Shown here: piece by piece, positions 1 through 64,000 of the stretch
How the letters are laid out: each line of letters opens with the position of its first letter
Numbering within the stretch: the stretch's first letter is position 1
Assembly (NCBI GenBank): GCA_903828645.1
Contig: CAIKNA010000035.1
Span: 13,789-77,788, forward strand
Source: an uncultured Bacteroidales bacterium
GTDB lineage: Bacteria; Bacteroidota; Bacteroidia; Bacteroidales; FEN-979
DNA: 64,000 nucleotides
Reading direction: 5' to 3'
Program-made: the position numbers and the translations under genes
Notes under the pieces: model-generated
What the model was told of the DNA's origin: nothing
What the model saw: the letters and a program-made list of their open reading frames with translations, nothing else
Database searches by the model: none

Positions 1-1
1 C

Positions 2-304
2 ATCGTATCTGTCAAAACCGGTGATATCGGCCACTTTATTTTCGAAGACGGGATTGTTATTCTTGTGACAAACACCAATCATCAGTACCCTGTTGATTTT
101 ACACTCGACCAGCTTGCATCCATGCTTGATCCGGCCGAATTCTTCAGGATCAACCGCCAGGTTATCATCAATATCAACTCCATACAAAAATCGGGAACAT
201 ACTTCAACAGCCGGATTAAAATTACGGCTCAATGGCTGCAGGCCGATAGTTCCATTGTGAGCCGCGAACGTGTAAATGATTTTAAAGAATGGCTGGGAAG
301 ATAG
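2..304 (+). CDS. LytTR DNA-binding domain, C-terminal part of a LytR/AlgR-type response regulator (5' end outside window)
   Basis: Frame of ORF 65..304 stays open back to nt 2 (IVSVKTGDIGHFIFEDGIVILV...). FFRINRQVIININ...SRERVNDFKEWL fits the LytTR pattern. TAG at 302-304. Confidence 0.75.
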   Translation: MVSVKTGDIGHFIFEDGIVILVTNTNHQYPVDFTLDQLASMLDPAEFFRINRQVIININSIQKSGTYFNSRIKITAQWLQADSSIVSRERVNDFKEWLGR

Positions 305-357
305 CAGATAGCGAAGACAACTTTCAAACACATGAAGTTTGATCATGGTGCCTGGGA

Positions 358-3321
358 TCAGTCACGCCTGCTGTCGGCTGTCCTGTGTTGGTGATCCGAC
401 CCATCGATCTTTACGAGCGAATTAAACATTGACTGGTCAGTTGTAAGCCGTTCTGCATTGCCGTAAACGCAAAGGGCATTCTGATTCAGCACATCGGCCA
501 CCAGGGGCAGGAATCCCCGGATATCTTCCGGAGTGGTTGAAAGTACCGCATCACGGTCGAATTGGACTTCCTCCACCGTTCGTTGCGACAGGAACATGCT
601 TACCGCCTGGTCCCCTTTTTGCGACGGTGTGAGTGGCGAGTCCATCTCCGAGATCGTCCCGATGATATACCGGGCCATGCTTTGCCGGTCGGCGGCGAAA
701 GTGGAGAGGTATCCGGTTGTGTTGCCGAAATTCTCCAGGGTACTGCCAAGGTTCGGATCGCGGTAGGAGCTGAAGGTGAAGTTGCCGCCAGGCGAGATGC
801 TGCTGAATCCTCCGTAAGCCCCTCCGATCACACGGATACGGGTTTGCAGCCAGTCGGTGGAAAGGATCTGGTTCAGAACCCTCATCCTGGCATCCCATTC
901 ATAGCCCAGGTTTTTATAGTTAAAGCCTTTCACGACGTATTGCACGTTTGATGACGCCATCAACCCCTCATTCTGCGTATCGAAACTGAAACTCCAGGTA
1001 TGGTTCTCAACGCTTCCGTGAGGCAGCTGACGGGCAAGAAAATTCAGCCCGACGGAAAAAACCGCCTGGTCTTTTTTGGCACCGGTGAGGGAGACGACCA
1101 TGTTGTTCCAGGTAAAAAGCAGCGAAGCAACTTTTTCCAGGTTGGAAATGATGGTGGTTGAATTTACGTCGAAATTCTTTAGCAGGTCGGTCACAAACCA
1201 ATAATAGGAAAGCCCGCCGGTGAGTTCATTTAACATTCCCTGGTTGCTGAAATAGGAGGAGAGGCGCCGGCTGGCAACATGATACCCGTTGCCTTTCACC
1301 TGTGCATCGACCTGCGACTGGTGGCGCGAAAGCACCGTTTTCAGGCGTTCCGGATCGTTGAAGATGGTTTGGGTAAGGATCTCTTCAGCAAGTTCAAAAA
1401 GTTTTCCGGTTTTGTAATTCATCGCTTTTGAGCTGACAACAAACTTGGGTAACAACTGCTTGTCGTCCGATTTGACCATATAGGTGCGAAGGGAGGTAAA
1501 AAACCCGCCGGTATGGATGTTCAGCGTCTTATTGAGGTCACCGAAAGAGTAATTTTTTGTATTCATGCTGCCGATCACATTCGTGAGGAGTGAAATGTAG
1601 GGAATCAACTCCTGCGGCACCCTGTGCAGGTCGAATAAGAGGTTCACATAAACCACGTCGTTGGTAAACTGTTCATGTTCCAGGACCGGAATCCCGGCAA
1701 TATTCTGCTGGGTTACCTCGTAAAAAGTAGCTATTGGATCAATGTCGCTGATTTCGAGCATGGGGATTGTTGCGAGGGCCTCTGCCGGGTCTTCGCGCTG
1801 CTGGTAGGCGATGAGTTCGGCCGTTTCGCGGATCAGCGTTTCGATGGCGGCGTCATCAAGCGATGCTTTATGGACTTCAAGTTCGGCTTCGACAGCGGCA
1901 TTTCGTTCTTTTTCCAGCCCTGTGGAAGGTTCCAGGGTCAGTATTAGGGTGTGCGGATTGTCCAGGAAATATTCAAGGATGATTTTTTCCAGGTAATCGG
2001 TTGTCAGCGATTTTTTTACCTCGGCCAGCGTGGCGTCAAATTCCAGCCCGGTGAGCGGGTCGCCGGCAAAGAACCATCCCGGGAGGGCCATGTTCAGGTA
2101 AGTGAGGCCTTTGTGGGCGTCATCGCCTTCCCTCAGGCGGAATTCAATGCGGTTTATCACTCCTTCGATCTCCTCCTTGTTCAGCCCTTCAGATGCTGCT
2201 TTCCTCAGGGTTTCCGTCACAATGGCCAGGAATTTTCCTTTGTCTCCCGGGTTGGCGTTGATGGCGGCGATTTGCACGGCGTGCTGTTTGAAATTGGAGG
2301 AAGAACCCGATACATCCTGCCCGATGCCAGCCTCAAGCAGCGCCTTGCGGACAGGGGCTGATTCCTGGTTCACCAGCACTTCGCAAAGGATGTCGAGGGC
2401 CAGTGTAAGTGCCAGGTTGGTGTTGTGTCCGGCAACGAAATTGTAGGTCAGGAAGGTCTGGTTCAAAGTTTCCGATTCCTCCATCACCGGGTAATAGGAA
2501 GTAACCTCCTTCATGGCCGCAAATGACGGCTGGTCATCGATGGTGATCTGGTTCCCGGTCCTTGTGAAATTGGCGAGATAAGCCGAATCAATGAAAGCCA
2601 GCTCCTTTTCAAGATCGGCGTTGCCGTACAAAAAGATATAACTGTTTTCGGGATGGTAATATTTTTGGTGAAATGCCATGAACGCTTCCCGTGTCAGGGT
2701 CGGAATAGCGGCCGGGGTTCCGCCCGATTCAAAGCCATAGGCGTTGTCGGGGAAAAGGTGTCTGAATACCTGGTACCAGAGTTCGCGCTGGGGGTTTGAG
2801 AATGAACCCTTCATCTCATTGTAAACCACCCCGGTGTAAGCCAGGGGCTCATCCCCGGAGGTGAGCTCGTAATGCCATCCCTCCTGTTTGAGAATGCGGG
2901 GATCGTCATAGATCAGCGGGTTGAAAACGGCGTCGAGGTATACGTGCATGAGGTTGAAATAATCCTTGTCGTTCATGCTGGCCACAGGGTACATGGTGTA
3001 ATCCTTGGAGGTAAAAGCATTTAGAAAGGTGCTCAGCGATCCTTTGAGGAGCATATCGAACGGGCTTTTAACCGGGAAGCTCTTTGAACCGTTGAGAACG
3101 GAATGTTCCATGATGTGCGGTGCGCCGTTATCCGATTCGGGAAAGGTTTTAAAACCGATGCTGAACGTCTTATTCGTGTCGTCGGAAATGATCTTCAGCA
3201 GGCTGGCGCCGCTTTTTACATGTTCGAAATGGAGGCAGTCGGCATTCAGTTCCCGCACAAAGCGACGTTCGGCAAGGCGGAAACCGTGATACATATTGTT
3301 GGCAATATATGTTGTGGCCAT
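358..3321 (-). CDS. M16C (PreP/falcilysin-like) zinc metallopeptidase, 987 aa
   Basis: Inverted zinc motif HIMEH (GAPHIMEHSVLNGS) near the N-terminus. The ~1000 aa single-chain four-domain size is typical of M16C. ATG start at 3321. Confidence 0.85.
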   Translation of the reverse strand: MATTYIANNMYHGFRLAERRFVRELNADCLHFEHVKSGASLLKIISDDTNKTFSIGFKTFPESDNGAPHIMEHSVLNGSKSFPVKSPFDMLLKGSLSTFLNAFTSKDYTMYPVASMNDKDYFNLMHVYLDAVFNPLIYDDPRILKQEGWHYELTSGDEPLAYTGVVYNEMKGSFSNPQRELWYQVFRHLFPDNAYGFESGGTPAAIPTLTREAFMAFHQKYYHPENSYIFLYGNADLEKELAFIDSAYLANFTRTGNQITIDDQPSFAAMKEVTSYYPVMEESETLNQTFLTYNFVAGHNTNLALTLALDILCEVLVNQESAPVRKALLEAGIGQDVSGSSSNFKQHAVQIAAINANPGDKGKFLAIVTETLRKAASEGLNKEEIEGVINRIEFRLREGDDAHKGLTYLNMALPGWFFAGDPLTGLEFDATLAEVKKSLTTDYLEKIILEYFLDNPHTLILTLEPSTGLEKERNAAVEAELEVHKASLDDAAIETLIRETAELIAYQQREDPAEALATIPMLEISDIDPIATFYEVTQQNIAGIPVLEHEQFTNDVVYVNLLFDLHRVPQELIPYISLLTNVIGSMNTKNYSFGDLNKTLNIHTGGFFTSLRTYMVKSDDKQLLPKFVVSSKAMNYKTGKLFELAEEILTQTIFNDPERLKTVLSRHQSQVDAQVKGNGYHVASRRLSSYFSNQGMLNELTGGLSYYWFVTDLLKNFDVNSTTIISNLEKVASLLFTWNNMVVSLTGAKKDQAVFSVGLNFLARQLPHGSVENHTWSFSFDTQNEGLMASSNVQYVVKGFNYKNLGYEWDARMRVLNQILSTDWLQTRIRVIGGAYGGFSSISPGGNFTFSSYRDPNLGSTLENFGNTTGYLSTFAADRQSMARYIIGTISEMDSPLTPSQKGDQAVSMFLSQRTVEEVQFDRDAVLSTTPEDIRGFLPLVADVLNQNALCVYGNAERLTTDQSMFNSLVKIDGSDHQHRTADSRRD

Positions 3322-3342
3322 AAATAAGGTTCAATTTGGCGA

Positions 3343-3350
3343 CAAAGATA
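3343..3350 (-). promoter_or_regulatory. Bacteroidota sigma-A -7 box (TATCTTTG)
   Basis: Exact TAnnTTTG match on the minus strand, 21 nt upstream of the M16C ATG. Confidence 0.45.
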
Positions 3351-3466
3351 ACGCAACATTGGTTAAACAAATTTGGCGGCTGGTAAGCTTTTTTTGCAGG
3401 GTAGGATAATCGCGAAGTTTTTTTATATTTACACGATAGAAGTTTTAGAACCTTAAGTTTATCCTT

Positions 3467-4312
3467 ATGCGGACCTTTCTGTTTTTTTTCCTGATGATAC
3501 CGGTGATTCTGCGGGCCCAGCTCATCGTGCCGCTGACTGCCGAAAGTTTCCCGGATGCCACCATTGGCGCTCCAACCATATACGACAACGCATCAGTGAT
3601 GGAATATAACGAGGATGCGGCTGTTTTTATCGAATCAGGGTTCCAATCCCTCATGGTCCAGGAGATCGTATGGGATAAAGTAACCATCAAGGTTGAAGTA
3701 TACCAGATGGCAACCCCTGCAGCTGCATTCGGTATCAATTCCATCTCTCTTCTGAAATGCCTGCAGCGCGACACCCTCACCCCGTTCGACTGCAACGGCA
3801 TTTACCAGTACCAGGCGGCTTACGGGAATTTATACATTTCTGTAAGCAATGAATCAGGATCTGCAGCAGCTCGTACCCATTACCTCCCAGTTGCAAATGC
3901 CATCATGCAGAAGAACCCGCAACAGGTTTTCAAACTGCCGGTTCCGTTCACCCAGCCGCTGATGAATAAAGGAAAGAAAAACCTGGTTTTTGTCCAGGGC
4001 CCGGTCGGACTTCAATACATCCTCTTTCCATGGCAGGATCTTTTTACAGGAATTGATTTCGGGATGTTTGCCATTGTGCTTGCGAATACCCAGTCAGACA
4101 TCTACTTTGCCCGTATCCAGTTTGCGGCACCCGATGGCATGATGAGGTTTCTCCGGCTGGCAGGATTGATGCAGGGAGATGTGCCGGTACCCAATACCAA
4201 CACAAACGATGGAATTTACCGGGAGTATCAGCAGGTGGATTACCAGACCATCTATTTTCTCCAAAGCCAGGAGCCCTGGCCGATCAGTGCGGTGATATCC
4301 GCCGATAAATAA
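3467..4312 (+). CDS. hypothetical secreted protein, 281 aa
   Basis: Signal-peptide-like N-terminus MRTFLFFFLMIPVILRAQ. No family recognised. Confidence 0.6.
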   Translation: MRTFLFFFLMIPVILRAQLIVPLTAESFPDATIGAPTIYDNASVMEYNEDAAVFIESGFQSLMVQEIVWDKVTIKVEVYQMATPAAAFGINSISLLKCLQRDTLTPFDCNGIYQYQAAYGNLYISVSNESGSAAARTHYLPVANAIMQKNPQQVFKLPVPFTQPLMNKGKKNLVFVQGPVGLQYILFPWQDLFTGIDFGMFAIVLANTQSDIYFARIQFAAPDGMMRFLRLAGLMQGDVPVPNTNTNDGIYREYQQVDYQTIYFLQSQEPWPISAVISADK

Positions 4313-4320
4313 CCTGCCCG

Positions 4321-4920
4321 CTATTTTATCAGCGATAACCCCTCCAAAGCCGAGGTATCCTTTGGCTTGTTCAGCAGTACCTTGTTGAACATCACCTGCG
4401 CCTCGCGCAACTTTCCTAGTTTGTAAAATGTCCAGGCATAAAGGAGCATGCTGTCGTAATCGAATGGGTAAAGGTTGATGACCTTTTCAAGGTGTTTTTC
4501 GGCTTTGGCGTAATCTTTCCTTCCGTAATAGATCGAACCCAGGCGGTAATTGGCGGTTGTGTTTTGCGGATCAATGACGAGAATCTCATTGTATTCGGAT
4601 ACAACCTGGTCCCAGTTGCCAAGCGCTGAAGCAGGGTTTGCAAACCCCAGTTTGGCTTCAATCGAGTAGGGTTTCAGTTTGATGGCTTTCTGGTAGTAGG
4701 CAGCCGATTCGGTGAACGCCCCGTTCAGATAGGTCACCCATCCAAGGCGCAGGTTTATTTCATACGAATCCTCCTGGTAAATGGTCTTCATGGTACCTAT
4801 GGCGTCTGCGAAATCCCCCCGCCCTTCATATTCCTGGCTTTTGGCGAATGCCTCCCGAAGCGTCGTATAATTTGTCTGGCTGAACAGGCTCAGCGAAGTA
4901 AAGAAAAGCAATGAAGCCAT
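4321..4920 (-). CDS. TPR-repeat protein with signal peptide (about 199 aa)
   Basis: Start moved to MASLLFFTSLSLFSQ (ATG at 4920). The ORF-track N-terminus (KCKMQNAKCKMQ) is only the translated heptamer array. TPR-like AxxYYxKAIxLxP repeats. Confidence 0.7.
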   Translation of the reverse strand: MASLLFFTSLSLFSQTNYTTLREAFAKSQEYEGRGDFADAIGTMKTIYQEDSYEINLRLGWVTYLNGAFTESAAYYQKAIKLKPYSIEAKLGFANPASALGNWDQVVSEYNEILVIDPQNTTANYRLGSIYYGRKDYAKAEKHLEKVINLYPFDYDSMLLYAWTFYKLGKLREAQVMFNKVLLNKPKDTSALEGLSLIK

Positions 4921-4945
4921 GATAAATTGCAGCTGCAAAAAACCT

Positions 4946-5008
4946 TGCATTTTACATTTTGCACTTTGCATTTTGCACTTTGCATTTTGCATTTTGCATT
5001 TTGCATTT
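4946..5008. repeat. tandem heptamer array (TGCATTT)x9, slightly degenerate
   Basis: tgcattt tacattt tgcactt tgcattt tgcactt tgcattt x4. Fills the spacer between the OMP stop (5013) and the TPR gene start (4920). Confidence 0.95.
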
Positions 5009-5012
5009 TGTT

Positions 5013-6512
5013 TTAAAATTTCCATGTGATTCCTCCGATTAGCGTGTTTGTATTATAAGGGTTGTTCGTGGTTTGCTTGACTTCATTGACCAGGTGTGTA
5101 TCCGGATCCTGCGTTTTGATGTAATAGATTTGCTGACTCTCCCTTCGGGAATACTGGTAAATGATTGAAAACGAGAGGTGTTTGCCCGCCTGGAATACCA
5201 GCGAGGCACCACCGCGGTAATCGATCATATCGCTGTTGTTATAAACGATGGAACCATTGAAAATATTTGCATTGGTATAGTCGCCGTAATAAAAATTCGC
5301 TTCGCCCCACATCCAGGGAGTGATTTTTGCCCCGATGACCTGGCTCAGCAGGAGTCGCTGTACCGTGCCCTGGAAAAAACCGGTCGCCGTGGTGGTCTCG
5401 TATAAATTGAGGTTGCCCAGGGGGTACCAGGTTAAGGAGGCCCCGGCCTGTTTTTGCGTTTTATTGTTGAGATTCGACCAGCTCCCGTGAACTCCGATGT
5501 TGAACATACCAAGATCTTTGGTAACCTGCAACGCAGCAACGTAGTTGTTAAAGGATGTATCAGACCGTGAATAGGAATAAACAACCCGGTCGAAAGGAAA
5601 GGTTACGTAATTGCTGTCGTAAGCAGTAAAATAGCCTGTATCGGTAACCCGTTGCAGCTTATAGGCACTGCTGACGACCGGATAACTGACATGTATAAAA
5701 TGGAAAGCGGGCATCACCTTTAGTCCCCAGGGAAGGAGCACCGTGGCGCCGATATGTCCTTCAAACTGGGTTACATGATAGGTAAAAGAGGTATCATGGA
5801 TGACTTTTGGAAAAGTGTAGTGATAAAATTTGCCCCATGATGAGTCTGCAATGGTTTGAAGCTGGTCTTCGATAGAGCAATACTGGATATATTTCGTTTT
5901 TGCGAAGTCAAGGTAATTGAAAGCCGCCGACAGGCTGACCCTTTTTGCAATCCTTAGCTTCACACTGAGGTTACTGTATGAACTGTTGCCATAAAGATCC
6001 TGTTCCCCATAGAGGCTGTCGCTGCCCATCAGGGTGGCGAGGTTAGCAGGCGCCCTGTCGCTGCTAACCATGTAGCCTCCTTCGGCGTGGATCTCCTCCA
6101 GCCCCCCGGGCTCATCCCCGGGCTCATCCCCGGGCTTAAGCCCGGGGTTTAAGGGGCCAGTCACCCGTGCCTCTTCACTCCTGTTCGTATAGAGGTAGGC
6201 GAGATAAAGATAGTTGGCCACGATCGGATCTGACGAATTGAACTGCCTGGCTTTTTTCAGATGGGTGGCTGCCGGGAAATAGTCTGATTTTTTAAAATAG
6301 GAGATCCCCATCCGCACCCTCAGGTAGTAGTAATCGATGTCTTGCCTCAATGCCTGCTTGCCGACCACGATCACACTGTCCCATTTTTCCTCCTGGAAAC
6401 AACGGTACGTCAGCCGGTCAATGGTTGCGAAATCGAGTCTGGTTGCGGCCACGGACGATGTGCCGCAAAGCGACGCAAGGAGGATCAGGAAAAAGCCAAG
6501 GTTTTTTTTCAT
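5013..6512 (-). CDS. outer-membrane protein: N-terminal TPR-like region plus C-terminal beta-barrel, 499 aa
   Basis: Signal peptide MKKNLGFFLILLASLCG. About 110 aa of helical TPR-like sequence, then a PGDEPGDEPGG linker. Alternating aromatic/hydrophilic beta-strand pattern ending in the terminal ...GITWKF (C-terminal Phe, the OMP signature). Confidence 0.65.
   Translation of the reverse strand: MKKNLGFFLILLASLCGTSSVAATRLDFATIDRLTYRCFQEEKWDSVIVVGKQALRQDIDYYYLRVRMGISYFKKSDYFPAATHLKKARQFNSSDPIVANYLYLAYLYTNRSEEARVTGPLNPGLKPGDEPGDEPGGLEEIHAEGGYMVSSDRAPANLATLMGSDSLYGEQDLYGNSSYSNLSVKLRIAKRVSLSAAFNYLDFAKTKYIQYCSIEDQLQTIADSSWGKFYHYTFPKVIHDTSFTYHVTQFEGHIGATVLLPWGLKVMPAFHFIHVSYPVVSSAYKLQRVTDTGYFTAYDSNYVTFPFDRVVYSYSRSDTSFNNYVAALQVTKDLGMFNIGVHGSWSNLNNKTQKQAGASLTWYPLGNLNLYETTTATGFFQGTVQRLLLSQVIGAKITPWMWGEANFYYGDYTNANIFNGSIVYNNSDMIDYRGGASLVFQAGKHLSFSIIYQYSRRESQQIYYIKTQDPDTHLVNEVKQTTNNPYNTNTLIGGITWKF
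6104..6150. repeat. 12-nt tandem repeat (ccccgggctcat) ending in a 20-bp perfect palindrome, inside the OMP CDS
   Basis: Units at 6104-6115, 6116-6127 and 6128-6139. ccccgggctt/aagcccgggg (6128-6147) is self-complementary. The region encodes PGLKPGDEPGDEPGG. Confidence 0.9.
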
Positions 6513-8719
6513 CGGCCGCTAACCAGTCTGACTTCAGTTTCTTTTTCATTTTCGCGGATGACGAACCGCTCCAGTCCATGGATTCCGATAAAAAGGTCGC
6601 ACTCCATTTTTTTTATTTCATGACTGCCGATCCTGGCAGAAACTTCCGACTTCAGGCGGATATTGGTCTGCATGAGTGCATCATCCATCCCCAGGTACCG
6701 GAGATTGTATTCCGGCCTGGTAAAAAGAATGAAAGGCGCCACAAAATCCTGCACCAAACCAACCAGCCGGTTGTTGAAAGTGTTTACGGGGTATTGGTCT
6801 TTCACCAGGAGATTGCGGTAATAACCCATCATTACCTTGTAGGCACCCAGGAAAAATTTAAAGAGCAGCGAGGATCGGTCACCTTCAAAAAAAGTGAAGT
6901 AATGAATGTCGCCATCGTTGCGAAACCATGCCCTTGATTTTGTCTTCCCGCAATATAAACAAGTCTGGTTCATTGCATCGACCTGAACCTCCCAGTATAC
7001 CTGGTACTCCTTGCCATCCGCGGGTGATACGCTGAATTTGAATTCCTGGCCCGGGATGAAGTGAAAAGCTTTTTCAAGGGATGCATTTTTACTGATGTTT
7101 GAAACCACCACATTGTTCTCGGGTGTTTCATACGATTTCAACTCGAAAACACCGCTTTTATGCCGGATGTAATGGCTGATGGGATAGTCGAGGGTGCGCG
7201 AGCCGATATAGGGTGTGCCCTGGAGTTGAAAATGGATGTGAGGTACCGGTGAACGCCCTGAGTTTCCGCAGGCTGCAATCACCTGTCCTTTTTTTACGGA
7301 ATCGCCTACGGCAACCTTGAAACTCCCTTTTTTCAGGTGTGACAACTTGGAATAGAGCAGGTCGGCATGATGCAGGATGATGGTGTTTCCCCAGTTGTGG
7401 TCGAGGTCGACATTGCCGATTTCATTCTCATCCACATCATCCACGATCTCCTGTACGGTTCCATCCGCAGGGGCGATCACAGGCTTGTTGTATGCATAAT
7501 AATCATCACGGGTCTCCCCGTCGCCGGTATAGCTGAGCCCCTCATCGTCCATTATCTCGAAATCCCAGGCATGCCGCCAGTCGCCCTGGTGGGTGAATTT
7601 GCCATTGTGGCTCTGCGAGATCTTCCATTCGCCCCAGAATGGCAGGACAAAAGGGAAAAAGAGCGCTTTACCGAATCGCGCCTTATAATTCACATGGGAG
7701 TAAAGGTTTTTCTCAGGAGAAAATTGCTGGTACATTACCAGTTCGGGTTTGTCAAAAAAGCGTTCGCGGAATTTCAGGGCATACAGGAAAATCAGCACCA
7801 CCATGTTGAATGGCAGCGAATAGACCGACAACTGAAAGATGGTGAAAATTGCCTGGGTGCTGGTCAGAATGATCGAAATCAGCGGCGTAAGCAGGATGAC
7901 CCACAGAAAGGACCACCACGACGGGATGATGAAAAAACCGCCTATGGCGATAGCGGTGAGAATGAAATTGAACCCGATGAAACTATAACTGAGCTCATGG
8001 ATATCGGCCCCGATGAAATGGTAGTAGGCATAGGCCGAAAAGAAACCCACCAGTGAAAGGATGAAGGAGATGCGCGAATAGATAAGCAATCCAAGTGCGA
8101 TCAGGATTCCCGCAAACAAATGGTATTGAAAGAAGATGGCTCCCAGCGATGTAAAATAGAGCCGCACCGATTCAGGGATCCCAAGGTTGGTAAGCCAGTT
8201 GTACGAATCTACCATGCGCTGCCCGCCCAGCATGAACATTTCGTTGGTCATGTAGATGCCCCGTTCGCTCACATGAAGCGCGGTAAACTGCCTCGTGGCA
8301 AGGCTAACCAGCCAGGTTCCGAGTAGAAAGGATAGGCTCAGAAAGGGCAATCCGTATTTGCCGATAACTCCTTCAAGAAAAAGGGTCAGAAAAAGCGTAA
8401 GCAGGGACGCAAATCCGAGGACGATGAAAAATTCGGTCCCGGGCTGGTAATAAACACCCAGCCCCAGTCCGACCAGCAAGCTGTTGAACCCGTAATACCC
8501 TTTTTTAATGTTGTCGCGGTTGAACCCGATACTGTATGCCAGGATGTTGGTAACCATCACCGCGATCACCCCGCTCAAACCAGCCCAGAAGTCAAAAAAC
8601 GACACCACGATCAGGACCAGCGAAAACACCCTGCTGTTCGAAAAAAAGATCTGGGTATAGCTGTTCAGGACGCTCGAAAGGAACGAAGGAAAGACGGTTT
8701 TCAGGCTTTTATAAGTCAA
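6509..8719 (-). CDS. fusion membrane protein: urea-transporter-like (UT) polytopic domain + M23 (LytM-type) metallopeptidase domain + about 230 aa unknown C-terminal domain
   Basis: N-terminus LNSYTQIFFSN followed by about 10 hydrophobic helices resembles the UT family. M23 motifs HxxxD (HAWDFEIMDD) and HxH (PHIHFQL). TTG start at 8719. Its stop overlaps the OMP start (ATGA at 6509-6512). Confidence 0.7.
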   Translation of the reverse strand: MTYKSLKTVFPSFLSSVLNSYTQIFFSNSRVFSLVLIVVSFFDFWAGLSGVIAVMVTNILAYSIGFNRDNIKKGYYGFNSLLVGLGLGVYYQPGTEFFIVLGFASLLTLFLTLFLEGVIGKYGLPFLSLSFLLGTWLVSLATRQFTALHVSERGIYMTNEMFMLGGQRMVDSYNWLTNLGIPESVRLYFTSLGAIFFQYHLFAGILIALGLLIYSRISFILSLVGFFSAYAYYHFIGADIHELSYSFIGFNFILTAIAIGGFFIIPSWWSFLWVILLTPLISIILTSTQAIFTIFQLSVYSLPFNMVVLIFLYALKFRERFFDKPELVMYQQFSPEKNLYSHVNYKARFGKALFFPFVLPFWGEWKISQSHNGKFTHQGDWRHAWDFEIMDDEGLSYTGDGETRDDYYAYNKPVIAPADGTVQEIVDDVDENEIGNVDLDHNWGNTIILHHADLLYSKLSHLKKGSFKVAVGDSVKKGQVIAACGNSGRSPVPHIHFQLQGTPYIGSRTLDYPISHYIRHKSGVFELKSYETPENNVVVSNISKNASLEKAFHFIPGQEFKFSVSPADGKEYQVYWEVQVDAMNQTCLYCGKTKSRAWFRNDGDIHYFTFFEGDRSSLLFKFFLGAYKVMMGYYRNLLVKDQYPVNTFNNRLVGLVQDFVAPFILFTRPEYNLRYLGMDDALMQTNIRLKSEVSARIGSHEIKKMECDLFIGIHGLERFVIRENEKETEVRLVSGR

Positions 8720-8723
8720 TATT

Positions 8724-8748
8724 ATTTACGATTTACGATTTACGATTT
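8724..8748. repeat. tandem heptamer array (ATTTACG)x3.6
   Basis: atttacg atttacg atttacg attt. Fills the 27-nt spacer between the decarboxylase stop and the UT/M23 start. Confidence 0.95.
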
Positions 8749-10105
8749 ATTTGTTAAAGTTTGCAAGGTGTTCAGGCACCTTCTCCATGCCGGTGATGTT
8801 GTCGAGGGTTTCACGGAGGCGGATCACATGAGGTTTTTCGTCCATATCGATGAGAACAACATGGGGCCGCAGGGAGATGAACTGCATCCACTGGGTCATA
8901 TTGTAAGCGCCGACATTTTGAATAACCACCTGGTCGCCCCGGTTAAGCAGCGGCAGACTGGCGCTTTCGCGGATCACGTCGATGTTCATGCACAAGGGCC
9001 CATAAACGCAGGTGTCTTCCGAATATTGTGTAAACGACTGGGCTGGAGTGATTTTGTGATCATACCAGAAAGAGGTGAACAGGATATTGACACCGATGTC
9101 GAGAATGGTGTTACGGCGGCCGGTGCTGGAGCGTTTGTTTGAAATAACAGATCCGAGGAGGTACCCGGCTTCGTCGATCAGGGCGCGGCCTGTTTCAAGA
9201 ATGAGTAATGGAAGGTTGTCCTGTTTGAAGTTGCTGTTGAGAAGCGCTGAGGATATGGCTTCGGCAAAATCATCGAAGGTTGGGTTGGTATCGCTGCCCG
9301 GCAGGTAAGAGCCCTTCAGCGTGTTCCTGGAGGCGAATCCTCCGCCCAGGTCGATGTATTTGATTTCGTGTTTGAATTTCTGTTCCACGGAAAGTGCTAG
9401 TTCAGCCAGTTTTGACGCGGCAATGCCATAGGCAAAAGGCGAAAGCATGAAAGTGCCGATGTGGCAATGCAGCCCTACCAGTTCCATCCTGCCCGAATGC
9501 ATGATCTTGTTGATCGCGTCCCACGCCTGGCCGTTCTCATAGTTGAAGCCGAAACGGTCCCACATGGGATATACACCTGTATCCATGTTTACCCTGATGG
9601 CGACCCGCGGACGTGATTTGCTCTTGTCGGCCAGTTCGGAGATGGTATAAAGTTCGTCGAGGTGGTCGATGTGGATGAGGGAGTCGTTTTGAATGGCTTT
9701 GCAAAGATCTTCCTCGCTCTTTTCAGGCCCGTTGAAGATGATCTTTTTACCGTCAACGCCGAGGCTGATGGCCTTGTCGTATTCGAAGCCGGAAACCACC
9801 TCGGCCCAGGAACCCTCCTGGTGGAAAATGCTGCAGATGGCGTTGAGGTAGTTGGTTTTGTATGACCAGGCAAACTGAACCTTCGGATAGCGCGTTTCAA
9901 ATGCTTTCCTGGCTTTCCTGATGGTGCTGCGAACGGTCTTCTCGGAAATCACGAAAAGGGGAGAGCCGTATTCTTTGATCAGTGATTTAACGGAGACCCC
10001 GTCAATGTGCGTCATCGGCGCATATTCCGTTCTTGTCCCGAATTTATTCGGCATACCGGTTTCAAGTTTCTTAATCACCGGGCGTTCATATCTTATTTTG
10101 CTCAT
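8747..10105 (-). CDS. fold-type-III PLP-dependent decarboxylase (Orn/DAP/Arg decarboxylase family 2), 452 aa
   Basis: PLP-lysine context WSYKTNY, glycine loop DLGGGFA and C-terminal catalytic-Cys context GPLCMNID. Size and layout match DAP decarboxylase-like enzymes. Confidence 0.8.
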   Translation of the reverse strand: MSKIRYERPVIKKLETGMPNKFGTRTEYAPMTHIDGVSVKSLIKEYGSPLFVISEKTVRSTIRKARKAFETRYPKVQFAWSYKTNYLNAICSIFHQEGSWAEVVSGFEYDKAISLGVDGKKIIFNGPEKSEEDLCKAIQNDSLIHIDHLDELYTISELADKSKSRPRVAIRVNMDTGVYPMWDRFGFNYENGQAWDAINKIMHSGRMELVGLHCHIGTFMLSPFAYGIAASKLAELALSVEQKFKHEIKYIDLGGGFASRNTLKGSYLPGSDTNPTFDDFAEAISSALLNSNFKQDNLPLLILETGRALIDEAGYLLGSVISNKRSSTGRRNTILDIGVNILFTSFWYDHKITPAQSFTQYSEDTCVYGPLCMNIDVIRESASLPLLNRGDQVVIQNVGAYNMTQWMQFISLRPHVVLIDMDEKPHVIRLRETLDNITGMEKVPEHLANFNK

Positions 10106-10156
10106 ATATCGTAATTCTAAAATTCAGTTAAAATCCAATTAACAAAACAAATTTTC

Positions 10157-10195
10157 AATCGTAAATCGTAAATCGTAAATCGTAAATCGTAAATC
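10157..10195. repeat. tandem heptamer array (AATCGTA)x5.5, the reverse complement of the ATTTACG arrays
   Basis: aatcgta x5 + aatc, lying between the ATP-grasp stop (10197) and the decarboxylase start (10105). Confidence 0.95.
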
Positions 10196-10196
10196 C

Positions 10197-11243
10197 CTAC
10201 AGCTCCCCATAAATGCTGATCTGTTCGAACTCTTCCCTGTCAACGATCATATCCCAGGCGTAACGGATGAACATCTTACCCACATCATAGGTGGCAAACG
10301 GAGTTACCTTTTCACCCAAGGCCAGGTTGACCAGTGCTTCGGGTATATTCTGGCCCACTCCGACAGCAAGGTAGATCCAGGCCGGCAGCCGGGGATTTAT
10401 TTCCAGCAAATAAAGTTCACCGTCTTTGTTTTTCATCAGTTCAAGTTCGAAACCACCGCGCCATTTGGTGTTTTTCAGAAACTTCCGTGTCATGTCCAGC
10501 ATTTTTTCATCGGAAATGGATATGCCTCCCCACGCCTTGCCTTTGTCGGTGATGTACTGTTTGCGCATCGGCACCGCGGCGATGGTGTTTCCCTTTCCGT
10601 CGCCCAGCCCGGTCACGTTGAATTCGGTGCCATGGATGAACTCCTGGATGATGATGGGAAGCCCCCATTTGGCGCTGATCTTGTTGAAGTAACTCTTTAC
10701 CTGCTCAATGCTGTACGCGATGGAGGCGTCGTAGAACTTTCCCTTGACGATCATCGGAAAAGAAAATTCCGACGGAAGGCTGTGAACCGTATTGAGATCA
10801 TAGATCACCTTGCTCTTGGGAACACTGATGTTGTATTTCCTTCCGAAATCGTTGAGGTTCACTTTGTGCCGCTCCTCGAACTGGTGCAGGGTGGGCAGGA
10901 ACATGTGAATGCCCATGGCCTTGAGTTTTGGCTCCAGTTTGATAAACGGGTAAAGCTCCGCATCGAAGTTTGGAATGATCACATCGAGTTTCTCCTTCTC
11001 GTGGATATATTCCAGCCGTGCAAGAAGTGTGTCGATACCTGCAGCAGGATATGGGATCGAATAGGTCCGGTCCACGAGGTCGTGCATGTAGATGCCCGGC
11101 TCGAGCGATTCGTAGGAGAGCCCGGTAATGTTTACATCGAACGAGGAGGCCTCCCTCAGCGCCCTGATCACCGATACCCCTGGACCCGGGGAGTCGATGG
11201 CATTCAGCCCGGTTACTGCAATGTTAAGCTTTCGTTTCTTCAT
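10197..11243 (-). CDS. ATP-grasp family ligase (about 348 aa)
   Basis: Start moved to MKKRKLNIAVTG (ATG at 11243). ATP-grasp pattern: PMIVKGKF (Lys loop), IIQEFIHGTEF and ELYLLEINPRLPAW (Mg/ATP-binding E-x-N). Confidence 0.75.
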   Translation of the reverse strand: MKKRKLNIAVTGLNAIDSPGPGVSVIRALREASSFDVNITGLSYESLEPGIYMHDLVDRTYSIPYPAAGIDTLLARLEYIHEKEKLDVIIPNFDAELYPFIKLEPKLKAMGIHMFLPTLHQFEERHKVNLNDFGRKYNISVPKSKVIYDLNTVHSLPSEFSFPMIVKGKFYDASIAYSIEQVKSYFNKISAKWGLPIIIQEFIHGTEFNVTGLGDGKGNTIAAVPMRKQYITDKGKAWGGISISDEKMLDMTRKFLKNTKWRGGFELELMKNKDGELYLLEINPRLPAWIYLAVGVGQNIPEALVNLALGEKVTPFATYDVGKMFIRYAWDMIVDREEFEQISIYGEL

Positions 11244-11484
11244 GGCTTTCGAGGAGGTTGTGATGTTCAAGGATTCCGATGAAGTCGTAATAATCTTTTT
11301 CAAAGGTTGCTTGGTCGGTTGTATATTTATTCAGGATGATCCTGCCGATCTGTTCCGGGTCCTTCTCTTCCCGGATGAGATTGAGGATCTCGATTCCGAT
11401 GGGATTCACCGAAAAGGATTCACCTGTTACCGGGTTGAAAAGCAGCCCGGCCTCGCTGACAGCAACATTTTTTCGCAGTTTCAT
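11224..11484 (-). CDS. PqqD-family small protein (peptide chaperone / RRE-like), 86 aa
   Basis: The pattern ...GLLFNPVTGESFSVNPIGIEILNLIREEKDPEQIGRIILNKY... is the PqqD winged-helix pattern. The 3' end overlaps the ATP-grasp start by 20 nt. Confidence 0.65.
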   Translation of the reverse strand: MKLRKNVAVSEAGLLFNPVTGESFSVNPIGIEILNLIREEKDPEQIGRIILNKYTTDQATFEKDYYDFIGILEHHNLLESHEETKA

Positions 11485-11506
11485 GGGTTTTGTTTTAATG
11501 ATGCTG

Positions 11507-11514
11507 CAATATTA
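11507..11514 (-). promoter_or_regulatory. possible -7 box (TAATATTG, one mismatch) for the PqqD operon
   Basis: 22 nt upstream of the ATG at 11484. Imperfect match to TAnnTTTG. Confidence 0.3.
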
Positions 11515-11573
11515 AGCACACCCCCCGGCCGGGATGTTACGAAATTATAAAAAGGATGTATAAAATTTTAAGA

Positions 11574-12194
11574 TCACCGTCTGTCCTGTAAAAATAATCC
11601 GCCGGGACCAAGTTTATCAATGCCTGAACGGCTGTTGGCCGGGGTCACCCGGTATTCGGTCACCGATATCCCGGTTATCGATTTGAACTGCGTGGAGAGA
11701 TACTGCACGCTGCTGTAACCCATCATGTAAGCGATCTCGCTGAGGGTGAGTTCCCCGTATTCGATGAGTTCCCTCACCTTTTCAATTTTATGCAGGATGG
11801 TGAATTTCTCGAGGGTGGTACCTTCGTGCTTCGAAAAGAGTGAGGAAATATAAGGGTACGACATGCCGAACCGCTCAACCAGGTAATCTGAATTGCGCAC
11901 CATGGCGTTGTAGGTTGAATGATGGACCAGTTCGATCACAGCTTGCTTAATCTGTTCAACCAGCATTTTTTCCTTATCCCTGAGGATCTCAAACCCATAC
12001 CCCTCCAGCATCGTTTCGATCTTTTTCCAGGTAATCTTCTTCGGGTCGATGGAGAGTTGGAGCGTTCCCAGCCTGATGTCGTGGATTTCGACACCGTCCA
12101 CGGAAAGCTCTTTGCGAAGCAAATGGATGCAGCAACTACAGGTCATGTTCTTCACATGGAAGGTACGGGCAGGATGTGCTGTTTTTTTCTTCAT
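11574..12194 (-). CDS. AraC-family transcriptional regulator with N-terminal heavy-metal-associated (HMA)-like domain, 206 aa
   Basis: VKNMTCSCCIHLL resembles the GMTCxxC metal-binding loop. The C-terminal SEIAYMMGYSSVQYLSTQFKSITGISVTEYR is the AraC HTH. Confidence 0.75.
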   Translation of the reverse strand: MKKKTAHPARTFHVKNMTCSCCIHLLRKELSVDGVEIHDIRLGTLQLSIDPKKITWKKIETMLEGYGFEILRDKEKMLVEQIKQAVIELVHHSTYNAMVRNSDYLVERFGMSYPYISSLFSKHEGTTLEKFTILHKIEKVRELIEYGELTLSEIAYMMGYSSVQYLSTQFKSITGISVTEYRVTPANSRSGIDKLGPGGLFLQDRR

Positions 12195-12203
12195 AAGGAT
12201 GGC

Positions 12204-13463
12204 TCACACAAGTTCATAGTGGTAAGAGTCCTGGCGGATAAAGATAAACAATAACACCGTGAAAGCCCATAACGAGGACCCACCATAGCTCACATAGGGC
12301 AGCGGGATGCCGATCACCGGTACAAGCCCGAGGGTCATCCCTATATTGATGGCAAAATGAAAAAAGAGGATCGATGCCACGCCATAGCCATATAGCCTGC
12401 TGAACCGCGAACGCTGTCGCTCGGCCATGAGGATGAGGCGAATGAAAAGACCCATGTAAAGTATCACCAATACCGCCGAGCCCAGGAATCCCCATTCTTC
12501 GCCCACGGTGCAAAAAATAAAATCGGTGCTCTGCTCCGGCACAAAATTGTATTTTGTCTGTGTCCCCTGTAAAAATCCTTTACCGAAAAATTTCCCTGAC
12601 CCGATGGCGATAAGCGACTGGTTGACATTGTACCCCGCCCCCCTGAGGTCAACGTCTTGTCCGAGCAATACATGGATCCGGTTGCGCTGATGCGGTTCAA
12701 GGATGTGATTTACGCTGTAATCCACTGAAAAGACAAACCCCAACGCACCCATGAATGCGGCAATGATGAGCAGGTTGGTACGCAGTTTCCGGTTGCTGAA
12801 AAAATAGAAACCACCTGCTGCCATAAGCAGCACCGCAACCAGCACAACTTTTGGCAGTACCAGTGCAAGTATGCCCAGGACGGGCAGAACGATGAACGCC
12901 AGCGGGACAAACCCGGTAAGACCGGCACGGTAAAGCACGATGACCAGTGTAAGGAAGACGATGGCAGAACCGGTGTCGTGCTGCAGGAATACGACCAGCG
13001 CTGGTACAAGAATAATTGCGGAGGCGATTACCAGGCTGCGGAATTTGGCAAGGCTTACATCCAGTGTTCCCAGGTACTTTGCCAGGGCAAGCACGGTAGC
13101 CATCTTGGCAAATTCGGCAGGCTGAATGCCGAAGCCGCCAATGGCGAACCAGCCCTTTGAGCCTGCCACTTCGCGCCCCGAAAAGATCACGATCACCAAC
13201 ATGAATAGAAAAAAACCATAAATGAACCAGGCGAACTGCGAGAAAAACTTGGGGTCGATGATCAGGATTCCCATGGCCAACAGGATGGCCGCAAGGATGA
13301 AGATCATCTGTTTCCCGTATTTCTGCGACAGGTCGGCAATCTGGTTGTGGGTGTCGTTATACACCGCGGCATAGATGTTCAGCCAGCCGATGAAGACCAG
13401 CGTGAGGTAGAGCCCCACCACCACCCAGTCAATCCGGTAAAATATTCCCTTGTCCTCTCTCAC
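12204..13463 (-). CDS. rodA: rod shape-determining protein RodA (SEDS/FtsW-RodA-SpoVE family)
   Basis: About 10 TM helices and the conserved NQSLIAIGSGKFFGKG...PEQSTDFIF motif. Sits immediately downstream of PBP2. GTG start. Confidence 0.85.
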   Translation of the reverse strand: MREDKGIFYRIDWVVVGLYLTLVFIGWLNIYAAVYNDTHNQIADLSQKYGKQMIFILAAILLAMGILIIDPKFFSQFAWFIYGFFLFMLVIVIFSGREVAGSKGWFAIGGFGIQPAEFAKMATVLALAKYLGTLDVSLAKFRSLVIASAIILVPALVVFLQHDTGSAIVFLTLVIVLYRAGLTGFVPLAFIVLPVLGILALVLPKVVLVAVLLMAAGGFYFFSNRKLRTNLLIIAAFMGALGFVFSVDYSVNHILEPHQRNRIHVLLGQDVDLRGAGYNVNQSLIAIGSGKFFGKGFLQGTQTKYNFVPEQSTDFIFCTVGEEWGFLGSAVLVILYMGLFIRLILMAERQRSRFSRLYGYGVASILFFHFAINIGMTLGLVPVIGIPLPYVSYGGSSLWAFTVLLFIFIRQDSYHYELV

Positions 13464-15294
13464 TTTCAGGTTGTTTTCCGTTTATCAGGTTCCCGCTGAC
13501 CATGCGCTCTTCAAGTTCCTTGCGCTTAACAGTACGGTTCAGGTATTTTTCAATCATAAGGCTGGCGATCGGGGCGGCCCACAATGCCCCTGTACCTGCA
13601 TTTTCAACTACCACCGAGATGGCGATCTTTGCATTGTTCCGGGGTGCAAAGGCGATGAAGAGCGAATGGTTCTTCCCGTGCGGGTTTTGGGCGGTACCTG
13701 TTTTTCCGCAGATGACGATGCTGTCTAGCTGGGCAACTCTTCCCGTTCCCCCGGTTACTACATCTGCCATCCCTTCAATTACCACCTCGAAATACCGCTC
13801 GTCGACCAGTACCTTGTGTTTTACATTGTAGGCCTCGTTCAGGCTGTCTTTTCTTCCGATAGCCCGGATCACATGCGGGGTGTAGTACCATCCCCGGTTC
13901 GAAATAAGGGCGGCCTGGTTGGCGAGTTGCATCGGTGTGATGCCGATTTCGCCCTGGCCGATGGCCAGTGAAATGATGGTCATCGACCGCCAGCGGTTCA
14001 GTCCATGGTATTTATCGTAGTAGGAGGGCGAGGGAATGTTCCCGTTGAGTTCACCGGGAATGTCGATTCCCAGCTTTTTCCCGAACCCGAAGCTCATAAC
14101 CTCTTTACGCCAGCTTTCGTATGCCTGCCGGGTGCTGCTGTATGAGGATTTGTCGATGATCGATTTAAAGACCCGGCAAAAATAGGCGTTACACGATATC
14201 TGGATGGCACCCACCAGGTCGAGGGGTGAGGGATGCGGATGGCACCCCACCTTTTTGCCATTTCCCAACGGAAATCCTCCCTGGCAACCGTAACGTGTTT
14301 CGGGAAAAAGAACCCCCTCCTGCTGACCCACCAGCGCATCCACCAGTTTGAAGGTCGATCCGGGAGGATACATGGCCATCAGGGCCCGGTTGAAAAGGGG
14401 CATATAGACCGTGTCCTGCAGCAGTTTTGTGTAATTCTTCCTGCGGATATTGCCGGCAAGCAGGTTGGGATCGTACGACGGGCTGGTGATAATGCACAGT
14501 ATCTCGCCTGTTTGCGGTTCGATGGCAACGATGCTGCCTTTCTTGTTGGTCATCAGCAACTCGCCATATTCCTGCAACTCCGCGTCAATCGAAGAGTAGA
14601 GATTTGTCCCGGCCACCGAAGTGGTGTCGTACCTGCCGTCACGGAAACTGCCTTTATCCCGGTTCAACACATCGAACACGCGGATCTTCATCCCCTTTTT
14701 CCCGCGGAGGATATCCTCATACGACTTCTCAATGCCGTTGATGCCGATGTAGTCGCCCGGCCGGTAATAACTGTTCTTTTCAATCACCTCCGGGCTCGCT
14801 TCCCCAATATACCCGAAGCTGTGCGCCGCCACCTTGTAGGTGTATTTTCGCAGGGTACGCGACTGAACATAAAATCCCGGGAACAGGAAGAGTTTCTCTT
14901 CAAGGAACCCGTAATTGTCGCGGGTAATCTGTGCTTCAAAAATGGAGGGACGGTACGTGGAATAACTGCTGGCCTTTTCCATGCGGTTGAGAAACTCCTC
15001 CCTGTCGATGCCGAGCAGGTGGCAAAGCGCCATGGTGTCGGGGTTTTTCACCTGCCGCGGTATGACCATCAGGTCATAGGCTGCCTCGTTGTATACAAGC
15101 AGTTTGCCGTTGCGGTCAAACACCAGTCCGCGGGCAGGGTATTGGGTAACATACCGAAGCACATTGTTGTTGGCCGAGAGGATATATTTATCGACCAGGA
15201 TCTGCACATAGAAGAGACGTGCCAGGTAGACAATGCCGATCAGCAGGAAAAACCCGATGATGATGTATTTCCGGTCAGCGTAAATCCGTTCCAT
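13429..15294 (-). CDS. mrdA: penicillin-binding protein 2 (elongasome transpeptidase)
   Basis: Active-site motifs SxxK (GSTFKL), SxN (QISCNAYF) and KTGT (GKTGTAQ). N-terminal TM anchor. Paired with rodA. Confidence 0.9.
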   Translation of the reverse strand: MERIYADRKYIIIGFFLLIGIVYLARLFYVQILVDKYILSANNNVLRYVTQYPARGLVFDRNGKLLVYNEAAYDLMVIPRQVKNPDTMALCHLLGIDREEFLNRMEKASSYSTYRPSIFEAQITRDNYGFLEEKLFLFPGFYVQSRTLRKYTYKVAAHSFGYIGEASPEVIEKNSYYRPGDYIGINGIEKSYEDILRGKKGMKIRVFDVLNRDKGSFRDGRYDTTSVAGTNLYSSIDAELQEYGELLMTNKKGSIVAIEPQTGEILCIITSPSYDPNLLAGNIRRKNYTKLLQDTVYMPLFNRALMAMYPPGSTFKLVDALVGQQEGVLFPETRYGCQGGFPLGNGKKVGCHPHPSPLDLVGAIQISCNAYFCRVFKSIIDKSSYSSTRQAYESWRKEVMSFGFGKKLGIDIPGELNGNIPSPSYYDKYHGLNRWRSMTIISLAIGQGEIGITPMQLANQAALISNRGWYYTPHVIRAIGRKDSLNEAYNVKHKVLVDERYFEVVIEGMADVVTGGTGRVAQLDSIVICGKTGTAQNPHGKNHSLFIAFAPRNNAKIAISVVVENAGTGALWAAPIASLMIEKYLNRTVKRKELEERMVSGNLINGKQPESERGQGNILPD

Positions 15295-15300
15295 ATGCCC

Positions 15301-15828
15301 TTAGCGCCTCTTCAGGATGATGGGTGGGGTGGAATCCACATTGCTTTTATTCAGTGCGCGATCGTAGATGAAGAATTTAAACTTGATGGTGTCGTGCACC
15401 GGAAACGGGTTCAGGGTCAGGGTATCCACGATGATTCCCTTGATCGCCTTGCTGGGGTCGTTTGGAGTAAGGTAGGGGATGCGGGCATTATAGGAAGGAT
15501 CGAGACTCACCTTTACGAAGGTGCCGTACTGCTTTTCGTAGTAATCAATGATGTAGTCGTAATAATAGATGCTCCCGGTATCGAAAGGGGGCTGTGTCTG
15601 AGTGGGCAACAGTCCGATGTCGCCGTTCCCGTCCTTGAACGAAATGGTGAGAAAACCGCGTTTGGCATACATCCCCGAATCGAACTGCATGGTAAAGTTC
15701 TCGAATTGTATGGCAGGTATGTCGGGGTAAACCTCTTTTTTCATACACGATGAAAACAGCATCATAACTGAAGTCAGCGCGATAAAAAAGCAATTGCGAA
15801 AACCTTGAAGATTGCGATAAAACATCAT
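15301..15828 (-). CDS. hypothetical lipoprotein, 175 aa
   Basis: Lipobox-like LFSSC after a hydrophobic stretch. Occupies the position upstream of mrdA where mreD often sits, but it is not polytopic. Confidence 0.55.
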   Translation of the reverse strand: MMFYRNLQGFRNCFFIALTSVMMLFSSCMKKEVYPDIPAIQFENFTMQFDSGMYAKRGFLTISFKDGNGDIGLLPTQTQPPFDTGSIYYYDYIIDYYEKQYGTFVKVSLDPSYNARIPYLTPNDPSKAIKGIIVDTLTLNPFPVHDTIKFKFFIYDRALNKSNVDSTPPIILKRR

Positions 15829-15881
15829 GAAAGGGTCAACGTTTATTCAGTACCTTTACGGGCTGTAAAAGTACAAAAAAA

Positions 15882-16850
15882 GTGGGAAATATTTTTGAAA
15901 TATCCTCCGAAGCTGAGTTCACAGCCTGCGCACTGGAATTGTTCCGTTATCAATACAAGCAGAACGCAGTGTATCATGCATTCGTGGAGGCGCGCAAAGT
16001 GGTTGTTGAAAACATCCTACGGGTGGATGATATCCCTTTTCTCCCCATCGAATTTTTCAAAACCCATGATGTGGTTTGCGGGAATGTCCCTCCCCAGGCC
16101 ATCTTCCGCAGCAGCGGGACAACAGGCATGGTCCGCAGCCGCCACCTTGTTACCGATCTGACCGTGTATCGCCGCTCATTCATCAAGGGCTTTGAACATT
16201 GTTACGGGGACCCGGAGGATGTCCAGTTCCTGGCCCTCACGCCCACACCCGAACAGGCTCCCGATTCATCGCTCGTTTACATGATCCAGAAGCTGATGGA
16301 TGTTAGCAGCAGCCCCGAAAATGGCTTTTTCCTGGCCAGCCATTCGGGATTGAGCGCCCGGTTGCGTCAGCGGCGTGCACGGAACAAAAAGGTTGTGCTG
16401 ATAGGCCTTACCTATGCGCTCGTCGATTTTGCTGCCAGTTATCCCGGGGATTACACCCCGCTCATCGTCATCGAAACCGGCGGAATGAAAGGGCATCGCA
16501 CCGAAATCACCCGCGAAGAGCTTCATTCACTTCTTTGCCCTGCTTTCGGCGTAGAGCAGATCCATTCGGAATATGGCATGACCGAATTGTTGTCACAAGC
16601 CTGGTCGCAGGGAGAGGGACGTTTCAATACCCCCCCGTGGATGAAGGTGCTGATCAGGGATGCCAATGATCCGCTGGGATATGTGGGCACCGGGGAGACC
16701 GGGGGCATCAACATCATCGACCTGGCCAACCAGGATTCATGCAGTTTCATCGCCACCCAGGACCTTGGCCGCATGCATTATGACGGACAATTTGAAGTCC
16801 TTGGCCGGTTTGAAGCTTCCGATGCAAGAGGGTGCAGCCTTCTTATCTGA
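15882..16850 (+). CDS. LuxE/PaaK-like acyl-adenylate-forming enzyme (acyl-protein synthetase family), 322 aa
   Basis: FRSSGTTG adenylation motif and a YGMTE motif. Size and layout are typical of Bacteroidota LuxE-like proteins. GTG start. Confidence 0.6.
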   Translation: MGNIFEISSEAEFTACALELFRYQYKQNAVYHAFVEARKVVVENILRVDDIPFLPIEFFKTHDVVCGNVPPQAIFRSSGTTGMVRSRHLVTDLTVYRRSFIKGFEHCYGDPEDVQFLALTPTPEQAPDSSLVYMIQKLMDVSSSPENGFFLASHSGLSARLRQRRARNKKVVLIGLTYALVDFAASYPGDYTPLIVIETGGMKGHRTEITREELHSLLCPAFGVEQIHSEYGMTELLSQAWSQGEGRFNTPPWMKVLIRDANDPLGYVGTGETGGINIIDLANQDSCSFIATQDLGRMHYDGQFEVLGRFEASDARGCSLLI

Positions 16851-16888
16851 TTTACGATTTACGATTTACGATTTACGATTTACGATTT
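16850..16888. repeat. tandem heptamer array (ATTTACG)x5.5
   Basis: Starts on the last base of the TGA stop (16848-16850): tgATTTACGATTTACG... Confidence 0.95.
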
Positions 16889-17062
16889 TAAGCCTGACTT
16901 CTGACAGGATTGGTGTCGGGTTCTTTTAACTCTATGTGTTTCTAAGTGACCTTAGTGCCTAAGTGGTTTGTTAGGGATCAACCAAAATTATTATATTTGT
17001 TATGGTCAAAAAGGACGATGCCTGGATTTTTGAGAATCAGGCATGATTTCAATTAAATTAAA

Positions 17063-17281
17063 ATGAAACCACAAATAAATAATCCCCTCCATGGGAAAAC
17101 CCTGGAGATGATCCTGAACCACCTCCTTACACTATACAGATGGGAAGATCTGTATAAACTGATCAGAATCAATTGCTTTCTTGAGAATCCCAGTGTAAAA
17201 TCCAGCCTGATATTTTTGCGGAAAACACCCTGGGCACGAAAAAAAGTCGAAGATCTTTACCTTGAGAGCTTAAATTCTTAA
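17063..17281 (+). CDS. VF530/DUF2132-family small protein, 72 aa
   Basis: [24 protein letters not shown]...[16 protein letters not shown] matches the DUF2132 pattern as I remember it. Confidence 0.6.
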
Positions 17282-17286
17282 ATTTG
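17279..17286 (+). promoter_or_regulatory. Bacteroidota -7 box (TAAATTTG)
   Basis: Exact TAnnTTTG, 43 nt upstream of the ATG at 17330. Confidence 0.4.
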
Positions 17287-17329
17287 TATTTGCAGTCCAG
17301 ATCGGAGTATTTACTTCAATACGGCAAAT

Positions 17330-20300
17330 ATGAAAAAGCTTTTTAATTTCCGGAAATTCAGTTTCATGCTGTTGATCTGCCTTTTTACGACAGGCAGCCT
17401 GTTGGCGCAGACCAATATCGTATCTTCACCGGACACAGCCAGCTATCCTTACTGGATCAGGATGATGCAGGACCCGGATGCAAATTATTTTGCGACCGTC
17501 AGCGCATTTGAAAAATACTGGGAAAACAGGCCTATAACCAGGGGATGCGGATGGAAGGTTTTTAAAAGATGGGAGTATATCATGAGGAACCGGGTCAAGC
17601 CGGATGGCACCAAACCCGCTCCGGATGCTGTTTACAGGGAATGGAATAAGTTTCACAACCCGGCACGGTCCCCCAATGGCAGTTGGGTGTCCCTGGGCCC
17701 CTCCTACATCCCGGCTCCCGGACCTGCAGGTTACATGGGACTTGGCAGACTAAATGTGGTGGCTTTTCACCCGACAAACCAGAACAAGCTCTATGTGGGG
17801 TCGCCTTCGGGCGGCTTCTGGCTCACCTCCGACAACGGCGCTACCTGGAATACCACGACCGATAACATGCCGACCATCGGCGTTTCAGCCATCGTGGTCG
17901 ATTTTTCGAATCCCGCGACAATCCTGATGGGTACCGGCGACCGTGATCATGGCGATGCTCCGGGGATGGGGGTCTTCAAAAGCATCGACGGGGGAACCAC
18001 CTGGATGCAATCCAATACGGGCATGGGCAATGTGACAGTATGCAGGATGGTCCAGCACCCGGGGAATGGACAGATCTTCCTGGCTGCCACATCAAACGGG
18101 ATCTACCGGTCAACCAACGGGGGAACCACCTGGACCCAGACTGCGGCGGGCTATTTCCAGGATATCTGTTTCAAACCGGATGATCCGGACGTGGTCTATG
18201 TTGAATCTTCCTCCGATTTTTACAGGTCTTCCGACAACGGACTAACCTTTTCCCAGGTAACTACCGGACTGACCCCCGGCCAGCGGGGGACCATCGCGGT
18301 CACGCCGGCCAACCCTGGTTATGTCTATTTCCTGCAATCCGACAATTCCAGCGGCTTCAAGGGCGTTTACCGGTCAACCGATGCGGGCCTCTCTTTCACA
18401 ACCAGGTCGGAAATACCCAATATCCTCGGCTGGTCGTGCGATGGCAGCGATACGGGCGGGCAGGGCTGGTACGACCTGGCCATCGCGGCCGATCCTGGCA
18501 ATGCTGAAACAATCTACGTCGGTGGCGTGGATGTATGGAAATCTGTGAATGGCGGAACATCCTGGACCATCAATTCCCACTGGTACGGAGGATGCAATGT
18601 GCCGGCTGTGCATGCCGACTGCCATTTCCTGGGCTTTTCGCCGGTAAATGGGAGACTCTATGCAGGCAATGACGGTGGAATCTATTATTCAGCAAACGGG
18701 GGTATCGACTGGACAGACTGCACTGTCGGAATGACGATCGGGCAGATTTACAAGATCGGGCAAAGCCTTACAGATCCCGCCTTGACGATCAACGGTTTCC
18801 AGGACAATGGTACCTATACCAATACCTCCTCGGGATGGGTCTCCACCGGCGGCGGTGACGGGATGGAATGCGCCGTCGATTACCAGGATGCAGCCATCAC
18901 CTATTATACCATTTATTATGGCTCGATATTCAGGACCCTGAATAATTCCACAGTATTACAGGTTGCCGGCGACGGGGTTTTCGGCATCGATGAATCCGGA
19001 GGATGGGTTACCCCGTTCATCCTTGACCAAGCAGACCCGAAAAAACTGTTTGCGGGGTATAAAAACGTATGGCGGTGCAACGATGCCAGGTCGGATTCGC
19101 CTGTCTGGACGAAAATATCATTCTCAGAAACAACAGACTGCTGGGTACTTGAACAATCTCCGGCAAATCCTGATCTGTTGTACGTGGTACGATCCGGAAA
19201 TATGCAGCGTACAGAGAATGCAAATGCCGCCGCCCCGGTCTGGATAAACTGTGCACTTCCCGGAGGATTTACACCATCCTGCCTTGAAGCTCATCCCACC
19301 GAACCGAATACGGTTTATGCCACGGCTGAATTCTATGTATATAAGTCCATTGATAAGGGAGAGACCTGGAGCCTTGTTCCTGGCACCTTACCCGGCGTTC
19401 CGGTGAATACCGTCGTTTATGAGAAACACAGCGACGAAGGTTTGTATATCGGAACCCAGACCGGTGTCCTTTACCGGAATTCCGGACTGCCTGACTGGGT
19501 GAATTTCAGCAGCGGTTTGCCTGTAGCCGATGTCAGGGAACTGGAAATTTACTATGACGCAAATCCTGCCAACAGCAGGCTCATGGCAGCTACTTTCGGC
19601 CGCGGACTCTGGAAATCAAAGCTCTATTCGCCACCGAGTTTGCCTCCGGTTGCAAAATTTTCATTCAGCCCGTCAGGACCCTGCCCGATGCAAACGGTTC
19701 AGTTCACCGACTTGTCTCTGAATGTTCCGACCTCCTGGTCATGGACTTTTACCCCAAACACTGTCCTTTTTGTCAATTCAACAAATTCCTCCTCCCGCAA
19801 TCCTCAGGTCAGGTTTTCCGAAAACAGGGCCTACACAGTAACACTGACGGGTACAAATGCATTTGGCTCCGACGCTGCCGATACGATCATCATGGTCGGC
19901 GGTGCGGGTGCACCGCTCGCTGCCAACTTTGAGGCGGGTTCTTTCCCCGCAGCATGGACCATCTTCAACCCCGATGGCTCGATTACCTGGAATATTTCAA
20001 CGACCGGTGGTAATCCCCCCGGAACAAAATCGGCATACATTGATTTTTTTGATTACAGTTCTACCGGCGAGCTGGATGAAATGATCCTGGAACCGGTTAA
20101 CCTGGGTGGTGCCCTCCATCCATGGCTGAAATTCCGGGTCGCATACCGGAAGTGGGATGCCGGCTACTTCGATGGATTGAAGATTTTCATCTCCACCGAT
20201 TGCGGCACTTCCTGGGAAACAAACCCTCTATATGACAAATCGGGAACCCAACTGGCTACCGGACCCGACCAGACCGAACTTTTCGTGCCATCGGTTTCCA

Positions 20301-20959
20301 CCGACTGGAGGGTGGATTCCATTGACCTGGGCGCATACCTGCACCTTCCGGTAAAAATTAAATTCCAGGCAGTGAACGGGTGGGGAAACAACCTCTATGT
20401 GGATGATATCTCCATCGCCGATGATCCCGTTCTGACCCTGCAAAACACGATTGTGGGAAACGGACAGTCATCCTGTTACAATGCAACGCAAACAATCCGC
20501 GTGGCAGGGGGGGGAACCCGGTTTCTTGTTCAGGCAGGGGGCAGTGCCACCTTAATAGCCGGGCAGAACATATTGATGTTCCAGGGAGTCAGCGTGAACA
20601 CAGGAGGTTACCTTCACGGGTATTTGACATCAACCGGCCAGTACTGCGGCCAGCTGCCGGCTTCCCTGGTAAGTGCCATTTTAAAGGAGGAAGCCGGTAG
20701 TCCGGTTCCAGAAGTCAATACCTTTAAAATATATCCCAACCCGAATGGCGGAACATTCACCCTGGAATGGTCAGATCCCGGTTGTTATGGATCGTATGAA
20801 ATCGAAATTTTCAGCATCCTTGGGGAGTGCGAAATGAAGGAATCTGTTTTTTCAGGACAAAAACATTCATTCAACATTCCCATGCTGTCTCCCGGGATCT
20901 ACCTGGTCAGGGTAACGGGTAAAAACGGCACCGGCCTGGTAAAAATGATCAGGTACTAA
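17330..20959 (+). CDS. T9SS-secreted multidomain protein, 1209 aa: BNR/Asp-box beta-propellers + PKD + MAM-like domain + Cys-bracketed module + Por C-terminal sorting domain
   Basis: Signal peptide. At least 8 Asp-box-like SxDxGxTW repeats (TSDNGATW, SIDGGTTW, STNGGTTW, SVNGGTSW, SIDKGETW...). PKD-like segment VAKFSFSP...YTVTLTGTNAFG. C-terminal FKIYPNPNGGTFTL...GIYLVRV is the T9SS tail. Confidence 0.8.
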   Translation: MKKLFNFRKFSFMLLICLFTTGSLLAQTNIVSSPDTASYPYWIRMMQDPDANYFATVSAFEKYWENRPITRGCGWKVFKRWEYIMRNRVKPDGTKPAPDAVYREWNKFHNPARSPNGSWVSLGPSYIPAPGPAGYMGLGRLNVVAFHPTNQNKLYVGSPSGGFWLTSDNGATWNTTTDNMPTIGVSAIVVDFSNPATILMGTGDRDHGDAPGMGVFKSIDGGTTWMQSNTGMGNVTVCRMVQHPGNGQIFLAATSNGIYRSTNGGTTWTQTAAGYFQDICFKPDDPDVVYVESSSDFYRSSDNGLTFSQVTTGLTPGQRGTIAVTPANPGYVYFLQSDNSSGFKGVYRSTDAGLSFTTRSEIPNILGWSCDGSDTGGQGWYDLAIAADPGNAETIYVGGVDVWKSVNGGTSWTINSHWYGGCNVPAVHADCHFLGFSPVNGRLYAGNDGGIYYSANGGIDWTDCTVGMTIGQIYKIGQSLTDPALTINGFQDNGTYTNTSSGWVSTGGGDGMECAVDYQDAAITYYTIYYGSIFRTLNNSTVLQVAGDGVFGIDESGGWVTPFILDQADPKKLFAGYKNVWRCNDARSDSPVWTKISFSETTDCWVLEQSPANPDLLYVVRSGNMQRTENANAAAPVWINCALPGGFTPSCLEAHPTEPNTVYATAEFYVYKSIDKGETWSLVPGTLPGVPVNTVVYEKHSDEGLYIGTQTGVLYRNSGLPDWVNFSSGLPVADVRELEIYYDANPANSRLMAATFGRGLWKSKLYSPPSLPPVAKFSFSPSGPCPMQTVQFTDLSLNVPTSWSWTFTPNTVLFVNSTNSSSRNPQVRFSENRAYTVTLTGTNAFGSDAADTIIMVGGAGAPLAANFEAGSFPAAWTIFNPDGSITWNISTTGGNPPGTKSAYIDFFDYSSTGELDEMILEPVNLGGALHPWLKFRVAYRKWDAGYFDGLKIFISTDCGTSWETNPLYDKSGTQLATGPDQTELFVPSVSTDWRVDSIDLGAYLHLPVKIKFQAVNGWGNNLYVDDISIADDPVLTLQNTIVGNGQSSCYNATQTIRVAGGGTRFLVQAGGSATLIAGQNILMFQGVSVNTGGYLHGYLTSTGQYCGQLPASLVSAILKEEAGSPVPEVNTFKIYPNPNGGTFTLEWSDPGCYGSYEIEIFSILGECEMKESVFSGQKHSFNIPMLSPGIYLVRVTGKNGTGLVKMIRY

Positions 20960-20980
20960 CGACAGGATTTATCCTGTCGT
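20959..20980. terminator. hairpin between convergent genes (acgacagg-atttat-cctgtcgt)
   Basis: 8-10 bp perfect inverted repeat between the TAA at 20957-59 and the SRAP gene stop at 20980-82. Confidence 0.5.
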
Positions 20981-21648
20981 CAGAAGCCTGACTCCTCCAC
21001 CCGGTCAAGGATCTCCGGCACGTCGTTTTTTGGCGCGTTGACCAGTTTTGAAACCGGCCATGCTTCCATTTTCTCCGCAGCATAGGGTCTCAGCAAGTCA
21101 GCCAGGGAGGGGTCGGCTTGCGGTGCGATCCAGCGAAGTTCGTCTTCTCGGCTGAGGATTACCGGCATGCGATCGTGGATGTGTTCCACCAGTTGGTTGG
21201 GAGAGGTGGTAATGACGGTGAAGGAATGGATGATCTCCCCATCCCCGGAGATCCATTTGTCCCAAAGCCCTGCAAAACAAAAAGGATCGCCACTTTTCAA
21301 CCGGAAGTGAAACGGGGTCTTTCCCGCGTTGCTTTTCCATTCATAAAAACCGGTAGCCGGGACCAGGCAGCGCCGGTGGCGGAAGGCATCCCTGAATGAG
21401 GGTTTTTCAGCCAGCGATTCCGCGCGGGCGTTGATCAGCTTGTTGCCGATGGATGGCTCCTTAGCCCAGGAAGGGATGAGTCCCCAGCGGAAAAACTTCA
21501 GGGTATCCGGCGCATCACCGGCAATCACCGCCAGGTTCTGGGTTGGGGAGCAGTTGTAACGGGCTTTGTAGATTGCCGTGCGAACCCTGAGCCCGAACCG
21601 TTCCAGGATCAGGGCATCTTCAACAGCAAAGGAATAGCGTCCGCACAT
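20980..21648 (-). CDS. SOS-response-associated peptidase (SRAP/YedK, abasic-site DNA-protein crosslink enzyme)
   Basis: Invariant N-terminal MCGRYS (catalytic Cys2). NARAES...FYEW motifs. 222 aa. Confidence 0.85.
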   Translation of the reverse strand: MCGRYSFAVEDALILERFGLRVRTAIYKARYNCSPTQNLAVIAGDAPDTLKFFRWGLIPSWAKEPSIGNKLINARAESLAEKPSFRDAFRHRRCLVPATGFYEWKSNAGKTPFHFRLKSGDPFCFAGLWDKWISGDGEIIHSFTVITTSPNQLVEHIHDRMPVILSREDELRWIAPQADPSLADLLRPYAAEKMEAWPVSKLVNAPKNDVPEILDRVEESGF

Positions 21649-21653
21649 AGTTG

Positions 21654-22346
21654 CTATTTTCCGTTTATCTCTTTTCCCGCGACCACGATGACAATCTCCC
21701 CTTTAACTGTTTTCTTCTCAAAATAGGCTATCAGTTCTTTCAGGGAACCCCGGATGTTCTCTTCGAATATTTTAGAAAGTTCCCGTGAAACAGAGGCGTA
21801 GCGTTCTTCCCCGAAATACTCCGTAAATTGTGTAAGGGCTTTTACCAGGCGATGCGGCGATTCGTAAAAGATCATTGTTCTTTCCTCGCCGGCCAAAGTG
21901 GTGAGACGGGTATGACGTCCTTTTTTATGAGGCAAAAATCCTTCGAAGATAAAATGGTCGGAGGCAATTCCCGAGTTGACGAGTGCGGGAACGAATGCGG
22001 TCGGGCCGGGCAGACACTCCACACGGATTCCTGCCTCAATGCACGAATGCACCAGCAGGTAACCCGGGTCGGAAATGGCTGGTGTGCCAGCGTCGCTGAT
22101 CAGGGCGCAGGTAGCTCCGTCAAGGATTCGCCCGATAATGTTTTCGATCGTCTTATGCTCATTGAAAAGATGGTGGGGCACCAGTTTCTTCTCTATGCCA
22201 TAATGTTTGAGGAGGTTCCCCGAGGTGCGGGTATCCTCTGCCAGGATAAAATCAACCTCCTTCATAATGCGCAGGGCGCGCAGGGTAATGTCCTCAAGAT
22301 TCCCGATGGGTGTGGGTACAATGTATAACTGGGTGGCAATTCTCAT
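21654..22346 (-). CDS. rsmI: 16S rRNA (cytidine1402-2'-O)-methyltransferase
   Basis: LYIVPTPIGNLEDITLRAL...ILAEDTR...ISDAG(T)P matches the tetrapyrrole-methylase-fold RsmI signature. 230 aa. Confidence 0.85.
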   Translation of the reverse strand: MRIATQLYIVPTPIGNLEDITLRALRIMKEVDFILAEDTRTSGNLLKHYGIEKKLVPHHLFNEHKTIENIIGRILDGATCALISDAGTPAISDPGYLLVHSCIEAGIRVECLPGPTAFVPALVNSGIASDHFIFEGFLPHKKGRHTRLTTLAGEERTMIFYESPHRLVKALTQFTEYFGEERYASVSRELSKIFEENIRGSLKELIAYFEKKTVKGEIVIVVAGKEINGK

Positions 22347-22361
22347 GAAATTTCTCCCCGG

Positions 22362-23063
22362 TTAGGAATTCATCACCAACTTAAACCCGACCCCGTGAAC
22401 ATTGAGCAATTCCACCCTCGGATCGTCCTTCAGGTATTTGCGCAGCTTCACGATGTAAACATCCATGCTGCGTGCATTGAAATAACTGTCGGCATTCCAT
22501 ATCTCCTTCAGGGCTGTATGCCGGTCGAGCACGTCGTTGGCATGGGTGCAGAGCAATTTCAGCAACCCGGCTTCCTTCGAGGTCAGTTTCTGTTCTTTGT
22601 CATTGCTGATAAGCGTCTGACGGTTATAGTCAAACGTATAACTGCCGACATTGTATACGTTGTCGGCACCCTGTGTTTTGAGGCTTTCATCCGTTCTTCT
22701 CAGGATGGCCTGCATCCGCAAAAGCAGCTCTTCCATGCTGAAAGGCTTGGTGATGTAATCGTCGGCACCGATTTCAAAGCCTTTCAACTTGTCCTCCTGG
22801 AGGGATTTTGCTGTAAGAAACAGGATAGGTACCTTTTTATTGACGGCCCGGATCTCGGTGGCGGTGGCAAATCCGTCTTTAACAGGCATCATGATGTCGA
22901 GGATGCAAATATCGAACTCTTTTCGCGAAAAAGCTTCGGTTGCCTCCTGCCCATTCACACACAAGGTGGTTGAGTAGCCTTTTGCATCCAGGTAGTTTTT
23001 CAGGATATTTCCCAGGTTACGGTCGTCTTCCGCCAGCAGCAATCGGGTTTGATTTTTATCCAT
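22362..23063 (-). CDS. OmpR/PhoB-type response regulator (233 aa)
   Basis: Start moved to MDKNQTRLLLAEDD (ATG at 23063). Receiver motifs DD...DIMMP...LTAK. Winged-helix output domain (VYIVKLRKYL). Confidence 0.85.
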   Translation of the reverse strand: MDKNQTRLLLAEDDRNLGNILKNYLDAKGYSTTLCVNGQEATEAFSRKEFDICILDIMMPVKDGFATATEIRAVNKKVPILFLTAKSLQEDKLKGFEIGADDYITKPFSMEELLLRMQAILRRTDESLKTQGADNVYNVGSYTFDYNRQTLISNDKEQKLTSKEAGLLKLLCTHANDVLDRHTALKEIWNADSYFNARSMDVYIVKLRKYLKDDPRVELLNVHGVGFKLVMNS

Positions 23064-23097
23064 GGGTTGTTTAATAATAAACGGGAAAGATACGATT

Positions 23098-24384
23098 TTA
23101 TTCTTTGATAACAAATGGCAGGAAAACCTTGAATTTGCTGCCCTTGTTTGCTTCGCTTTCAATGCTGATTTTCCCGTGGTGTTCCTCAACGATTGCTTTT
23201 ACGTAACTCAGCCCAAGTCCGAACCCCCGCACCTCGTGGATATTCCCGGTAGGTACCCGGTAAAGCTTGTCGAAAATTTTCTTCTGTTCGGTTTTGCTGA
23301 TGCCGATGCCGTTATCTTCAATGGTCATGACGATGCCGTTGGTTGCATTCTCGGTCACGATGCGGATCATGGGTTTCCTGGGTGAATATTTGTTGGCATT
23401 GTCGAGCAGGTTGTACACCAGGTTGGTTACATGAACCTTGTCGCCCATGATCTGTGATTTGGTCGCCTTAAACCGGCGTTTGATCTCGCCATCCTTGATC
23501 TCCACCTGGATCCTCAGGTTCTTGATCACATCGGTGATGATCTCATGAAGGTCGATGATCTCCCTGTTCATCTTCAGCTGCCCCTTGTCGATCACGGCAG
23601 TTTGCAGTATTTTCTCTGCCATCCCGGCAAGCCGCTTGTTTTCCTCCTGGATCATGGAAAGGTAATTGTCAAGGAATTCGCCTGAACTGCGGATTTCCTT
23701 GTCGCATAAAGCTTCGCAGGCTAGCGAAATGGTTGAGATCGGGGTCTTGAATTCATGTGTCATGTTGTTGATGAAGTCGTTCTTCATCTCCGACAAACGT
23801 TTTTGGCGGAAAATGGTGGCGATGGTGTAGGTGAATGAAGATACAATGACAATGATCAGGATGATCGAGATCAGCAGCATGCCCCACAACTCGGTTAGCA
23901 GGAACTGCTTTTCACGCGGGAAGAAGATGAGCAGGTATTCCGGGCTTGTATAGATGTCGGACTGGAACAGAATGAATGCATTCCCTTTTTCGATCAGCTC
24001 CTTGCGGAAATTTGGCGAACGTTCCATCAGGAACTCCTGCAACTCAGGCTTGTAGATGCAGAATTCATAACGGGTATCTACTCCGCGGATGTTGAGTTGC
24101 AACCGGATCAGCGAATCCAGCTCCCTGATGGTCAGTACGCTGTCGTATGGCAGGTGGGGATTGAAGTTCACCATGCTCTCGGAGGGATTGATCAGCAACG
24201 CTTTGGTTCGCTCCATGCGCTCCACCTTCAGCACTACTTTCACCATGGCTTCATTCACGCTGCGGCGGAAGTTAGCCTCCTTGATTGCCGAAGCGCTCTG
24301 AATCCAGTAGATCTGGATGCCCATCAGCCCTGTCAGGGCAATGGTCATGGCAATAATCGTAAGGATGATGAAACGCCTGTTCAT
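23098..24384 (-). CDS. sensor histidine kinase, 428 aa
   Basis: Two TM segments, H-box MTHEFKTPIS, and N/G boxes (LLDNANKY, DNGIGI, GFGLGLS). Lies directly upstream of the response regulator. Confidence 0.85.
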   Translation of the reverse strand: MNRRFIILTIIAMTIALTGLMGIQIYWIQSASAIKEANFRRSVNEAMVKVVLKVERMERTKALLINPSESMVNFNPHLPYDSVLTIRELDSLIRLQLNIRGVDTRYEFCIYKPELQEFLMERSPNFRKELIEKGNAFILFQSDIYTSPEYLLIFFPREKQFLLTELWGMLLISIILIIVIVSSFTYTIATIFRQKRLSEMKNDFINNMTHEFKTPISTISLACEALCDKEIRSSGEFLDNYLSMIQEENKRLAGMAEKILQTAVIDKGQLKMNREIIDLHEIITDVIKNLRIQVEIKDGEIKRRFKATKSQIMGDKVHVTNLVYNLLDNANKYSPRKPMIRIVTENATNGIVMTIEDNGIGISKTEQKKIFDKLYRVPTGNIHEVRGFGLGLSYVKAIVEEHHGKISIESEANKGSKFKVFLPFVIKE

Positions 24385-24389
24385 TAATG

Positions 24390-24397
24390 CAAAGGTA
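24390..24397 (-). promoter_or_regulatory. Bacteroidota -7 box (TACCTTTG)
   Basis: Exact TAnnTTTG only 5 nt upstream of the kinase ATG. This implies a near-leaderless mRNA or a downstream start. Confidence 0.35.
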
Positions 24398-24579
24398 TCT
24401 AAAAACGGGGCTTATTGTTTTAACAATTTTTAACGTATATTAATATTCCTTAACAATTTCCCATTTGTGAATGCACTATTTTTGCAGTGCAAGTTTATTC
24501 AATCAAAATATTTTTCACAGTTAGTTTACGGCAGACAGCAAATACAAGAAATTTTTTCAGACTTTGTTTATTGATTTAT

Positions 24580-24615
24580 AAGTGTGTTCCCGGCAAGTGA
24601 GCACACTTTTTTTTT
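24580..24615 (+). terminator. intrinsic-terminator-like hairpin + T9 tract, oriented on the plus strand
   Basis: 10-bp stem aagtgtgttc/gagcacactt (one G-U pair), 9-nt loop ccggcaagt, then ttttttttt (24607-24615). No plus-strand gene lies upstream. Confidence 0.5.
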
Positions 24616-24616
24616 G

Positions 24617-24651
24617 GCCACCTGTCACGTGTCACCTGTCACGCGTCACGA
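24617..24651. repeat. tandem heptamer array (GTCACNN)x5
   Basis: gccacct gtcacgt gtcacct gtcacgc gtcacga. Overlaps the last codons and the stop of purN. Confidence 0.85.
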
Positions 24652-25204
24652 TCTTCTCAATCACCTCCGGAAAATACGTGTATTCCAGCACATGAATCCT
24701 GGCCGCGAGGCTTTCAGGCGTATCTCCCACCGACACCGGGCATTTCGCCTGGAAAATAATGTGTCCTTCGTCATAATGTTCATCCACGTGATGAATCGTG
24801 ATTCCTGATTCACGCTCGCCTGAAGCGATCACGGCTTCATGAACTTTCATTCCGTACATCCCCTTGCCTCCGTATTTTGGGAGGAGGGCCGGGTGGATGT
24901 TGATGATCCTGCCGGGAAATGCGGCAATCAGGGTTTTAGGTATGAGCCAGAGAAATCCGGCCAGGATTATAAAATCAATACCATGTGATTCCAGTGTTTT
25001 CCCGACCAGGCCGGTTTCGTAAAATGAGGCCCGGTCGAAAACCATTGCCGGAATGCCAAGCTTTTCAGCGCGGGTCAGCACATAGGCACCGGGCTTGTTG
25101 CACAACAGCAAGTCAATGCTGATGGAAGGATGCCCGCTGAAATATTCGGTGATCCGCTGGGCATTGGAACCATTGCCAGAGGCAAAAACGGCTAATCGCG
25201 ACAT
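24632..25204 (-). CDS. purN: phosphoribosylglycinamide formyltransferase
   Basis: Start moved to MSRLAVFASGNGSNAQ (ATG at 25204). INIHPALLPKYGGKGMYG and HxVDEHYDEG motifs. Confidence 0.9.
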   Translation of the reverse strand: MSRLAVFASGNGSNAQRITEYFSGHPSISIDLLLCNKPGAYVLTRAEKLGIPAMVFDRASFYETGLVGKTLESHGIDFIILAGFLWLIPKTLIAAFPGRIINIHPALLPKYGGKGMYGMKVHEAVIASGERESGITIHHVDEHYDEGHIIFQAKCPVSVGDTPESLAARIHVLEYTYFPEVIEKIVTRDR

Positions 25205-25225
25205 GTTCGGCTCATTGGTGATTCG

Positions 25226-25233
25226 CAAAAGTA
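25226..25233 (-). promoter_or_regulatory. Bacteroidota -7 box (TACTTTTG)
   Basis: Exact TAnnTTTG, 21 nt upstream of the purN ATG at 25204. Confidence 0.45.
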
Positions 25234-25401
25234 CAAAACCCTCAAGATATACCGTAGCGTGAAACAGCAAGTCTGACCAATTCTTCAAGTATCACAAAAT
25301 CAGCGATGTTGATTTTGCAAATGTTAAAAATTCTTAAATTATGTTGGAGTGTAGGAAGAAAATTCTTTTCTTTGCAGTCGTTTAACCAAAAAAAAATTAA
25401 C

Positions 25402-25638
25402 ATGTCTGACATTGCAGCAAAAGTAAAAGCTATCATCGTAGATAAGCTTGGTGTGGATGAAAGTGAAGTTACCATTGAAGCTAGCTTTACCAATGATCTT
25501 GGTGCTGACTCCCTTGACACAGTAGAACTGATCATGGAATTCGAAAAGGAATTCGATATTGCCATCCCTGACGATCAGGCTGAAAAGATCAGCACAGTTG
25601 GAGAAGCCATTGCCTACATCGAGAACAATACAAAGTAA
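25402..25638 (+). CDS. acpP: acyl carrier protein
   Basis: [18 protein letters not shown]...[16 protein letters not shown] contains the DSL phosphopantetheine site. 78 aa from the ATG at 25402. Confidence 0.95.
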
Positions 25639-25697
25639 CCCTGCCGGTTCCGGCCCAGTATTTTGGATGTTTCTCGCTGATTAATTTGATGAAATTT

Positions 25698-25718
25698 AAC
25701 CCCGCACTCTGCGGGGTT
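25698..25718 (+). terminator. GC-rich hairpin between acpP and fabF (aaccccgca-ctc-tgcggggtt)
   Basis: 9-bp perfect stem with a 3-nt loop and no strong T tract. Possibly a partial terminator or processing site that sets acpP:fabF stoichiometry. Confidence 0.4.
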
Positions 25719-25751
25719 ATCCATTAACCAATGAACCTAAAATTGTAAAAC

Positions 25752-27002
25752 GTGGAATTAAGGCGAGTTGTAGTAACTGGTCTTGGAGCGCTCACACCTA
25801 TCGGGAATTCTGTTGGGGAATTCTGGAAAAACCTGCTTGATGGTGTGAGTGGCGCAGGACCGATCACCCGGTTCGATACTTCCAAATTCAAGACCCAGAT
25901 TGCATGTGAGGTGAAGAACTTCAATGCGGAGAACTATTTCGACCGTAAAGAGGTCAGGAAGTACGACCGTTGTTCCCACTTTGGTATCGTGTGTGCCGAT
26001 GAGGCTTTCATTGATTCCGGGATAGACCTGGCAACAACCGATCTCGATCGTGTTGGTGTAATCTGGGCTTCAGGTATTGGCGGGCTGGAAACCTTTGCCA
26101 GTGAAGTCACGGCATTTGCTCTTGGAGATGGAACCCCCCGGTTCAACCCTTTTTTCATTCCCAAGATGATTTCAGATATCACGGCCGGCCATATTTCGAT
26201 GAAGTATGGTTTTCATGGCCCTAATTTTGCCACGGTATCAGCCTGCGCTTCCTCGGCAAACGCCCTTGTGGATGCATTTAATTATATTCGACTCGGCAAA
26301 GCAGACGCATTCATTGCCGGGGGTTCCGAAGCAGCGATCACCCCGGTTGGACTGGGTGGCTTCAATGCCATGCATGCACTTTCAACCAGGAACAGCGATC
26401 CGGCGACCGCTTCACGTCCGTATGACAAAGACCGTGATGGTTTTGTAATGGGTGAAGGCGCAGGTGCGCTGGTCTTTGAGGAACTGGAGCATGCAAAGGC
26501 GCGCGGAGCGAAAATTTACGCTGAAGTGATCGGGGGCGGACTTTCTGCCGATGCCCATCACATCACTGCTCCTCATCCCGAAGGACTGGGTGCAATTCTT
26601 TCCATGCGTACGGCCATTGCCGATGCAGGAATCTCAAAAGAGGATATTGATCACATCAATACACACGGAACCTCTACACCTGCCGGAGATATCGCAGAAC
26701 CCAAAGCAATTGTCAGTTTGTTTGGCGACCATGCCTACAAGATAAATATCAATTCAACCAAGTCGATGACGGGGCACCTGCTTGGGGCCGCCGGCGCCAT
26801 TGAATCGATCGCAACCTTGCTGGCAGTAAAGAATGATATCATTCCGCCAACCATCAACCACTTTACCGATGATCCCGACATCGCCCCGTTGAATTTCACC
26901 TTCAATACCTCGCAGAAGCGTGTTGTGAATTATGCACTGAGCAATACCTTTGGTTTTGGCGGACACAATGCCACCGTTATCTTCACGAAATATAAGATGT
27001 AG
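25752..27002 (+). CDS. fabF: beta-ketoacyl-ACP synthase II
   Basis: Active-site Cys context SACASSANA, His motifs HGTSTPAGD and GHLLGAAG. 416 aa. GTG start. Confidence 0.95.
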   Translation: MELRRVVVTGLGALTPIGNSVGEFWKNLLDGVSGAGPITRFDTSKFKTQIACEVKNFNAENYFDRKEVRKYDRCSHFGIVCADEAFIDSGIDLATTDLDRVGVIWASGIGGLETFASEVTAFALGDGTPRFNPFFIPKMISDITAGHISMKYGFHGPNFATVSACASSANALVDAFNYIRLGKADAFIAGGSEAAITPVGLGGFNAMHALSTRNSDPATASRPYDKDRDGFVMGEGAGALVFEELEHAKARGAKIYAEVIGGGLSADAHHITAPHPEGLGAILSMRTAIADAGISKEDIDHINTHGTSTPAGDIAEPKAIVSLFGDHAYKININSTKSMTGHLLGAAGAIESIATLLAVKNDIIPPTINHFTDDPDIAPLNFTFNTSQKRVVNYALSNTFGFGGHNATVIFTKYKM

Positions 27003-27749
27003 TTGGCTTTGAGGTTCAAACCCTATAGACCGGCCGGGGCTGATTTTTCATCCGATAAACAACTTAAACAGGCGATAAAAAGTATTCTCGGGTACAAACC
27101 CGGGAATATTTTTTTATACCAGCTGGCTTTTTTACATAAATCGGCTACCCAGGAGACCAACAACGGGATCAAAATTAACAACGAACGTCTTGAATTCCTC
27201 GGGGACGCCATCCTCGATGCAGTTGCAGCGGATTTTCTTTTTAAAACATTCCCCACCAGGGATGAAGGTTTTCTCACCGAGATGCGTTCGAAAATCGTCA
27301 GCAGGGCCATGTTGAACAAACTCTCTCAAAAAATGGGGATCGACCGGCTTATTCAGTTGGATACCTCCTCCTCAGGAACCTTCAGGTCATGCAACGGGGA
27401 TGCCTTTGAAGCCCTTATCGGGGCCCTCTATCTCGACAAGGGGTATGACTTTACACGTAAAATCATCCTCGACAGGATCATCAGCCGCTATTTCGATATG
27501 GACGACCTTGTAAACCAGGAGCTGAATTTTAAAAGCAAAATCATCGAATGGAGCCAGCGCGAAAAGAAGCAGGCCAGGTTCAATGTTGTCGACGAGGTAG
27601 GTTCCGGATATAAAAAACAATATGTTGTTGAACTCATGGTCGACGGTGAAGCCATCGCCCGTGGCCAGGATTATTCCATCAAGGGAGCGGAGCAGAATGC
27701 AGCCGAAAAATCATGGCAAAAAATAAATGGCGAAACTATTGACCTTTGA
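27003..27749 (+). CDS. rnc: ribonuclease III
   Basis: RNase III signature ERLEFLGDAIL and a C-terminal dsRBD (KSKIIEWSQ...GSGYKKQY...AEQNAA). TTG start, so the exact start is uncertain. Confidence 0.9.
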   Translation: MALRFKPYRPAGADFSSDKQLKQAIKSILGYKPGNIFLYQLAFLHKSATQETNNGIKINNERLEFLGDAILDAVAADFLFKTFPTRDEGFLTEMRSKIVSRAMLNKLSQKMGIDRLIQLDTSSSGTFRSCNGDAFEALIGALYLDKGYDFTRKIILDRIISRYFDMDDLVNQELNFKSKIIEWSQREKKQARFNVVDEVGSGYKKQYVVELMVDGEAIARGQDYSIKGAEQNAAEKSWQKINGETIDL

Positions 27750-27761
27750 CCTGAGAAAGGT

Positions 27762-27769
27762 TATCTTTG
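27762..27769 (+). promoter_or_regulatory. Bacteroidota -7 box (TATCTTTG)
   Basis: Exact TAnnTTTG, 25 nt upstream of the ATG at 27795. Confidence 0.45.
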
Positions 27770-27794
27770 TTTTCGACAAACAAAGCGCCTGTCC

Positions 27795-28283
27795 ATGGCC
27801 AAAAAAATATTTCTTGAAACAAGGTCGGAACCCACTCTTTTCACACTTTTTGGCATCTCCTGCCATCTGAAGGATTTCAGGCTCTCATACCTGCTCAATA
27901 AAAAACTGGAACTTGAGTTTGTCAAAATGGAAGATTTCAGGGAATACTCCTTCTATTTCTGCCGTGATGATGATAGGTACAATTCCTATTATTTGCTTGG
28001 AAACCGCGGACAGGAATCAATTTTAATATCAGACCTGAAACAAACCGATTATCTCATGCTGGTTGAAGGACCGGTGAAAAAAACGCAGAAAGATCATTTG
28101 CTTTTGAAAATCAGGGAAATACAACATATACTCACTGCTTTTGAAGTCCGGTTTGAGACCGTGAAAAATTTTGATCAGATCCTTACCGATCTTGAAATTC
28201 ACCTGATGTATATCCTGAAGGAGGCAAAAATCAAATATTCACCCTTAAAAAAACAGGAGGCACTGCCATGTTTGAAGATTTGA
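27795..28283 (+). CDS. IPExxxVDY-family protein (Bacteroidota-specific, unknown function), 162 aa
   Basis: FRLSYLLNKKL and ISDLKQTDYLMLVE correspond to the conserved YRLAYxxNxxL and (I/L)PExxxVDY blocks as I remember them. It sits in the usual position after rnc. Confidence 0.55.
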   Translation: MAKKIFLETRSEPTLFTLFGISCHLKDFRLSYLLNKKLELEFVKMEDFREYSFYFCRDDDRYNSYYLLGNRGQESILISDLKQTDYLMLVEGPVKKTQKDHLLLKIREIQHILTAFEVRFETVKNFDQILTDLEIHLMYILKEAKIKYSPLKKQEALPCLKI

Positions 28284-28624
28284 AAAAAACACTGGACAAA
28301 GGTCTGGATTTTGCATTCATGAATGCTGAAAAGGTTGCCCAGGCTGCAAAAGATCTTGCCAAGGAGAATAAACTGACCACAGATGAGGCCAAAAAACTCT
28401 ATGATTTCCTGGTTAAGAAATCGGAAGAGGCCAAAAAGACTGTTGAAGCGGATATACAGGTATTGGTTAAGAACACTCTGAAAAAAATGAACATTCCCAC
28501 TCAGGAAGATCTTAAAAAGCTGGAAGACCGGATCAAAAAGCTGGAGCCGGCAAAAAAAAGCCCGGTGAAAGTCAAGTCCGCGCCTAAAATTGCCAGGAGT
28601 CCGAAAGCCAAAGAAAAAAGCTAA
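28268..28624 (+). CDS. phasin-like coiled-coil protein, 118 aa
   Basis: Lys/Glu-rich helical sequence containing NIPTQEDLKKLEDRIKKLE, the phasin-family C-terminal motif. Lies upstream of the ABC1 kinase, as is common. Confidence 0.45.
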   Translation: MFEDLKKTLDKGLDFAFMNAEKVAQAAKDLAKENKLTTDEAKKLYDFLVKKSEEAKKTVEADIQVLVKNTLKKMNIPTQEDLKKLEDRIKKLEPAKKSPVKVKSAPKIARSPKAKEKS

Positions 28625-28645
28625 CCGTTAAATAAATGCGGTAAC

Positions 28646-30295
28646 GTGAAATTATCTAGGATTGGATTGGCAGTCCATGAGATTGGTCGTGCGCGGGAGA
28701 TTCTTGGCATTGTTGTCAAATATGGGCTGAGCGAATGGGTCACCAATTCGGGGTTGGGAAAGTTTCTTGTCTCGAAAAAACGGTTGGCACGCATTGAGCG
28801 ATACAACCAATGGGAGCGTATCCGGATGGCTGTCGAGGAACTTGGGCCTACCTTTATCAAGTTCGGACAAATTCTGGCCGATCGTCCCGACATCGTCCCT
28901 GAGGAGTTGAGAGAAGAATTAAAAAAGCTTCAGGACGAGGCCCAACCGATGCCTGATGATTTGGCCATCAGGGAGATAGAGAAGGAATTGGGCCGGCCCC
29001 TTGGAGAGATTTTCCGCGAATTCGACACAGGCAGGCTTGCCTCTGCCTCCATGGCACAGACCTACCGTGCTGTTTTGCTGAATGGAGAAGAGGTTTGCGT
29101 AAAAATTCAGCGGCCCGGAATTGATAAAAAGATCGAACTCGATCTGAACCTGATGAACTTCTTTGCCAGCCGCATGCAGCGGAACAATCCTGAAATGGAG
29201 GCGATCAACCTCACCGGGGTGGTGAGGGAATTCGGGAAAACGATTAAAAAAGAGCTCGATTTTCACAACGAGGCGGCAAACATCGTCCGGTTTGGCTACT
29301 GTTTCATGGATGATCCCGATATCAAGGTTCCCAAAGTCTATGCCCATTACACGACACGCCGGATTCTGGTCGAAGAGTTCATCAAAGGCACTAAGGTAAG
29401 CGATCTTGAAAATCTTCTGAAATCGGGCCATGATCCGAAAATTTTGGCCCGCAAAGCGATGCGGCTCGTCTTTGACCAGATTTTCAACCATGGGTTTTTT
29501 CATGCCGATCCCCACCCGGGGAATATTTTCGTGATGGACGGAGAGGTCATATCATTCATCGACTTCGGGATGATGGGCACTTTAAGGCCTGAACATCTGC
29601 AATTTCTCGGCAAATATGTGCTTGGCTATCTCGAACGGGATGCCCAGGCCATGGCCGAAGCATTGCTGATGGTTTCGGGGAAGCGCAATTTTTCTCGGTT
29701 CAGGGAACTTGAATTCCAGATCAGCGACATGCTGGCCCACTATAAGTACCTCAGCATCGAGGAGATGGATTTCAGCAAAGTGATGAATGAATCGGTGGAT
29801 ATTCTGATCCATTACGGACTAAGAATTCCAGGGGGAATCTACCTGCTCGTCAAAACGCTGATGGCCATCGAACGTGTCGCAGTAGTGCTCTATCCCGGCA
29901 TTGATTTTGCCCACGAAATGCAACCCTATGCTATAAAACTCATAGCACAGCAATATAGTCCCGGGCAGATTGCAAAGGAGATCTTCGAATCTCTGAAGGA
30001 GTATTACAAATTGTTGAAGGAGTTTCCAGCCGACCTGAATGAGATCATCTATAAGATCAAGGAGGGAAGGTTTAAAACCCAGATTGAAGTCAGGGGATTG
30101 GAACCCCTTGCAGAACACCTTGATATTTCAAGCACACGGGTCTCAATAGCCATCGTACTGGCTGCGCTCATCATTGGAGCGTCTATCATTTCTCAGTGGG
30201 AGCAGACACGCTGGATAGGGGCCATTGTATTCTGCATCGCCGGGTTGTTCGGGTTCTGGCTGCTCGTGAAATTGTTCCGGCGGAATAAATTCTGA
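28646..30295 (+). CDS. ABC1/UbiB-family atypical protein kinase, 549 aa
   Basis: FIKFGQILADRPDIVPEELREELKKLQD, ASASMAQTYRA, VKIQRPG and FHADPHPGNIF motifs. Two C-terminal TM helices. GTG start. Confidence 0.85.
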   Translation: MKLSRIGLAVHEIGRAREILGIVVKYGLSEWVTNSGLGKFLVSKKRLARIERYNQWERIRMAVEELGPTFIKFGQILADRPDIVPEELREELKKLQDEAQPMPDDLAIREIEKELGRPLGEIFREFDTGRLASASMAQTYRAVLLNGEEVCVKIQRPGIDKKIELDLNLMNFFASRMQRNNPEMEAINLTGVVREFGKTIKKELDFHNEAANIVRFGYCFMDDPDIKVPKVYAHYTTRRILVEEFIKGTKVSDLENLLKSGHDPKILARKAMRLVFDQIFNHGFFHADPHPGNIFVMDGEVISFIDFGMMGTLRPEHLQFLGKYVLGYLERDAQAMAEALLMVSGKRNFSRFRELEFQISDMLAHYKYLSIEEMDFSKVMNESVDILIHYGLRIPGGIYLLVKTLMAIERVAVVLYPGIDFAHEMQPYAIKLIAQQYSPGQIAKEIFESLKEYYKLLKEFPADLNEIIYKIKEGRFKTQIEVRGLEPLAEHLDISSTRVSIAIVLAALIIGASIISQWEQTRWIGAIVFCIAGLFGFWLLVKLFRRNKF

Positions 30296-30333
30296 CCCTT
30301 ATCTCATCCCTTCAGGAGAGGAGATGGGTCAGA
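30291..30333. terminator. hairpin spanning both stop codons of convergent genes
   Basis: tctgaccc tt atctc ... gagat gggtcaga. The left arm contains the ABC1 kinase TGA (30293-95) and the right arm contains the pheS stop (30329-31). Confidence 0.5.
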
Positions 30334-31351
30334 ATGCCCCTGTAAATTGTTTCAAAAACCGAACATCATTTTCAAAAAACAACCGCAGGTCCTTGATCTG
30401 GTATTTTAACATTGTGATTCGTTCAATCCCCATCCCGAAGGCAAAACCGGTGTAAGTCTGGCTGTCGATGCCGCAATTTTCAAGGGCATTCGGATCAACC
30501 ATGCCGCAACCAAGGATTTCAACCCACCCCGTATATTTGCAGATATTGCAACCCACCCCGCCGCAAATGTTGCAGCTCACATCCATCTCTCCTGAGGGTT
30601 CCGTAAACGGGAAATAGGAGGGGCGAAGCCTGATTTTCGTGCTTTCTCCAAACATCTCTTTGGCAAAGTACATGAGGGTCTGCTTGAGATCGGCAAAGGA
30701 TACATTCTTGTCGATATAGAGCCCTTCAACCTGGTGAAAGATGCAGTGAGCACGCGCCGAAATGGCCTCATTCCGGAAAACCCGCCCCGGGAAGATCATA
30801 CGGATCGGAGGTTTGGTGGTCTCCATGGTCCGTATCTGGACCGATGATGTGTGGGTGCGCAGCAGGATGTCGGGATTGGTGGCGATAAAGAATGTATCCT
30901 GCATATCCCTTGCAGGGTGATCAGGAGTGAAGTTTAGAGCCGAAAAATTGTGCCAGTCGTCTTCGATCTCTGGCCCGTCGGCTACGGTAAAACCTATCCT
31001 GCCAAAGATGTCGATGATCTGTTTCCTGACAATCGATAATGGGTGCCGCGAACCTGGCTGGAGGTTTTCGGCCGGCCGGGTGAGGTCAAGCTTGGCCAAT
31101 GAGGCTGTTTCATCCTGATCAAAGCCCGATTTTAATTCGTCGATTTTCTGATGAGCCTTGTTTTTAAGATCGTTCAGAAGTAGTCCTACCTCGCGCTTCG
31201 TATCGGCCGGAACGCTTTTGAAATCATCAAACAGCACCGAAACCAGTCCTTTTTTGCTGAGATATTTCAAACGAATCTCCTCAACCTCGACCAGACTGGC
31301 AGCTTTCAACGACTCAACCTCGGCAACTAACCGATTAATCCGCTCTATCAT
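30329..31351 (-). CDS. pheS: phenylalanine--tRNA ligase alpha subunit
   Basis: Class II motifs (HPARDMQDTF, FPGRVFRNEAISARAHCIFHQVEG, GFAFGMGIERI). 340 aa. Confidence 0.95.
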   Translation of the reverse strand: MIERINRLVAEVESLKAASLVEVEEIRLKYLSKKGLVSVLFDDFKSVPADTKREVGLLLNDLKNKAHQKIDELKSGFDQDETASLAKLDLTRPAENLQPGSRHPLSIVRKQIIDIFGRIGFTVADGPEIEDDWHNFSALNFTPDHPARDMQDTFFIATNPDILLRTHTSSVQIRTMETTKPPIRMIFPGRVFRNEAISARAHCIFHQVEGLYIDKNVSFADLKQTLMYFAKEMFGESTKIRLRPSYFPFTEPSGEMDVSCNICGGVGCNICKYTGWVEILGCGMVDPNALENCGIDSQTYTGFAFGMGIERITMLKYQIKDLRLFFENDVRFLKQFTGAF

Positions 31352-31372
31352 AAATCGTAAATCGTAAATCGT
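31352..31372. repeat. tandem heptamer array (AAATCGT)x3, forming the whole 21-nt intergenic spacer
   Basis: On the minus strand the sequence reads TAA-ACGATTTACGATTTACGATTT-ATG, from the cyclophilin stop to the pheS start. Confidence 0.95.
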
Positions 31373-31957
31373 TTATTCCACAATCTTAATCGTCATCTTC
31401 ACATCCTTAACCGGACGGTCTGACGGCCCTTTTTCAACCTTGGCGATTTTATCGATGATCGTAAGTCCGTCGGTAATTTCTCCGAACACGGTATAATCGT
31501 TGTCAAGGAAATGGGTTCCGTTTTCAGGTTGAACAATATAAAACTGGGAGCCTGATGAAGCTTTTTGAGGATTTGACGGTCCACCGGTTCTTGCTGCTGC
31601 AAGTGCTCCTTTTTTATGTTTGAGCTGCGGGTTGAATTCAGCGGGAATGGTATAACCGGGGCCGCCCATCCCGAGTGCCTGACCAGGTTTGGCGTTTTTT
31701 GAGTCGGGATCCCCACCCTGGATCATGAATCCATCGATCACCCGGTGAAAGAGGGTTCCGTCATAGTAACCTGATTTTACAAGTTTAACAAAGTTGTCGC
31801 GGTGCTGGGGGGTCTCATTGTAGAGGATTCCTGTCATGTCACCTAAATCGGTGTGAATTACAAATTTTACCACTTTTTCTTTGGTTTTGGTTTGAGAAAT
31901 GGATGAAAGATTGAACACAAAAACAATTGCCAGAACGGCGAAGATTATTCTTTTCAT
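31373..31957 (-). CDS. cyclophilin-type peptidyl-prolyl cis-trans isomerase, secreted (194 aa)
   Basis: Start moved to MKRIIFAVLAIVF (ATG at 31957). FHRVIDGFMIQGGDP and SQFYIV motifs. Confidence 0.9.
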   Translation of the reverse strand: MKRIIFAVLAIVFVFNLSSISQTKTKEKVVKFVIHTDLGDMTGILYNETPQHRDNFVKLVKSGYYDGTLFHRVIDGFMIQGGDPDSKNAKPGQALGMGGPGYTIPAEFNPQLKHKKGALAAARTGGPSNPQKASSGSQFYIVQPENGTHFLDNDYTVFGEITDGLTIIDKIAKVEKGPSDRPVKDVKMTIKIVE

Positions 31958-31978
31958 AGTTTTAGGATTTTTGGTGGG

Positions 31979-31986
31979 CAAATGTA
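31979..31986 (-). promoter_or_regulatory. Bacteroidota -7 box (TACATTTG)
   Basis: Exact TAnnTTTG, 21 nt upstream of the ATG at 31957. Confidence 0.45.
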
Positions 31987-32113
31987 CAAAAAATGTTTTA
32001 GAAGTCATGCATTCGACCGCATTTGCATGGAGTTGTTCTCCCCTGATATTTCCCATGAAACGTGAAAAGTGAAGAAGGGAAAACCAGGATGATTCAACAG
32101 GATAATCGTGAAA

Positions 32114-34363
32114 TTATTTGTTTAACAGTATTTTGGATACTACCTGCTCTCCTTTACCATGTAAAATAAGGGTATAAAGACCTGCCGGAAAAATCCTGAT
32201 ATCTACCGGTATGACTCCGCTTTCCTGCACCTGGATATTCCTGTTACTGAAGATCATTGAACCGAAAGTGTTATACACCTCCAGGGTAAATCTGTTCTCC
32301 GACCCCCCTTTGATGGAGATTGAGAAAAGTCCGTTATTGGGAATCGGATAGATTTCCATCTTCAGGGGATCATTCCCGTTTACCCCCACACCGGTTGGTG
32401 TTGTGAATATCAGATCAGCGCCTGTCGATGTTCCCGCAGCATTGACTCCTTTCACCCGGAAATGGTAGGTGGTGTTCGATGTCAGGCCGGTCAGCATTGC
32501 CGAAACTGGAGTGACTGTTGTACCAGTGATGGCAGGAGGGGTGGCGGTTGCACTGTTTCCGTAGGATGAGGTACGCCCCCAATCGAAGGTTACAACGGTG
32601 CTCAATCCATTCGCATTGGCCGTGCCGTTCAATGTTGCTCCGGATGAAGAGATGGCTGTCGCCGCCAGGGTGACCACGGCAGGCGGCTGGGCGGTCTGTT
32701 CACTCATGGTGATCATGAGCGAATCTTTTACAGTAGGATCCTGAACGGCAGCAGCTTTTGCATAGGCTGTGCCGTTTGAAACGGCTGTTACCAGTCCCGC
32801 AGAGGATATGGTGGCCATACCCGTACCGGGGACAATGCTCCAGGTCACATTCTGGTTTGCGGTGGAAGGAAATACGGTTGCGACCATCTGCAAGGTTCCG
32901 CCACTCGTGGTGATTGTGGCTGGAACTCCACCCTGGGTGGCGACTGTCAGTCCGATCAATCCTCCGACAGAAACACCCTGGGCGTAACCCATATAGCCTG
33001 AACCCCTGTCTTCGGTCCACGTGCATGCGCACCTGTCGGGCCCGTCGGGCGTGAACCCGTAACGCATTTTGGGAGTCGATGCCGTCGCGGTTGTGGAACT
33101 TACTTCGATCCTGTTTCCCGGCCATGCGAAATTGCCAGTGGCATCAAGCCTTGTGGCGAAAATTTTCTCGGTCGAATTATAACTCATGAACATCGGGTTG
33201 TCCGACACAACGGCAAGATCGCCGCAGCGCTGATCTGTGCTTCCGCTGATGGGATAGACTACTTTGCCGAGGTCGGTAAACTGTCGTGCACCGGTGGTCT
33301 TCAGGAATTTTTGAACATAGACACCGTAAACTGTCTGGTTTGGATTGCTGAAATTGCAGACAGACCAAATATAATTCGACCCGGGAGTCATATTGATGCT
33401 GGTCTCTCCCTGGTAGTTGTCATTAGATGCCACAGAGGTGTTGAAATTTGATCCGTTGATCCCCCAGGGGATGGATCCACCGGGGTTGATCCGCTGAAGA
33501 AACGAATTGAAACGCATCCCCGAGGAAACATAATAGCCGTAATAGGTCGTATCGGCTTCTGCGATGATCGAATAATACCGGTAGCCGGCCGAAGTCTGGT
33601 TGCATATCTGCAAAGGAGGATAGAGGGCGGTCCCCGAATTGTCAAACATTTGGGCATACAAGGTGGTGTACATATTCCCCTTCTGGTAGACCATGGTGAA
33701 TTTTCCTGCCAAATTGGTAATGATCTGTCCGCGGGTGGTGACAGCCGCGCCAACGGTAACGATCACCGGTGTTGGCCATGCCAGCGTACCGCCGGTTGTG
33801 ATTTTTTGCAGGTTCAGGGTGTTCCCCGCATCCCCGTTCCAGGCAACGACCACTTCACCATTGCTCAATGCAGCCGGGTATGGGGCAAGGCCTCCGCCAA
33901 GCACAATGCCATGGTCTCCCCACATGTGTGCCCCTGCTTCTGATATTTTATACACCACCGACTGAAGGCTCCCGGTGCGTTCATCCTGGTACCCGATGAT
34001 GAAATTATTTGAGGGATCCACACAAACATTGAAAACATAGGTGGCCGAACCCGAGGTTTGGTTGTCGACAAGAATACCATCCGGTCCAAGCATCTTGTAG
34101 CCGTTGGCATCAATTAACTGGGCCCTCATGTCATAATTTCCCCCGTTTTCATGATAGAAAGCAATCCAGGTTTTTCCGTCTGTAGTTGGGGCAGACTGGA
34201 TATCCGCGGTTGGAAGACCTGTTATCAGTAAGTTCTCAGAAGTATTTGTGTTCCATTGAGCGTGAAGCATTCCGGGTTGGACGGCAAAGAATCCAAGTAC
34301 TGCAAAAAGCCGGAAGCAAAACCAGGATATGGATCCGTTTGATAATTTTAAATTTGCTTTCAT
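32114..34363 (-). CDS. T9SS-secreted protein, 749 aa: N-terminal beta-rich region + Big_2-like + FN3-like + Por C-terminal sorting domain
   Basis: Signal peptide. VTWSIVPGTG..ATISSAGLVTAVSNGTA (Big_2-like). ATLNGTANANGL...TTYHFRVKGVNAAG (FN3-like). C-terminal EIYPIPNNGLFSI...GLYTLIL tail. Confidence 0.75.
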   Translation of the reverse strand: MKANLKLSNGSISWFCFRLFAVLGFFAVQPGMLHAQWNTNTSENLLITGLPTADIQSAPTTDGKTWIAFYHENGGNYDMRAQLIDANGYKMLGPDGILVDNQTSGSATYVFNVCVDPSNNFIIGYQDERTGSLQSVVYKISEAGAHMWGDHGIVLGGGLAPYPAALSNGEVVVAWNGDAGNTLNLQKITTGGTLAWPTPVIVTVGAAVTTRGQIITNLAGKFTMVYQKGNMYTTLYAQMFDNSGTALYPPLQICNQTSAGYRYYSIIAEADTTYYGYYVSSGMRFNSFLQRINPGGSIPWGINGSNFNTSVASNDNYQGETSINMTPGSNYIWSVCNFSNPNQTVYGVYVQKFLKTTGARQFTDLGKVVYPISGSTDQRCGDLAVVSDNPMFMSYNSTEKIFATRLDATGNFAWPGNRIEVSSTTATASTPKMRYGFTPDGPDRCACTWTEDRGSGYMGYAQGVSVGGLIGLTVATQGGVPATITTSGGTLQMVATVFPSTANQNVTWSIVPGTGMATISSAGLVTAVSNGTAYAKAAAVQDPTVKDSLMITMSEQTAQPPAVVTLAATAISSSGATLNGTANANGLSTVVTFDWGRTSSYGNSATATPPAITGTTVTPVSAMLTGLTSNTTYHFRVKGVNAAGTSTGADLIFTTPTGVGVNGNDPLKMEIYPIPNNGLFSISIKGGSENRFTLEVYNTFGSMIFSNRNIQVQESGVIPVDIRIFPAGLYTLILHGKGEQVVSKILLNK

Positions 34364-34432
34364 AACTTATTATTTTACTAATTGATCTTCAGATTTTTCA
34401 ATCTGCTTTACAGGATTACTGAGAAATATCAC

Positions 34433-34440
34433 CAAAGATA
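34433..34440 (-). promoter_or_regulatory. Bacteroidota -7 box (TATCTTTG)
   Basis: Exact TAnnTTTG, about 69 nt upstream of the ATG at 34363. Confidence 0.4.
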
Positions 34441-34599
34441 GGGATTAATTTACCGGACCTGCATTTTGACATCATTTTGAGATGCGTCAAATTAATGGTT
34501 AATTTTGCCGAATATTTCTGACCGGCCTGGGACTTTTTAGATCATGGTGTTTAAAGGCATGATAAAAGGCCGGCGGTTCTGATCTCAAACATCCTGAAC

Positions 34600-35679
34600 A
34601 TGAAGAGCAACGACCTGAAATTTGACTTTGACGACATTTTGATCAGCCCTGCAGTGACAAGCAGCATTGACTCCAGGAAAACGATAAAAATCCTGGATGA
34701 TAATGGCATGCTTCCATTATTTACCGCACCGATGGATACGGTTATTGATCTGGAACACCGTAAAATTTTTACCGACAACCACATCTATCCGATCATACCA
34801 AGAACCCGGACAAAATTCTTCAACGCAGATGATTGCATACGTGTGAATGATTGGGTCGCCTTGAGCCTCGACCAGTTTGAGAAATTGTTCCTTGCAGATA
34901 ACGGGGCTAAAATAAGTGATCCGATCAGGATTTGCATCGATATTGCCAATGGGCATATGCAACGATTGCTGGATGCGGTGATCAAAGCCAGGAAAAAATT
35001 CGATGAACGAATGATCCTGATGGTTGGCAATGTGGCAAACCCCCAGACTTATATGGAATTATCCAGGGCGGGGGCAGATTATGTGAGAGTCGGCATTGGA
35101 AATGGTTCAGGCTGCAGCACCTCCGTTCATACCGGAATCGGTTATCCGCTTGCATCACTGATTCACGATATCCACAGGGAGAAGGAGAATCATGCGATCA
35201 GGTATGCAAAGGTCGTGGCAGACGGGGGTATAAAAAAATATGCCGACATTATTAAAGTACTGGCGCTTGGTGCTGATTATGTCATGTGCGGGGGGATCTT
35301 TAACAAGGCGCTGGAATCGGCGGGCAATACTTTCGCGGCCAATAAGAAGTTTGAAGGATATACCGTTCCTGGCGACCAGGTGGACCAATACAGCGATGAA
35401 GTCAAAACAGCCTTTAAAATGGGGTCGCTGTTTTACAAGAAATTCCGCGGGATGAGCACGAAGGAGGTTCAGGCCCACCTTGGAAACGAACTGCGTTCCT
35501 CAGAGGGAGTGACAAGGATGGTCCAGGTTGAATATACCCTCGATGGATGGGTGGATAATTTTAAAGATTATCTTTCGTCGGCGATGTCTTATACCGACAG
35601 CAAGGACCTGGCTGGTTTTATCGGGGAACCCCAATGGAATTTAATCACGCAAAACAGCCTCAGCCGTTTCAACAAGTGA
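34600..35679 (+). CDS. IMP dehydrogenase/GMP reductase-family TIM-barrel protein (GMP-reductase-like, no CBS insert), 359 aa
   Basis: FDDILISPA, LFTAPMDTV and the catalytic-loop-like GIGNGSGCSTS (canonical is GIGPGSxCTT). VVADGGI and a GG phosphate-binding block. Confidence 0.65.
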   Translation: MKSNDLKFDFDDILISPAVTSSIDSRKTIKILDDNGMLPLFTAPMDTVIDLEHRKIFTDNHIYPIIPRTRTKFFNADDCIRVNDWVALSLDQFEKLFLADNGAKISDPIRICIDIANGHMQRLLDAVIKARKKFDERMILMVGNVANPQTYMELSRAGADYVRVGIGNGSGCSTSVHTGIGYPLASLIHDIHREKENHAIRYAKVVADGGIKKYADIIKVLALGADYVMCGGIFNKALESAGNTFAANKKFEGYTVPGDQVDQYSDEVKTAFKMGSLFYKKFRGMSTKEVQAHLGNELRSSEGVTRMVQVEYTLDGWVDNFKDYLSSAMSYTDSKDLAGFIGEPQWNLITQNSLSRFNK

Positions 35680-35704
35680 AATTGAAACGGGCAGGGCAAA
35701 GAGA

Positions 35705-36151
35705 CTACAGTTTTTTCACACGTACGGCGCTCATGCCTTTAAAACCGCGCTCAAGCTCAAAAGTGACCATGTCACCCTCCTTGATCTCTTCGGTCAGACT
35801 GTTGACATGAACAAAAAACTTCTCCTGGCTGTCAGCGTCTTTGATAAATCCAAAGCCTTTTGAATGGTTGAAAAACTCAACCCTTCCCTTCCGAACTGAG
35901 GGAGTTTCGACCGTTTCCCTTTTTGGAACCCCAATTTCGATGCTGCCGGCGTCGATCCTCTTCCTTGTTGACGGATCGGGAGGGGTATCGGTAATGTTCC
36001 CGTTTTCATCCACATAGGCAATCATGTTCTCAAGACCACCGCCAGGTGAATTTGCCTTCCTGTCTGCAAGTTTTTGTTGCTTGTCCAGCCGTTTTTTTAA
36101 TCTTTTTTTCTCCTGGTCTCTTTTGTTATAGGTCTCTTGTGAACTCGCCAT
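35705..36151 (-). CDS. cold-shock-domain protein with Lys/Glu-rich N-terminal extension, 148 aa
   Basis: The C-terminal GRVEFFNHSKGFGFIKD...FVHVNSL...V.FELERG is a CSD with RNP1-like KGFGFI. The N-terminal 80 aa are low-complexity and basic. Confidence 0.8.
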   Translation of the reverse strand: MASSQETYNKRDQEKKRLKKRLDKQQKLADRKANSPGGGLENMIAYVDENGNITDTPPDPSTRKRIDAGSIEIGVPKRETVETPSVRKGRVEFFNHSKGFGFIKDADSQEKFFVHVNSLTEEIKEGDMVTFELERGFKGMSAVRVKKL

Positions 36152-36225
36152 GTATGGTTTGATTGAAGTGAGGAAAAACTTTTCTGCCTGTAAACCAGCG
36201 CGTTTAAATTAACACTGCTGTTTTG

Positions 36226-36233
36226 CAAAGATA
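36226..36233 (-). promoter_or_regulatory. Bacteroidota -7 box (TATCTTTG)
   Basis: Exact TAnnTTTG, about 74 nt upstream of the CSD gene ATG. Long 5' UTRs are usual for cold-shock genes. Confidence 0.4.
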
Positions 36234-36256
36234 CGAAAAAAATCGGATCAGCTTCG

Positions 36257-37210
36257 TCAGGTAACAAGGTTGATCAGGGTAACCTCTGCCGGGGAGTTAA
36301 ACCTGACCGGCATCCCGCTTACTCCGGCTCCTTTCGACGTATATCCGGTCATGTTGCCGATATGCCATTTGCCATGGTTGTATTGCTTGCCTTCAAACTG
36401 GTGGCTGATCAGGGGCATTCCTTCTTTGATGCAAATCTGTCCGCCATGGGTATGCCCGCACAAATACAAACTGTATTTATTTTCTGACGCCGCACTTGCC
36501 AGTTCAGATGTATGGACCATGGCTATTTTAAAATCGTAGCCCCTGGTTTCCAGGCAAAGCAATGCGGGTTCGGTAAAAAAATTGAAAGGATCATCGGTGC
36601 CGGTAATCAGGATATTCTGTCCATCCTTGTGTATTTCAACTGATTCGTTGATCAGCAGTTCCATTCCCGACTCGTGTTCATATTGGGCCATCAGGTAAGT
36701 ATCATGGTTCCCCAGCACCGCAAAAGTGCCATATGGGGACTGGATGTAGTTCGATAAGATCTTCATCGGCTTCAGTATCCGGCTGAAACTTCCGGAGATA
36801 TCCCGCCGGTAGTCGCCTGTGAGCAGACAAATGTCGAACCTGACATCTTTTATTTTGTGAATAATCAGGGAGGCAAAACCCGGGATGCTGTCAATATGGA
36901 GATCCGATAAATGCAGAATCCTGAAACCATTGAAAGCAGCCGGAAGGTTTGGGAATTGCAGGGTTAATTCGTTTACCCTGATTGTTTTCGCATTGCCGTA
37001 ACCTTTGTGATAGTACCCGGTAATTTTAAGCAGAAAAGCAAAGATTTTTAGCAGCCGGAGAAAAAAATCCCAATGGCTCCTGCTTTTTTTTCCACTCCTT
37101 TTGCGGGCGACACCAATGTTTTCCAGAACAGACCTGGTTGCAGCCCAAATCAACCGTTTCTCCTTCCTGATGGCGGGAGGATCAAGAAATTGATACATAT
37201 GCTGGTTCAA
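36257..37210 (-). CDS. calcineurin-like metallophosphoesterase with N-terminal membrane segment, 317 aa
   Basis: Motifs HLSDLH, GDY, GNHD and GHTHGGQ. Confidence 0.8.
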   Translation of the reverse strand: MNQHMYQFLDPPAIRKEKRLIWAATRSVLENIGVARKRSGKKSRSHWDFFLRLLKIFAFLLKITGYYHKGYGNAKTIRVNELTLQFPNLPAAFNGFRILHLSDLHIDSIPGFASLIIHKIKDVRFDICLLTGDYRRDISGSFSRILKPMKILSNYIQSPYGTFAVLGNHDTYLMAQYEHESGMELLINESVEIHKDGQNILITGTDDPFNFFTEPALLCLETRGYDFKIAMVHTSELASAASENKYSLYLCGHTHGGQICIKEGMPLISHQFEGKQYNHGKWHIGNMTGYTSKGAGVSGMPVRFNSPAEVTLINLVT

Positions 37211-37231
37211 ATGAACTCCAAAGATACGAAC

Positions 37232-38149
37232 TCATTGCTTAATGCAACGTACCGAAAAGCCAGCGCTCTTTATTTTGTAACCATGGTACACGAGGTTGTC
37301 GGAAGAATCGAGGTACCAGTTCTCCGCAAAGGCCGATGATGATTCTGAGGAGGAGAGGAAATAAGCATCGTTGGTGATGTTGGAAAAGTTTCCGTCGGTG
37401 TTCCTGAATCCGGCTGGCAGGGCTGTAAACCCGGTTGAATTGGTGGCCCCTGAATTTAGCAATGCCCAGTGGGAACTTCCGGTTTCTTTTAATGTTCCTC
37501 CTTCGGTGAAACCCCCTGCATAGGAGATCAGCTCCCCGAAATCAGCGAGACATGGCAAATGCCAGCCTTCTGGGCATATTCCCTGTACAGGACCGGCGGG
37601 CAGAGGATTCCACCCAACGGAATTGGATGCCCCGTTCAGGTACTGAACCATTTCGGCCCACTGGTACAACCCGCCGTATAAGCAGCAATTCGATTCAAGG
37701 TCGTTGTAACAATATTTTTCAATCACCATATTGTCTGCCTGGTCATCTGCGCCATTTATCAATGTCCCGACGTTCAGATTTTGTGCCATCCAGCATTGTG
37801 TGCCGATTTTAACGGTATTGTACATTTTGCCGTCCCGGGAGTCGGACATTTTCATGCCACATTGAAATGCCGGCTCTGAAACACCGCAGAAAGATTTCCA
37901 TGAGCCGCCCAGGAAGTAGTCAATGCATCCGGTGGTAAGGTTGAAAATCAGCAATCCATCTGCAGGGCTATCAATGGTGTTGCGTTGTACGGTTGTCATC
38001 CGCGGGGGCAAAAAGCCTTTAAATGATGATTTTACATCAAGCATGGCCGAAGGGTGAGGCTGGCTGCCGTCTGTATTGATGCCAACCTGGGCAATTAAAG
38101 GGGTCAGGAAGGAGATTGCCAAAACCCCGGTAAGAAAGAGCGTTCTCAT
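37232..38149 (-). CDS. Fibrobacter succinogenes major paralogous (FISUMP) domain protein, secreted (305 aa)
   Basis: Start moved to MRTLFLTGVLAISF (ATG at 38149). YNTVKIGTQCWMAQNL, GGLYQW, CPEGWHLP and TNSTGFTALPAG are the FISUMP hallmarks. Confidence 0.75.
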   Translation of the reverse strand: MRTLFLTGVLAISFLTPLIAQVGINTDGSQPHPSAMLDVKSSFKGFLPPRMTTVQRNTIDSPADGLLIFNLTTGCIDYFLGGSWKSFCGVSEPAFQCGMKMSDSRDGKMYNTVKIGTQCWMAQNLNVGTLINGADDQADNMVIEKYCYNDLESNCCLYGGLYQWAEMVQYLNGASNSVGWNPLPAGPVQGICPEGWHLPCLADFGELISYAGGFTEGGTLKETGSSHWALLNSGATNSTGFTALPAGFRNTDGNFSNITNDAYFLSSSESSSAFAENWYLDSSDNLVYHGYKIKSAGFSVRCIKQ

Positions 38150-38320
38150 GGGACAGGAATTTTTAGTAAGCCGGAAAGATAGGCAATTAAAAACAAGAAA
38201 ACAAGCTTTATTAGAAATATATGATAGGATTATGTATGGCAATGATCAGAATGTTTGCAGGAGGTACACGGTCACCCATGCAAAGTTGATTTTATTTGTA
38301 ACTTCGTGCCAAAATTCAAC

Positions 38321-38938
38321 ATGAAAATAGTTGTATTCGGGGCCAGTGGTAAAACGGGGATTCTGATCGTTTACCAGGCGCTCAATCAAGGTCATACCGT
38401 CACGGCTTTTGCACGCCAGCCTTCAAAAGTCACCATTCAGCATAAAAATTTACGCATCATCCGGGGCGATATGCTGGAGCCTGACATGGTAAGATCGGCT
38501 GTAGTAGGCCAGGATGCGGTGTTGTGCGCGCTCGGTGTTGATAAAAACAGGCCTAACACACTCCTTTCAGATGGAACAAGAAACATTCTCAGTGCCATGG
38601 AATCAGCCGGGGTGAAGCGTTTTATCTGCATGTCATCAGCGGGAATCCTTGGAAATGATAGCGGGTTCTGGTTTGGAAAGATCATAAGGCCCCTTTTCCT
38701 GAAACATGTTTTTGAAGATAAACAACGGCAGGTAAAGGTGATAGAGGGGAGCCATGCCGAATGGGTGATCATTCGTCCGACCGGGTTGACAGATGCACCG
38801 AAAACCAATACCTACAAGATAAATTCAGGCATCCCAACGTCGCGAACCATTCCAAGGGCAGATGTGGCTGATTTCATGCTGAAACTGTTAACCGATAAAA
38901 AGTATGACGGCACAATGCCGGCAATTTCAAGTCATTAA
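38321..38938 (+). CDS. NAD(P)H-binding atypical SDR (flavin reductase/BVR-B-like), 205 aa
   Basis: Start moved to MKIVVFGASGKTG (ATG at 38321), which gives a Rossmann GxxGxxG at the N-terminus. Confidence 0.7.
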   Translation: MKIVVFGASGKTGILIVYQALNQGHTVTAFARQPSKVTIQHKNLRIIRGDMLEPDMVRSAVVGQDAVLCALGVDKNRPNTLLSDGTRNILSAMESAGVKRFICMSSAGILGNDSGFWFGKIIRPLFLKHVFEDKQRQVKVIEGSHAEWVIIRPTGLTDAPKTNTYKINSGIPTSRTIPRADVADFMLKLLTDKKYDGTMPAISSH

Positions 38939-38999
38939 TTTCTTTATCACAACATATTTTGAGCAATCATTCATCTGAAAAAAGATAAATCTGTAAAAA

Positions 39000-39743
39000 A
39001 TGGACATCTCTTTTAGAAACAGTTTTCTTGAAAAGTGGTCAAAGTACTTTGGCGACAGCGAATTACCCATCACTTTTTTTTATGTGGAAGATCCGGGCGA
39101 CACCGCCAGGGCCAATCTGCCGGATGGGCACAATTGTATTGTGTGCGAACTGGGGTTGGTACGCAAGGGGCGCCCGCTTGCCTGGAATGTGCAGTCGCTT
39201 GGCTGCGGGGGCGCACGGAGGTATCTCGGCTACACAGACCAGATGAGGCCCAATTTCGAATTTTTCCTTTCACAAGGCATTCCGGGCGAACTGGAAGGCG
39301 AGCGTTATATCAAGACCCCGGAAATAGTGAAGGAGATTATGGCGAAAATGCGTTGCATCCCCGCTAACGGGCGGTACATCATTTTCAAAAGGTTTGACCA
39401 GCTCACTCCTGAGGATGATCCTGCAGCAGTGATCTTTTTTGCAAAACCCGATGTGCTGTCGGGGCTCTTTACCCTTGCCAATTTTGACCAGCCCGACGGC
39501 AACGGGGTGATTGCGCCATTCAGCTCGGGATGCGGCGCCATGGTGTATCAGGCATGGTTCCAGGGTGAGCAGGAACACCCGAAAGCAATCCTCGGGATGT
39601 TTGATGTATCAGCCAGACCTTGTGTATCCAGGGATATCCTTTCCTTTTCCGTCCCCATGAAGAAATTTAAAACCATGGTGGGCAACATGGACGAAAGTTT
39701 CCTGATCACCGAAACCTGGAATACGGTGAAAAAGAGACTCTGA
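39000..39743 (+). CDS. hypothetical protein, possibly DUF169 family, 247 aa
   Basis: Size and Cys/Gly-containing blocks (CIVCE..., LGCGGARRYLGY, FSSGCGA) recall DUF169. Not verified. Confidence 0.4.
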   Translation: MDISFRNSFLEKWSKYFGDSELPITFFYVEDPGDTARANLPDGHNCIVCELGLVRKGRPLAWNVQSLGCGGARRYLGYTDQMRPNFEFFLSQGIPGELEGERYIKTPEIVKEIMAKMRCIPANGRYIIFKRFDQLTPEDDPAAVIFFAKPDVLSGLFTLANFDQPDGNGVIAPFSSGCGAMVYQAWFQGEQEHPKAILGMFDVSARPCVSRDILSFSVPMKKFKTMVGNMDESFLITETWNTVKKRL

Positions 39744-39766
39744 ATTCGCAGCGGGAATTCGGGTAG

Positions 39767-40558
39767 TTAATATTTCTGGTCACAAAGAACAAACATCTGT
39801 TCAATTGCTTTATGATCCCTCGAAAAGGCACATGTTACGGGTTTCATATGTTCGTAGTACTTCCCGGTAATGGCTGGAATTTCTTCCGAGAGGGCGAGAA
39901 ACAATGGAGTGGCGGCACCTTGTTCCGGGGATTCGGAACCGCCAAAGCCAAAGGCGTTGCTGAGTTTTGAATTGACATCACCCGGATGACACGCATTCAC
40001 CGCAATTCCTTTTGATTTCAACCTTTCCGAGAAAGCCACCGACAGCATCCTGTTGGCCTGCTTTGCCTGCCGGTAGGCAACATCGTTGTCATATGGCCTG
40101 GAGTGAAATTCCGGGTCGCTGAGGTCAAGTCCCCCTGCCCAGTAGCTGGCAACATTCACAATCCGGCTATCGGAAGTTCCCTCCATAAAAGGGTAGAAAT
40201 ACTTTATCATCCTGAAATATCCCAGTACATTGGTGGCCCATTGCACCTCGGTACCTTCAGTGGTTTCAGTTCGTCTGAGGGGGGCTGTTGCTGCATTGTT
40301 TACAAGCAGGTCAAGTCTGCCTTTCCAGCGTTCGCTGAACGAAAGAATTTCGCTATGCAGGGAAAGATCGGCCACCTCCAGGAAAATGGAGGGATTTTCA
40401 GATCGCTCCATGAGTATTGCCCGCGTTTTTTCAAGGCGGGTTTTGTCGCGGCCAACCAGCGTAAGCCTGAATCCTTTCCGTGCAATCCCTTCGGCAATGG
40501 CCTGACCGATGGCACCGTAGGCACCGGTAACAATGGCTGACCTTATTTCTGCTCCCAT
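39767..40558 (-). CDS. short-chain dehydrogenase/reductase, 263 aa
   Basis: Start moved to MGAEIRSAIVTGAYGAIGQAIA (TGxxxGxG). NNAA and catalytic YRQAK (YxxxK). Confidence 0.8.
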   Translation of the reverse strand: MGAEIRSAIVTGAYGAIGQAIAEGIARKGFRLTLVGRDKTRLEKTRAILMERSENPSIFLEVADLSLHSEILSFSERWKGRLDLLVNNAATAPLRRTETTEGTEVQWATNVLGYFRMIKYFYPFMEGTSDSRIVNVASYWAGGLDLSDPEFHSRPYDNDVAYRQAKQANRMLSVAFSERLKSKGIAVNACHPGDVNSKLSNAFGFGGSESPEQGAATPLFLALSEEIPAITGKYYEHMKPVTCAFSRDHKAIEQMFVLCDQKY

Positions 40559-40595
40559 TATTTGAAGTATTGGTGAGACTTCTGTTTTAACTTCA

Positions 40596-40603
40596 CAAAA
40601 ATA
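40596..40603 (-). promoter_or_regulatory. Bacteroidota -7 box (TATTTTTG)
   Basis: Exact TAnnTTTG, 37 nt upstream of the ATG at 40558. Confidence 0.4.
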
Positions 40604-40633
40604 GATCAAACCGGCGAAAAATGTGCGTAAAAA

Positions 40634-41095
40634 TTGATATCATTGACATTCCATGATAAATGTTGTATATTGCATCCTGAAAATACAACCAACCACAACG
40701 TGAAAAAAAGTATCCGGATTATTCACTGGATCCCAAGGGTTCTGTGCATTTTGGCCATATTATTTGTGAGCATGTTTGCACTCGATTCCTTTGCACCGGG
40801 GCTGACGATCTGGCAGCAGATAGGTGGCTTTATCATGCACCTGATCCCCTCTTTCGTGCTGATTCTCTTCCTGGTTGTTGCGTGGAAGTGGGAATTGATA
40901 GGAGGTGTCATGTTCATCGTCATCGGGCTCGGACTGCTGCCATTCATTTATATGATGAACTACCAGATGAACCATTCGGTGTGGATGAGTCTGAGCGTGG
41001 TTCTCCTCGTCAATTTCCCGTTCGTGCTGGTTGGAGTCTTTTTTATCCTGAGCCATTTTTTAAAAAGCAAAAACCTGAAATCGGAAGAAATATGA
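40634..41095 (+). CDS. hypothetical 4-TM membrane protein (start uncertain; GTG at 40700 plausible)
   Basis: Four hydrophobic helices. The stop overlaps the next gene's ATG (ATGA at 41092-41095). Confidence 0.55.
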   Translation: MISLTFHDKCCILHPENTTNHNVKKSIRIIHWIPRVLCILAILFVSMFALDSFAPGLTIWQQIGGFIMHLIPSFVLILFLVVAWKWELIGGVMFIVIGLGLLPFIYMMNYQMNHSVWMSLSVVLLVNFPFVLVGVFFILSHFLKSKNLKSEEI

Positions 41096-42255
41096 AATAC
41101 AAACTTCATACACAGCTTTTAATTACGGTATTCCTGCTTGCAGGTTCATGGGGATATGGCGGGACCCTGAAAGTTCGGAAGGATACCCTCAACACGAAGA
41201 GAATCCTGGAACAGGCTGACTCGATCCGCTTAAAACGTCAGCAGGCTGCCTCGCCCTGTAAACCTGCTGCTGCCCCGCTTATTTTCCCAAAAGTAACCAA
41301 GGTTGGTTCCTTTGCAACGGGACGTGACAGTTTGTTGGTGTTCGGCGATTACATTTATATTACAGTCGACAGCATTGAGGCTTTGCTGGCAGTTTCTGAT
41401 TCACTGGCAGGGAAGAAAAAGGACTCGGCGGGAGCGATCATTCTCTATATTAACGGCAATGCCATGCGTGACATCGGGGTTTTAAATTTTGACAAGAAAG
41501 AGCATGAACTTGTTTTCTACCTCGACCGACATTCAAAATACCTGTTTAAATTCTACCCCGAGTTCCCTTACCTGTGGTCAAAAATTCCGGTCTCTGTCAG
41601 TGCGGGTTTTAAAAATGGCACATTTCTTCAGGCCGACCATCCGCTTTCAATTTATCTTAAATTTGTCAGCCGCTGGTCGATCGTCTTTTCCTTCATGTTC
41701 ATCATTATCAGCACGGTTGTTTTTGTCGTACTCGCAGCGAAAACAAACCTGATCCGCATCGGGGATGACCACAGCCCGTTCAGTCTCGGGCTCACACAGC
41801 TTTCGTTCTGGACCATTGTGGTCGGATGTTCTTTCATTTATATCTGGATCGTCACCGACGTGCTGCCGCCTATCAGCGGCTCAACACTCATCCTGATATC
41901 AGTCAGTGCCCTAACCACGGCGGGATCACGGCTTGTCGATATCCGGACAAAGACACCGGGTGATGTTCTGCAGCGGTCCAAGTCTTTCCTGGAAGATATC
42001 CTGCAGGATGAACTGGGATACAGCGTTCACCGGGCCCAGATGTTTATGTGGACGATCATCCTGGGCTTTGTATTTGTGTCGAGTGTGATTCGTTTTCAGC
42101 AGATTCCCCAGCTCGATGAAAGCCTGCTGGCCCTCATGGGGATCAGTTCAGGTGCCTATGTCGGTTTGAAGACGATGGAGAATAAAAAGGACCCCAATGC
42201 TAATCCTGTAACCCCTGTTGCAGATACAAAAGACGGACTGGTTAAAACAACCTGA
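41092..42255 (+). CDS. hypothetical membrane protein, 387 aa: signal peptide + about 190 aa extracytoplasmic domain + 4 TM helices
   Basis: Start moved to MKYKLHTQLLITVFLLAGS (ATG at 41092). The upstream part of ORF 40744.. is out-of-frame read-through of the previous gene. Confidence 0.6.
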   Translation: MKYKLHTQLLITVFLLAGSWGYGGTLKVRKDTLNTKRILEQADSIRLKRQQAASPCKPAAAPLIFPKVTKVGSFATGRDSLLVFGDYIYITVDSIEALLAVSDSLAGKKKDSAGAIILYINGNAMRDIGVLNFDKKEHELVFYLDRHSKYLFKFYPEFPYLWSKIPVSVSAGFKNGTFLQADHPLSIYLKFVSRWSIVFSFMFIIISTVVFVVLAAKTNLIRIGDDHSPFSLGLTQLSFWTIVVGCSFIYIWIVTDVLPPISGSTLILISVSALTTAGSRLVDIRTKTPGDVLQRSKSFLEDILQDELGYSVHRAQMFMWTIILGFVFVSSVIRFQQIPQLDESLLALMGISSGAYVGLKTMENKKDPNANPVTPVADTKDGLVKTT

Positions 42256-42268
42256 CAGGCGATACCTG

Positions 42269-44185
42269 TCAGGGGAAATAGGTGGTGTTGTTTATCATCA
42301 GGCTTGTTTCCCGGATGATTCCTTCGGTGTCGAACCCACATTCATGGTGGAGTTGTGCTACAGAACCCTGTTCGATAAAATGATCGGGGATACCCAGGCG
42401 CTGAACTTTTGCAGAATAATCATGATCGGCCATAAATTCCAGTACCGCTGAACCCATGCCTCCCATTACGGAGCCATCCTCGACCGTGATGACCTTTTGA
42501 AATTTTTTGAAAATTCCCTGTAACATATCCTCATCCAGCGGTTTCAGGAAACGAATGTCGTAGTGGGCCGCTGAATATCCTGCTTTTTCAAGTGCGGCGC
42601 AGGCTTCAACGGCATAATTTCCGACATGGCCCAGGGTGATGATGGCAACATCTTTCCCTTCCCTGATCATCCGTCCCCGGCCAACTTCAACCTGCACCAT
42701 CGGGGTTTTCCATTTTGGCATGACTCCCCGCCCTTTCGGATAACGGATGGCAAACGGGCCCATGTTGGCCTGTTGTGCGGTAAACATCATGTTGCGGAGT
42801 TCCTCTTCATTCATGGGTGAAGCCACAACCAAATTGGGAATGCAACGAAGATAGGCCAAATCATACGCCCCATGGTGAGTGGCGCCATCTTCGCCAACCA
42901 GGCCGCCGCGGTCGAGGCAAAACACCACATTCAGTTTCTGAAGGGCCACATCGTGTATCACCTGGTCATAACCACGTTGCATAAAAGTGGAGTAGATGTT
43001 GCAGAAGGGAACAAATCCGGAGGCGGCCATGCCGGCGCTGAAGGTTATTGCGTGTTGTTCGGCAATGCCAACGTCGAAAGTCCGGTCGGGCATTTTTGCC
43101 ATCATCAGGTTAAGCGAACAACCGGTCGACATGGCAGGCGTGATCCCGACTATTTTCGGGTTTGCTTCGGCAAGTTCAATGATGGTCCGGCCGAAAACCG
43201 TCTGGTATTTTGGAGCCAGGCCCTGGCACTTGTCCTCCTTGATCGTCCCGGTCGTCTTGTCGAATACCCCCGGGGCATGATACACCGTCTGGTCCTTCTC
43301 GGCTTTTTCGAATCCTTTTCCCTTTATCGTATGCACATGCAGCAGTTTCGGACCTTTGATGTCGTTCATGTCTTTGAGCAACTTCACCATGCGGATCACA
43401 TCATTGCCATCGACCGGGCCGAAATACCTGAAGTTGAAAGCCTCGAAAAGGTTGCCGCTCTTGAGCAGGGTTGTCTTCACTGCGTTCCCCAGCTGTTTGA
43501 CGATGGCCCTGGAATTTTTCCCGTATTTGGTGCCGCCGCCCATGGCCAGCCAGATTTTATCTCGAACCTTGTTGTAGGTTCTGGAGGTGACAATGTCGGC
43601 CAGGTAATCTTTGATGGCGCCCACATTTTTGTCGATGGCGATCTGGTTGTCATTGAGGATGACCATGAGGTTTGCATTCGAAACCCCGGCATTGTTGAGA
43701 GCTTCCATGGCCATTCCTCCGGTCATGGCGCCATCGCCGATTACCGCAACATGATGCCGGTCGGTTTGCCCGCTGAGTTTTGCCGCGACAGCCATTCCCA
43801 GTGCTGCGGAAATAGAGGTGGAGGAGTGCCCGACACCAAAAGCATCATACTCGCTTTCCGACATTTTCGGAAACCCGCTGATTCCCTTGTAGGTGCGGAT
43901 GGTTTCAAAGCGCTCTTTCCTACCGGTAAGAATTTTATGAGCATAGGCCTGGTGTCCCACATCCCAGATAATCTTGTCGAAAGGTGCATCATAAACATAA
44001 TGCAGTGCCACGGCAAGTTCAACAGCTCCCAGACTGGCGCCAAGATGACCTGGATTGACGGCCATCACTTCGATTATGAACTGCCGGATCTCTTCGCATA
44101 ACAGTGGAAGTTCATCCAGTTTAAGCTTTTTGAGGTCTGAGGGGAAATTTATATGTGTAAGCAGAGGTCCTGTAAGCGGGGTCAT
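42269..44185 (-). CDS. dxs: 1-deoxy-D-xylulose-5-phosphate synthase
   Basis: Start moved to MTPLTGPLLTHINFPSDLKKL (ATG at 44185). GHLGASLG, GHQAYAHKILTGR and the ThDP motif GDGAMTGGMAMEALNNAG. Confidence 0.95.
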   Translation of the reverse strand: MTPLTGPLLTHINFPSDLKKLKLDELPLLCEEIRQFIIEVMAVNPGHLGASLGAVELAVALHYVYDAPFDKIIWDVGHQAYAHKILTGRKERFETIRTYKGISGFPKMSESEYDAFGVGHSSTSISAALGMAVAAKLSGQTDRHHVAVIGDGAMTGGMAMEALNNAGVSNANLMVILNDNQIAIDKNVGAIKDYLADIVTSRTYNKVRDKIWLAMGGGTKYGKNSRAIVKQLGNAVKTTLLKSGNLFEAFNFRYFGPVDGNDVIRMVKLLKDMNDIKGPKLLHVHTIKGKGFEKAEKDQTVYHAPGVFDKTTGTIKEDKCQGLAPKYQTVFGRTIIELAEANPKIVGITPAMSTGCSLNLMMAKMPDRTFDVGIAEQHAITFSAGMAASGFVPFCNIYSTFMQRGYDQVIHDVALQKLNVVFCLDRGGLVGEDGATHHGAYDLAYLRCIPNLVVASPMNEEELRNMMFTAQQANMGPFAIRYPKGRGVMPKWKTPMVQVEVGRGRMIREGKDVAIITLGHVGNYAVEACAALEKAGYSAAHYDIRFLKPLDEDMLQGIFKKFQKVITVEDGSVMGGMGSAVLEFMADHDYSAKVQRLGIPDHFIEQGSVAQLHHECGFDTEGIIRETSLMINNTTYFP

Positions 44186-44195
44186 CTTCCTTGAT

Positions 44196-44528
44196 TTATA
44201 GTAAGCCAAGTTCCAGAAGGGCTGATTCTGACAGCATATCCTTGTCCCATGGAGGTTCGAAGGTGAGTTCAACCCTGACGGTTCCTACACCCTCAACCAT
44301 CTTTACAGTTTCCTGGACCTGCAATGGCATGTCTTCCGCAACAGGACAATTGGGCGAGGTCAGTGTCATAAGGATATAAACATCGTTGGTTTCGTCATTG
44401 ACCTGCAGATTGTAAATCAATCCCAGGTCATAGATATTGACCGGGATCTCCGGATCAAAAACCGACCTGAGGGCAGCGATAATTTTTGATTCAAAGGGGC
44501 TATGGTGAATTTGATTGCTCGATTTCAC
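44196..44528 (-). CDS. DUF59/MIP18-family Fe-S assembly protein (SufT-like), about 110 aa
   Basis: VFDPEIPVNIYDLGLIY...LTSPNCPVAE core. GTG at 44528 was chosen because a TATCTTTG -7 box lies 14 nt upstream, inside the longer ORF-track version (to 44636). Confidence 0.7.
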   Translation of the reverse strand: MKSSNQIHHSPFESKIIAALRSVFDPEIPVNIYDLGLIYNLQVNDETNDVYILMTLTSPNCPVAEDMPLQVQETVKMVEGVGTVRVELTFEPPWDKDMLSESALLELGLL

Positions 44529-44542
44529 GACATTATTTTTTA

Positions 44543-44550
44543 CAAAGATA
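44543..44550 (-). promoter_or_regulatory. Bacteroidota -7 box (TATCTTTG)
   Basis: Exact TAnnTTTG, 14 nt upstream of the GTG at 44528. Confidence 0.45.
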
Positions 44551-44735
44551 GGGTTATTCTTGTTAAGTGAAATACCATTGGATATCAGGGTCAGACCCTC
44601 CCGGAGAATAAAAAACAGCGTTAACCGCCACGACACGACGATGCTGAAACCAATATTGAAAATTCTGATATTACCCTCTATATGGTATCAAAGCGATGGA
44701 GTAAGGAAGGATCACCTCATCCCCTGAGAGTCAGA

Positions 44736-45185
44736 TCAATTGAGGAAGATCGGGCTGTTGTTGTCACAAATCGGAGGGCACGGGCTCAGATTTTTGGCGT
44801 CAGTGTTGTAGATGGTGTTTTTTACAGCATCCAACCCTGCATTGTCAACTCCGACAACAATCCCTATTTTTTTGGCGGTATTGTCCTTGCCCAGGTATAT
44901 CCTGAAGCCCGTCAGTGCCGGATTTTCCCTGATAATATTGTTCATGGCGTCCAACTGCGATTTGTCTATCGAGAATCCTTTGATCACAAGGTTGAGCGGC
45001 ACTGCTCCGGACTGGAAGTTTTTACAATAATTGTGCGCGTCGGATGCCGCAATGGGGGTTACCCCGGGAGTCGGATCTGAATTTGTCTGCCCGTTTTTAA
45101 ATGCAAGTATGCCTATCATTGAAATTCCACAAACCATTCCGGCGATAAAGCCAAAAGCAGTAAAAAAAAATTTATTTGTTTTCAT
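44736..45185 (-). CDS. hypothetical exported protein, 149 aa
   Basis: N-terminal hydrophobic anchor or signal. No family recognised. Confidence 0.55.
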   Translation of the reverse strand: MKTNKFFFTAFGFIAGMVCGISMIGILAFKNGQTNSDPTPGVTPIAASDAHNYCKNFQSGAVPLNLVIKGFSIDKSQLDAMNNIIRENPALTGFRIYLGKDNTAKKIGIVVGVDNAGLDAVKNTIYNTDAKNLSPCPPICDNNSPIFLN

Positions 45186-45230
45186 GGTTTTTTTATTTAG
45201 AATGATATTAAATTAATGATTAATTTCGCT

Positions 45231-45238
45231 CAAAGATA
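45231..45238 (-). promoter_or_regulatory. Bacteroidota -7 box (TATCTTTG)
   Basis: Exact TAnnTTTG, 45 nt upstream of the ATG at 45185. Confidence 0.4.
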
Positions 45239-45333
45239 AATGTTTATAATCATTTACGATGATTTTTTTTATGGCTGTGAGGGTAAACAATCGTGGTTCT
45301 TTTGGAAACTCTGTGAAAATAGGGAAAAACAGG

Positions 45334-47121
45334 ATGAAATCCAAATTTATTTTCTTTCTCCTTCTGATGCTCCTGAACGGAGAATTATTTTGTCAGGTTG
45401 ACCCTTTAACTTATCCTGGCAAATTAAAACACGAGTGCGAATCAACAGGAAACGACAGCCTCAAAATCGAAAAATTGTACGGCATCGCCTTCTTATACTA
45501 CGATTACCTCGGGAATTCAAAATTTGCCGACAGCATCAGTGATATTGCCATCCGCCTGGCAGAGAAAAGTCACCGCACGGAATTGCTTTTCGAGGCATAT
45601 AACGGTTATGTCGAATCCAACGACCTCCATGTCTACCACCGAAAAGCACTTGACTATGCTTTGAAAGCAGAACAGATATCATCTGTCAGCAAAAACGCTG
45701 AGGTCGCCTTCCGCAATTATAAAAATCTGGCTTCGGTATATTTAGCCGGATATGAGTTTGACAAGGCATTAGAGTATAGCTACAAGTTGTTGTCCATTGC
45801 AGGAACTTCAGATAATATCGCGCTGAAAGCTGAAAGTTACCTGTTTATCGGACAATGCCTCGAAGGGAAAAACCAAAAGATTGAAGCCTTCCGCAATTAT
45901 CTGAATGCAGTGAGCCTGGCAGAAAGGACCGGGGACCAGCGGTTGCGGCGCGAATGCTATGCCAGGTTGTCAAACTTCTATAACTTCAGCAAATTATACA
46001 ACAAGGCCACCCATTACAAATTGCTGCAACGCGATCTCATTACCAGGGCGAAACCTGTTGATTCTGTGGCAATGATATGGGCAGAGTACGATTTGCAGGT
46101 GATCGACATAAATTCGAACAACAACCAGATGTATGAAAGCAACATGGAGGAAATCCTCGATTTTGCCATACGCCATAAACACGCCCGGCTGTTGAATTAT
46201 GAGATTGGGCTGATACGCACACACTACATCGAAGCCAATAAGATCGGACTGCTTCATGATCTTTATTACAAAAAGTTCCCTCATGAACTGGCCGGCCTGG
46301 CCTCCGGAGATCCTGCTTTGTATTTCAGGCTCAGAGCCTTTTTCAGCGAAGAAGAACAAAAAACTGATTCAGCCTTGTACTTTTTTAACAAAGCTGAGGA
46401 GATCCTGGCATCGGATCCCAATAAAATCCTCCAGGCCAACTTTTATAACAGGTTTGGGCAGTTTCTGTTGCGGCATGGACTTAAAGAAAAGGCTATCGGG
46501 AAGTTTTCAAAATCACTGGAATTGGCCAGATCAGCATGCTACATTGACTATATGCTGGGTGCGGCCAGGCAACTTGAAGCGATTTACGCCGGGGAAGGGG
46601 ATTATAAAAATGCATTCAACTATTCGGTCATGAACAAGGTTCTGAACGACAGCATGAACAACATGTCGAAAAAAGATCAGCTGCTGATCATGGAGATAGA
46701 CCATGAAACCCGGCAACGTGAACTAGCCGCCGAGCAGGAGAAGCAGGCCACCCTCCGCAGGCATTATTTGCAGTATACTGCAATCACGGTTGGCATTCTT
46801 TCTGCGTTTGTCATCCTCATCATGCTTGGAAGCCTGAAGGTTCCTGAATGGATTATCAGGATGCTGGGCTTTTTCTCCTTCATTTTTCTGTTTGAGTTCA
46901 TAGTTTTGCTGTCAGATCACATGATCGAGGAAATCACCCAGGGCGAACCCTGGAAAGTGCTGCTCATAAAGATATTCCTGATTGCCATCCTGCTGCCTCT
47001 CCACCACAGCATCGAAAAACGAGTCATCACATACCTGTTGAACCATAAACTTCTGGATATTTCAAGGTTTTCGCTGGTGATGCGCTTAAAGGAACAGGCT
47101 AGGAAAATCAGAAGGAAATAA
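45334..47121 (+). CDS. TPR-repeat sensor-like membrane protein lacking an output domain, 595 aa
   Basis: Start moved to MKSKFIFFLLLMLL (ATG at 45334). A long TPR array, a coiled-coil segment (ETRQRELAAEQEKQ), then 3 TM helices, and the protein ends. Confidence 0.65.
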   Translation: MKSKFIFFLLLMLLNGELFCQVDPLTYPGKLKHECESTGNDSLKIEKLYGIAFLYYDYLGNSKFADSISDIAIRLAEKSHRTELLFEAYNGYVESNDLHVYHRKALDYALKAEQISSVSKNAEVAFRNYKNLASVYLAGYEFDKALEYSYKLLSIAGTSDNIALKAESYLFIGQCLEGKNQKIEAFRNYLNAVSLAERTGDQRLRRECYARLSNFYNFSKLYNKATHYKLLQRDLITRAKPVDSVAMIWAEYDLQVIDINSNNNQMYESNMEEILDFAIRHKHARLLNYEIGLIRTHYIEANKIGLLHDLYYKKFPHELAGLASGDPALYFRLRAFFSEEEQKTDSALYFFNKAEEILASDPNKILQANFYNRFGQFLLRHGLKEKAIGKFSKSLELARSACYIDYMLGAARQLEAIYAGEGDYKNAFNYSVMNKVLNDSMNNMSKKDQLLIMEIDHETRQRELAAEQEKQATLRRHYLQYTAITVGILSAFVILIMLGSLKVPEWIIRMLGFFSFIFLFEFIVLLSDHMIEEITQGEPWKVLLIKIFLIAILLPLHHSIEKRVITYLLNHKLLDISRFSLVMRLKEQARKIRRK

Positions 47122-47157
47122 ATTTTTTCGTACCTTTCGAACATTCAAAAAAACAAG

Positions 47158-48468
47158 ATGTTCCGGAAAATACTTGATAGATTTAAAATCGCTTCATTAA
47201 ACGAGATGCAACGGGCCACCATCGCTGCCACGAAAAAGTCGGCCGGTATTGTACTGCTTTCACCTACCGGATCGGGAAAAACCCTTGCTTTTCTCCTGCC
47301 TTTATCCGGGTACCTGGATGCTGAAAATACCGGAGTGCAGGCATTGATCCTGGTCCCATCGAGAGAACTGGCCCTGCAGATCGAGCAGGTTTTTAAGAAA
47401 ATGGATACCGGTTTTAAGGTGAACTGTTTTTATGGCGGGCACCTTACCAAAACGGAAAAAAATAATTTGACTCACCCGGCTGCGGTACTGATCGGAACAC
47501 CTGGCAGGATTGCCTACCACATCCGTAATAATCACTTTGAAACCGGGAGCATCCATACACTTGTACTGGATGAATTTGACAAGGCTTTGGAATTCGGGTT
47601 CAGGGAGGAGATGGCATTCATCATCGGACAGCTGAAAAAGGTAACCCGGCGAATCCTGACTTCGGCAACACCCATGGACGAAATTCCCTCCTTTACAGGA
47701 ATAAGAAATCCTGTGGAAATCAATTTTTTAAACAGCGCTTCTCCTACAACGGGCGGACTGATAGTGAAATATCTCAGGGCGGGGGATGCCGATAAGCTGA
47801 AGGTGTTGTTTTCATTGATATGCAAGCTGCAAAACAGGCCGACCCTGGTATTTTGCAATCACCGCGAAGCGGTGGAACGCATTGGAATGCTACTGGCGGA
47901 GAAGGGGCTTGCTCATGGTATTTTCCATGGAGGCATGGAGCAGGATGAACGCGAGCGAACCCTGATAAAATTCAGAAATGGAAGTCATCGTTTGCTTGTC
48001 ACTACCGATCTTGCTTCGCGCGGGCTCGATATCCCCGAAATAGAGGCGGTGATCCACTACCAGTTACCGGCAACAATGGACATTTTCACACACAGGAATG
48101 GCAGGACGGCACGCATGAATGCATCAGGTACTTCATACCTGCTGCTGGCGGAAAATGATCATTTGCCTAAATTTATTAAGGAACCTCCCGAGGCAGAACC
48201 CTTGCCTGAAAAAAATACACTCCCGGGGAAATCACCCTGGCGTACCTTGTTCATTGCTGCCGGGAAAAAGGAAAAGATCAACAAAATGGATGTGGTCGGC
48301 ATGCTTCTCCAAAAAGGCAAACTGGCAAAAGAGGAATTGGGACTTGTAGAAATCCTGGATCATTCGTCCTATGCTGCCGTGCGCAGCGATAAGATAGAAA
48401 AAGTTGTGAACCTCATAAGGAGTGAAAAAATCAAGAACAAAAAGGTCAGGATTGAAATCTCCGGGTGA
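47158..48468 (+). CDS. DEAD-box RNA helicase with DbpA-type C-terminal RNA-binding domain, 436 aa
   Basis: Motif I SPTGSGKT, motif II variant DEFD, motif III SAT, motif VI HRNGRTAR. The C-terminal GKKEKINKMDVVG...V matches the DbpA RBD. Confidence 0.85.
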   Translation: MFRKILDRFKIASLNEMQRATIAATKKSAGIVLLSPTGSGKTLAFLLPLSGYLDAENTGVQALILVPSRELALQIEQVFKKMDTGFKVNCFYGGHLTKTEKNNLTHPAAVLIGTPGRIAYHIRNNHFETGSIHTLVLDEFDKALEFGFREEMAFIIGQLKKVTRRILTSATPMDEIPSFTGIRNPVEINFLNSASPTTGGLIVKYLRAGDADKLKVLFSLICKLQNRPTLVFCNHREAVERIGMLLAEKGLAHGIFHGGMEQDERERTLIKFRNGSHRLLVTTDLASRGLDIPEIEAVIHYQLPATMDIFTHRNGRTARMNASGTSYLLLAENDHLPKFIKEPPEAEPLPEKNTLPGKSPWRTLFIAAGKKEKINKMDVVGMLLQKGKLAKEELGLVEILDHSSYAAVRSDKIEKVVNLIRSEKIKNKKVRIEISG

Positions 48469-48483
48469 ATAAACGCCCGGAGA
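48458..48483. terminator. hairpin between convergent genes (tctccggg-tgaataaacg-cccggaga)
   Basis: 8-bp perfect stem. The helicase TGA (48466-68) sits in the loop. Confidence 0.45.
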
Positions 48484-48495
48484 TTCCATGCCTGG

Positions 48496-51400
48496 TTAAC
48501 GTGTTTTTATCAATTTGGAGGTGAAAATGGTTTCACCTGCAACCACTTTGATAAAGTAAACCCCGGCCGGTTTGTCCGCAAGCGAAAATTCATGTGCTGT
48601 TTCTCCTGAAAGAGATTCCGACAAAATCTTTTCGCCGCGCATGTTGTAGATTTCAACCCGGATCTGTTCTGTGGGAAGTTTACCGGTCAGTTCCATCCTG
48701 AATTTTCCGGCAGTAGGATTGGGATAAATCCTGAAGGCTGGTTTTTCAACAACCAGGGGATTTACATCTACCCCCAGATCAGCGGTGACAATTGACGCAG
48801 ATTTCAAACCGCAGAAAGGACCATGGAGCGCGATTGTGCCATGCATGTATCCACCCGGCTTTATATGAGTGCCAGGCAGGTAGTCGATACTTATCCCGGC
48901 TATCATCGTGGCGACACCCTGGTTTTCCACAGTGAACGTTGTTCCGCTGCCGGCAACCGTGATGGTCTGGGTAGCATCATAGCACTTTGATTGTCCGCCA
49001 GGGACCGTTTCATTCTGAACAATTGCGACCGGGGGAGGACCGGTCAGGGTCAGACAGGTATCCAGGGTAGTGGTCATGCCATTGAGTACCATGGTTCCGG
49101 GAACAGATTTGGAAACGTAACCTGTCATGCTGAACTGAACATCATAGGCTCCGACAGGAATGTTCAAAAACTGGTAAAACCCTGAAGCATCGGTTGTGGT
49201 TGTACTTAAACCCGCAGCAACTGAGACACCCTGCAGCAGGGAGGCGTGCGAACAATCGGTAACAATACCCTGCAATGTACCTGTTTGTGGTATTCCAAGG
49301 AGCGATATGTCATCAATTTGCCAGGAACCAATATCCCAGGAATTGCCGTTTACCGCGAAGGCAAACTGGAATGTTGCTGAACCGACATCGGGGGTGGTTA
49401 TTGGAAAACTTAATGTTTGAGGACCCAAAGCCCCATTTAGAGCAGCTGACCAAAGTGAATGCCAGGTAATCCCCCCGTCGCTGGTGGTCCATAATTCGCA
49501 GGTAGTTCCGGAACTGTATGCGTAGATGGATTGCTTAAACGAGATATCAAGTTCAGCCATTCCGGCTGAATTGATAACGGGCGAAGTCATATAAGACCTG
49601 CCACTGAAATAGTTATTATAAGGAAGAAAAGTGAGCTCAGGAGCTGATCCTCCTGCATTGTTTGATTCGGCCACGACCCAGTTGGTGGAGCCCCCTGCTC
49701 CATGCACCTGCCAGCATTGTGGTGAAATGCCAACAGCCTGTGAAGTGAAGTGTTCCGTAAAAGGCAAATTTGTCGCCGCAGAACAGGGTAGGAAAAAGGT
49801 AAATGGACCGGCCCAATAACTTGTGGATCCATTCCCGCAATCACCCTGTACATAATAACTGTATGCGTACCCTTCCAGCAGCCCGGATAAATGGTAAGGA
49901 TTCGATCCTGTCGCGCTGATCATTGTCCCGGTACCCCGGCTAAACCCCGCGAGTCCCCATTCTATGTTCCATAAACCGGAATTGGAGGTCCATTCGAGAT
50001 CGGCAGAAGTTGAGGTGATATTTACGGCATTGAGTGCGACCGGCGTCAGACAATTGTTGCCGGTGAGGGTAATCCAATAGCGGTTCAGTGAATCGCATGC
50101 CACCTGTTCCGCATAGGAAGGGGCTACATAAATAAAATAGGTTCCGGGTACGATAAGCTGTGTGGTGATCGAATTGGTATATCCCGCTCCGCTGTTCATG
50201 GTTGAATATACAGTGGTTGACGGACAGGGTGCTGAAGCGATGTTCATTGTGTAGGTGAACTCAGCATTTCCGGTAAGTGTCACATCCATGGGCTGAGTGA
50301 GCGTAAATGAATACCAGTCGGAATCCCGGTGTGTTCTTGACAACCAGCTGGTGCCGCACACCGTTTCATTAAAGGAAATGGCCTCAAATGCAGGAGGTAC
50401 CTGGTCACAACCATTGGTGTTGGTGCCGCAAACTTCAAATTCGGGGGTTGCCCCCGCCGGACAGTTAAAGTAATGGGTACGGAAAGTTTTCTTTACCCGG
50501 GCGCTTGCATCTGTCGGGCTGCAATAGGTGCTGACGTAAAAATCATATTCAGCACCCGGGTTCAGGTTTGTTAAGGGATATTCCGGTGTCGTATTGACGA
50601 GCGCGGTGGTCCCGTATCCTGGTGTAAACCCCGAGGGACCCCATTCGATCATCCATTGCAAATTGGTGGAAATCGTGGATGGTGTCCATGAAAGCTCTGC
50701 CGACGTGGTGGTTAAGGTTGTATTGGATACTGTCAAGTTTGTAGGCGGAAAACAGGTATAGACATCCACATGTACCGGCCCGACCCAAACAGATTCTCCA
50801 AAATCGTACTGGGCGGCAACTGCATAATCATACCCGCCTTTGGCAAGTGTAAGGTCATCATAAGTCAACACCGGGATATTGTCGGCGATCTTCTCACCGT
50901 TGCGGTAAACATTGTATCCGGTCATGGTTGTAAGCGGGGTATGGGAAGCAGGGAATACGGGCCTGGGCAGGACGAGGCCGGCCACGGGCAGTGCGGGAGA
51001 CAATGGTCCGGATGGTGTCTGACCGGACAGAATAAAACGGGGTTTCACCGATGAAGAGATTGGCGTCGTCATTATGGGCGGTGGGGAAGGTTTTTGGACC
51101 ATCGGGATTGCCTGTTGTGCGGCAAGCACAGGATTTTCGGAAACGAATCCTTCGAGAGTCCAGTTAAACTCCCAGCCCCATGCCTCTTTTACGGAGAACC
51201 AATCCCCGCCGCTGTTGATCATATCACCCTTTCCGGTGACAGCCGGGCCCGACCCCAATCCTGCAGGGTACCCCATGGTTTGATTTATCTCATAACCAAA
51301 CCAGAATTCCTCGGTGCCATCGATCAGGACCGGTGTGGAGAGTGTCACTTCATTCCACCCGCCGATGATCGGGTTGTCGACAACCTGCGAAAGAAGCAGG

Positions 51401-53634
51401 GTGGATGCATTGGTTCCTTTCCAGACCTTTAACGTATAGGAGGCGGTTGCCTCGTTAGGAGCGAAACGGATCTTTTTAAGGTAACTGCCACCATACGGGG
51501 TAATATCGGGAATCGGCCACCTGGATGCAACACTGAAGATGGTTGGTCCGTAATATCCAAGCCCGCCATATATTTGACCGTTGTCCCAACGGATCCATTG
51601 ATCTGCGATTGACCCGGGAGGCAGCCAGGTTAAATGAACATTGTTCTGCAAAGGTCCGTTAATGCTGGCTTGTAAACCTATCGGAGGAGCGTAGTAGGGA
51701 GATATACAGAAGTCGCGGGTGATGCTGTCTCCTTGCGCGATAGTGGCTGGGGAAACGGTCTGGCTGGCATCATGATAAATGGCCGAAATATTGGAATAGG
51801 TTCCGACCGGCAAATTTAACAGGTAATACCCTGATGCATCAGATGTGGTTGAACATGTACCGGCAAGAATGGTCGCCCCCATGATGGGGACCGTACAATC
51901 CGGAAGTTCGGTGATTTGGCCTTTCAGGACTCCAAAAACCGTGTCAATCTGAAACTGGACCTGGGCGATGTTCCAGTCAGGATCAAAAATGGCGTTGGGC
52001 GGCGAAGTAGGATCAGGGTTAGTATTGTCGCTGTATGTAAGTAATCCGCGGGGTGCGCCGCTGTAAAACGATCCCCATTGGGCCGTACAGTCATTACCAC
52101 TTGAATTTTCATCCACTGCAACCACTATGCTGTTCCCGGAATAATAAAAGGGAACGGGTAAAGTGATTTCCATCCAGGTTCCTTCAACAGGATTGGGAAT
52201 CAGTCCGGAGAAGACCTGTTTCATAGCAGTAGCCGGAATCCAGTCGGATATGCCCGCAAACTCAGTTTTGGAGGTGTTTCCCAGGTAAACAGTCCAGTTG
52301 TTCCAGTGTGAAAATTGTGAACCCCCACCGGCATAATAGAACCTGACCTTTGAAATGAGGCCTTTTGATGCGCCGCCCGAGGTTATTTCACTTCCCAGAT
52401 AGATCTGCTGACTGTAATTAAAGCTGTAACATGAATTAATCGGCAACGTTCCTGTTGCATCAGTACCTGACCCTATCTGAACAGTCACTCCTGTCCCGGT
52501 GCCATTTTCATAAGCCCCCATGTCGATGAGGTTGTTACTTATCCTGGGATTTCCATCGAGATCGAGCATCTGTGTGTTAAATGAATTATCACCTGCATCG
52601 ATGCAGGGACTTCCGTTGGCCAGCCTGAAGTTACCCGCTGCCGGATTGATAAAATCCGGATTGGAAGAGATATTTCCTGTTCCCGCGGGTAAGGGAGAGG
52701 TAGAGCAATTGATGAATGAACTCCCGTCATAATTAGTGGTATCGCCGGCAGTGTTGGTATTCCCCCACAGGATGCAATTCCGGAACTCCCCGCCGTCAAT
52801 CACATTGGCGGTTCCTCCCCAGTTCAATGCGGTATTGTTGACAATGGTGCACCCGGTAACGAAAATTCCCTGGCTCCCGTAATAGTCACCCCAGTCGCAA
52901 TAAACCCCTCCACCGCCTATCTGTGCATTCGGAGCACTGTTGTTGGCAATAAGACAATTTACCAGCTTCGCCGCATGATAGAGATTCACTCCTCCGCCAC
53001 CGCCGTTGAAATCACAGTTACAGGTAATGGTGTTGCCGGTAATGATGGAATTGACAATTTGTGCATCGGCATTGCAGTCACCCATAAATACCCCTCCGCC
53101 AAAATTATCTGCAGAATTATTTTGAATGGTGCATTCTATTATGTTCGCACTTGCCAATAATCCATTGATAGCCAGTCCTCCTCCATATCCGGGCGCATAA
53201 TTATTTTTGATGATGCAATTCATGATCTGAGGGGATGCATCCGATATGAAAATCCCTCCTCCGTAGGTCAGGCCGTATTCAGACGAAGAATTCCCGTGCT
53301 GGATCGTAAATCCAATCACCTGGCACGCTGAACTCTCCCCTGAACTGATTGTAACAACACGCCCGACATTGGATCCGTCAATGATTGTAGTGGCTATAAA
53401 CGCTGAATTCCCCGTTGTAAAAAAATTGGAACACAGAATGATATTTTTGCCGTAGAGGTTTAAATTCTCATAATAGGTGTTCGGTTCTACCAGAACGACA
53501 TCTCCGTTTACAGCAGCATCGATGCCCGACTGGATGGAACTGTATGTTGCAGGTACATGCAGGATGGTGCAGAACCCCATGAAAGGAATAAAAGCGATTA
53601 ACAGGAGGAACGTCAATAAATGAATTTTTTTCAT
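48496..53634 (-). CDS. giant T9SS-secreted protein, 1712 aa: parallel beta-helix repeats + CarboxypepD_reg-like + FN3 + MAM-like domains + Cys-bracketed module + Por C-terminal sorting domain
   Basis: Signal peptide. PbH1-like repeats (GGGIFI...NCIIKNN, GGGLAI...CTIQNN, GGGVFM...). Two DASGxYxxxNxPxGxY carboxypeptidase-regulatory-like domains. Two FN3-like segments (AELSWTP..., ADLEWTS...). C-terminal FRIYPNPTAGKF...GVYFIKV tail. Confidence 0.8.
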   Translation of the reverse strand: MKKIHLLTFLLLIAFIPFMGFCTILHVPATYSSIQSGIDAAVNGDVVLVEPNTYYENLNLYGKNIILCSNFFTTGNSAFIATTIIDGSNVGRVVTISSGESSACQVIGFTIQHGNSSSEYGLTYGGGIFISDASPQIMNCIIKNNYAPGYGGGLAINGLLASANIIECTIQNNSADNFGGGVFMGDCNADAQIVNSIITGNTITCNCDFNGGGGGVNLYHAAKLVNCLIANNSAPNAQIGGGGVYCDWGDYYGSQGIFVTGCTIVNNTALNWGGTANVIDGGEFRNCILWGNTNTAGDTTNYDGSSFINCSTSPLPAGTGNISSNPDFINPAAGNFRLANGSPCIDAGDNSFNTQMLDLDGNPRISNNLIDMGAYENGTGTGVTVQIGSGTDATGTLPINSCYSFNYSQQIYLGSEITSGGASKGLISKVRFYYAGGGSQFSHWNNWTVYLGNTSKTEFAGISDWIPATAMKQVFSGLIPNPVEGTWMEITLPVPFYYSGNSIVVAVDENSSGNDCTAQWGSFYSGAPRGLLTYSDNTNPDPTSPPNAIFDPDWNIAQVQFQIDTVFGVLKGQITELPDCTVPIMGATILAGTCSTTSDASGYYLLNLPVGTYSNISAIYHDASQTVSPATIAQGDSITRDFCISPYYAPPIGLQASINGPLQNNVHLTWLPPGSIADQWIRWDNGQIYGGLGYYGPTIFSVASRWPIPDITPYGGSYLKKIRFAPNEATASYTLKVWKGTNASTLLLSQVVDNPIIGGWNEVTLSTPVLIDGTEEFWFGYEINQTMGYPAGLGSGPAVTGKGDMINSGGDWFSVKEAWGWEFNWTLEGFVSENPVLAAQQAIPMVQKPSPPPIMTTPISSSVKPRFILSGQTPSGPLSPALPVAGLVLPRPVFPASHTPLTTMTGYNVYRNGEKIADNIPVLTYDDLTLAKGGYDYAVAAQYDFGESVWVGPVHVDVYTCFPPTNLTVSNTTLTTTSAELSWTPSTISTNLQWMIEWGPSGFTPGYGTTALVNTTPEYPLTNLNPGAEYDFYVSTYCSPTDASARVKKTFRTHYFNCPAGATPEFEVCGTNTNGCDQVPPAFEAISFNETVCGTSWLSRTHRDSDWYSFTLTQPMDVTLTGNAEFTYTMNIASAPCPSTTVYSTMNSGAGYTNSITTQLIVPGTYFIYVAPSYAEQVACDSLNRYWITLTGNNCLTPVALNAVNITSTSADLEWTSNSGLWNIEWGLAGFSRGTGTMISATGSNPYHLSGLLEGYAYSYYVQGDCGNGSTSYWAGPFTFFLPCSAATNLPFTEHFTSQAVGISPQCWQVHGAGGSTNWVVAESNNAGGSAPELTFLPYNNYFSGRSYMTSPVINSAGMAELDISFKQSIYAYSSGTTCELWTTSDGGITWHSLWSAALNGALGPQTLSFPITTPDVGSATFQFAFAVNGNSWDIGSWQIDDISLLGIPQTGTLQGIVTDCSHASLLQGVSVAAGLSTTTTDASGFYQFLNIPVGAYDVQFSMTGYVSKSVPGTMVLNGMTTTLDTCLTLTGPPPVAIVQNETVPGGQSKCYDATQTITVAGSGTTFTVENQGVATMIAGISIDYLPGTHIKPGGYMHGTIALHGPFCGLKSASIVTADLGVDVNPLVVEKPAFRIYPNPTAGKFRMELTGKLPTEQIRVEIYNMRGEKILSESLSGETAHEFSLADKPAGVYFIKVVAGETIFTSKLIKTR

Positions 53635-53965
53635 GGCAAACGTTTTTTGGAATTATTAAGTTGAATCAAGGGTGTGAATACGCCCGATGAGATGCAAAGG
53701 ATGCAATGTGCGAATGGCCTCTGTTGATTGTAATACCTGATCAAGGATAACGTTCTAAGGGATAAGTGAATCTGCTCCAATAAATGGATTTAGATTGAAT
53801 AAACAAAGATACACCCTAAAAGCCGAAAACATTCTCTGTTAACATTTTTTAACAGTTCAGGCTGTTGGGGAAGAGAAAGGAGTAAATATTTTTTATTCAG
53901 TAACGATTAATAGACATGACATCCCTGCCGGCTATACCTTTGTGGCAGCCAGCGGGGGTGGTGTA

Positions 53966-53989
53966 AGCCCGGAAAGGGAGTTCCGGGCT
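53966..53989 (-). terminator. GC-rich hairpin directly after the small Lys-rich ORF (agcccgga-aagggagt-tccgggct)
   Basis: 8-bp perfect stem overlapping the stop codon. No clear U tract. Confidence 0.35.
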
Positions 53990-54089
53990 ATTTCTTGGCC
54001 TTTTTTTCCTTTTTCTCCAGCCGTTTTTCTTTCAGTGATTTAGCAGGCTCTTTTTTAGCCTCTTTTTTTTGATCTTGTCCTTTTGACAT
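53988..54089 (-). CDS. small lysine-rich protein, 33 aa (not in the ORF track, which starts at 60 aa)
   Basis: ATG at 54089 to TAG at 53988: MSKGQDQKKEAKKEPAKSLKEKRLEKKEKKAKK. It lies 41 nt downstream of the DUF3127 gene on the same strand and is followed by a hairpin. Confidence 0.45.
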   Translation of the reverse strand: MSKGQDQKKEAKKEPAKSLKEKRLEKKEKKAKK

Positions 54090-54130
54090 GGCGTTTGGTG
54101 TTAAGGTTGTTTGACTTGGTTGATGATATG

Positions 54131-54475
54131 CTAAAATGGCATTCCATCGCCTGCAGGCATCTCATAGTAACCAGGAAGCGGTTCCTGTTCGGACGGGCTC
54201 GATTGCCCCGAACCTTTTTTTACGATTTTCCAGGCTTTGGCTTCAGTGTACCAGCGGTTATTGAACTCCCGGCTTTCGAGGTCGAAGGATACTTCGGCAT
54301 CCTCGCCTTCGGCCAGTTTAAACTGGTCGATTTTATCACCCCAGAGCGAAAAACAGATTTTACGGGGTATCTGGGCAGCAGTTTCAAGGATGAATTCCTG
54401 CTTTTTCCAGGTTCCGTTTTTACCTTCACCCGACTGAAGCGACAATATTTTAATAATCCTACCTGTTATTTCCAT
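54131..54475 (-). CDS. DUF3127-family (OB-fold-like) protein, 114 aa
   Basis: MEITGRIIKILSLQSGEGKNGTWKKQEFILET...FSLWGDKIDQF matches the DUF3127 pattern as I remember it. The first ATG is at 54475. Confidence 0.65.
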   Translation of the reverse strand: MEITGRIIKILSLQSGEGKNGTWKKQEFILETAAQIPRKICFSLWGDKIDQFKLAEGEDAEVSFDLESREFNNRWYTEAKAWKIVKKGSGQSSPSEQEPLPGYYEMPAGDGMPF

Positions 54476-54697
54476 GATAATCAATTACGTTAAAGAGATG
54501 CTTCATGTTGAATTTCACCGGACCAAATTAAAACAAATTGAAATACGAAAACCGATTGTTGATAATTTTGGTTGGCAACCCTTTTAATGGTTTTTGTCAG
54601 GCTCTCCACTTTTTCCCTAAACAGGCATTCGAATACCTGAATTGTTGTATCTTTGCCAGTCAAAGTGCCGGACTGCTTGCGGTGGCATAAAAATGAC

Positions 54698-54705
54698 TAG
54701 ATTTG
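54698..54705 (+). promoter_or_regulatory. Bacteroidota -7 box (TAGATTTG) for the suf operon
   Basis: Exact TAnnTTTG, 17 nt upstream of the sufB ATG. Confidence 0.45.
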
Positions 54706-54722
54706 TTTTAAATTACTGATTC

Positions 54723-56180
54723 ATGGAATCCGAAGCGAACAAAATCCTGGATGAAGTCACTCAGGGTGATTACAAGTACGGCTTTGTCACGGATATCGAC
54801 ACAGAATTTGCCCCTGTCGGGCTTTCTGAAGATACCATCCGCTATATTTCGACGAAAAAGAACGAACCTGAATTCATGTTGGAATTCAGGCTGAAAGCAT
54901 ACCGCCACTGGCTTACACTGGTGCAGCCAAAATGGGCCCACCTCAGGATCGGTCCGATCAACTTCCAGGAGATCATCTTTTATGCCGCACCAAAGAAAAA
55001 AAAGGAGCTGTCCAGCCTCGATGAGGTTGACCCCGAATTGCTGGCTACATTTAACAAGCTTGGGATTTCGCTGGATGAGCAAAAAAAGCTGGCCGGCGTG
55101 GCAGGAATTGCAGTGGATGCAGTGATCGACAGCGTATCGGTGAAGACCACTTTTTCAGATACCCTTTCAAAGCATGGGATTATCTTTTGCTCTTTCAGTG
55201 AGGCAGTGCAGAACCATCCCGCGCTGGTGAAGCAATATATGGGGTCGGTAGTGCCTTATACCGATAACTATTTTGCCGCGCTCAATTCAGCGGTATTCAG
55301 TGATGGTTCATTCTGTTTTATTCCAAAAGGCGTTCGATGCCCCATGGAATTATCCACCTATTTCAGGATCAATGCCGCCAATACCGGGCAGTTTGAACGC
55401 ACGCTGATCGTGGCCGAAGAGGGCGCTTATGTGAGTTACATGGAAGGCTGTACGGCGCCCCAGCGCGATGAGAACCAGCTTCATGCCGCCATCGTTGAGA
55501 TCGTTGCCATGAAAGATGCCGAAGTGAAATATTCAACTGTGCAAAACTGGTACCCCGGCGATAAAAACGGGTTGGGAGGGATATACAATTTCGTGACGAA
55601 ACGGGGAATTTGCAAGGGAAATAACTCCAAGATCAGCTGGACCCAGGTGGAGACCGGATCGGCCATTACGTGGAAATATCCGAGTTGCATCCTGCTTGGC
55701 GACAACTCGGTGGGCGAGTTCTATTCGGTTGCCGTCACCAATAACTACCAGCAGGCCGACACAGGAACAAAGATGACGCATCTTGGAAAGAATACCCGGA
55801 GCACGATCATTTCCAAGGGGATATCCGCCGGGAAAAGCAACAACTCATACCGCGGCCTGGTGCGCATTTCGAAAAATGCCGTCAACTCGCGCAACTACAG
55901 CCAGTGTGATTCGCTGCTGCTTGGCGCCCGATGCGGGGCACATACCTATCCCTACATCCAGGTTGACAATAAGTCCTCGATCGTTGAACATGAAGCCACC
56001 ACATCCAAAATTTCCGAAGACCAGCTTTTTTATTGCCAGCAGCGCGGGATTTCTGCGGAAAGCGCCATCGGGCTGATCGTAAACGGTTATGCCAAGGAGG
56101 TGTTGAAACAACTGCCCATGGAATTCGCGGTGGAAGCACAAAAATTGCTGTCGATCTCCCTGGAAGGAAGCGTTGGGTAA
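54723..56180 (+). CDS. sufB: Fe-S cluster assembly protein SufB
   Basis: 485 aa. YKYGF..., the conserved C-terminal SufB/D fold ([16 protein letters not shown]...SYRG) and [18 protein letters not shown]. Confidence 0.95.
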
Positions 56181-56221
56181 TTTACGATTTACGATTTACG
56201 ATTTACGATTTACGATTTACG
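56180..56221. repeat. tandem heptamer array (ATTTACG)x6
   Basis: Starts on the last base of the sufB TAA (56178-80). A degenerate TTTGAC/TTTGAT heptamer-like tract follows at 56234-56267. Confidence 0.95.
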
Positions 56222-56276
56222 ATTTTTGCGCTGATTTGACTTTTGACATTCATATTTGATTTTTGAATTTTTTTCT

Positions 56277-57029
56277 ATGTTATTACAAATTAAAAACCTG
56301 CATGCCAGTATTCATGGCAAAGAGATTCTCAGGGGGGTCGACCTCGAAGTGAACAAGGGCGAAGTGCATGCCATCATGGGGCCGAACGGAACCGGGAAAA
56401 GCACCCTGGCTTCAGTCATTGCCGGGAGGGAAGTTTTTGATGTCACGGCCGGGGAGATACTCTACCAGGGGAAAGACCTTCAGAAACTTTCCATTGAAGA
56501 CCGTGCCCGCGAAGGGATATTTCTTGGATTTCAGTATCCGGTGGAAATTCCGGGGGTGAGCATCACCAACTTTATGCGCACCGCGGTGAATGAAGTACGC
56601 AAGTTCAAGGGACTTGACCCGCTGCCGGGAGGTGAGTTTCTCAGGCTGATGGAAGAGAAGAAAAGGCTGGTCGAAATCACCTCGAATCTCACAAACCGCT
56701 CGGTAAATGAAGGCTTTTCAGGAGGCGAAAAGAAAAAAAATGAAATTTTCCAGATGGCGATGCTTGAACCCATGCTGGCCATCCTCGATGAAACTGACTC
56801 GGGGCTCGATATCGATGCCCTGCGCATCGTGGCCAATGGCGTGAACAAATTGCGGCGCCCCGACAACGCTTTCGTGATAATCACTCATTACCAGCGGCTT
56901 CTCGACTATATCATTCCCGACTTTGTGCATGTGCTGTTTGAAGGCAAAATTGTCAAATCGGGGGGGAAAGAACTGGCGCTCGAACTCGAAGAAAAGGGTT
57001 ACGACTGGATAAAAAAAGAACAAGAGTAG
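56277..57029 (+). CDS. sufC: Fe-S cluster assembly ATPase SufC
   Basis: Start moved to MLLQIKNLHASI (ATG at 56277). Walker A GPNGTGKST, ABC signature FSGGEKKK, Walker B ILDETDSGLD. Confidence 0.95.
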   Translation: MLLQIKNLHASIHGKEILRGVDLEVNKGEVHAIMGPNGTGKSTLASVIAGREVFDVTAGEILYQGKDLQKLSIEDRAREGIFLGFQYPVEIPGVSITNFMRTAVNEVRKFKGLDPLPGGEFLRLMEEKKRLVEITSNLTNRSVNEGFSGGEKKKNEIFQMAMLEPMLAILDETDSGLDIDALRIVANGVNKLRRPDNAFVIITHYQRLLDYIIPDFVHVLFEGKIVKSGGKELALELEEKGYDWIKKEQE

Positions 57030-57086
57030 CACATCCACCCCTCTCCTGAAGGAGAACGGGCCCGGGGTGAGGTAAAAACATTTGCA

Positions 57087-58496
57087 ATGCAACCCGAAAA
57101 TAAAGAAATAATAACAGCTGAACGGTTTATCTCCCTGTTTGAAAAAAACCGGGCTTTCCTGGAAACCTTTGATACAAAAGCCCTGGTCAAAATCCGCGAG
57201 GATGCCATGGCTTCATTTACCAGGCTGGGATTCCCTGATACCACCATGGAAACCTGGCGCCTGACCGACCTTGAGGAGAGTTTTAACCGTGGTTATGATT
57301 ACCACCTTCAACCGTTCGAAGATGTGGATGCTCAGAAGGTGTTCCGGTGCAACATTCCCCATCTCGATACCGCCGTGATCGGGCAACTCAACGGGTGGTA
57401 TGTTTCAAAAGATGTCCCGCTGATGGAGCTTGGCAACGGGATCATCATGGGCAGCCTGGCGGATGCCCGTAAAAAATACCCGCAATTAATCGAAAAATAT
57501 TTTGGCACCATGGCCGATGATGCCGGCGAAGGATTCACCGCACTGAATACTGCTTATACCCAGGACGGGGTTTTTATTTATGTGCCCGACAACGTGAAAA
57601 GCCCGAAACCGGTGCAATTGATCAACGTGATCCATCATGACCAGAACCTTTTCCTGCAGTCGCGTAACCTCATCGTGGTCGGAGCCAATGCAAGGCTCTC
57701 ACTCGTACATTGCGATGATTCATACAACCACCAGGCAAGTTTTTCAAATATTGTCACAGAGATCCACGTAGGTGAACATGGTGTGATGGATCATTACAAA
57801 CTGCAGAATCTCAATAACAACAGCACCCTCATCAGTTCTGTTTATTTCCGGATGGAGGCATCGGCCAGCCTGGAGTCTCATTACATCTCCCTGAACGGCG
57901 GCCTCCTTCGGAACAACATCCGGGTGCTTTTCAATGGCCCGCACGGTACCGCCAATATTTACGGCATTTATCTCATGGACCGCAGGCAGCATGTCGACAA
58001 CCAGGTATTTGTGGACCATGCTCATTCCGGTTGTACCAGCAATGAGACCTTCAAGGGAATCCTGGATGAGAATGCCCGCGCCATCTTCAACGGACATGTG
58101 CTGGTTCGCCGCAATGCCACGAAAACAGATGCGCGTCAGAGCAACAAGAATATTTTACTCACCGATACGGCAAGGGTTAATTCGAAACCCTTCCTGGAGA
58201 TCTACAATGATGATGTTAAATGCTCTCATGGCTCAACTACCGGCCAGCTTGACCCGGAATCGATGTTTTACCTGCGTCAGCGCGGCATCGGAGAGGAGAC
58301 CGCCCGTATGTTGCTGATGTTTGCCTTTGCCGACGAGATTGTAACGAAAATTGCCATCCCGCAGCTGCGCCAGCGCATCGAGGATATGGTTAAGAAAAGG
58401 TTGCAGGGGGAACTTCAGATTTGCGAACAGTGTGTGCTACATTGCAGTACACCGGAACACCCGATGGAGTTTCAGATAGATATGAGCAAAATTTAG
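57087..58496 (+). CDS. sufD: Fe-S cluster assembly protein SufD
   Basis: 469 aa in the sufB-sufC-sufD order. C-terminal SufB/D fold (KPFLEIYNDDVKCSHGSTTGQLD...FYLRQRGI). Confidence 0.9.
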   Translation: MQPENKEIITAERFISLFEKNRAFLETFDTKALVKIREDAMASFTRLGFPDTTMETWRLTDLEESFNRGYDYHLQPFEDVDAQKVFRCNIPHLDTAVIGQLNGWYVSKDVPLMELGNGIIMGSLADARKKYPQLIEKYFGTMADDAGEGFTALNTAYTQDGVFIYVPDNVKSPKPVQLINVIHHDQNLFLQSRNLIVVGANARLSLVHCDDSYNHQASFSNIVTEIHVGEHGVMDHYKLQNLNNNSTLISSVYFRMEASASLESHYISLNGGLLRNNIRVLFNGPHGTANIYGIYLMDRRQHVDNQVFVDHAHSGCTSNETFKGILDENARAIFNGHVLVRRNATKTDARQSNKNILLTDTARVNSKPFLEIYNDDVKCSHGSTTGQLDPESMFYLRQRGIGEETARMLLMFAFADEIVTKIAIPQLRQRIEDMVKKRLQGELQICEQCVLHCSTPEHPMEFQIDMSKI

Positions 58497-58502
58497 AAAA
58501 GG

Positions 58503-58537
58503 AATATCGAATATCGAATATTGAATAACGAATTTTT
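58503..58537. repeat. tandem heptamer array (AATATCG)x4-5, decaying
   Basis: aatatcg aatatcg aatattg aataacg aattttt, in the 53-nt spacer after sufD. Confidence 0.85.
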
Positions 58538-58549
58538 CGACCGGTTATC

Positions 58550-60370
58550 ATGAATTCCCCGGAATCTGTTTACAAAGAGCGTATCAGGGAGTTTACTTCC
58601 GGAATCGGCCATTTGCGTAAGCCTTTGAGGTGGATTCCCTGGCTGAGGCTTTTATGCTTCATCCTGACCGGCTTTTCGATTTTTTATGCTTTCAAATTTC
58701 CGGGGGCGCTGTTTATTGTTGCTTCTTCATTGTCATTTGCCGGCTTCCTCCTTGCAGGATGGTATGACAGCCGCCTGAAAAAAGGGATGCTACGACTCGA
58801 AAATCTCATCCGGATCAACCGGCAGGAGGTTGCCTCAATGGATGGCGACTTTTCGGAATTTGACCCCGGGGATGCGTTTGTCAATCACGACCATCCCTAT
58901 ACCCACGACCTTGATCTGTTTGGAGCGGGATCGTTGTTCCAGTATGTGAACCGCACTTCGACCATCTTTGGAAGAGAGCGGCTGGCCGATTATTTCAACA
59001 ATGCATTCCAGTACAGTGATCAGGTGCTTGCCCGTCAGCAGGCGATCAGGGAACTCTCCGGAAATATTGAGTTCAGGCAGCACCTTCAGTTGATTTTCAT
59101 TGGTCAGGATACCTCCCCGGGCGATCGTGATGCCCTGAACGGATGGCTGGAAGGGAAAGATGGTATGAAATGGCTCAGGCCTGTGAAAATCATTTCCTTC
59201 TTCCTTCCTGTGATTACCATCAGCACCATCGTGCTGTCTGCGGCCGGCTTGCTGCCTTACCAGTTGCCTTTGATGATGGTGATGCTGCAGCTGTTTCTCG
59301 TTTTCGCCTATGGACGAAAAACAATGCTTACAAGCCAGGCGGTTACTTCCCTTGTAGGAATTCTGCGAAAATATGCCATGGCACTTTCCCTGGCCGAAGA
59401 GGTTCCTTTTACATCAGATTTCAACAGGGAGTTGCAGAACAATCTCAGATCCGGATCCCGGGAGACGCCGGGCAGGGTGATCAAACAAATTTCGGGGTTG
59501 CTGAACATGCTGGATTCCAACCTCAACATCCTGGTTTCGGTGATGATGAACGGACTGTTTATGTTCAACATCCATATACTGATAGCTGTGGAACGGTGGC
59601 GGTTAAGGTACCGCAGCCAGGTTCCGGTCTGGTTTGAAGTACTCACCGAACTGGACGCCCTGTCGAGCCTTGGAACTTATGCGTTCAATAACCCTGATTA
59701 CAGCTACCCGGAGCCGGTAACGGATAATTTTCAATTTCGTGCCGAAAAGATGGGTCATCCACTGATCATTGGGGATACTTGCGTAACCAATGATATAGAA
59801 ATCAACGGGTGGAACCAGTTTTGCATCATTACCGGGGCAAACATGTCGGGTAAAAGTACCTTTCTGCGTACGGTCGGCATCAATTTGCTTCTGGCCATGA
59901 CGGGGGCACCGGTTTTTGCCCGGAGGCTCACTTTTTATCCGATTGAAATACACAGCAGCATCCGTACCAACGACTCACTCGCGAAACGGGAATCCTATTT
60001 TTACGCCGAACTCCGCCGGTTGAAAGAGATCATTGACGGGCTTGAAAGCGGACGGCAAAAGCTGATCCTGCTTGACGAAATCCTGAAGGGAACCAATTCG
60101 TCCGATAAACAAACGGGGTCCATTGCCCTGATCAAACAACTGATGAAGTACAAACTTGCGGGACTTTTTGCCACCCACGATCTTGCCCTGGGAAACCTGG
60201 TCAGCCACTACCCGGAGAACATCCGGAACCTGTGTTTTGAGATCCACCTTTCAGGCGACAGGATGGAGATCGATTACAAACTGTCGCCCGGAGTTTGCAA
60301 AAACCTGAATGCATCATTCCTGATGAAAAGCATGGGGATCATCCTGGATGAAGACCCCGGTGCCGCCTGA
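58550..60370 (+). CDS. MutS-family ATPase-domain protein with N-terminal and internal TM helices (MutS-related, no mismatch-binding domain), 606 aa
   Basis: MutS domain V: Walker A GANMSGKSTFLRTVG, Walker B LILLDEILKGTNSSDK and THD. Several hydrophobic helices in the N-terminal half. Confidence 0.75.
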   Translation: MNSPESVYKERIREFTSGIGHLRKPLRWIPWLRLLCFILTGFSIFYAFKFPGALFIVASSLSFAGFLLAGWYDSRLKKGMLRLENLIRINRQEVASMDGDFSEFDPGDAFVNHDHPYTHDLDLFGAGSLFQYVNRTSTIFGRERLADYFNNAFQYSDQVLARQQAIRELSGNIEFRQHLQLIFIGQDTSPGDRDALNGWLEGKDGMKWLRPVKIISFFLPVITISTIVLSAAGLLPYQLPLMMVMLQLFLVFAYGRKTMLTSQAVTSLVGILRKYAMALSLAEEVPFTSDFNRELQNNLRSGSRETPGRVIKQISGLLNMLDSNLNILVSVMMNGLFMFNIHILIAVERWRLRYRSQVPVWFEVLTELDALSSLGTYAFNNPDYSYPEPVTDNFQFRAEKMGHPLIIGDTCVTNDIEINGWNQFCIITGANMSGKSTFLRTVGINLLLAMTGAPVFARRLTFYPIEIHSSIRTNDSLAKRESYFYAELRRLKEIIDGLESGRQKLILLDEILKGTNSSDKQTGSIALIKQLMKYKLAGLFATHDLALGNLVSHYPENIRNLCFEIHLSGDRMEIDYKLSPGVCKNLNASFLMKSMGIILDEDPGAA

Positions 60371-60378
60371 CAGCCGGA

Positions 60379-63183
60379 TTATTTTTTTGGTACGAGTTCC
60401 GGCTTCCCGAAACCGATCTTTTCCAGTGGTTCCAGTTGAGTTTTGGCATCTCCGGCAACGACATAATACATCTTCGACGGATCTATGTACTTCCCGGCCA
60501 GGGTTTTGAGACGGTCAAGTGTCATGTTTTTAATGATCTCCTGTTCCCCTTTGACATAGTCAGCAGGCAATTTAAACATGCTGATATCGCTCAGCATCCC
60601 GATTTTTGCATCCAGCGTTTCAAACTGCCTGGCATATCCCTTGATCAGGGAATTGCGGGTAAATTCAAGGTCTTCCGGTTTTATCTCCTTGCCGTACCGG
60701 GTCATCAGGTCCTTGAATATTTCAACGGATTCCTCCGTCGCAGAAGAGCGAACGCTTGCGAGGGCCACGAAAGTGCCGGAAAAAATCCCGCCCGAAAAGT
60801 TGGTCCGGGCGCCATAGGTGAACCCTTTTTCTTCACGCAGGATGAGATTCACATTGCCATTGAACGAACCGCCAAGTTTGTAATTCGCCACCACGGCCGG
60901 GAAATATTCCTTGTCCTGCCGGGCCAGTCCCAGGCATCCGATGTTGATGACCGACTGCTTTGCACCGGGAACATCCACAAAGAAAATTTTTGGCTCCTTC
61001 AAAGGCGCCGGGACCCTGTATTCAGGAAATACGACCTCTTTCGCCTTCCATTCAGCCGCAAGAGGCTGCAGGGATAACAGCACCTTATCCATGGTGATGC
61101 TGCCGGCAACCTGGAATGCTGCAACCGAGGGGGAAAATGCCTTGTTATAAAATGCCCTCAGGTCGTCCAGGGTGATGGCATTGACCGACTCTTCGGTGCC
61201 CAGCCGGTCGGTGGAAAGGATGTTGCCCTTGCCATAGACCAACTCGTTGAATTCATTCCTGGAAAGGATTGTCGGGTTGGCTTTCTGACGTTTGATGTTG
61301 TTGAGCAAACGGGTTTTTGCCAAGGCAAACTCAGCTTCATCCCAACGGGGTTCCAGCAGGATCTCCTTTGCAAGTGAGAGAACCTGGTCGTAATTCCGGG
61401 TAAGCGAGTTGGCCTTGAGGGTGATGGAGTTGTTTGTAACATTGAGGTCGATGGAGGCTCCAAGTTTTTCTATCTCTTCTTCCAAAACCAGCGGGGTCTT
61501 GTTTTTGGTTCCTTCCATCATCATTACGCAAACAAGGTTTGCAACGCCTGGCTTTTCAATCGGGTCGAGGTAGTGGCCTCCTTTTATCTCCACGGAAAAC
61601 TGGACCAGGGGAAGTTCATTTTGTTCAATGCCATATACCTCCATGCCATTTGCCAGTTTGGAATTCCACACCAGCGGAAGGTTGAGCGACGGATCGGGCC
61701 CGTCGGCAGGCATCACCGAGCGGTCGATGAGCGTGGGGGTTTTGACAATGGCCTCCTCCGTTTTAGCTTTTTTGTCAGCGGGTGTGACATCGGTGATATT
61801 TTCTTCCTTTACATCGGCTTTTACCGAGCCGTCAACGATCATGCTAACCTGGCCTTTAGGAACAAAACTCGTGACAAGAAATGGTTTGTCTTTGATATAT
61901 TTTGCGTAAACCCGGAGAATATCTGATTTTGTCACCGATTTTAATTTCTCGATGTCGGTCTTGTAGTAGGCGGGGTCGCCTTTATCTTCATTGTAGGATG
62001 CCAGCTGGAATGACTTTCCAAGGATACTGCTGATGCCGTTGTAAAAATCTGTCTCCTGGCTTGCCTTGATTCGCTCCACATCCTCATCGGTAAAGCCATC
62101 CTTTTCAAACATGGTAAAAGCGTCGAACACACTTTTCTCCACCTCATTCAGGTTAACGCCATCATTGGCAGTAACGCTGATGACAAAAGTGCCGGCAATT
62201 TCCTGCGATCCATTGGAAGCGCGCTGGCTCGAAGAAAGTTTCTTCTCTTTTTCAAGAATTTTATAGAGGGGTGCCTTCTTTCCGCGCGACAGCAACTGGG
62301 CAAGGTATTCAAGCGGGTATGAATCATCATTGTAGGCTTCAACGGTCGGCCAGATCATCCTGAGTTGTGAGGCTTTTGCAAAGTTGTCTTCATAATATAC
62401 CTTTTTGGTTTTTACCAGGGTAACCGGGATTGGCTTTGGATCGGTGACAGATTTTCCGGGTTTTATTTCCCCGAAGTATTTTTCGATCAGTTTTTTAGCA
62501 CTTTTTTCATCAAAATCGCCGGCAAGCACCAGCGTTGCATTATTGGGATTATAGTATTTCTCATGAAAGGCTTTCACATCTGTAACCGTCGCGTTTTTCA
62601 GGTCTTCCATCTCCCCGATCACAGTCCAGCTGTAGGGATGTCCCTTTGGGTAAAGGTTTGTGGCGATGACCCAGCTGGTATACCCGTAAGGCTGGTTGTC
62701 ATAGTTTTGACGTTTTTCGTTCTGCACGACATTTTGCTGGTTGCTGAAGGCAGATTCAGTAACGGTGTTGATCATGTACCCCATGCGGTCTGACTCCATC
62801 CAGAGGATTTTTTCCAGCGCATTGTTCGGAACGATTTCATAATAGGTTGTGGCATCGCTTCCTGTTCCGCCATTCAGGGTTCCTCCTGCATTCTGAATTA
62901 TTTTAAAGAACTGGTCCTCTCCGACATTCTCCGACCGCTGGAACATCATGTGTTCGAAAAGATGGGCAAAGCCGGTGCGCCCTTCAACTTCACGGTTTGA
63001 TCCCACATGGTAACGGATGGCGAGCGCCACGATGGGGTCGGAACGGTCGATATGCAGGATTACATCAAGCCCGTTGGGCAGGGTATACTTCTCGAATTCA
63101 ATTTTTAATTCACTCTTTTGCTGGCTCATGGCCGGCAGGAATAGCATTAGAACGGCGAACAATAAGATGATCTTTTTATTCAT
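60379..63183 (-). CDS. M16-family (insulinase/pitrilysin-like) zinc peptidase, secreted, double-module, 934 aa
   Basis: Signal peptide. HxxEH motif HLFEHMMFQ with a downstream E. Two tandem M16 active/inactive module pairs, judged from length. Confidence 0.85.
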   Translation of the reverse strand: MNKKIILLFAVLMLFLPAMSQQKSELKIEFEKYTLPNGLDVILHIDRSDPIVALAIRYHVGSNREVEGRTGFAHLFEHMMFQRSENVGEDQFFKIIQNAGGTLNGGTGSDATTYYEIVPNNALEKILWMESDRMGYMINTVTESAFSNQQNVVQNEKRQNYDNQPYGYTSWVIATNLYPKGHPYSWTVIGEMEDLKNATVTDVKAFHEKYYNPNNATLVLAGDFDEKSAKKLIEKYFGEIKPGKSVTDPKPIPVTLVKTKKVYYEDNFAKASQLRMIWPTVEAYNDDSYPLEYLAQLLSRGKKAPLYKILEKEKKLSSSQRASNGSQEIAGTFVISVTANDGVNLNEVEKSVFDAFTMFEKDGFTDEDVERIKASQETDFYNGISSILGKSFQLASYNEDKGDPAYYKTDIEKLKSVTKSDILRVYAKYIKDKPFLVTSFVPKGQVSMIVDGSVKADVKEENITDVTPADKKAKTEEAIVKTPTLIDRSVMPADGPDPSLNLPLVWNSKLANGMEVYGIEQNELPLVQFSVEIKGGHYLDPIEKPGVANLVCVMMMEGTKNKTPLVLEEEIEKLGASIDLNVTNNSITLKANSLTRNYDQVLSLAKEILLEPRWDEAEFALAKTRLLNNIKRQKANPTILSRNEFNELVYGKGNILSTDRLGTEESVNAITLDDLRAFYNKAFSPSVAAFQVAGSITMDKVLLSLQPLAAEWKAKEVVFPEYRVPAPLKEPKIFFVDVPGAKQSVINIGCLGLARQDKEYFPAVVANYKLGGSFNGNVNLILREEKGFTYGARTNFSGGIFSGTFVALASVRSSATEESVEIFKDLMTRYGKEIKPEDLEFTRNSLIKGYARQFETLDAKIGMLSDISMFKLPADYVKGEQEIIKNMTLDRLKTLAGKYIDPSKMYYVVAGDAKTQLEPLEKIGFGKPELVPKK

Positions 63184-63288
63184 GATACAGGGCAGTTTTT
63201 AGGAGGTTTAAATTGGTGTTAAAACTACGAATATTTTTCCGTTTTATGAATTGCCTCCTCTTTTGAACCTCCCCGTTTTTATCTTTCG

Positions 63289-63296
63289 TACTTTTG
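63289..63296 (+). promoter_or_regulatory. Bacteroidota -7 box (TACTTTTG)
   Basis: Exact TAnnTTTG, 17 nt upstream of the sufS ATG. Confidence 0.45.
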
Positions 63297-63313
63297 CGGT
63301 TTAATACACAATC

Positions 63314-64000
63314 ATGATTTTTAATATTGAACAGGTAAGAGCTGACTTCCCGATCCTTCAGCAACAGATATACAACCGTCCCCTGGTCTACTTCGACAAT
63401 GCGGCTTCCACCCAAAAACCGCGCCAGGTAATTGATGCCATCAGGCAATATTACGAACACGACAACTGCAATATCCACCGTGGCGTGCATTACCTGAGCA
63501 TGAAAGCCACCGAGGCCTATGAAGAGGCACGCAGGGAGGTGCAGGAGTTTGTCCATGCCAAAAACACCTGCGAGATCATCTTCACCAAAGGAGCGACGGA
63601 ATCGCTGAACCTGGTTGCCTCCTCCTTTGGAAAACGATACATCAGGCCGGGCGATGAAATTGTGACTTCGATCATGGAACACCACTCCAACTTCGTTCCA
63701 TGGCAACAGATGTGTCTCGAACGCGGCGCCACTTTACGCGTGCTGGGAATCAATGAACACGGCGAACTTGACCTGGATGTATTGTCAGGGATGCTGAACG
63801 AAAAAACCCGGCTGATCGCCCTCACCCATGTCTCGAATGTCCTGGGAACCATCAACCCGGTGAAAGAGATCGTTACCCTGGCGCATCAGCATGATATACC
63901 CGTATTGCTCGACGGGGCACAGGGGGTTTCGCACCTGCCGGTGGATGTGCAGGAGCTCGACTGCGATTTCTATTGCTTCTCCGGGCATAAATTATACGCC
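63314..64000 (+). CDS. sufS: cysteine desulfurase SufS (group II), N-terminal 229 codons; continues beyond the window
   Basis: ATG at 63314, open to the end of the window. FPILQQQIYNRPLVYFDNAASTQKP, HRGVHYLS, MEHHSNFVPWQ, SNVLGTINP and SGHKLY (PLP lysine). Not in the ORF track because it has no stop. Confidence 0.9.
   Translation, partial: MIFNIEQVRADFPILQQQIYNRPLVYFDNAASTQKPRQVIDAIRQYYEHDNCNIHRGVHYLSMKATEAYEEARREVQEFVHAKNTCEIIFTKGATESLNLVASSFGKRYIRPGDEIVTSIMEHHSNFVPWQQMCLERGATLRVLGINEHGELDLDVLSGMLNEKTRLIALTHVSNVLGTINPVKEIVTLAHQHDIPVLLDGAQGVSHLPVDVQELDCDFYCFSGHKLYA

Follow-up and report, generated by a model that had tools for sequence, protein, structure and literature searches.

The six minus-strand genes at positions 4321–11484 of the window (the whole stretch of 64,000 nucleotides analyzed from an uncultured Bacteroidales bacterium) form a real operon, which is inherited as a single unit and is common to hundreds of Bacteroidota and related bacteria. 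Neither the curated families nor the published literature describe this six-gene combination, and this agrees with the sequence-only reading, which had matched it to no characterized pathway. That reading had proposed an envelope-spanning system for an amide-linked product. The co-inheritance, the cytoplasmic enzyme trio and the envelope proteins support this outline in part, but the carrier role of the PqqD-like protein, the placement of the M23 peptidase and the kinship of the outer-membrane protein (OMP) had to be changed. Our preferred interpretation, to which we give somewhat less than an even chance, is that the PqqD-like protein docks an N-terminal arm of the decarboxylase, that the ATP-grasp ligase and the FigC-like decarboxylase make an amine-terminated amide, that the M23 domain cleaves at the UT channel, and that the TPR protein and the OMP carry the product outward.

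Organization of the operon

Inspection of the open reading frames placed all six genes where they had been located before (Table 1), and the tight packing on one strand was evident from the sequence. The PqqD-like and ATP-grasp genes overlap by 20 nt (11224–11243), the UT-M23 and OMP genes share an ATGA overlap (6509–6512), and the spacers measure 27, 91, and 92 nt. The last of these values requires that the TPR gene starts at 4920; the longest TPR reading frame (to 5025) only adds a translated heptamer array. The gaps flanking the operon comprise 89 and 8 nt. Heptamer arrays are present in the spacers as claimed; the AATCGTA array repeats the unit of the ATTTACG array at 8724 in reversed orientation. 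They are not specific for the operon, since ATTTACG-type heptamers were also found at 16849, 31347, and 56180 of the window. Thus, such arrays occur in intergenic regions throughout the genome.

Table 1 Features of the operon and its upstream region (positions in the window)
Feature	Position	Strand	Remarks
PqqD-like protein	11224..11484	-	86 aa, PF05402
ATP-grasp ligase	10197..11243	-	348 aa, ATG start at 11243
PLP decarboxylase, FigC-like	8747..10105	-	452 aa, alanine-racemase fold
Decarboxylase N-terminal arm motif, codons 6–21	10043..10090	-	candidate ligand of PqqD-like RRE
UT-M23 inner-membrane fusion	6509..8719	-	736 aa, TTG start
UT channel domain	7775..8677	-	residues 15–315; Pfam UT; Foldseek dvUT
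M23 metallopeptidase domain	7130..7657	-	~residues 355–530; Pfam; Foldseek LytM/M23
Novel C-terminal beta-rich domain	6512..7102	-	~residues 540–736; no Pfam/PDB sequence match
Outer-membrane protein (TPR + beta-barrel)	5013..6512	-	499 aa
Periplasmic TPR protein	4321..4920	-	199 aa from MASLLFF, signal peptide
AraC-family regulator, N-terminal HMA-like domain	11574..12194	-	HTH_18 + HMA matches
Upstream intergenic gap	11485..11573	-	one-mismatch -7 box + GC-rich hairpin only
Heptamer array TTGCATT x9.4, OMP-TPR spacer	4945..5010	.	Tandem Repeats Finder + sequence
Heptamer array ATTTACG x3.7, decarboxylase-UT/M23 spacer	8724..8749	.	Tandem Repeats Finder + sequence
Heptamer array AATCGTA x5.6, ATP-grasp-decarboxylase spacer	10157..10195	.	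Tandem Repeats Finder + sequence

In the upstream gap, a weak -7 box had been suggested. Reading the sequence by eye (no scan), we found TAATTTCG, which matches with one mismatch, but no exact TAnnTTTG box was present on the coding strand between 5126 and 14176. Scans for sigma-70-type promoters and terminators gave no signal above chance, and the GC-rich hairpin in the same gap (11518–11537) was listed by a scan that performed at chance level. The AraC-family protein (HTH_18, E 1e-14; HMA, E 8.5e-5; Pfam), encoded 89 nt upstream of the operon on the same strand, is probably its local regulator. An AraC-HMA gene lies immediately upstream of the operon in 18 genome loci; its CxxC motif is retained in near relatives only and reads SxSC outside them. 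In other lineages, regulators of the sigma-54, LytTR or TetR type are used.

Conservation across genomes

A species-level scan yielded at least 600 matches, and 80 genome loci from several FCB lineages were retained as locus sample. Carriers include Bacteroidales, Cytophagales, Flavobacteriales, Chitinophagales, Ignavibacteria, Balneolaceae, and Kapaibacteria; Algoriphagus sp. CAU 1675 is an example of a carrier in culture. The gene order is retained in essentially all of the 80 loci with enough flanking sequence, an arrangement far beyond chance. The PqqD gene was present in 77 of the 77 loci having upstream sequence, and the decarboxylase, UT-M23, and OMP genes were found in 49 of the 52 loci whose downstream sequence extends over 7.3 kb or more. 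Three loci seemed to be exceptions; in L037, the one that we inspected, the OMP is short and consists of the barrel only. All loci inspected, L013 and L037 among them, continue with the TPR gene. This collinearity confirms that the six genes make up one unit and that PqqD, ATP-grasp, decarboxylase, and UT/M23 co-occur across Bacteroidota and related lineages. Gene overlaps were also frequent (PqqD/ATP-grasp, 47/77 loci; UT-M23/OMP, 56/58 loci), which suggests translational coupling of these two pairs.

The PqqD-like protein and the ATP-grasp ligase

Profile-HMM annotation returned the Pfam/NCBIfam domains under which the proteins had been named, except for the OMP. The PqqD-like protein matched PF05402 (E 1.2e-9) and, weakly, lasso PqqD chaperones; judged by these matches, it has a predicted peptide-binding fold of the RiPP-recognition-element (RRE) type. 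Conservation is limited to its core; the C-terminal tail differs in length and sequence between orthologues, many of which have none. The earlier idea that the 86-aa protein is itself the carrier through its acidic tail was therefore discarded.

The ligase matched ATPgrasp_Ter (E 1.1e-11) and ATP-grasp_3 (Pfam/NCBIfam), and the nearest solved structures of its profile were 2pn1, the large subunit of carbamoyl-phosphate synthase (CPS), biotin carboxylases, and PurD. By profile similarity, it is assigned to the CPS/biotin-carboxylase-like branch. Homologues at E<1e-30 fell into 234 clusters (50% identity), and identity ranged from 60 to 95% over the 80 genome loci. Fusion proteins were found both of PqqD and ATP-grasp (P0229) and of ATP-grasp and decarboxylase (P0153). 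These fusions indicate that the first three genes form one module and support the view that the cytoplasmic trio works together.

The decarboxylase and its N-terminal arm

The decarboxylase carries the N- and C-terminal domains of Orn/DAP/Arg decarboxylases (Pfam, E 1e-29 and 4e-13). Its best PDB match was the N-citrylornithine decarboxylase FigC (7kh2, E 5e-64), by a wide margin over LysA (1.8e-40) and BtrK (1.7e-24), and it fell short of the NCBIfam thresholds of FslC (243 of the required 500 bits) and LysA (218 of 298 bits). The members of the FigC clade (SbnH, AcsE, MccE, BtrK) decarboxylate amino acids tethered via their side chains (PMC7857480), and by sequence the enzyme groups with them, in line with its earlier comparison with BtrK and SbnH. 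The PLP-binding Lys83 and Cys372 are invariant in the family. The pocket reads Q405/W406/M407 where FigC has R387/N388/N389; it is uncharged, and Q405 shows no variation within the family.

The alignments of FigC and LysA begin at residue 33–34 of the decarboxylase, and both enzymes lack the N-terminal arm that precedes it. This arm carries the motif Y6-E-R-P9-V-I11-(9 residues)-K21, a lasso-leader-like YxxPx[I/L] followed by a lysine. Among 133 unique decarboxylase sequences, including systems at ~30% identity, residue 6 was aromatic and residue 11 aliphatic in all cases, P9 was found in 128 and K21 in 132, so that this lysine equals the catalytic K83 and C372 in invariance. The spacing of 9 residues between motif and lysine was kept in 125 of 130 sequences. 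The fusion protein P0153 retains YVRPSI but has an arginine in place of the lysine. YxxP is a known motif for RRE engagement (PMC12710340; PMC13622209), and the arm is thus a possible recognition peptide of the PqqD-like RRE; alternatively, it could serve the decarboxylase itself as an intramolecular element. The hexamer YxxPx[IL] is short, and chance occurrences were seen inside folded domains of other proteins of the operon.

The sequence-only reading had noted that a precursor-peptide ORF is missing next to the PqqD gene. None is conserved within ~2.5 kb of the operon in the 80 loci, where every recurring "small ORF" was the shadow of a flanking gene, but the leader-like motif on the decarboxylase extension qualifies this statement.

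The UT-M23 fusion and its SIR2 counterparts

The 736-aa fusion protein combines a UT domain (E 1.3e-58, 199 bits) with a Peptidase_M23 domain (E 9e-16, 58 bits; Pfam), and Foldseek matched it to dvUT and LytM/M23 structures. The UT domain is full-length and keeps the LPxxSxxF and SLPFN motifs, but with 118 vs. 275 bits it scores under the NCBIfam cut-off for urea transporters. In the M23 domain, the catalytic residues H377, D386, H461, H494, and H496 are invariant (90 sequences). The C-terminal beta-rich domain had no sequence match in Pfam or PDB.

The membrane part of the structural model was poor (pLDDT <50), and the topology therefore rests on the positive-inside rule and on analogy. A basic cluster (KFRERFFDK) follows the last transmembrane helix, which is a positive-inside signal. 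In sister systems from metagenomes, the PqqD, decarboxylase, UT, and TPR components are kept, the ATP-grasp component is doubled, and a SIR2 domain with a GAGxS...GIPDY motif replaces M23 on the UT domain. Since SIR2 is NAD-dependent and thus a cytoplasmic deacylase, this exchange suggests that the channel-fused domain is probably a cytoplasmic amide hydrolase. Taken together, the basic cluster and the SIR2 domain in the same position indicate that the M23 domain most likely faces the cytoplasm; both disfavor a periplasmic wall hydrolase.

The outer-membrane and TPR proteins

The 499-aa OMP had no Pfam or NCBIfam family match. According to its AlphaFold2 model (pLDDT 82), it consists of a signal peptide, three TPR-like helical hairpins (28–118), a disordered linker, which is repeat-encoded, and a beta-barrel (138–498); profile matches to TPR proteins were confined to residues 68–116. 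Thus, the predicted combination of TPR and barrel holds in the model, but a specific kinship to PgaA, BcsC or AlgE was not supported by Foldseek, which returned generic barrels only, with FadL as best match (TM 0.51) and BcsC at rank 30. The position of the OMP gene is conserved, while its sequence is very divergent. In several loci (L037; L147 group), a short protein of ~300 aa without Pfam match takes its place and appears to lack the TPR part.

The last gene matched TPR families (Pfam), with weak resemblance to YbgF/CpoB-type proteins. Right after the OMP gene, 54 downstream ORFs were homologous to it (E 1e-46 to 1e-97), and the gene is sometimes duplicated. Both the OMP and the TPR protein carry signal peptides. 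With inner-membrane, outer-membrane, and periplasmic locations, the last three proteins span the envelope, as had been proposed.

Alternative explanations and proposed mechanism

Deacylation of N-epsilon-acyl-lysine is the reaction of SIR2 enzymes, and the amides hydrolyzed by M23 enzymes include Gly-Gly and D-Ala-(epsilon)DAP. The amide-cleaving chemistry shared by these interchangeable domains would suit a scenario in which the arm is both docking tag and covalent workbench: the ATP-grasp enzyme would acylate Lys21 with the side-chain carboxyl of, for example, Glu or Asp, the tethered unit would be decarboxylated, possibly in repeated cycles leading to a side-chain-free oligoamide, and M23 (SIR2) would cut the acyl-lysine and release the product into the UT pore. 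The invariance of K21 at its fixed distance from YxxPxI argues for it, the two ATP-grasp modules of the sister systems would fit priming and elongation, and there is a precedent in ribosomal peptides that serve, with RREs and YxxP, as scaffolds for the assembly of small molecules (PMC13622209). However, a stoichiometric scaffold borne by an enzyme is unprecedented, the invariant lysine could merely contact ligase or substrate, and P0153, the sole ATP-grasp-decarboxylase fusion examined, has an arginine there; we consider this scenario rather unlikely. A classical RiPP pathway appears less likely still; here, the PqqD RRE would bind a ribosomal precursor encoded elsewhere in the genome, ATP-grasp and decarboxylase would modify it, and M23 would trim it as leader peptidase before export. 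The universal pairing and occasional fusion of an RRE-fold protein with ATP-grasp, the resemblance of the channel-fused peptidase to peptidase-containing ABC exporters and the action of MccE, a member of the same decarboxylase clade, on a peptide conjugate are consistent with it. Against it stand the missing conserved small ORF, the short gaps flanking the operon in the window, the conservation of enzymes and RRE core (ATP-grasp 60–67% between phyla), which is unusual for RiPP tailoring enzymes, and the decarboxylase arm as better candidate RRE ligand.

Modification or recycling of peptidoglycan stem peptides by ATP-grasp, DAP-decarboxylase-like enzyme and M23 is improbable. In the window and near relatives, the genes of PBP2 (mrdA) and RodA (rodA) lie just upstream in the same orientation, but this neighborhood is confined to the closest clade (~9/80 loci). 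In favor of such a function are the peptidoglycan hydrolases of the M23 family, the action of LysA-like enzymes on DAP and the weak YbgF/CpoB likeness of the TPR protein; however, the M23 domain has a predicted cytoplasmic location and gives way to SIR2 in sister systems, the decarboxylase is nearer to FigC than to LysA, and PqqD and UT would be left without a role. A metallophore of the rhizoferrin/staphyloferrin type, made by ATP-grasp instead of an NIS synthetase together with the FigC-like decarboxylase under metal-sensing AraC-HMA control, is very improbable. FigC as best match, the HMA-like domain and CxxC motif of the upstream regulator, and the export components point to it, but the citrate-contacting R387 and N389 of FigC are replaced by the invariant Q405 and by M407, the operon has no NIS synthetase, TonB-dependent receptor or uptake system, the CxxC motif is lost beyond near relatives, and other lineages use different regulator types. 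Least probable of all is a function in urea or nitrogen handling, with UT carrying urea and a CPS-like ATP-grasp activating bicarbonate or carbamate on the way to a ureido compound. The full-length UT domain with its motifs, the proximity of ATP-grasp to CPS, urea amidolyase and biotin carboxylases and the uncharged decarboxylase pocket would fit, but the operon includes no urease, allophanate hydrolase, biotin carrier or glutamine amidotransferase partner, the UT score is sub-threshold, and PqqD, M23/SIR2, TPR, and OMP remain unexplained.

Several further observations count against our preferred interpretation of a docked ligase–decarboxylase system that exports an amine-terminated amide: the ligase is closer to the bicarbonate-activating CPS and biotin carboxylases than to known amide ligases, the narrow UT pore makes the passage of more than urea-sized amides questionable, and FadL, to which the OMP model is structurally closest, is an uptake channel. 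According to this interpretation, the PqqD-like protein, translationally coupled to the ligase, would hold the arm (YxxPx[I/L]) in its peptide-binding groove, so that ligase and decarboxylase would act as a single complex. The ATP-grasp enzyme would form an amide bond at the expense of ATP, such that an alpha-amino-acid unit is attached through its side chain, and the FigC-like PLP decarboxylase would strip the alpha-carboxyl of this unit to a terminal primary amine. Such a ligate-then-decarboxylate logic is shared with rhizoferrin (FigA/FigC), butirosin (BtrJ/BtrK), and microcin C (MccD/MccE). The product would reach the UT-type channel, where the attached cytoplasmic M23 domain may cut an amide for release or unmasking on channel entry. 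Its further passage across periplasm and outer membrane would depend on the TPR protein and the TPR/beta-barrel OMP.

Results

Gene layout and conservation of the operon

The sequence-only reading had described six tightly packed genes on one strand, and six minus-strand ORFs are indeed present at 4321-11484. The gene overlaps it had listed (20 nt at 11224-11243, ATGA at 6509-6512) were recovered, and the same holds for the spacers of 27, 91 and 92 nt, which are filled by 7-mer arrays. The UT/M23 gene involves TTG as start codon. The TPR gene starts at 4920 (MASLLFF, which is conserved); the ATG at 5025, which defines the longest ORF, only reads through the heptamer array, and the N-terminus of that ORF (QNAKCKM QNAKCKM QSAKCKM) is the translated array (window 4921-5025). 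Automatic annotation would probably over-extend this gene and give a spurious overlap with the OMP gene.

Table. Positions of the six operon genes, of their neighbours and of related features. Handles of the type L003 denote homologous loci from genome or metagenome scans; all other positions refer to the window
Feature	Position	Strand	Length (aa)	Remarks
PqqD-like protein	11224-11484	-	86	PF05402, E 1.2e-9, 38.8 bits (cut-off 23.4)
ATP-grasp	10197-11243	-	348	ATPgrasp_Ter and ATP-grasp_3 domains
PLP decarboxylase	8747-10105	-	452	Alanine-racemase fold
UT-M23 fusion	6509-8719	-	736	UT residues 15-315 (199 bits), Peptidase_M23 409-500, about 230 C-terminal residues without family
OMP	5013-6512	-	499	No Pfam or NCBIfam match
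TPR protein	4321-4920	-	199	TPR repeats
12-nt tandem repeat in OMP gene	6104-6136			Perfect, 2.8 copies
AraC regulator	11574-12194			HMA-like N-domain
RodA and PBP2	12204-15294			Upstream
987-aa protein	358-3321		987	Downstream; M16/insulinase-like (by eye)
DUF6599 protein	3467-4312			Downstream
Tandem arrays, window	4945-5010, 8724-8749, 10157-10195, 16849-16888, 31347-31372, 56180-56225			
Tandem arrays, L003	12427-12528, 16397-16431			Close relative
Tandem arrays, L007	11102-11151, 12533-12585, 16294-16361			Close relative
Extra ORFs, L007	7600-9662			Between araC and pqqD
Insertion, L046	9043-9843		266	Signal-peptide protein, between pqqD and ATP-grasp gene
Insertion, L046	11212-11979		255	Between ATP-grasp and decarboxylase genes
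TetR_N-PqqD ORF, L123	9156-9983			Also in L127 and L141
UT-SIR2 fusion, L103	13552-15153			
UT-SIR2 fusion, L089	13541-15196			
UT-SIR2 fusion, L085	11801-13621			
GNAT, L045	173-730			
GNAT, L103	5370-5882			

A species-level scan with the family alignment (one genome per species) yielded at least 600 matches, and the best 80 loci were analysed. These 80 loci share 60-95% identity with the window ATP-grasp (60-67% between phyla) and belong to Bacteroidales, Cyclobacteriaceae, Flavobacteriales, Chitinophagales, Ignavibacteria, Balneolaceae and Kapaibacteria. The operon is also present in a cultured member of the Cyclobacteriaceae (Algoriphagus sp. CAU 1675). The window itself belongs to a Prolixibacteraceae/Draconibacterium-like metagenome-assembled genome of the Bacteroidales. 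The co-occurrence check that had been proposed gave a clear outcome: among these best 80 of at least 600 loci, PqqD was found in all 77 that have upstream sequence, and decarboxylase, UT/M23 and OMP followed in 49 of the 52 that extend far enough downstream. One of the three exceptions was inspected (L037), and its OMP position is occupied by a shortened version (about 300 aa). The TPR gene (200-230 aa) comes next in every inspected locus and is duplicated in some of them. Within the same best 80 loci, the PqqD and ATP-grasp genes overlap in 47/77 cases and the UT/M23 and OMP genes in 56/58. The six genes are a real, widely conserved unit. For the ATP-grasp, there are thousands of close metagenome relatives, and 234 clusters (50% identity) were obtained at E<1e-30.

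Two contigs assigned to one Cyclobacteriaceae MAG (CTOTU1241) carry one operon copy each (L025, L027; ATP-grasps 66-67% identical to that of the window), which reflects either a genome with two paralogous operons or a mixed bin. The three or four extra ORFs of L007 were read by eye as ECF-sigma-like, anti-sigma-like and two proline-rich proteins. Strict gene adjacency is not essential, since L007 and L046 carry insertions.

Spacers and transcription signals

The heptamer arrays described for the spacers are present, but they are not specific for the operon. The ATTTACG-type unit is a property of the genome, because it also occurs at 16849, 31347 and 56180; altogether it occupies five window sites in both orientations. 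In this lineage, short tandem arrays with units of 7-9 nt fill the intergenic spacers. Close relatives also have arrays at the homologous spacers, but neither the units nor the periods are related to those of the window (8-mer x12.8, 9-mer x5.6). The spacer arrays therefore look like repeats that evolve fast and are tied to their position. Between 5126 and 14176, the coding strand contains no exact match to the Bacteroidetes -7 box, and scans for sigma-70 promoters and terminators remained at chance level. From these data, it appears that the operon may be transcribed from a weak site in the 89-nt gap or by read-through from the directly upstream mrdA-rodA-araC genes. Rfam models detected no RNA family in the whole window.

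PqqD-like protein, ATP-grasp and the search for a precursor

Family representatives include natural fusions of PqqD with ATP-grasp (P0229) and of ATP-grasp with decarboxylase (P0153), as well as tandem double ATP-grasps of about 715 aa. Judged from the sequences, the cytoplasmic trio (PqqD, ATP-grasp, decarboxylase) is one module. The nearest NCBIfam model of the ATP-grasp is 'carbamoyl phosphate synthase-like' PRK12767, with a score far under the cut-off. Its profile is closest to the structures 2pn1, CPS large subunit, biotin carboxylases and PurD, with PylC matching weakly, and an assignment to the RimK/LysX, Ddl or graspetide type was rejected on this basis.

The PqqD protein weakly matches lasso PqqD chaperones. 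Its RRE-like core (RRE, RiPP-recognition element) is well conserved; the acidic C-terminal tail is variable and often absent in orthologues. The proposal that the tail qualifies this protein as carrier did not survive this comparison, nor did a role as LysW-like amino-group carrier. Clustering of small ORFs in 80 loci revealed no conserved ORF of 18-95 aa within about 2.5 kb, and the recurring small ORFs were only shadow ORFs of flanking genes. In the window, the gaps flanking the operon measure 89 nt and 8 nt. Thus, the earlier statement that no precursor ORF lies beside PqqD holds across 80 loci, but a leader-like motif is carried by the N-terminus of the decarboxylase. The single ORF of L123 that combines TetR_N with a C-terminal PqqD lies directly upstream of the ATP-grasp gene. 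It is a transcription factor that bears an RRE, and this hints at sensing of RRE occupancy for regulation.

Decarboxylase and its N-terminal arm

Among PDB entries, the decarboxylase is most similar to 7kh2 (E 5e-64), followed by LysA (1.8e-40) and BtrK (1.7e-24). 7kh2 is FigC, the N-citrylornithine decarboxylase; the identity, read by eye from the alignment, is about 37%. According to the FigC paper, members of this clade (FigC, SbnH, AcsE, MccE, BtrK) decarboxylate amino acids whose side chain attaches them to a larger scaffold, and the clade is not related to polyamine synthesis (PMC7857480). An identity with LysA was rejected (TIGR01048, 218.2 bits against a cut-off of 297.9; weaker PDB match than FigC). 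The same applies to FslC, for which the NCBIfam model scored 243 bits at a cut-off of 500 and the citrate-contact positions R387 and N389 correspond to Q405 and M407. The PLP-binding Lys83 (133/133) and Cys372 are invariant. In the operon family, the complete FigC citrate contact R387/N388/N389 is replaced by Q405/W406/M407. Down to the most distant systems, Q405 and Q408 do not vary. This pocket suggests that the distal part of the substrate is probably uncharged and common to the whole decarboxylase family.

The alignments with FigC and LysA start only at residue 33-34, and the extension before this position is conserved in every family member. In the window, this arm reads M-S-K-I-R-Y6-E-R-P9-V-I11-KKLETGMPN-K21-FG. 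When 133 unique sequences from genome and metagenome loci were compared, position 6 was aromatic and position 11 aliphatic in all of them, P9 was present in 128/133 and K21 in 132/133. In 125/130 sequences, the lysine is separated from the aliphatic position by 9 residues. YxxP is a characterised lasso-leader recognition motif for PqqD-type RREs (PMC12710340); the YxxPx[I/L]-type hexamer is short and also has chance occurrences elsewhere. We infer that the PqqD-type RRE binds the decarboxylase's own arm. The linker of the UT-M23 protein contains another YxxP-like site (FDKPEL), which was discarded, since it is not conserved and P325 is Leu in most sequences.

UT-M23 fusion and sister systems

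The UT domain matches PF03253 over profile positions 2-291 of 292 (198.9 bits), and Foldseek retrieved dvUT and UT-B. The M23 domain (PF01551, 58.3 bits) resembles LytM-type domains (Foldseek TM about 0.7), and all 90 sequences compared share its zinc and catalytic residues H377, D386, H461, H494 and H496. M23 lies downstream of the 10-TM UT domain, and the last TM segment is directly followed by a KFRERFFDK cluster. The linker between UT and M23 (residues 318-348), predicted to be cytoplasmic, contains an invariant SPE(K)NLY motif (P335 87/90, E336 90/90) flanked by R318 (88/90) and R348 (87/90). For the well-modelled C-terminal domain (about 540-736), there was neither a Pfam match nor a PDB sequence match at E up to 10, and a Foldseek search with the whole model returned UT and M23 only.

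A metagenome scan seeded with double ATP-grasps uncovered two further architectures on contigs of unknown taxonomy. The first (PqqD, ATP-grasp, decarboxylase, UT/M23, TPR) involves an absent or short (about 300 aa) OMP. The second, present in 17 loci, has the order (GNAT), large periplasmic TPR protein, PqqD, two ATP-grasps, decarboxylase and UT/SIR2; Pfam confirmed the UT+SIR2 fusion in three loci and a 92-aa PqqD in two. In the UT-SIR2 loci, the same decarboxylase family and the double ATP-grasp are adjacent, and we found no description of this architecture. SIR2 proteins are acyl-lysine deacylases and require NAD+. Because of this requirement, the domain fused after the UT helices should be cytoplasmic, and the KFRERFFDK cluster of the window protein agrees with such a placement. 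M23 is probably an active cytoplasmic peptidase that can be exchanged for an acyl-lysine deacylase, and the common denominator of both domains would be amide hydrolysis beside a channel.

Outer-membrane and periplasmic proteins

The OMP model (pLDDT 82) shows a signal peptide followed by three TPR-like hairpins, which a disordered linker joins to a barrel. The 12-nt tandem repeat encodes PGDEPGDEPG, and this stretch falls exactly within the linker (pLDDT about 40). Foldseek matched generic barrels only, with FadL on top (TM 0.51) and BcsC at rank 30, and this ranking speaks against the PgaA/BcsC/AlgE-type porin suggested before. In the TPR protein, a signal peptide is present but no lipobox. 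Both proteins would fit a route between periplasm and outer membrane in either direction.

Regulators and neighbours

Among the best 80 of at least 600 loci, the AraC regulator lies directly upstream in 18. Its CxxC motif (MTCSCC in the window) is kept only in near relatives, and other orders have SxSC-like sequences; the HMA-like domain may have lost metal binding. Metal control is doubtful because of this restriction. Other lineages carry upstream sigma-54 response regulators, LytTR regulators, a RimJ/L-type GNAT or the TetR-PqqD fusion. The GNAT (Acetyltransf_3) is located on the same strand directly upstream in 9 genome loci, which are tentatively labelled Chitinophagales, and in 8 double-ATP-grasp loci. 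By analogy with the C-terminal domain of MccE, it could acetylate the product amine for self-protection. The neighbourhoods with RodA and PBP2 and with the 987-aa protein and the DUF6599 protein are confined to the closest clade, and these genes probably lack a functional link to the operon.

Discussion

The best-supported mechanism as a whole, which we put forward tentatively and at somewhat less than even odds, is as follows. The PqqD-type RRE would dock the decarboxylase arm, and the ATP-grasp would form an amide, so that an alpha-amino-acid unit is tethered via its side chain. The decarboxylase would then turn the tethered unit into a terminal amine. After cleavage of an amide by the channel-fused M23, the product would cross via UT, TPR protein and OMP.

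This chemistry resembles known ligate-then-decarboxylate and RRE-guided pathways. Rhizoferrin biosynthesis in Francisella (FigA/FslA and FigC/FslC) follows the same logic, in which an amide is formed via the side chain before the alpha-carboxyl is lost, and FigC is the closest solved relative of our decarboxylase. However, an NIS synthetase is used there instead of an ATP-grasp ligase, the decarboxylase has citrate contacts and no additional arm, and an MFS exporter takes the place of PqqD, UT-M23, TPR and OMP partners. In butirosin AHBA synthesis (BtrI/BtrJ/BtrK/BtrG/H), an ATP-grasp and a DAPDC-family decarboxylase act as a pair on tethered glutamate, and the protecting or linking amide is removed later; BtrK is a detectable homologue. 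That pathway employs an acyl-carrier protein and thioester chemistry, whereas no PP-binding domain was detected in the six operon proteins. If the operon system uses a tether at all, this would be an amide located on the arm of the enzyme itself, and release would use channel-fused M23 or SIR2. Microcin C synthesis (MccD/MccE) employs a same-clade decarboxylase, which turns the amino-carboxy group appended to a peptide-borne intermediate into an amine. MccE has a C-terminal acetyltransferase domain (GNAT), comparable to the RimL-type GNAT recurrently found beside the operon. In pearlin and fosfazinomycin (FzmZ) synthesis, an RRE and a YxxP scaffold peptide assemble a small molecule, which a peptidase releases (PMC13622209). 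These three systems involve a separate scaffold-peptide gene and other ligase chemistry, whereas the operon has dedicated envelope machinery. Peptidase-containing ABC transporters (PCATs) also combine a cytoplasmic peptidase with a membrane conduit and couple cleavage to export, as would be the case here; however, their peptidase is C39 instead of M23 (or SIR2), and the UT-fold conduit lacks an ATPase. PgaA, BcsC and AlgK/AlgE share the TPR-plus-barrel outer-membrane component and the periplasmic TPR partner, but our OMP is limited to three TPR-like hairpins plus a generic barrel, and an inner-membrane glycosyltransferase synthase is absent from the six proteins.

As an alternative, the decarboxylase itself might be the 'precursor', with the arm as built-in leader, K21 as covalent priming site and M23 or SIR2 for release. 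Repeated ligate-decarboxylate cycles may then yield a thin, side-chain-free oligoamide that threads the UT-fold pore and the TPR/barrel proteins. Although such a scheme would account for the strict conservation of K21 as well as for the exchange of M23 for SIR2, it appears unlikely to us, and the P0153 fusion has Arg at the K21 position. A classical RiPP system with an unlinked precursor is considered less likely. A PqqD fold is present and a leader-like [YFW]xxPx[ILV] motif was found, but on the decarboxylase N-terminus. Lasso B1 proteins likewise pair a stand-alone PqqD fold with a [Y/F/W]xxPx[I/L] peptide motif (PMC12710340), whereas here the motif belongs to a 452-aa enzyme instead of a small precursor and the partner is an ATP-grasp. 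Neither the B2 transglutaminase-like protease nor the Asn-synthetase-like cyclase occurs among the six proteins, and ATP-grasp profile and small-ORF clustering in 80 loci gave no indication of an MdnB/MdnC-type ATP-grasp with adjacent precursor.

The remaining readings start from single domains. The M23 domain might point to peptidoglycan, but an extracytoplasmic M23 wall hydrolase with access to the sacculus appears improbable, since KFRERFFDK follows UT and SIR2 substitutes for it in the sister systems; a peptidoglycan function is less likely. A metallophore pathway, as the kinship with FigC might suggest, is also less likely. An IucA/IucC-type synthetase is absent from the operon and its flanks, and metal sensing via the AraC-HMA regulator is weakened by the limitation of CxxC to near relatives. 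Urea handling is less likely too, with the UT domain scoring 118.2 bits against the TIGR03441 equivalog at a cut-off of 274.6. For anti-phage defence, PADLOC matched none of the six proteins.

The impression that the combination corresponds to no characterised pathway was borne out: NCBIfam (June 2026), Pfam and PADLOC name none of these proteins above cut-off, and our literature search on PqqD, ATP-grasp, decarboxylase, urea transporter, M23, SIR2 and TPR combinations gave no description of the cluster. None of the operon genes has a curated functional name. Three features are unusual, namely a RiPP-type recognition element with an enzyme's tail, instead of a precursor peptide, as its likely ligand, an M23 peptidase that is seemingly cytoplasmic and interchangeable with a sirtuin, and a urea-transporter fold that we propose as conduit of a biosynthetic pathway. 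An enzyme-borne scaffold, if true, would be categorically new and would extend peptide-scaffolded biosynthesis to an enzyme's own arm; it would also represent a new use of the UT fold. The system is spread over Bacteroidota, Ignavibacteriota and relatives, where at least several hundred species carry it, and its enzymes are conserved at housekeeping level. Its solution would annotate thousands of genes that are now called 'urea transporter', 'diaminopimelate decarboxylase' or 'carbamoyl-phosphate synthase-like' and are probably misnamed.

Follow-up and report, generated by a model that had tools for sequence, protein, structure and literature searches.

ATTTACG heptanucleotide arrays at gene junctions of an uncultured Bacteroidales bacterium: slippage polymorphism and a tendency to polarity at gene ends

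The STRR units of heterocystous cyanobacteria include CCCCAGT, TTGGTCA and CAACAGT. Cyanobacterial STRR heptamers were reportedly described by Mazel et al. in 1990. As summarized in later papers, heptamers are the most over-represented class of bacterial long SSR, mostly intergenic and phylogenetically patchy, with slippage assumed as the mechanism and no function established (Mrázek et al., 2007, via PMC4679880 and PMC4692102). The TAACTGA repeats of Beggiatoaceae, Cyanobacteria and some Bacteroidetes lie just upstream of start codons in spacers poor in Shine-Dalgarno (SD) sites (MacGregor, 2015, PMC4679880), and in F. litoralis the reverse orientation is found immediately after a stop codon (PMC4679880). 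Heptamer repeats near start codons also occur in Nostoc, for which a regulatory role has been suspected and a binding partner postulated (bioRxiv 10.1101/2022.06.06.494920; PMC4692102). The best-studied example of what such a 7-nt array can do is the phase-variable (ATCTTTC)n of Haemophilus influenzae hmw1A/hmw2A, a rheostat in the transcribed 5'-UTR in which slippage grades expression; it pairs with a G-rich partner into a long hairpin that is cleaved by RNase III, and at least 11 units are needed (PMC12721329).

The window analysed here, a stretch of 64,000 nt from contig CAIKNA010000035.1 of an uncultured freshwater Bacteroidales bacterium, contains five loci with perfect tandem runs of (ATTTACG)n, every one at a gene junction (Table 1). 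These arrays had been noticed in a sequence-only reading, and a scan of the window with a two-unit pattern allowing at most one mismatch (17 matches against a chance expectation of 0.03) shows that they are real and non-random. Their places were given correctly by that reading and their limits less so, the 56180 array ending at 56225 instead of 56221 and those at 8724, 16849 and 31347 also being slightly extended. No tandem period other than 7 is enriched in the window, and ATTTACG is the unit of five of the seven perfect period-7 arrays and of five of about nine arrays in all. All arrays of the window lie between called genes, a predominantly non-coding location.

Table 1. Heptamer arrays of the window and the genes of the suf operon
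Feature	Position	Strand	Context
(ATTTACG)6.6	56180..56225	+	first base is the final A of sufB stop TAA 56178-56180 (1-nt overlap)
(GATTTAC)5.7	16849..16888	+	mRNA sense; 2-nt overlap with TGA 16848-16850 of LuxE-like acyl-protein synthetase gene
(ATTTACG)5.6	10157..10195	-	mRNA sense; 1 nt past TAG 10199-10197 of ATP-grasp gene (10197-11303)
(ATTTACG)3.7	8724..8749	+	flanking genes on minus strand, hence mRNA sense CGTAAAT
ATTTACG array, 3.7 units	31347..31372	-	mRNA sense; perfect part 31351-31372; last unit variant ATTTATG
(TTTGCAT)9.4	4945..5010	+	between stop of ORF 5013-6512 and TPR gene
(GAATATC)4.6, imperfect	58502..58533	+	between sufD stop (58496) and ATG (58550) of MutS-domain gene
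Weaker period-7 array, CACGTGT/CACCTGT	24619..24650	+	minus-strand ORF 24632-25288 ends inside
Weaker period-7 array	32056-32083		at gene junction
sufB	54723-56180	+	operon around the 56180 array (Pfam families, translation)
sufC	56277-57029	+	operon around the 56180 array (Pfam families, translation)
sufD	57087-58496	+	operon around the 56180 array (Pfam families, translation)

All five ATTTACG arrays overlap the stop codon of the upstream gene or lie 0-1 nt from it, in agreement with the earlier claim that they begin at stop codons, and in the spacers of 91, 96 and ~480 nt the array occupies the extreme stop-proximal end. The spacers concerned are short and separate genes of the same direction. 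Direct reading bears out that the mRNA sense is ATTTACG at four of the five loci, with the 8724 array as the exception, that the complementary strand carries TAA every 7 nt, and that the ORF track translates the arrays into IYDLRFT peptides. The 56180 array, ATTTACG in mRNA sense, is followed after 51 nt by the sufC ATG at 56277, and the ATG (10105) of an Orn/DAP decarboxylase gene lies 51 nt beyond the 10157 array. On the 3' side of the 16849 array there is a weak terminator-like hairpin (16900-16920), and the next gene starts at 17330. Nearly the entire 27-nt spacer at 8724 is array, with the decarboxylase stop TAA (8749-8747) inside it and the called TTG start (8719) of a urea-transporter/M23 gene 4 nt beyond. 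The 21-nt PPIase-pheS spacer is wholly filled by the 31347 array, on which the PPIase stop TAA (31375-31373) abuts, in the order TAA-ACG-ATTTACG-ATTTACG-ATTT-ATG, so that the ATG lies within the variant last unit. The earlier reading listed only ATTTACG, and the TTTGCAT, GAATATC and two weaker period-7 arrays are also located at gene junctions. ATTTACG arrays contain a start codon on neither strand; this is not a general property of heptamer arrays, because the 4945 array is (AAAAUGC)n in mRNA sense (minus strand) and carries AUG every 7 nt.

Compared with the long SSRs of Mrázek et al. (2007), the window arrays are likewise spacer-free heptamers beyond chance length, mostly intergenic, patchy in distribution and dominated by period 7, whereas cross-phylum recurrence of one unit and polarity at gene ends are absent from that description as summarized in the later papers. 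With the TAACTGA repeats they share the dominance of one heptamer in the genome, its recurrence in distant phyla, intergenic location, typically 2-6 copies and, for TAACTGA arrays of viral contigs, the same tendency in placement relative to gene stops, and in neither case is there an evident link to gene function or means of transfer. The unit is different, however, no TAACTGA array being found in the window; most window arrays stand in stop-free orientation after stops and not before starts, and the carrier phyla are different and wider. The cyanobacterial STRR and Nostoc repeats are also intergenic tandem heptamers with several families per genome, often near starts or promoters, but their units are others (CCCCAGT, TTGGTCA, TTTTGAA, GGGGAYT), some being G-rich quadruplex formers, while ATTTACG has no structure-forming potential; assignment to the STRR by unit is rejected also by the host, which is Bacteroidota-like with T9SS sorting domains. 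The hmw repeat is similar in being a 7-nt SSR that changes copy number by slippage, and its transcription in an untranslated region would apply here too. In contrast to hmw, the window arrays consist of 3-7 units, lack a pairing partner and lie after stops in housekeeping operons at many loci. Head-to-tail units without spacers, copy variation by whole units and non-coding location are the features of a heptanucleotide SSR, and all are found here. The arrays are not an element of a wholly new kind, since heptanucleotide repeats of the LSSR, STRR and TAACTGA types have already been described.

REP/BIME elements, CRISPR arrays and terminators resemble the arrays in being short, repeated and intergenic. 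REP-type hairpins had been dismissed in the sequence-only reading, rightly in view of folding and an inverted-repeat search that found no self-complementarity: the arrays have no dyad symmetry and no stem-loop-forming palindrome, and apart from an 11-nt pair on either side of the 56180 array no inverted repeat turned up. CRISPR, dismissed there as well, has repeats of ~23-50 nt with unique spacers of similar length, compared with a 7-nt unit without spacers here. An intrinsic terminator is rejected, as there is no stem with a T-run, none of the arrays is flagged and sites are no more frequent than by chance. Chance-level counts were also obtained for sigma-70 promoters (-35/-10 with 16-18 nt spacing) in a scan that did not include Bacteroidota-type promoters. 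A reading of TTTACG/TTGACG units as -35 hexamers is rejected, because more than half of the arrays (co-directional antisense and convergent) would then point away from genes. The sense strand is devoid of YC dinucleotides, which rejects a Rho-utilisation site, and the hexamer UCGUAA shared with helix 44 of 16S rRNA is most likely a coincidence. The whole window gave no match to Rfam 15 at the gathering threshold. Among the seven array-bearing spacers folded against shuffles, four had z-scores of +1.3 to +1.9, two had +0.4 and +0.7, and the 21-nt PPIase-pheS spacer had -1.15; a regulatory hairpin with a partner region, as in hmw, is thus rejected by four of the seven spacers folding clearly worse than shuffles. 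Neither a mobile element nor a partner gene accompanies the arrays among the loci clustered. The idea of a phased binding site had a purely arithmetical basis, 21 bp being equal to two helical turns. In protein-binding heptad arrays, such as the ToxR-type TTTTGAT repeats and iterons, a regulator binds the repeated unit; no regulator gene recurs beside the ATTTACG arrays.

The ATTTACG arrays are genuine sequence and not assembly artefacts, a check that had been called for. In contigs of four independent metagenome runs, the unique flank passes into the array, as seen from both sides, this run-level evidence consisting of k=31 contigs that break ~26 nt into the array. The same arrays are present in independent ENA and JGI assemblies, and in other phyla arrays are also found in Mb-scale MAG contigs and chromosome-level records; carriers at chromosome level include OY969416.1, OY970256.1, OY970194.1 and the JABTUK01 contigs. 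RNA runs yielded none containing the locus. Copy-number polymorphism, another check then proposed, is seen as unit-step differences between near-identical strains. Over 6,767 nt, strain L299 differs from the window by 10 substitutions and exactly two 7-nt indels, both within heptamer arrays: its 56180 array is one unit shorter with the flanks otherwise identical, and its 58502 (GAATATC) array lacks one unit. In strains L390, L391 and L392, the PPIase-pheS spacer is 14 nt, one unit fewer than the 21-nt form of other strains, and the (AAAATGC)n array at 4945 has undergone both gain and loss of units in strains L395 and L396. Outside the arrays, the polymorphic strains are 99.5-99.9% identical. 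No length variation was found for the 8724 and 10157 arrays in 4 other contigs. Such gain and loss of whole units is the signature of slipped-strand mispairing.

Given arrays are not conserved at the orthologous junctions of relatives. The sufB-sufC spacer is roughly 30-50 nt in relatives and 96 nt in the window, 46 nt of which are array, so that the array is an addition to an ordinary 30-50-nt spacer. Close relatives have no ATTTACG at this junction and have other heptamers there; a different heptamer array is present at it in at least 11 of 80 relatives, and across species the suf junction holds 16 families among 17 arrays. In the 382 kb covered by this comparison, 17 period-7 runs were counted against 0.6 in shuffles. 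Individual arrays are thus short-lived, as orthologous junctions of relatives hold different heptamers.

ATTTACG arrays were found at more than 116 loci in more than 10 phyla, with locus GC of 29-68%. The carriers include Verrucomicrobiota, Acidobacteriota, Chloroflexota, Armatimonadota, Planctomycetota, Cyanobacteria and Proteobacteria, as well as the cultivable Pedobacter sp. BS3, Pedobacter sp. AJM and Subsaximicrobium wynnwilliamsii G#7. The earlier statement that the element occurs in other assemblies was correct; it is not a Bacteroidota lineage element, since over ten phyla carry the unit and close relatives lack it at sufB-sufC. Freshwater and soil communities contain ATTTACG in abundance. 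In the lake community of this genome it is present in 481 contigs, compared with 14 for GAATATC, and in viral contigs at 43 loci, compared with 3-16 for composition-matched control heptamers (3-14 times more). Most arrays (93 of 130) begin in the register (G)ATTTACG, and the GATTT core is kept in variant units. At two loci (L058 5770-5821 and L097 3604-3720), convergent genes are separated by a pair of arrays in inverted orientation. Around ATTTACG arrays there are no conserved flanks or target-site duplications, and clustering of 1,238 neighbouring ORFs gave no recurrent partner, the largest family occurring at 7 of 159 loci. A literature search for the unit, on both strands and in rotated form, gave nothing but primers and constructs unrelated to it. 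A unit of 29% GC recurs where genome GC reaches as much as 68%, and pure slippage accounts neither for this nor for five of about nine window arrays sharing one unit.

Placement relative to gene ends is polar to a limited extent. In counts from a dominant-ORF model, 49 of the 73 gene stops that face the ATTTACG strand from its 5' side lie no more than 15 nt away, compared with 21 of 61 for the 3' side; omitting genes that end inside the TAA-bearing strand inflates the polarity (44 against 14-16), and counting every long frame over-corrects it. The stop asymmetry is repeated in viral contigs (16/21 against 10/27), where TAACTGA arrays show it as well (49/90 against 1/31). Over all loci, the A-rich side has an ATG no more than 15 nt away 17 times and the other side 5 times, with start-codon calls being uncertain. 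The T-rich, stop-free strand thus tends to follow stops and the A-rich, TAA-bearing strand to precede starts, as a tendency of only about two-fold. In the window, the TAA-bearing strand is just upstream of a start at one of the five arrays (8724). At the 31347 array, the T-rich strand stands directly on a start codon, counter to this polarity. The A-rich-before-start rule could be extended cleanly neither to the remaining heptamer families of these loci nor to the suf junction arrays; tests of all other families for T>A, stop-free, pyrimidine-rich and C>G strands gave small numbers and inconsistent results.

Very probably, then, the arrays are slippage-driven heptanucleotide SSRs of the known class comprising LSSR, STRR and TAACTGA repeats. 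A role in translation or at the RNA level is proposed more tentatively. The explanation considered best, and on the whole somewhat probable, combines the two: slippage-mutating SSRs serving as transcribed, unstructured intergenic spacers that tune translation. The arrays would be transcribed as intercistronic or UTR RNA and form structure-free spacer modules whose length shifts in 7-nt steps, a function suggested by the genome being poor in Shine-Dalgarno sites (an SD-like motif in only 7 of 49 genes). The T-rich stop-free strand may be tolerated or favoured directly after a stop codon, and the A-rich strand, with TAA in three frames, may be favoured directly before a start as an unstructured track for ribosome landing or re-initiation. 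Overall, this would fine-tune translational coupling, and possibly mRNA processing, and would not act as an on/off switch. The dominance of one unit and its recurrence across phyla may be ascribed to a sequence-dependent preference, either RNA selection or a bias in array seeding.

Several observations would also suit a neutral or selfish microsatellite without function, generated by 7-nt slippage that the replisome favours, surviving where it is harmless after stops and owing its orientation to background composition. Turnover is rapid, and the lack of conservation at orthologous junctions is easier to reconcile with neutral or short-lived elements than with a regulatory site that is needed; the arrays resemble young active microsatellites in being perfect and polymorphic; the window has a mild enrichment of A before starts and of T after stops; viral contigs contain arrays of composition-matched control heptamers too (3-16 loci, compared with 43 for ATTTACG); and a slippage preference of the polymerase is the explanation given in the literature. 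Independent births, however, predict different units at each locus, as is the case at the suf junction, yet one unit makes up five arrays of the window and far outnumbers GAATATC in the lake (481 contigs against 14), and its occurrence extends to GC-rich genomes, whose local composition would not seed ATTTACG. A wholly functionless origin is therefore regarded as rather unlikely.

The prevalence of one unit at many loci of a genome and in more than 10 phyla, whatever the genome GC, may instead point to a sequence-specific cis-element, in which (AUUUACG)n or its complement would be a putative multivalent array for a conserved factor binding single-stranded nucleic acid, such as ribosomal protein S1, a cold-shock-domain protein (~7-nt footprint) or an RNase. 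The 3-14-fold excess over composition-matched heptamers in viral contigs, the polar placement common to TAACTGA arrays, the bias in start register with the GATTT core kept in variants, and the binding partners proposed in the Nostoc and Beggiatoaceae papers are consistent with this. Against it, ATTTACG is no more than modestly enriched over control heptamers, no candidate factor or regulator gene is linked in cis, the same junctions of relatives have unrelated heptamers or none, and the two orientations give complementary RNAs, both of which one RNA-binding protein would not recognise. It is improbable that such an element exists, and equally so that the arrays together form a polar post-transcriptional network of the kind that MacGregor proposed for TAACTGA. 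Dominance within the genome and the register bias could also arise at the DNA level, by polar templated or copy-paste seeding (template switching, ssDNA recombination or a tiny non-autonomous element) followed by slippage drift, with which the inverted pairs between convergent genes and the patchy distribution including viral contigs agree. Conserved flanks, target-site duplications and an associated gene are missing, however, and the same junctions have come to hold arrays of other units with no trace of insertion, which makes this origin highly improbable. To our knowledge, there is no copy-paste mechanism for pure 7-nt arrays.

Heptamer repeats have been known as over-represented since 1990-2007, and their function has never been explained. 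To this are now added a unit shared by more than 10 phyla, an orientation tendency common to the unrelated TAACTGA, slippage by 7 nt observed directly between co-occurring strains, and cultivable carriers. ATTTACG, TAACTGA and other dominant heptamers might even, with little likelihood, be sites of a conserved orientation-dependent process not described so far, for instance a cross-phylum factor that binds single-stranded nucleic acid and recognises 7-nt registers at gene ends, or a templated addition or spreading of repeats by which unrelated bacteria come to have one unit behind stops and ahead of starts. In practice, such arrays break short-read assemblies and lead to spurious 'hypothetical proteins' of IYDLRFT repeats and to misplaced start codons in annotation. 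For the bacterium itself, slippage-mutating heptamers at gene junctions may serve as spacers by which translation is tuned in 7-nt steps.

A two-unit ATTTACG probe (at most one mismatch) gives 17 matches in the window against 0.03 expected from shuffles, and all 17 fall inside the five arrays listed by the sequence-only reading, which both the probe and Tandem Repeats Finder recover as it described them. When periods 2 to 15 are scanned, 7 alone is enriched in the window, and further heptamer arrays, absent from that list, are also present (see the table). Its claims on placement and sense hold as well: at the junctions read, 5/5 arrays overlap the upstream stop codon or begin 0-1 nt from it, and the mRNA sense is ATTTACG in four of the five and CGTAAAT at 8724. 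The spacers at 8724 (27 nt) and 31347 (21 nt) are essentially all array, with the decarboxylase TAA inside the former and the pheS ATG inside the variant last unit of the latter. Where the spacer is longer (three cases, of 91, 96 and about 480 nt), the array lies at its extreme stop-proximal end, for which the chance under uniform placement is about 1 in 100,000 by arithmetic from the coordinates.

Repeat arrays and associated features in the window and in compared loci (L handles); array limits in the first five rows are from Tandem Repeats Finder
Feature	Location	Units	Genes or remarks
ATTTACG array	window 8724-8749	3.7	ATP-grasp gene / Orn-DAP decarboxylase / urea-transporter-M23 fusion (with next row)
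ATTTACG array	window 10157-10195	5.6	
ATTTACG array	window 16849-16888	5.7	LuxE-like gene / T9SS-sorted protein
ATTTACG array	window 31347-31372	3.7 (94% matches)	PPIase / pheS
ATTTACG array	window 56180-56225	6.6	sufB / sufC
(TTTGCAT)n	window 4945-5010	9.4	minus-strand mRNA sense (AAAAUGC)9.4; newly listed
(GAATATC)n	window 58502-58533	4.6	newly listed
Weaker heptamer arrays	window 24619-24650, 32056-32083		newly listed
12-nt tandem repeat, perfect	window 6104-6136	2.8	CCCCGGGCTCAT; inside ORF 5013-6512
11-nt inverted repeat	window 56135-56145, 56222-56232		AGCACAAAAAT / ATTTTTGCGCT; 91% complementary
AAGTGTG...CACACTT inverted repeat and T-run	window 24580-24616		
Opposed ATTTACG arrays	L058 5770-5821; L097 3604-3720; L057 4642-4893		between convergent genes
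Long ATTTACG arrays	L011 5512-5639; L074 6878-6971; L083 2459-2534; L094 2805-2898	11-18	

The genes flanking the five window arrays have no function in common. T9SS sorting domains in the window point to Bacteroidota, and an SD-like motif lies upstream of only 7 of 49 window genes. Two of the arrays lie at junctions of an apparent operon (6509-11550, minus strand) that encodes PqqD-like, ATP-grasp (ATPgrasp_Ter), Orn/DAP/Arg decarboxylase and urea-transporter + peptidase M23 fusion proteins, has an AraC-type regulator upstream, and has the appearance of a cluster for small-molecule or peptide modification. Gene callers put the start of a TPR gene inside the (AAAAUGC)9.4 array, which has an AUG each 7 nt and leaves the reading frame of this downstream gene open; slippage of a unit would shift the in-frame AUGs, and the N-terminus or start site of the TPR gene could thus be phase-variable. 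The ORF at 24632-25288 (minus strand) has its 3' end within a (CACGTGT/CACCTGT)n period-7 array that abuts an inverted repeat and T-run. ORF 5013-6512 (499 aa, without a Pfam match) carries a 12-nt repeat that would be an in-frame coding repeat.

The window stems from a freshwater or lake metagenome, and its arrays are real DNA. An origin in assembly, by which they would be lacking in reads, does not fit the contigs of four independent runs, which enter the array from unique flank on both sides. The window array loci recur in independent ENA and JGI assemblies, and ATTTACG arrays are also found in Mb-scale MAG contigs and chromosome-level records of other phyla. Copy number is polymorphic in whole units between strains and assemblies. 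Along 6,767 nt, the differences between strain L299 and the window are 10 substitutions and exactly two indels, each 7 nt long: one in the sufB-sufC ATTTACG array, the other in the GAATATC array. The PPIase-pheS spacer is 14 nt in three other assemblies versus 21 nt in the window, the (AAAATGC)n array has lost one unit and gained another at constant length, and the arrays at 8724 and 10157 are invariant in four contigs. Such length changes are the signature of slipped-strand mutation. Far longer ATTTACG arrays (11-18 units) are present in MAGs of Saprospiraceae, Chitinophagaceae, Chloroflexia and Ignavibacteria, and two of these arrays stop at contig ends. The window's ATTTACG array is a break point in Logan contigs too; these repeats break up short-read assemblies.

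An exact three-unit scan of one genome per species gives at least 116 ATTTACG loci. Carriers among the matches listed include Bacteroidota (Bacteroidales, Saprospiraceae, Chitinophagales, Pedobacter, Flavobacteriales), Verrucomicrobiota (including Akkermansia MAGs), Acidobacteriota, Chloroflexota, Armatimonadota, Planctomycetota, Ignavibacteria, Nitrospirota, Desulfobacterota, Cyanobacteria, Actinomycetota and Proteobacteria; the GC content of these loci is 29-68% (median 53%), and that of the unit itself is 29%. In the lake metagenome run X1, the ATTTACG array draws 481 contigs with unrelated flanks (summed depth 15,000-22,000, versus about 12 for the flanks) and the GAATATC array draws 14. 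The IMG/VR contigs contain 43 loci with (ATTTACG)3, versus 14, 3 and 16 for control heptamers matched in composition, and 106 with TAACTGA, a heptamer repeat already described (MacGregor, 2015; PMC4679880). From these counts, ATTTACG is therefore preferred, yet heptamer arrays are common overall. With ATTTACG arrays removed, period 7 still tops all periods in the carrier loci (124 arrays versus 24 for period 8), several of the units being one-mismatch variants of ATTTACG. Unrelated heptamer arrays (CACGCCT, AACAGCT, CACGTTT, ACAACTA, TCCCGTG, CTGGCAT, CACCTTT and TCGATTT, for example) often adjoin an ATTTACG array in the same spacer (L004, L013, L026, L033, L055, L078, L093, L100 and L109); several heptamer families thus form a mosaic in some intergenic regions. 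ATTTACG arrays also occur in 'giant virus' bins (GVMAG records L125, L139, L143, L146 and L152, the last with at least 15 units), so that either bacterial contigs are present in these bins or large viruses have such arrays too.

Turnover of arrays was examined at the sufB-sufC junction, for which 80 relatives were collected by SufC homology (70-86% identity) and not chosen for arrays. ATTTACG is present at this junction in 0/80, another heptamer array in at least 11/80, and the spacer is typically 30-50 nt in relatives versus 96 nt in the window. The sample holds 17 period-7 runs (0.6 expected) of 16 unit families. Birth of arrays is thus frequent, it extends an otherwise ordinary spacer, and array sequence is not conserved.

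Arrays oriented to read ATTTACG show polarity under a dominant-ORF gene model. Among the loci listed, the stop end of a gene that faces the 5' side of the array lies within 15 nt in 49/73 cases, versus 21/61 for the 3' side, an asymmetry that is inflated when genes ending in the TAA-bearing strand are excluded, while counting all long frames inflates the opposite. The viral-contig set replicates it (16/21 versus 10/27), and it is stronger for TAACTGA arrays oriented TCAGTTA (49/90 versus 1/31). Strict ATG starts within 15 nt number 17 on the A-rich side versus 5 on the other among the loci listed, many with CAT 3-10 nt from the array. Polarity is thus a tendency of about two-fold and no rule. 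The (G)ATTTACG register at the array start (93/130 arrays among the loci listed) fits this tendency, as do convergent genes that each have their own sense array (L058, L097). TAACTGA was reported in forward orientation directly upstream of starts, with one reverse set right after a stop (MacGregor, 2015), the same arrangement as for ATTTACG. Opposed arrays between convergent genes form long near-perfect palindromes; at L058 a stem of some 24 bp would close on a loop of 2-4 nt and could work as a bidirectional hairpin.

Single arrays are not hairpin elements, as the sequence-only reading held, and relevant inverted repeats were not found at them. Of seven spacers that contain arrays, four are clearly less well folded than dinucleotide shuffles (z = +1.3 to +1.9), and z is +0.4, +0.7 and -1.15 for the rest. 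An inverted repeat flanks the sufB-sufC array, its left arm within sufB, and may be due to chance. Rfam gave no match to a structured RNA family, and promoter-like or terminator-like sites are at chance level and off the arrays, except for a single weak hairpin that follows the array at 16849. When every ORF next to the arrays at 159 loci was included in a clustering, no recurrent family emerged, and the arrays are therefore neither cargo of nor partner to a gene.

The solid part is that ATTTACG arrays are slippage-driven heptanucleotide SSRs, a class already described. In this SD-poor genome they may serve as spacer modules, transcribed and unstructured, with a length that is altered in 7-nt steps. 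The A-rich strand, which has stops in all frames, would presumably be favoured ahead of starts, and the T-rich strand, which has none, following stops. Translational coupling or re-initiation would thereby be tuned, and RNA processing perhaps too. Among analogues characterised by experiment, the nearest is the H. influenzae hmw (ATCTTTC)n repeat, a 5'-UTR rheostat (PMC12721329), although that repeat acts via a hairpin and RNase III and ATTTACG arrays cannot form such a hairpin. Since the dominance of one unit, within a genome and across phyla, lacks explanation, three rival readings may apply instead: the arrays as neutral microsatellites, as binding arrays specific for the sequence, or as products of an undescribed seeding mechanism. 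The feature is real; the unit and its carrier lineages are new, and the class itself is known and functionally unexplained. Recurrence across phyla, an orientation tendency that TAACTGA also shows, and the existence of cultivable carriers make this old question more testable.
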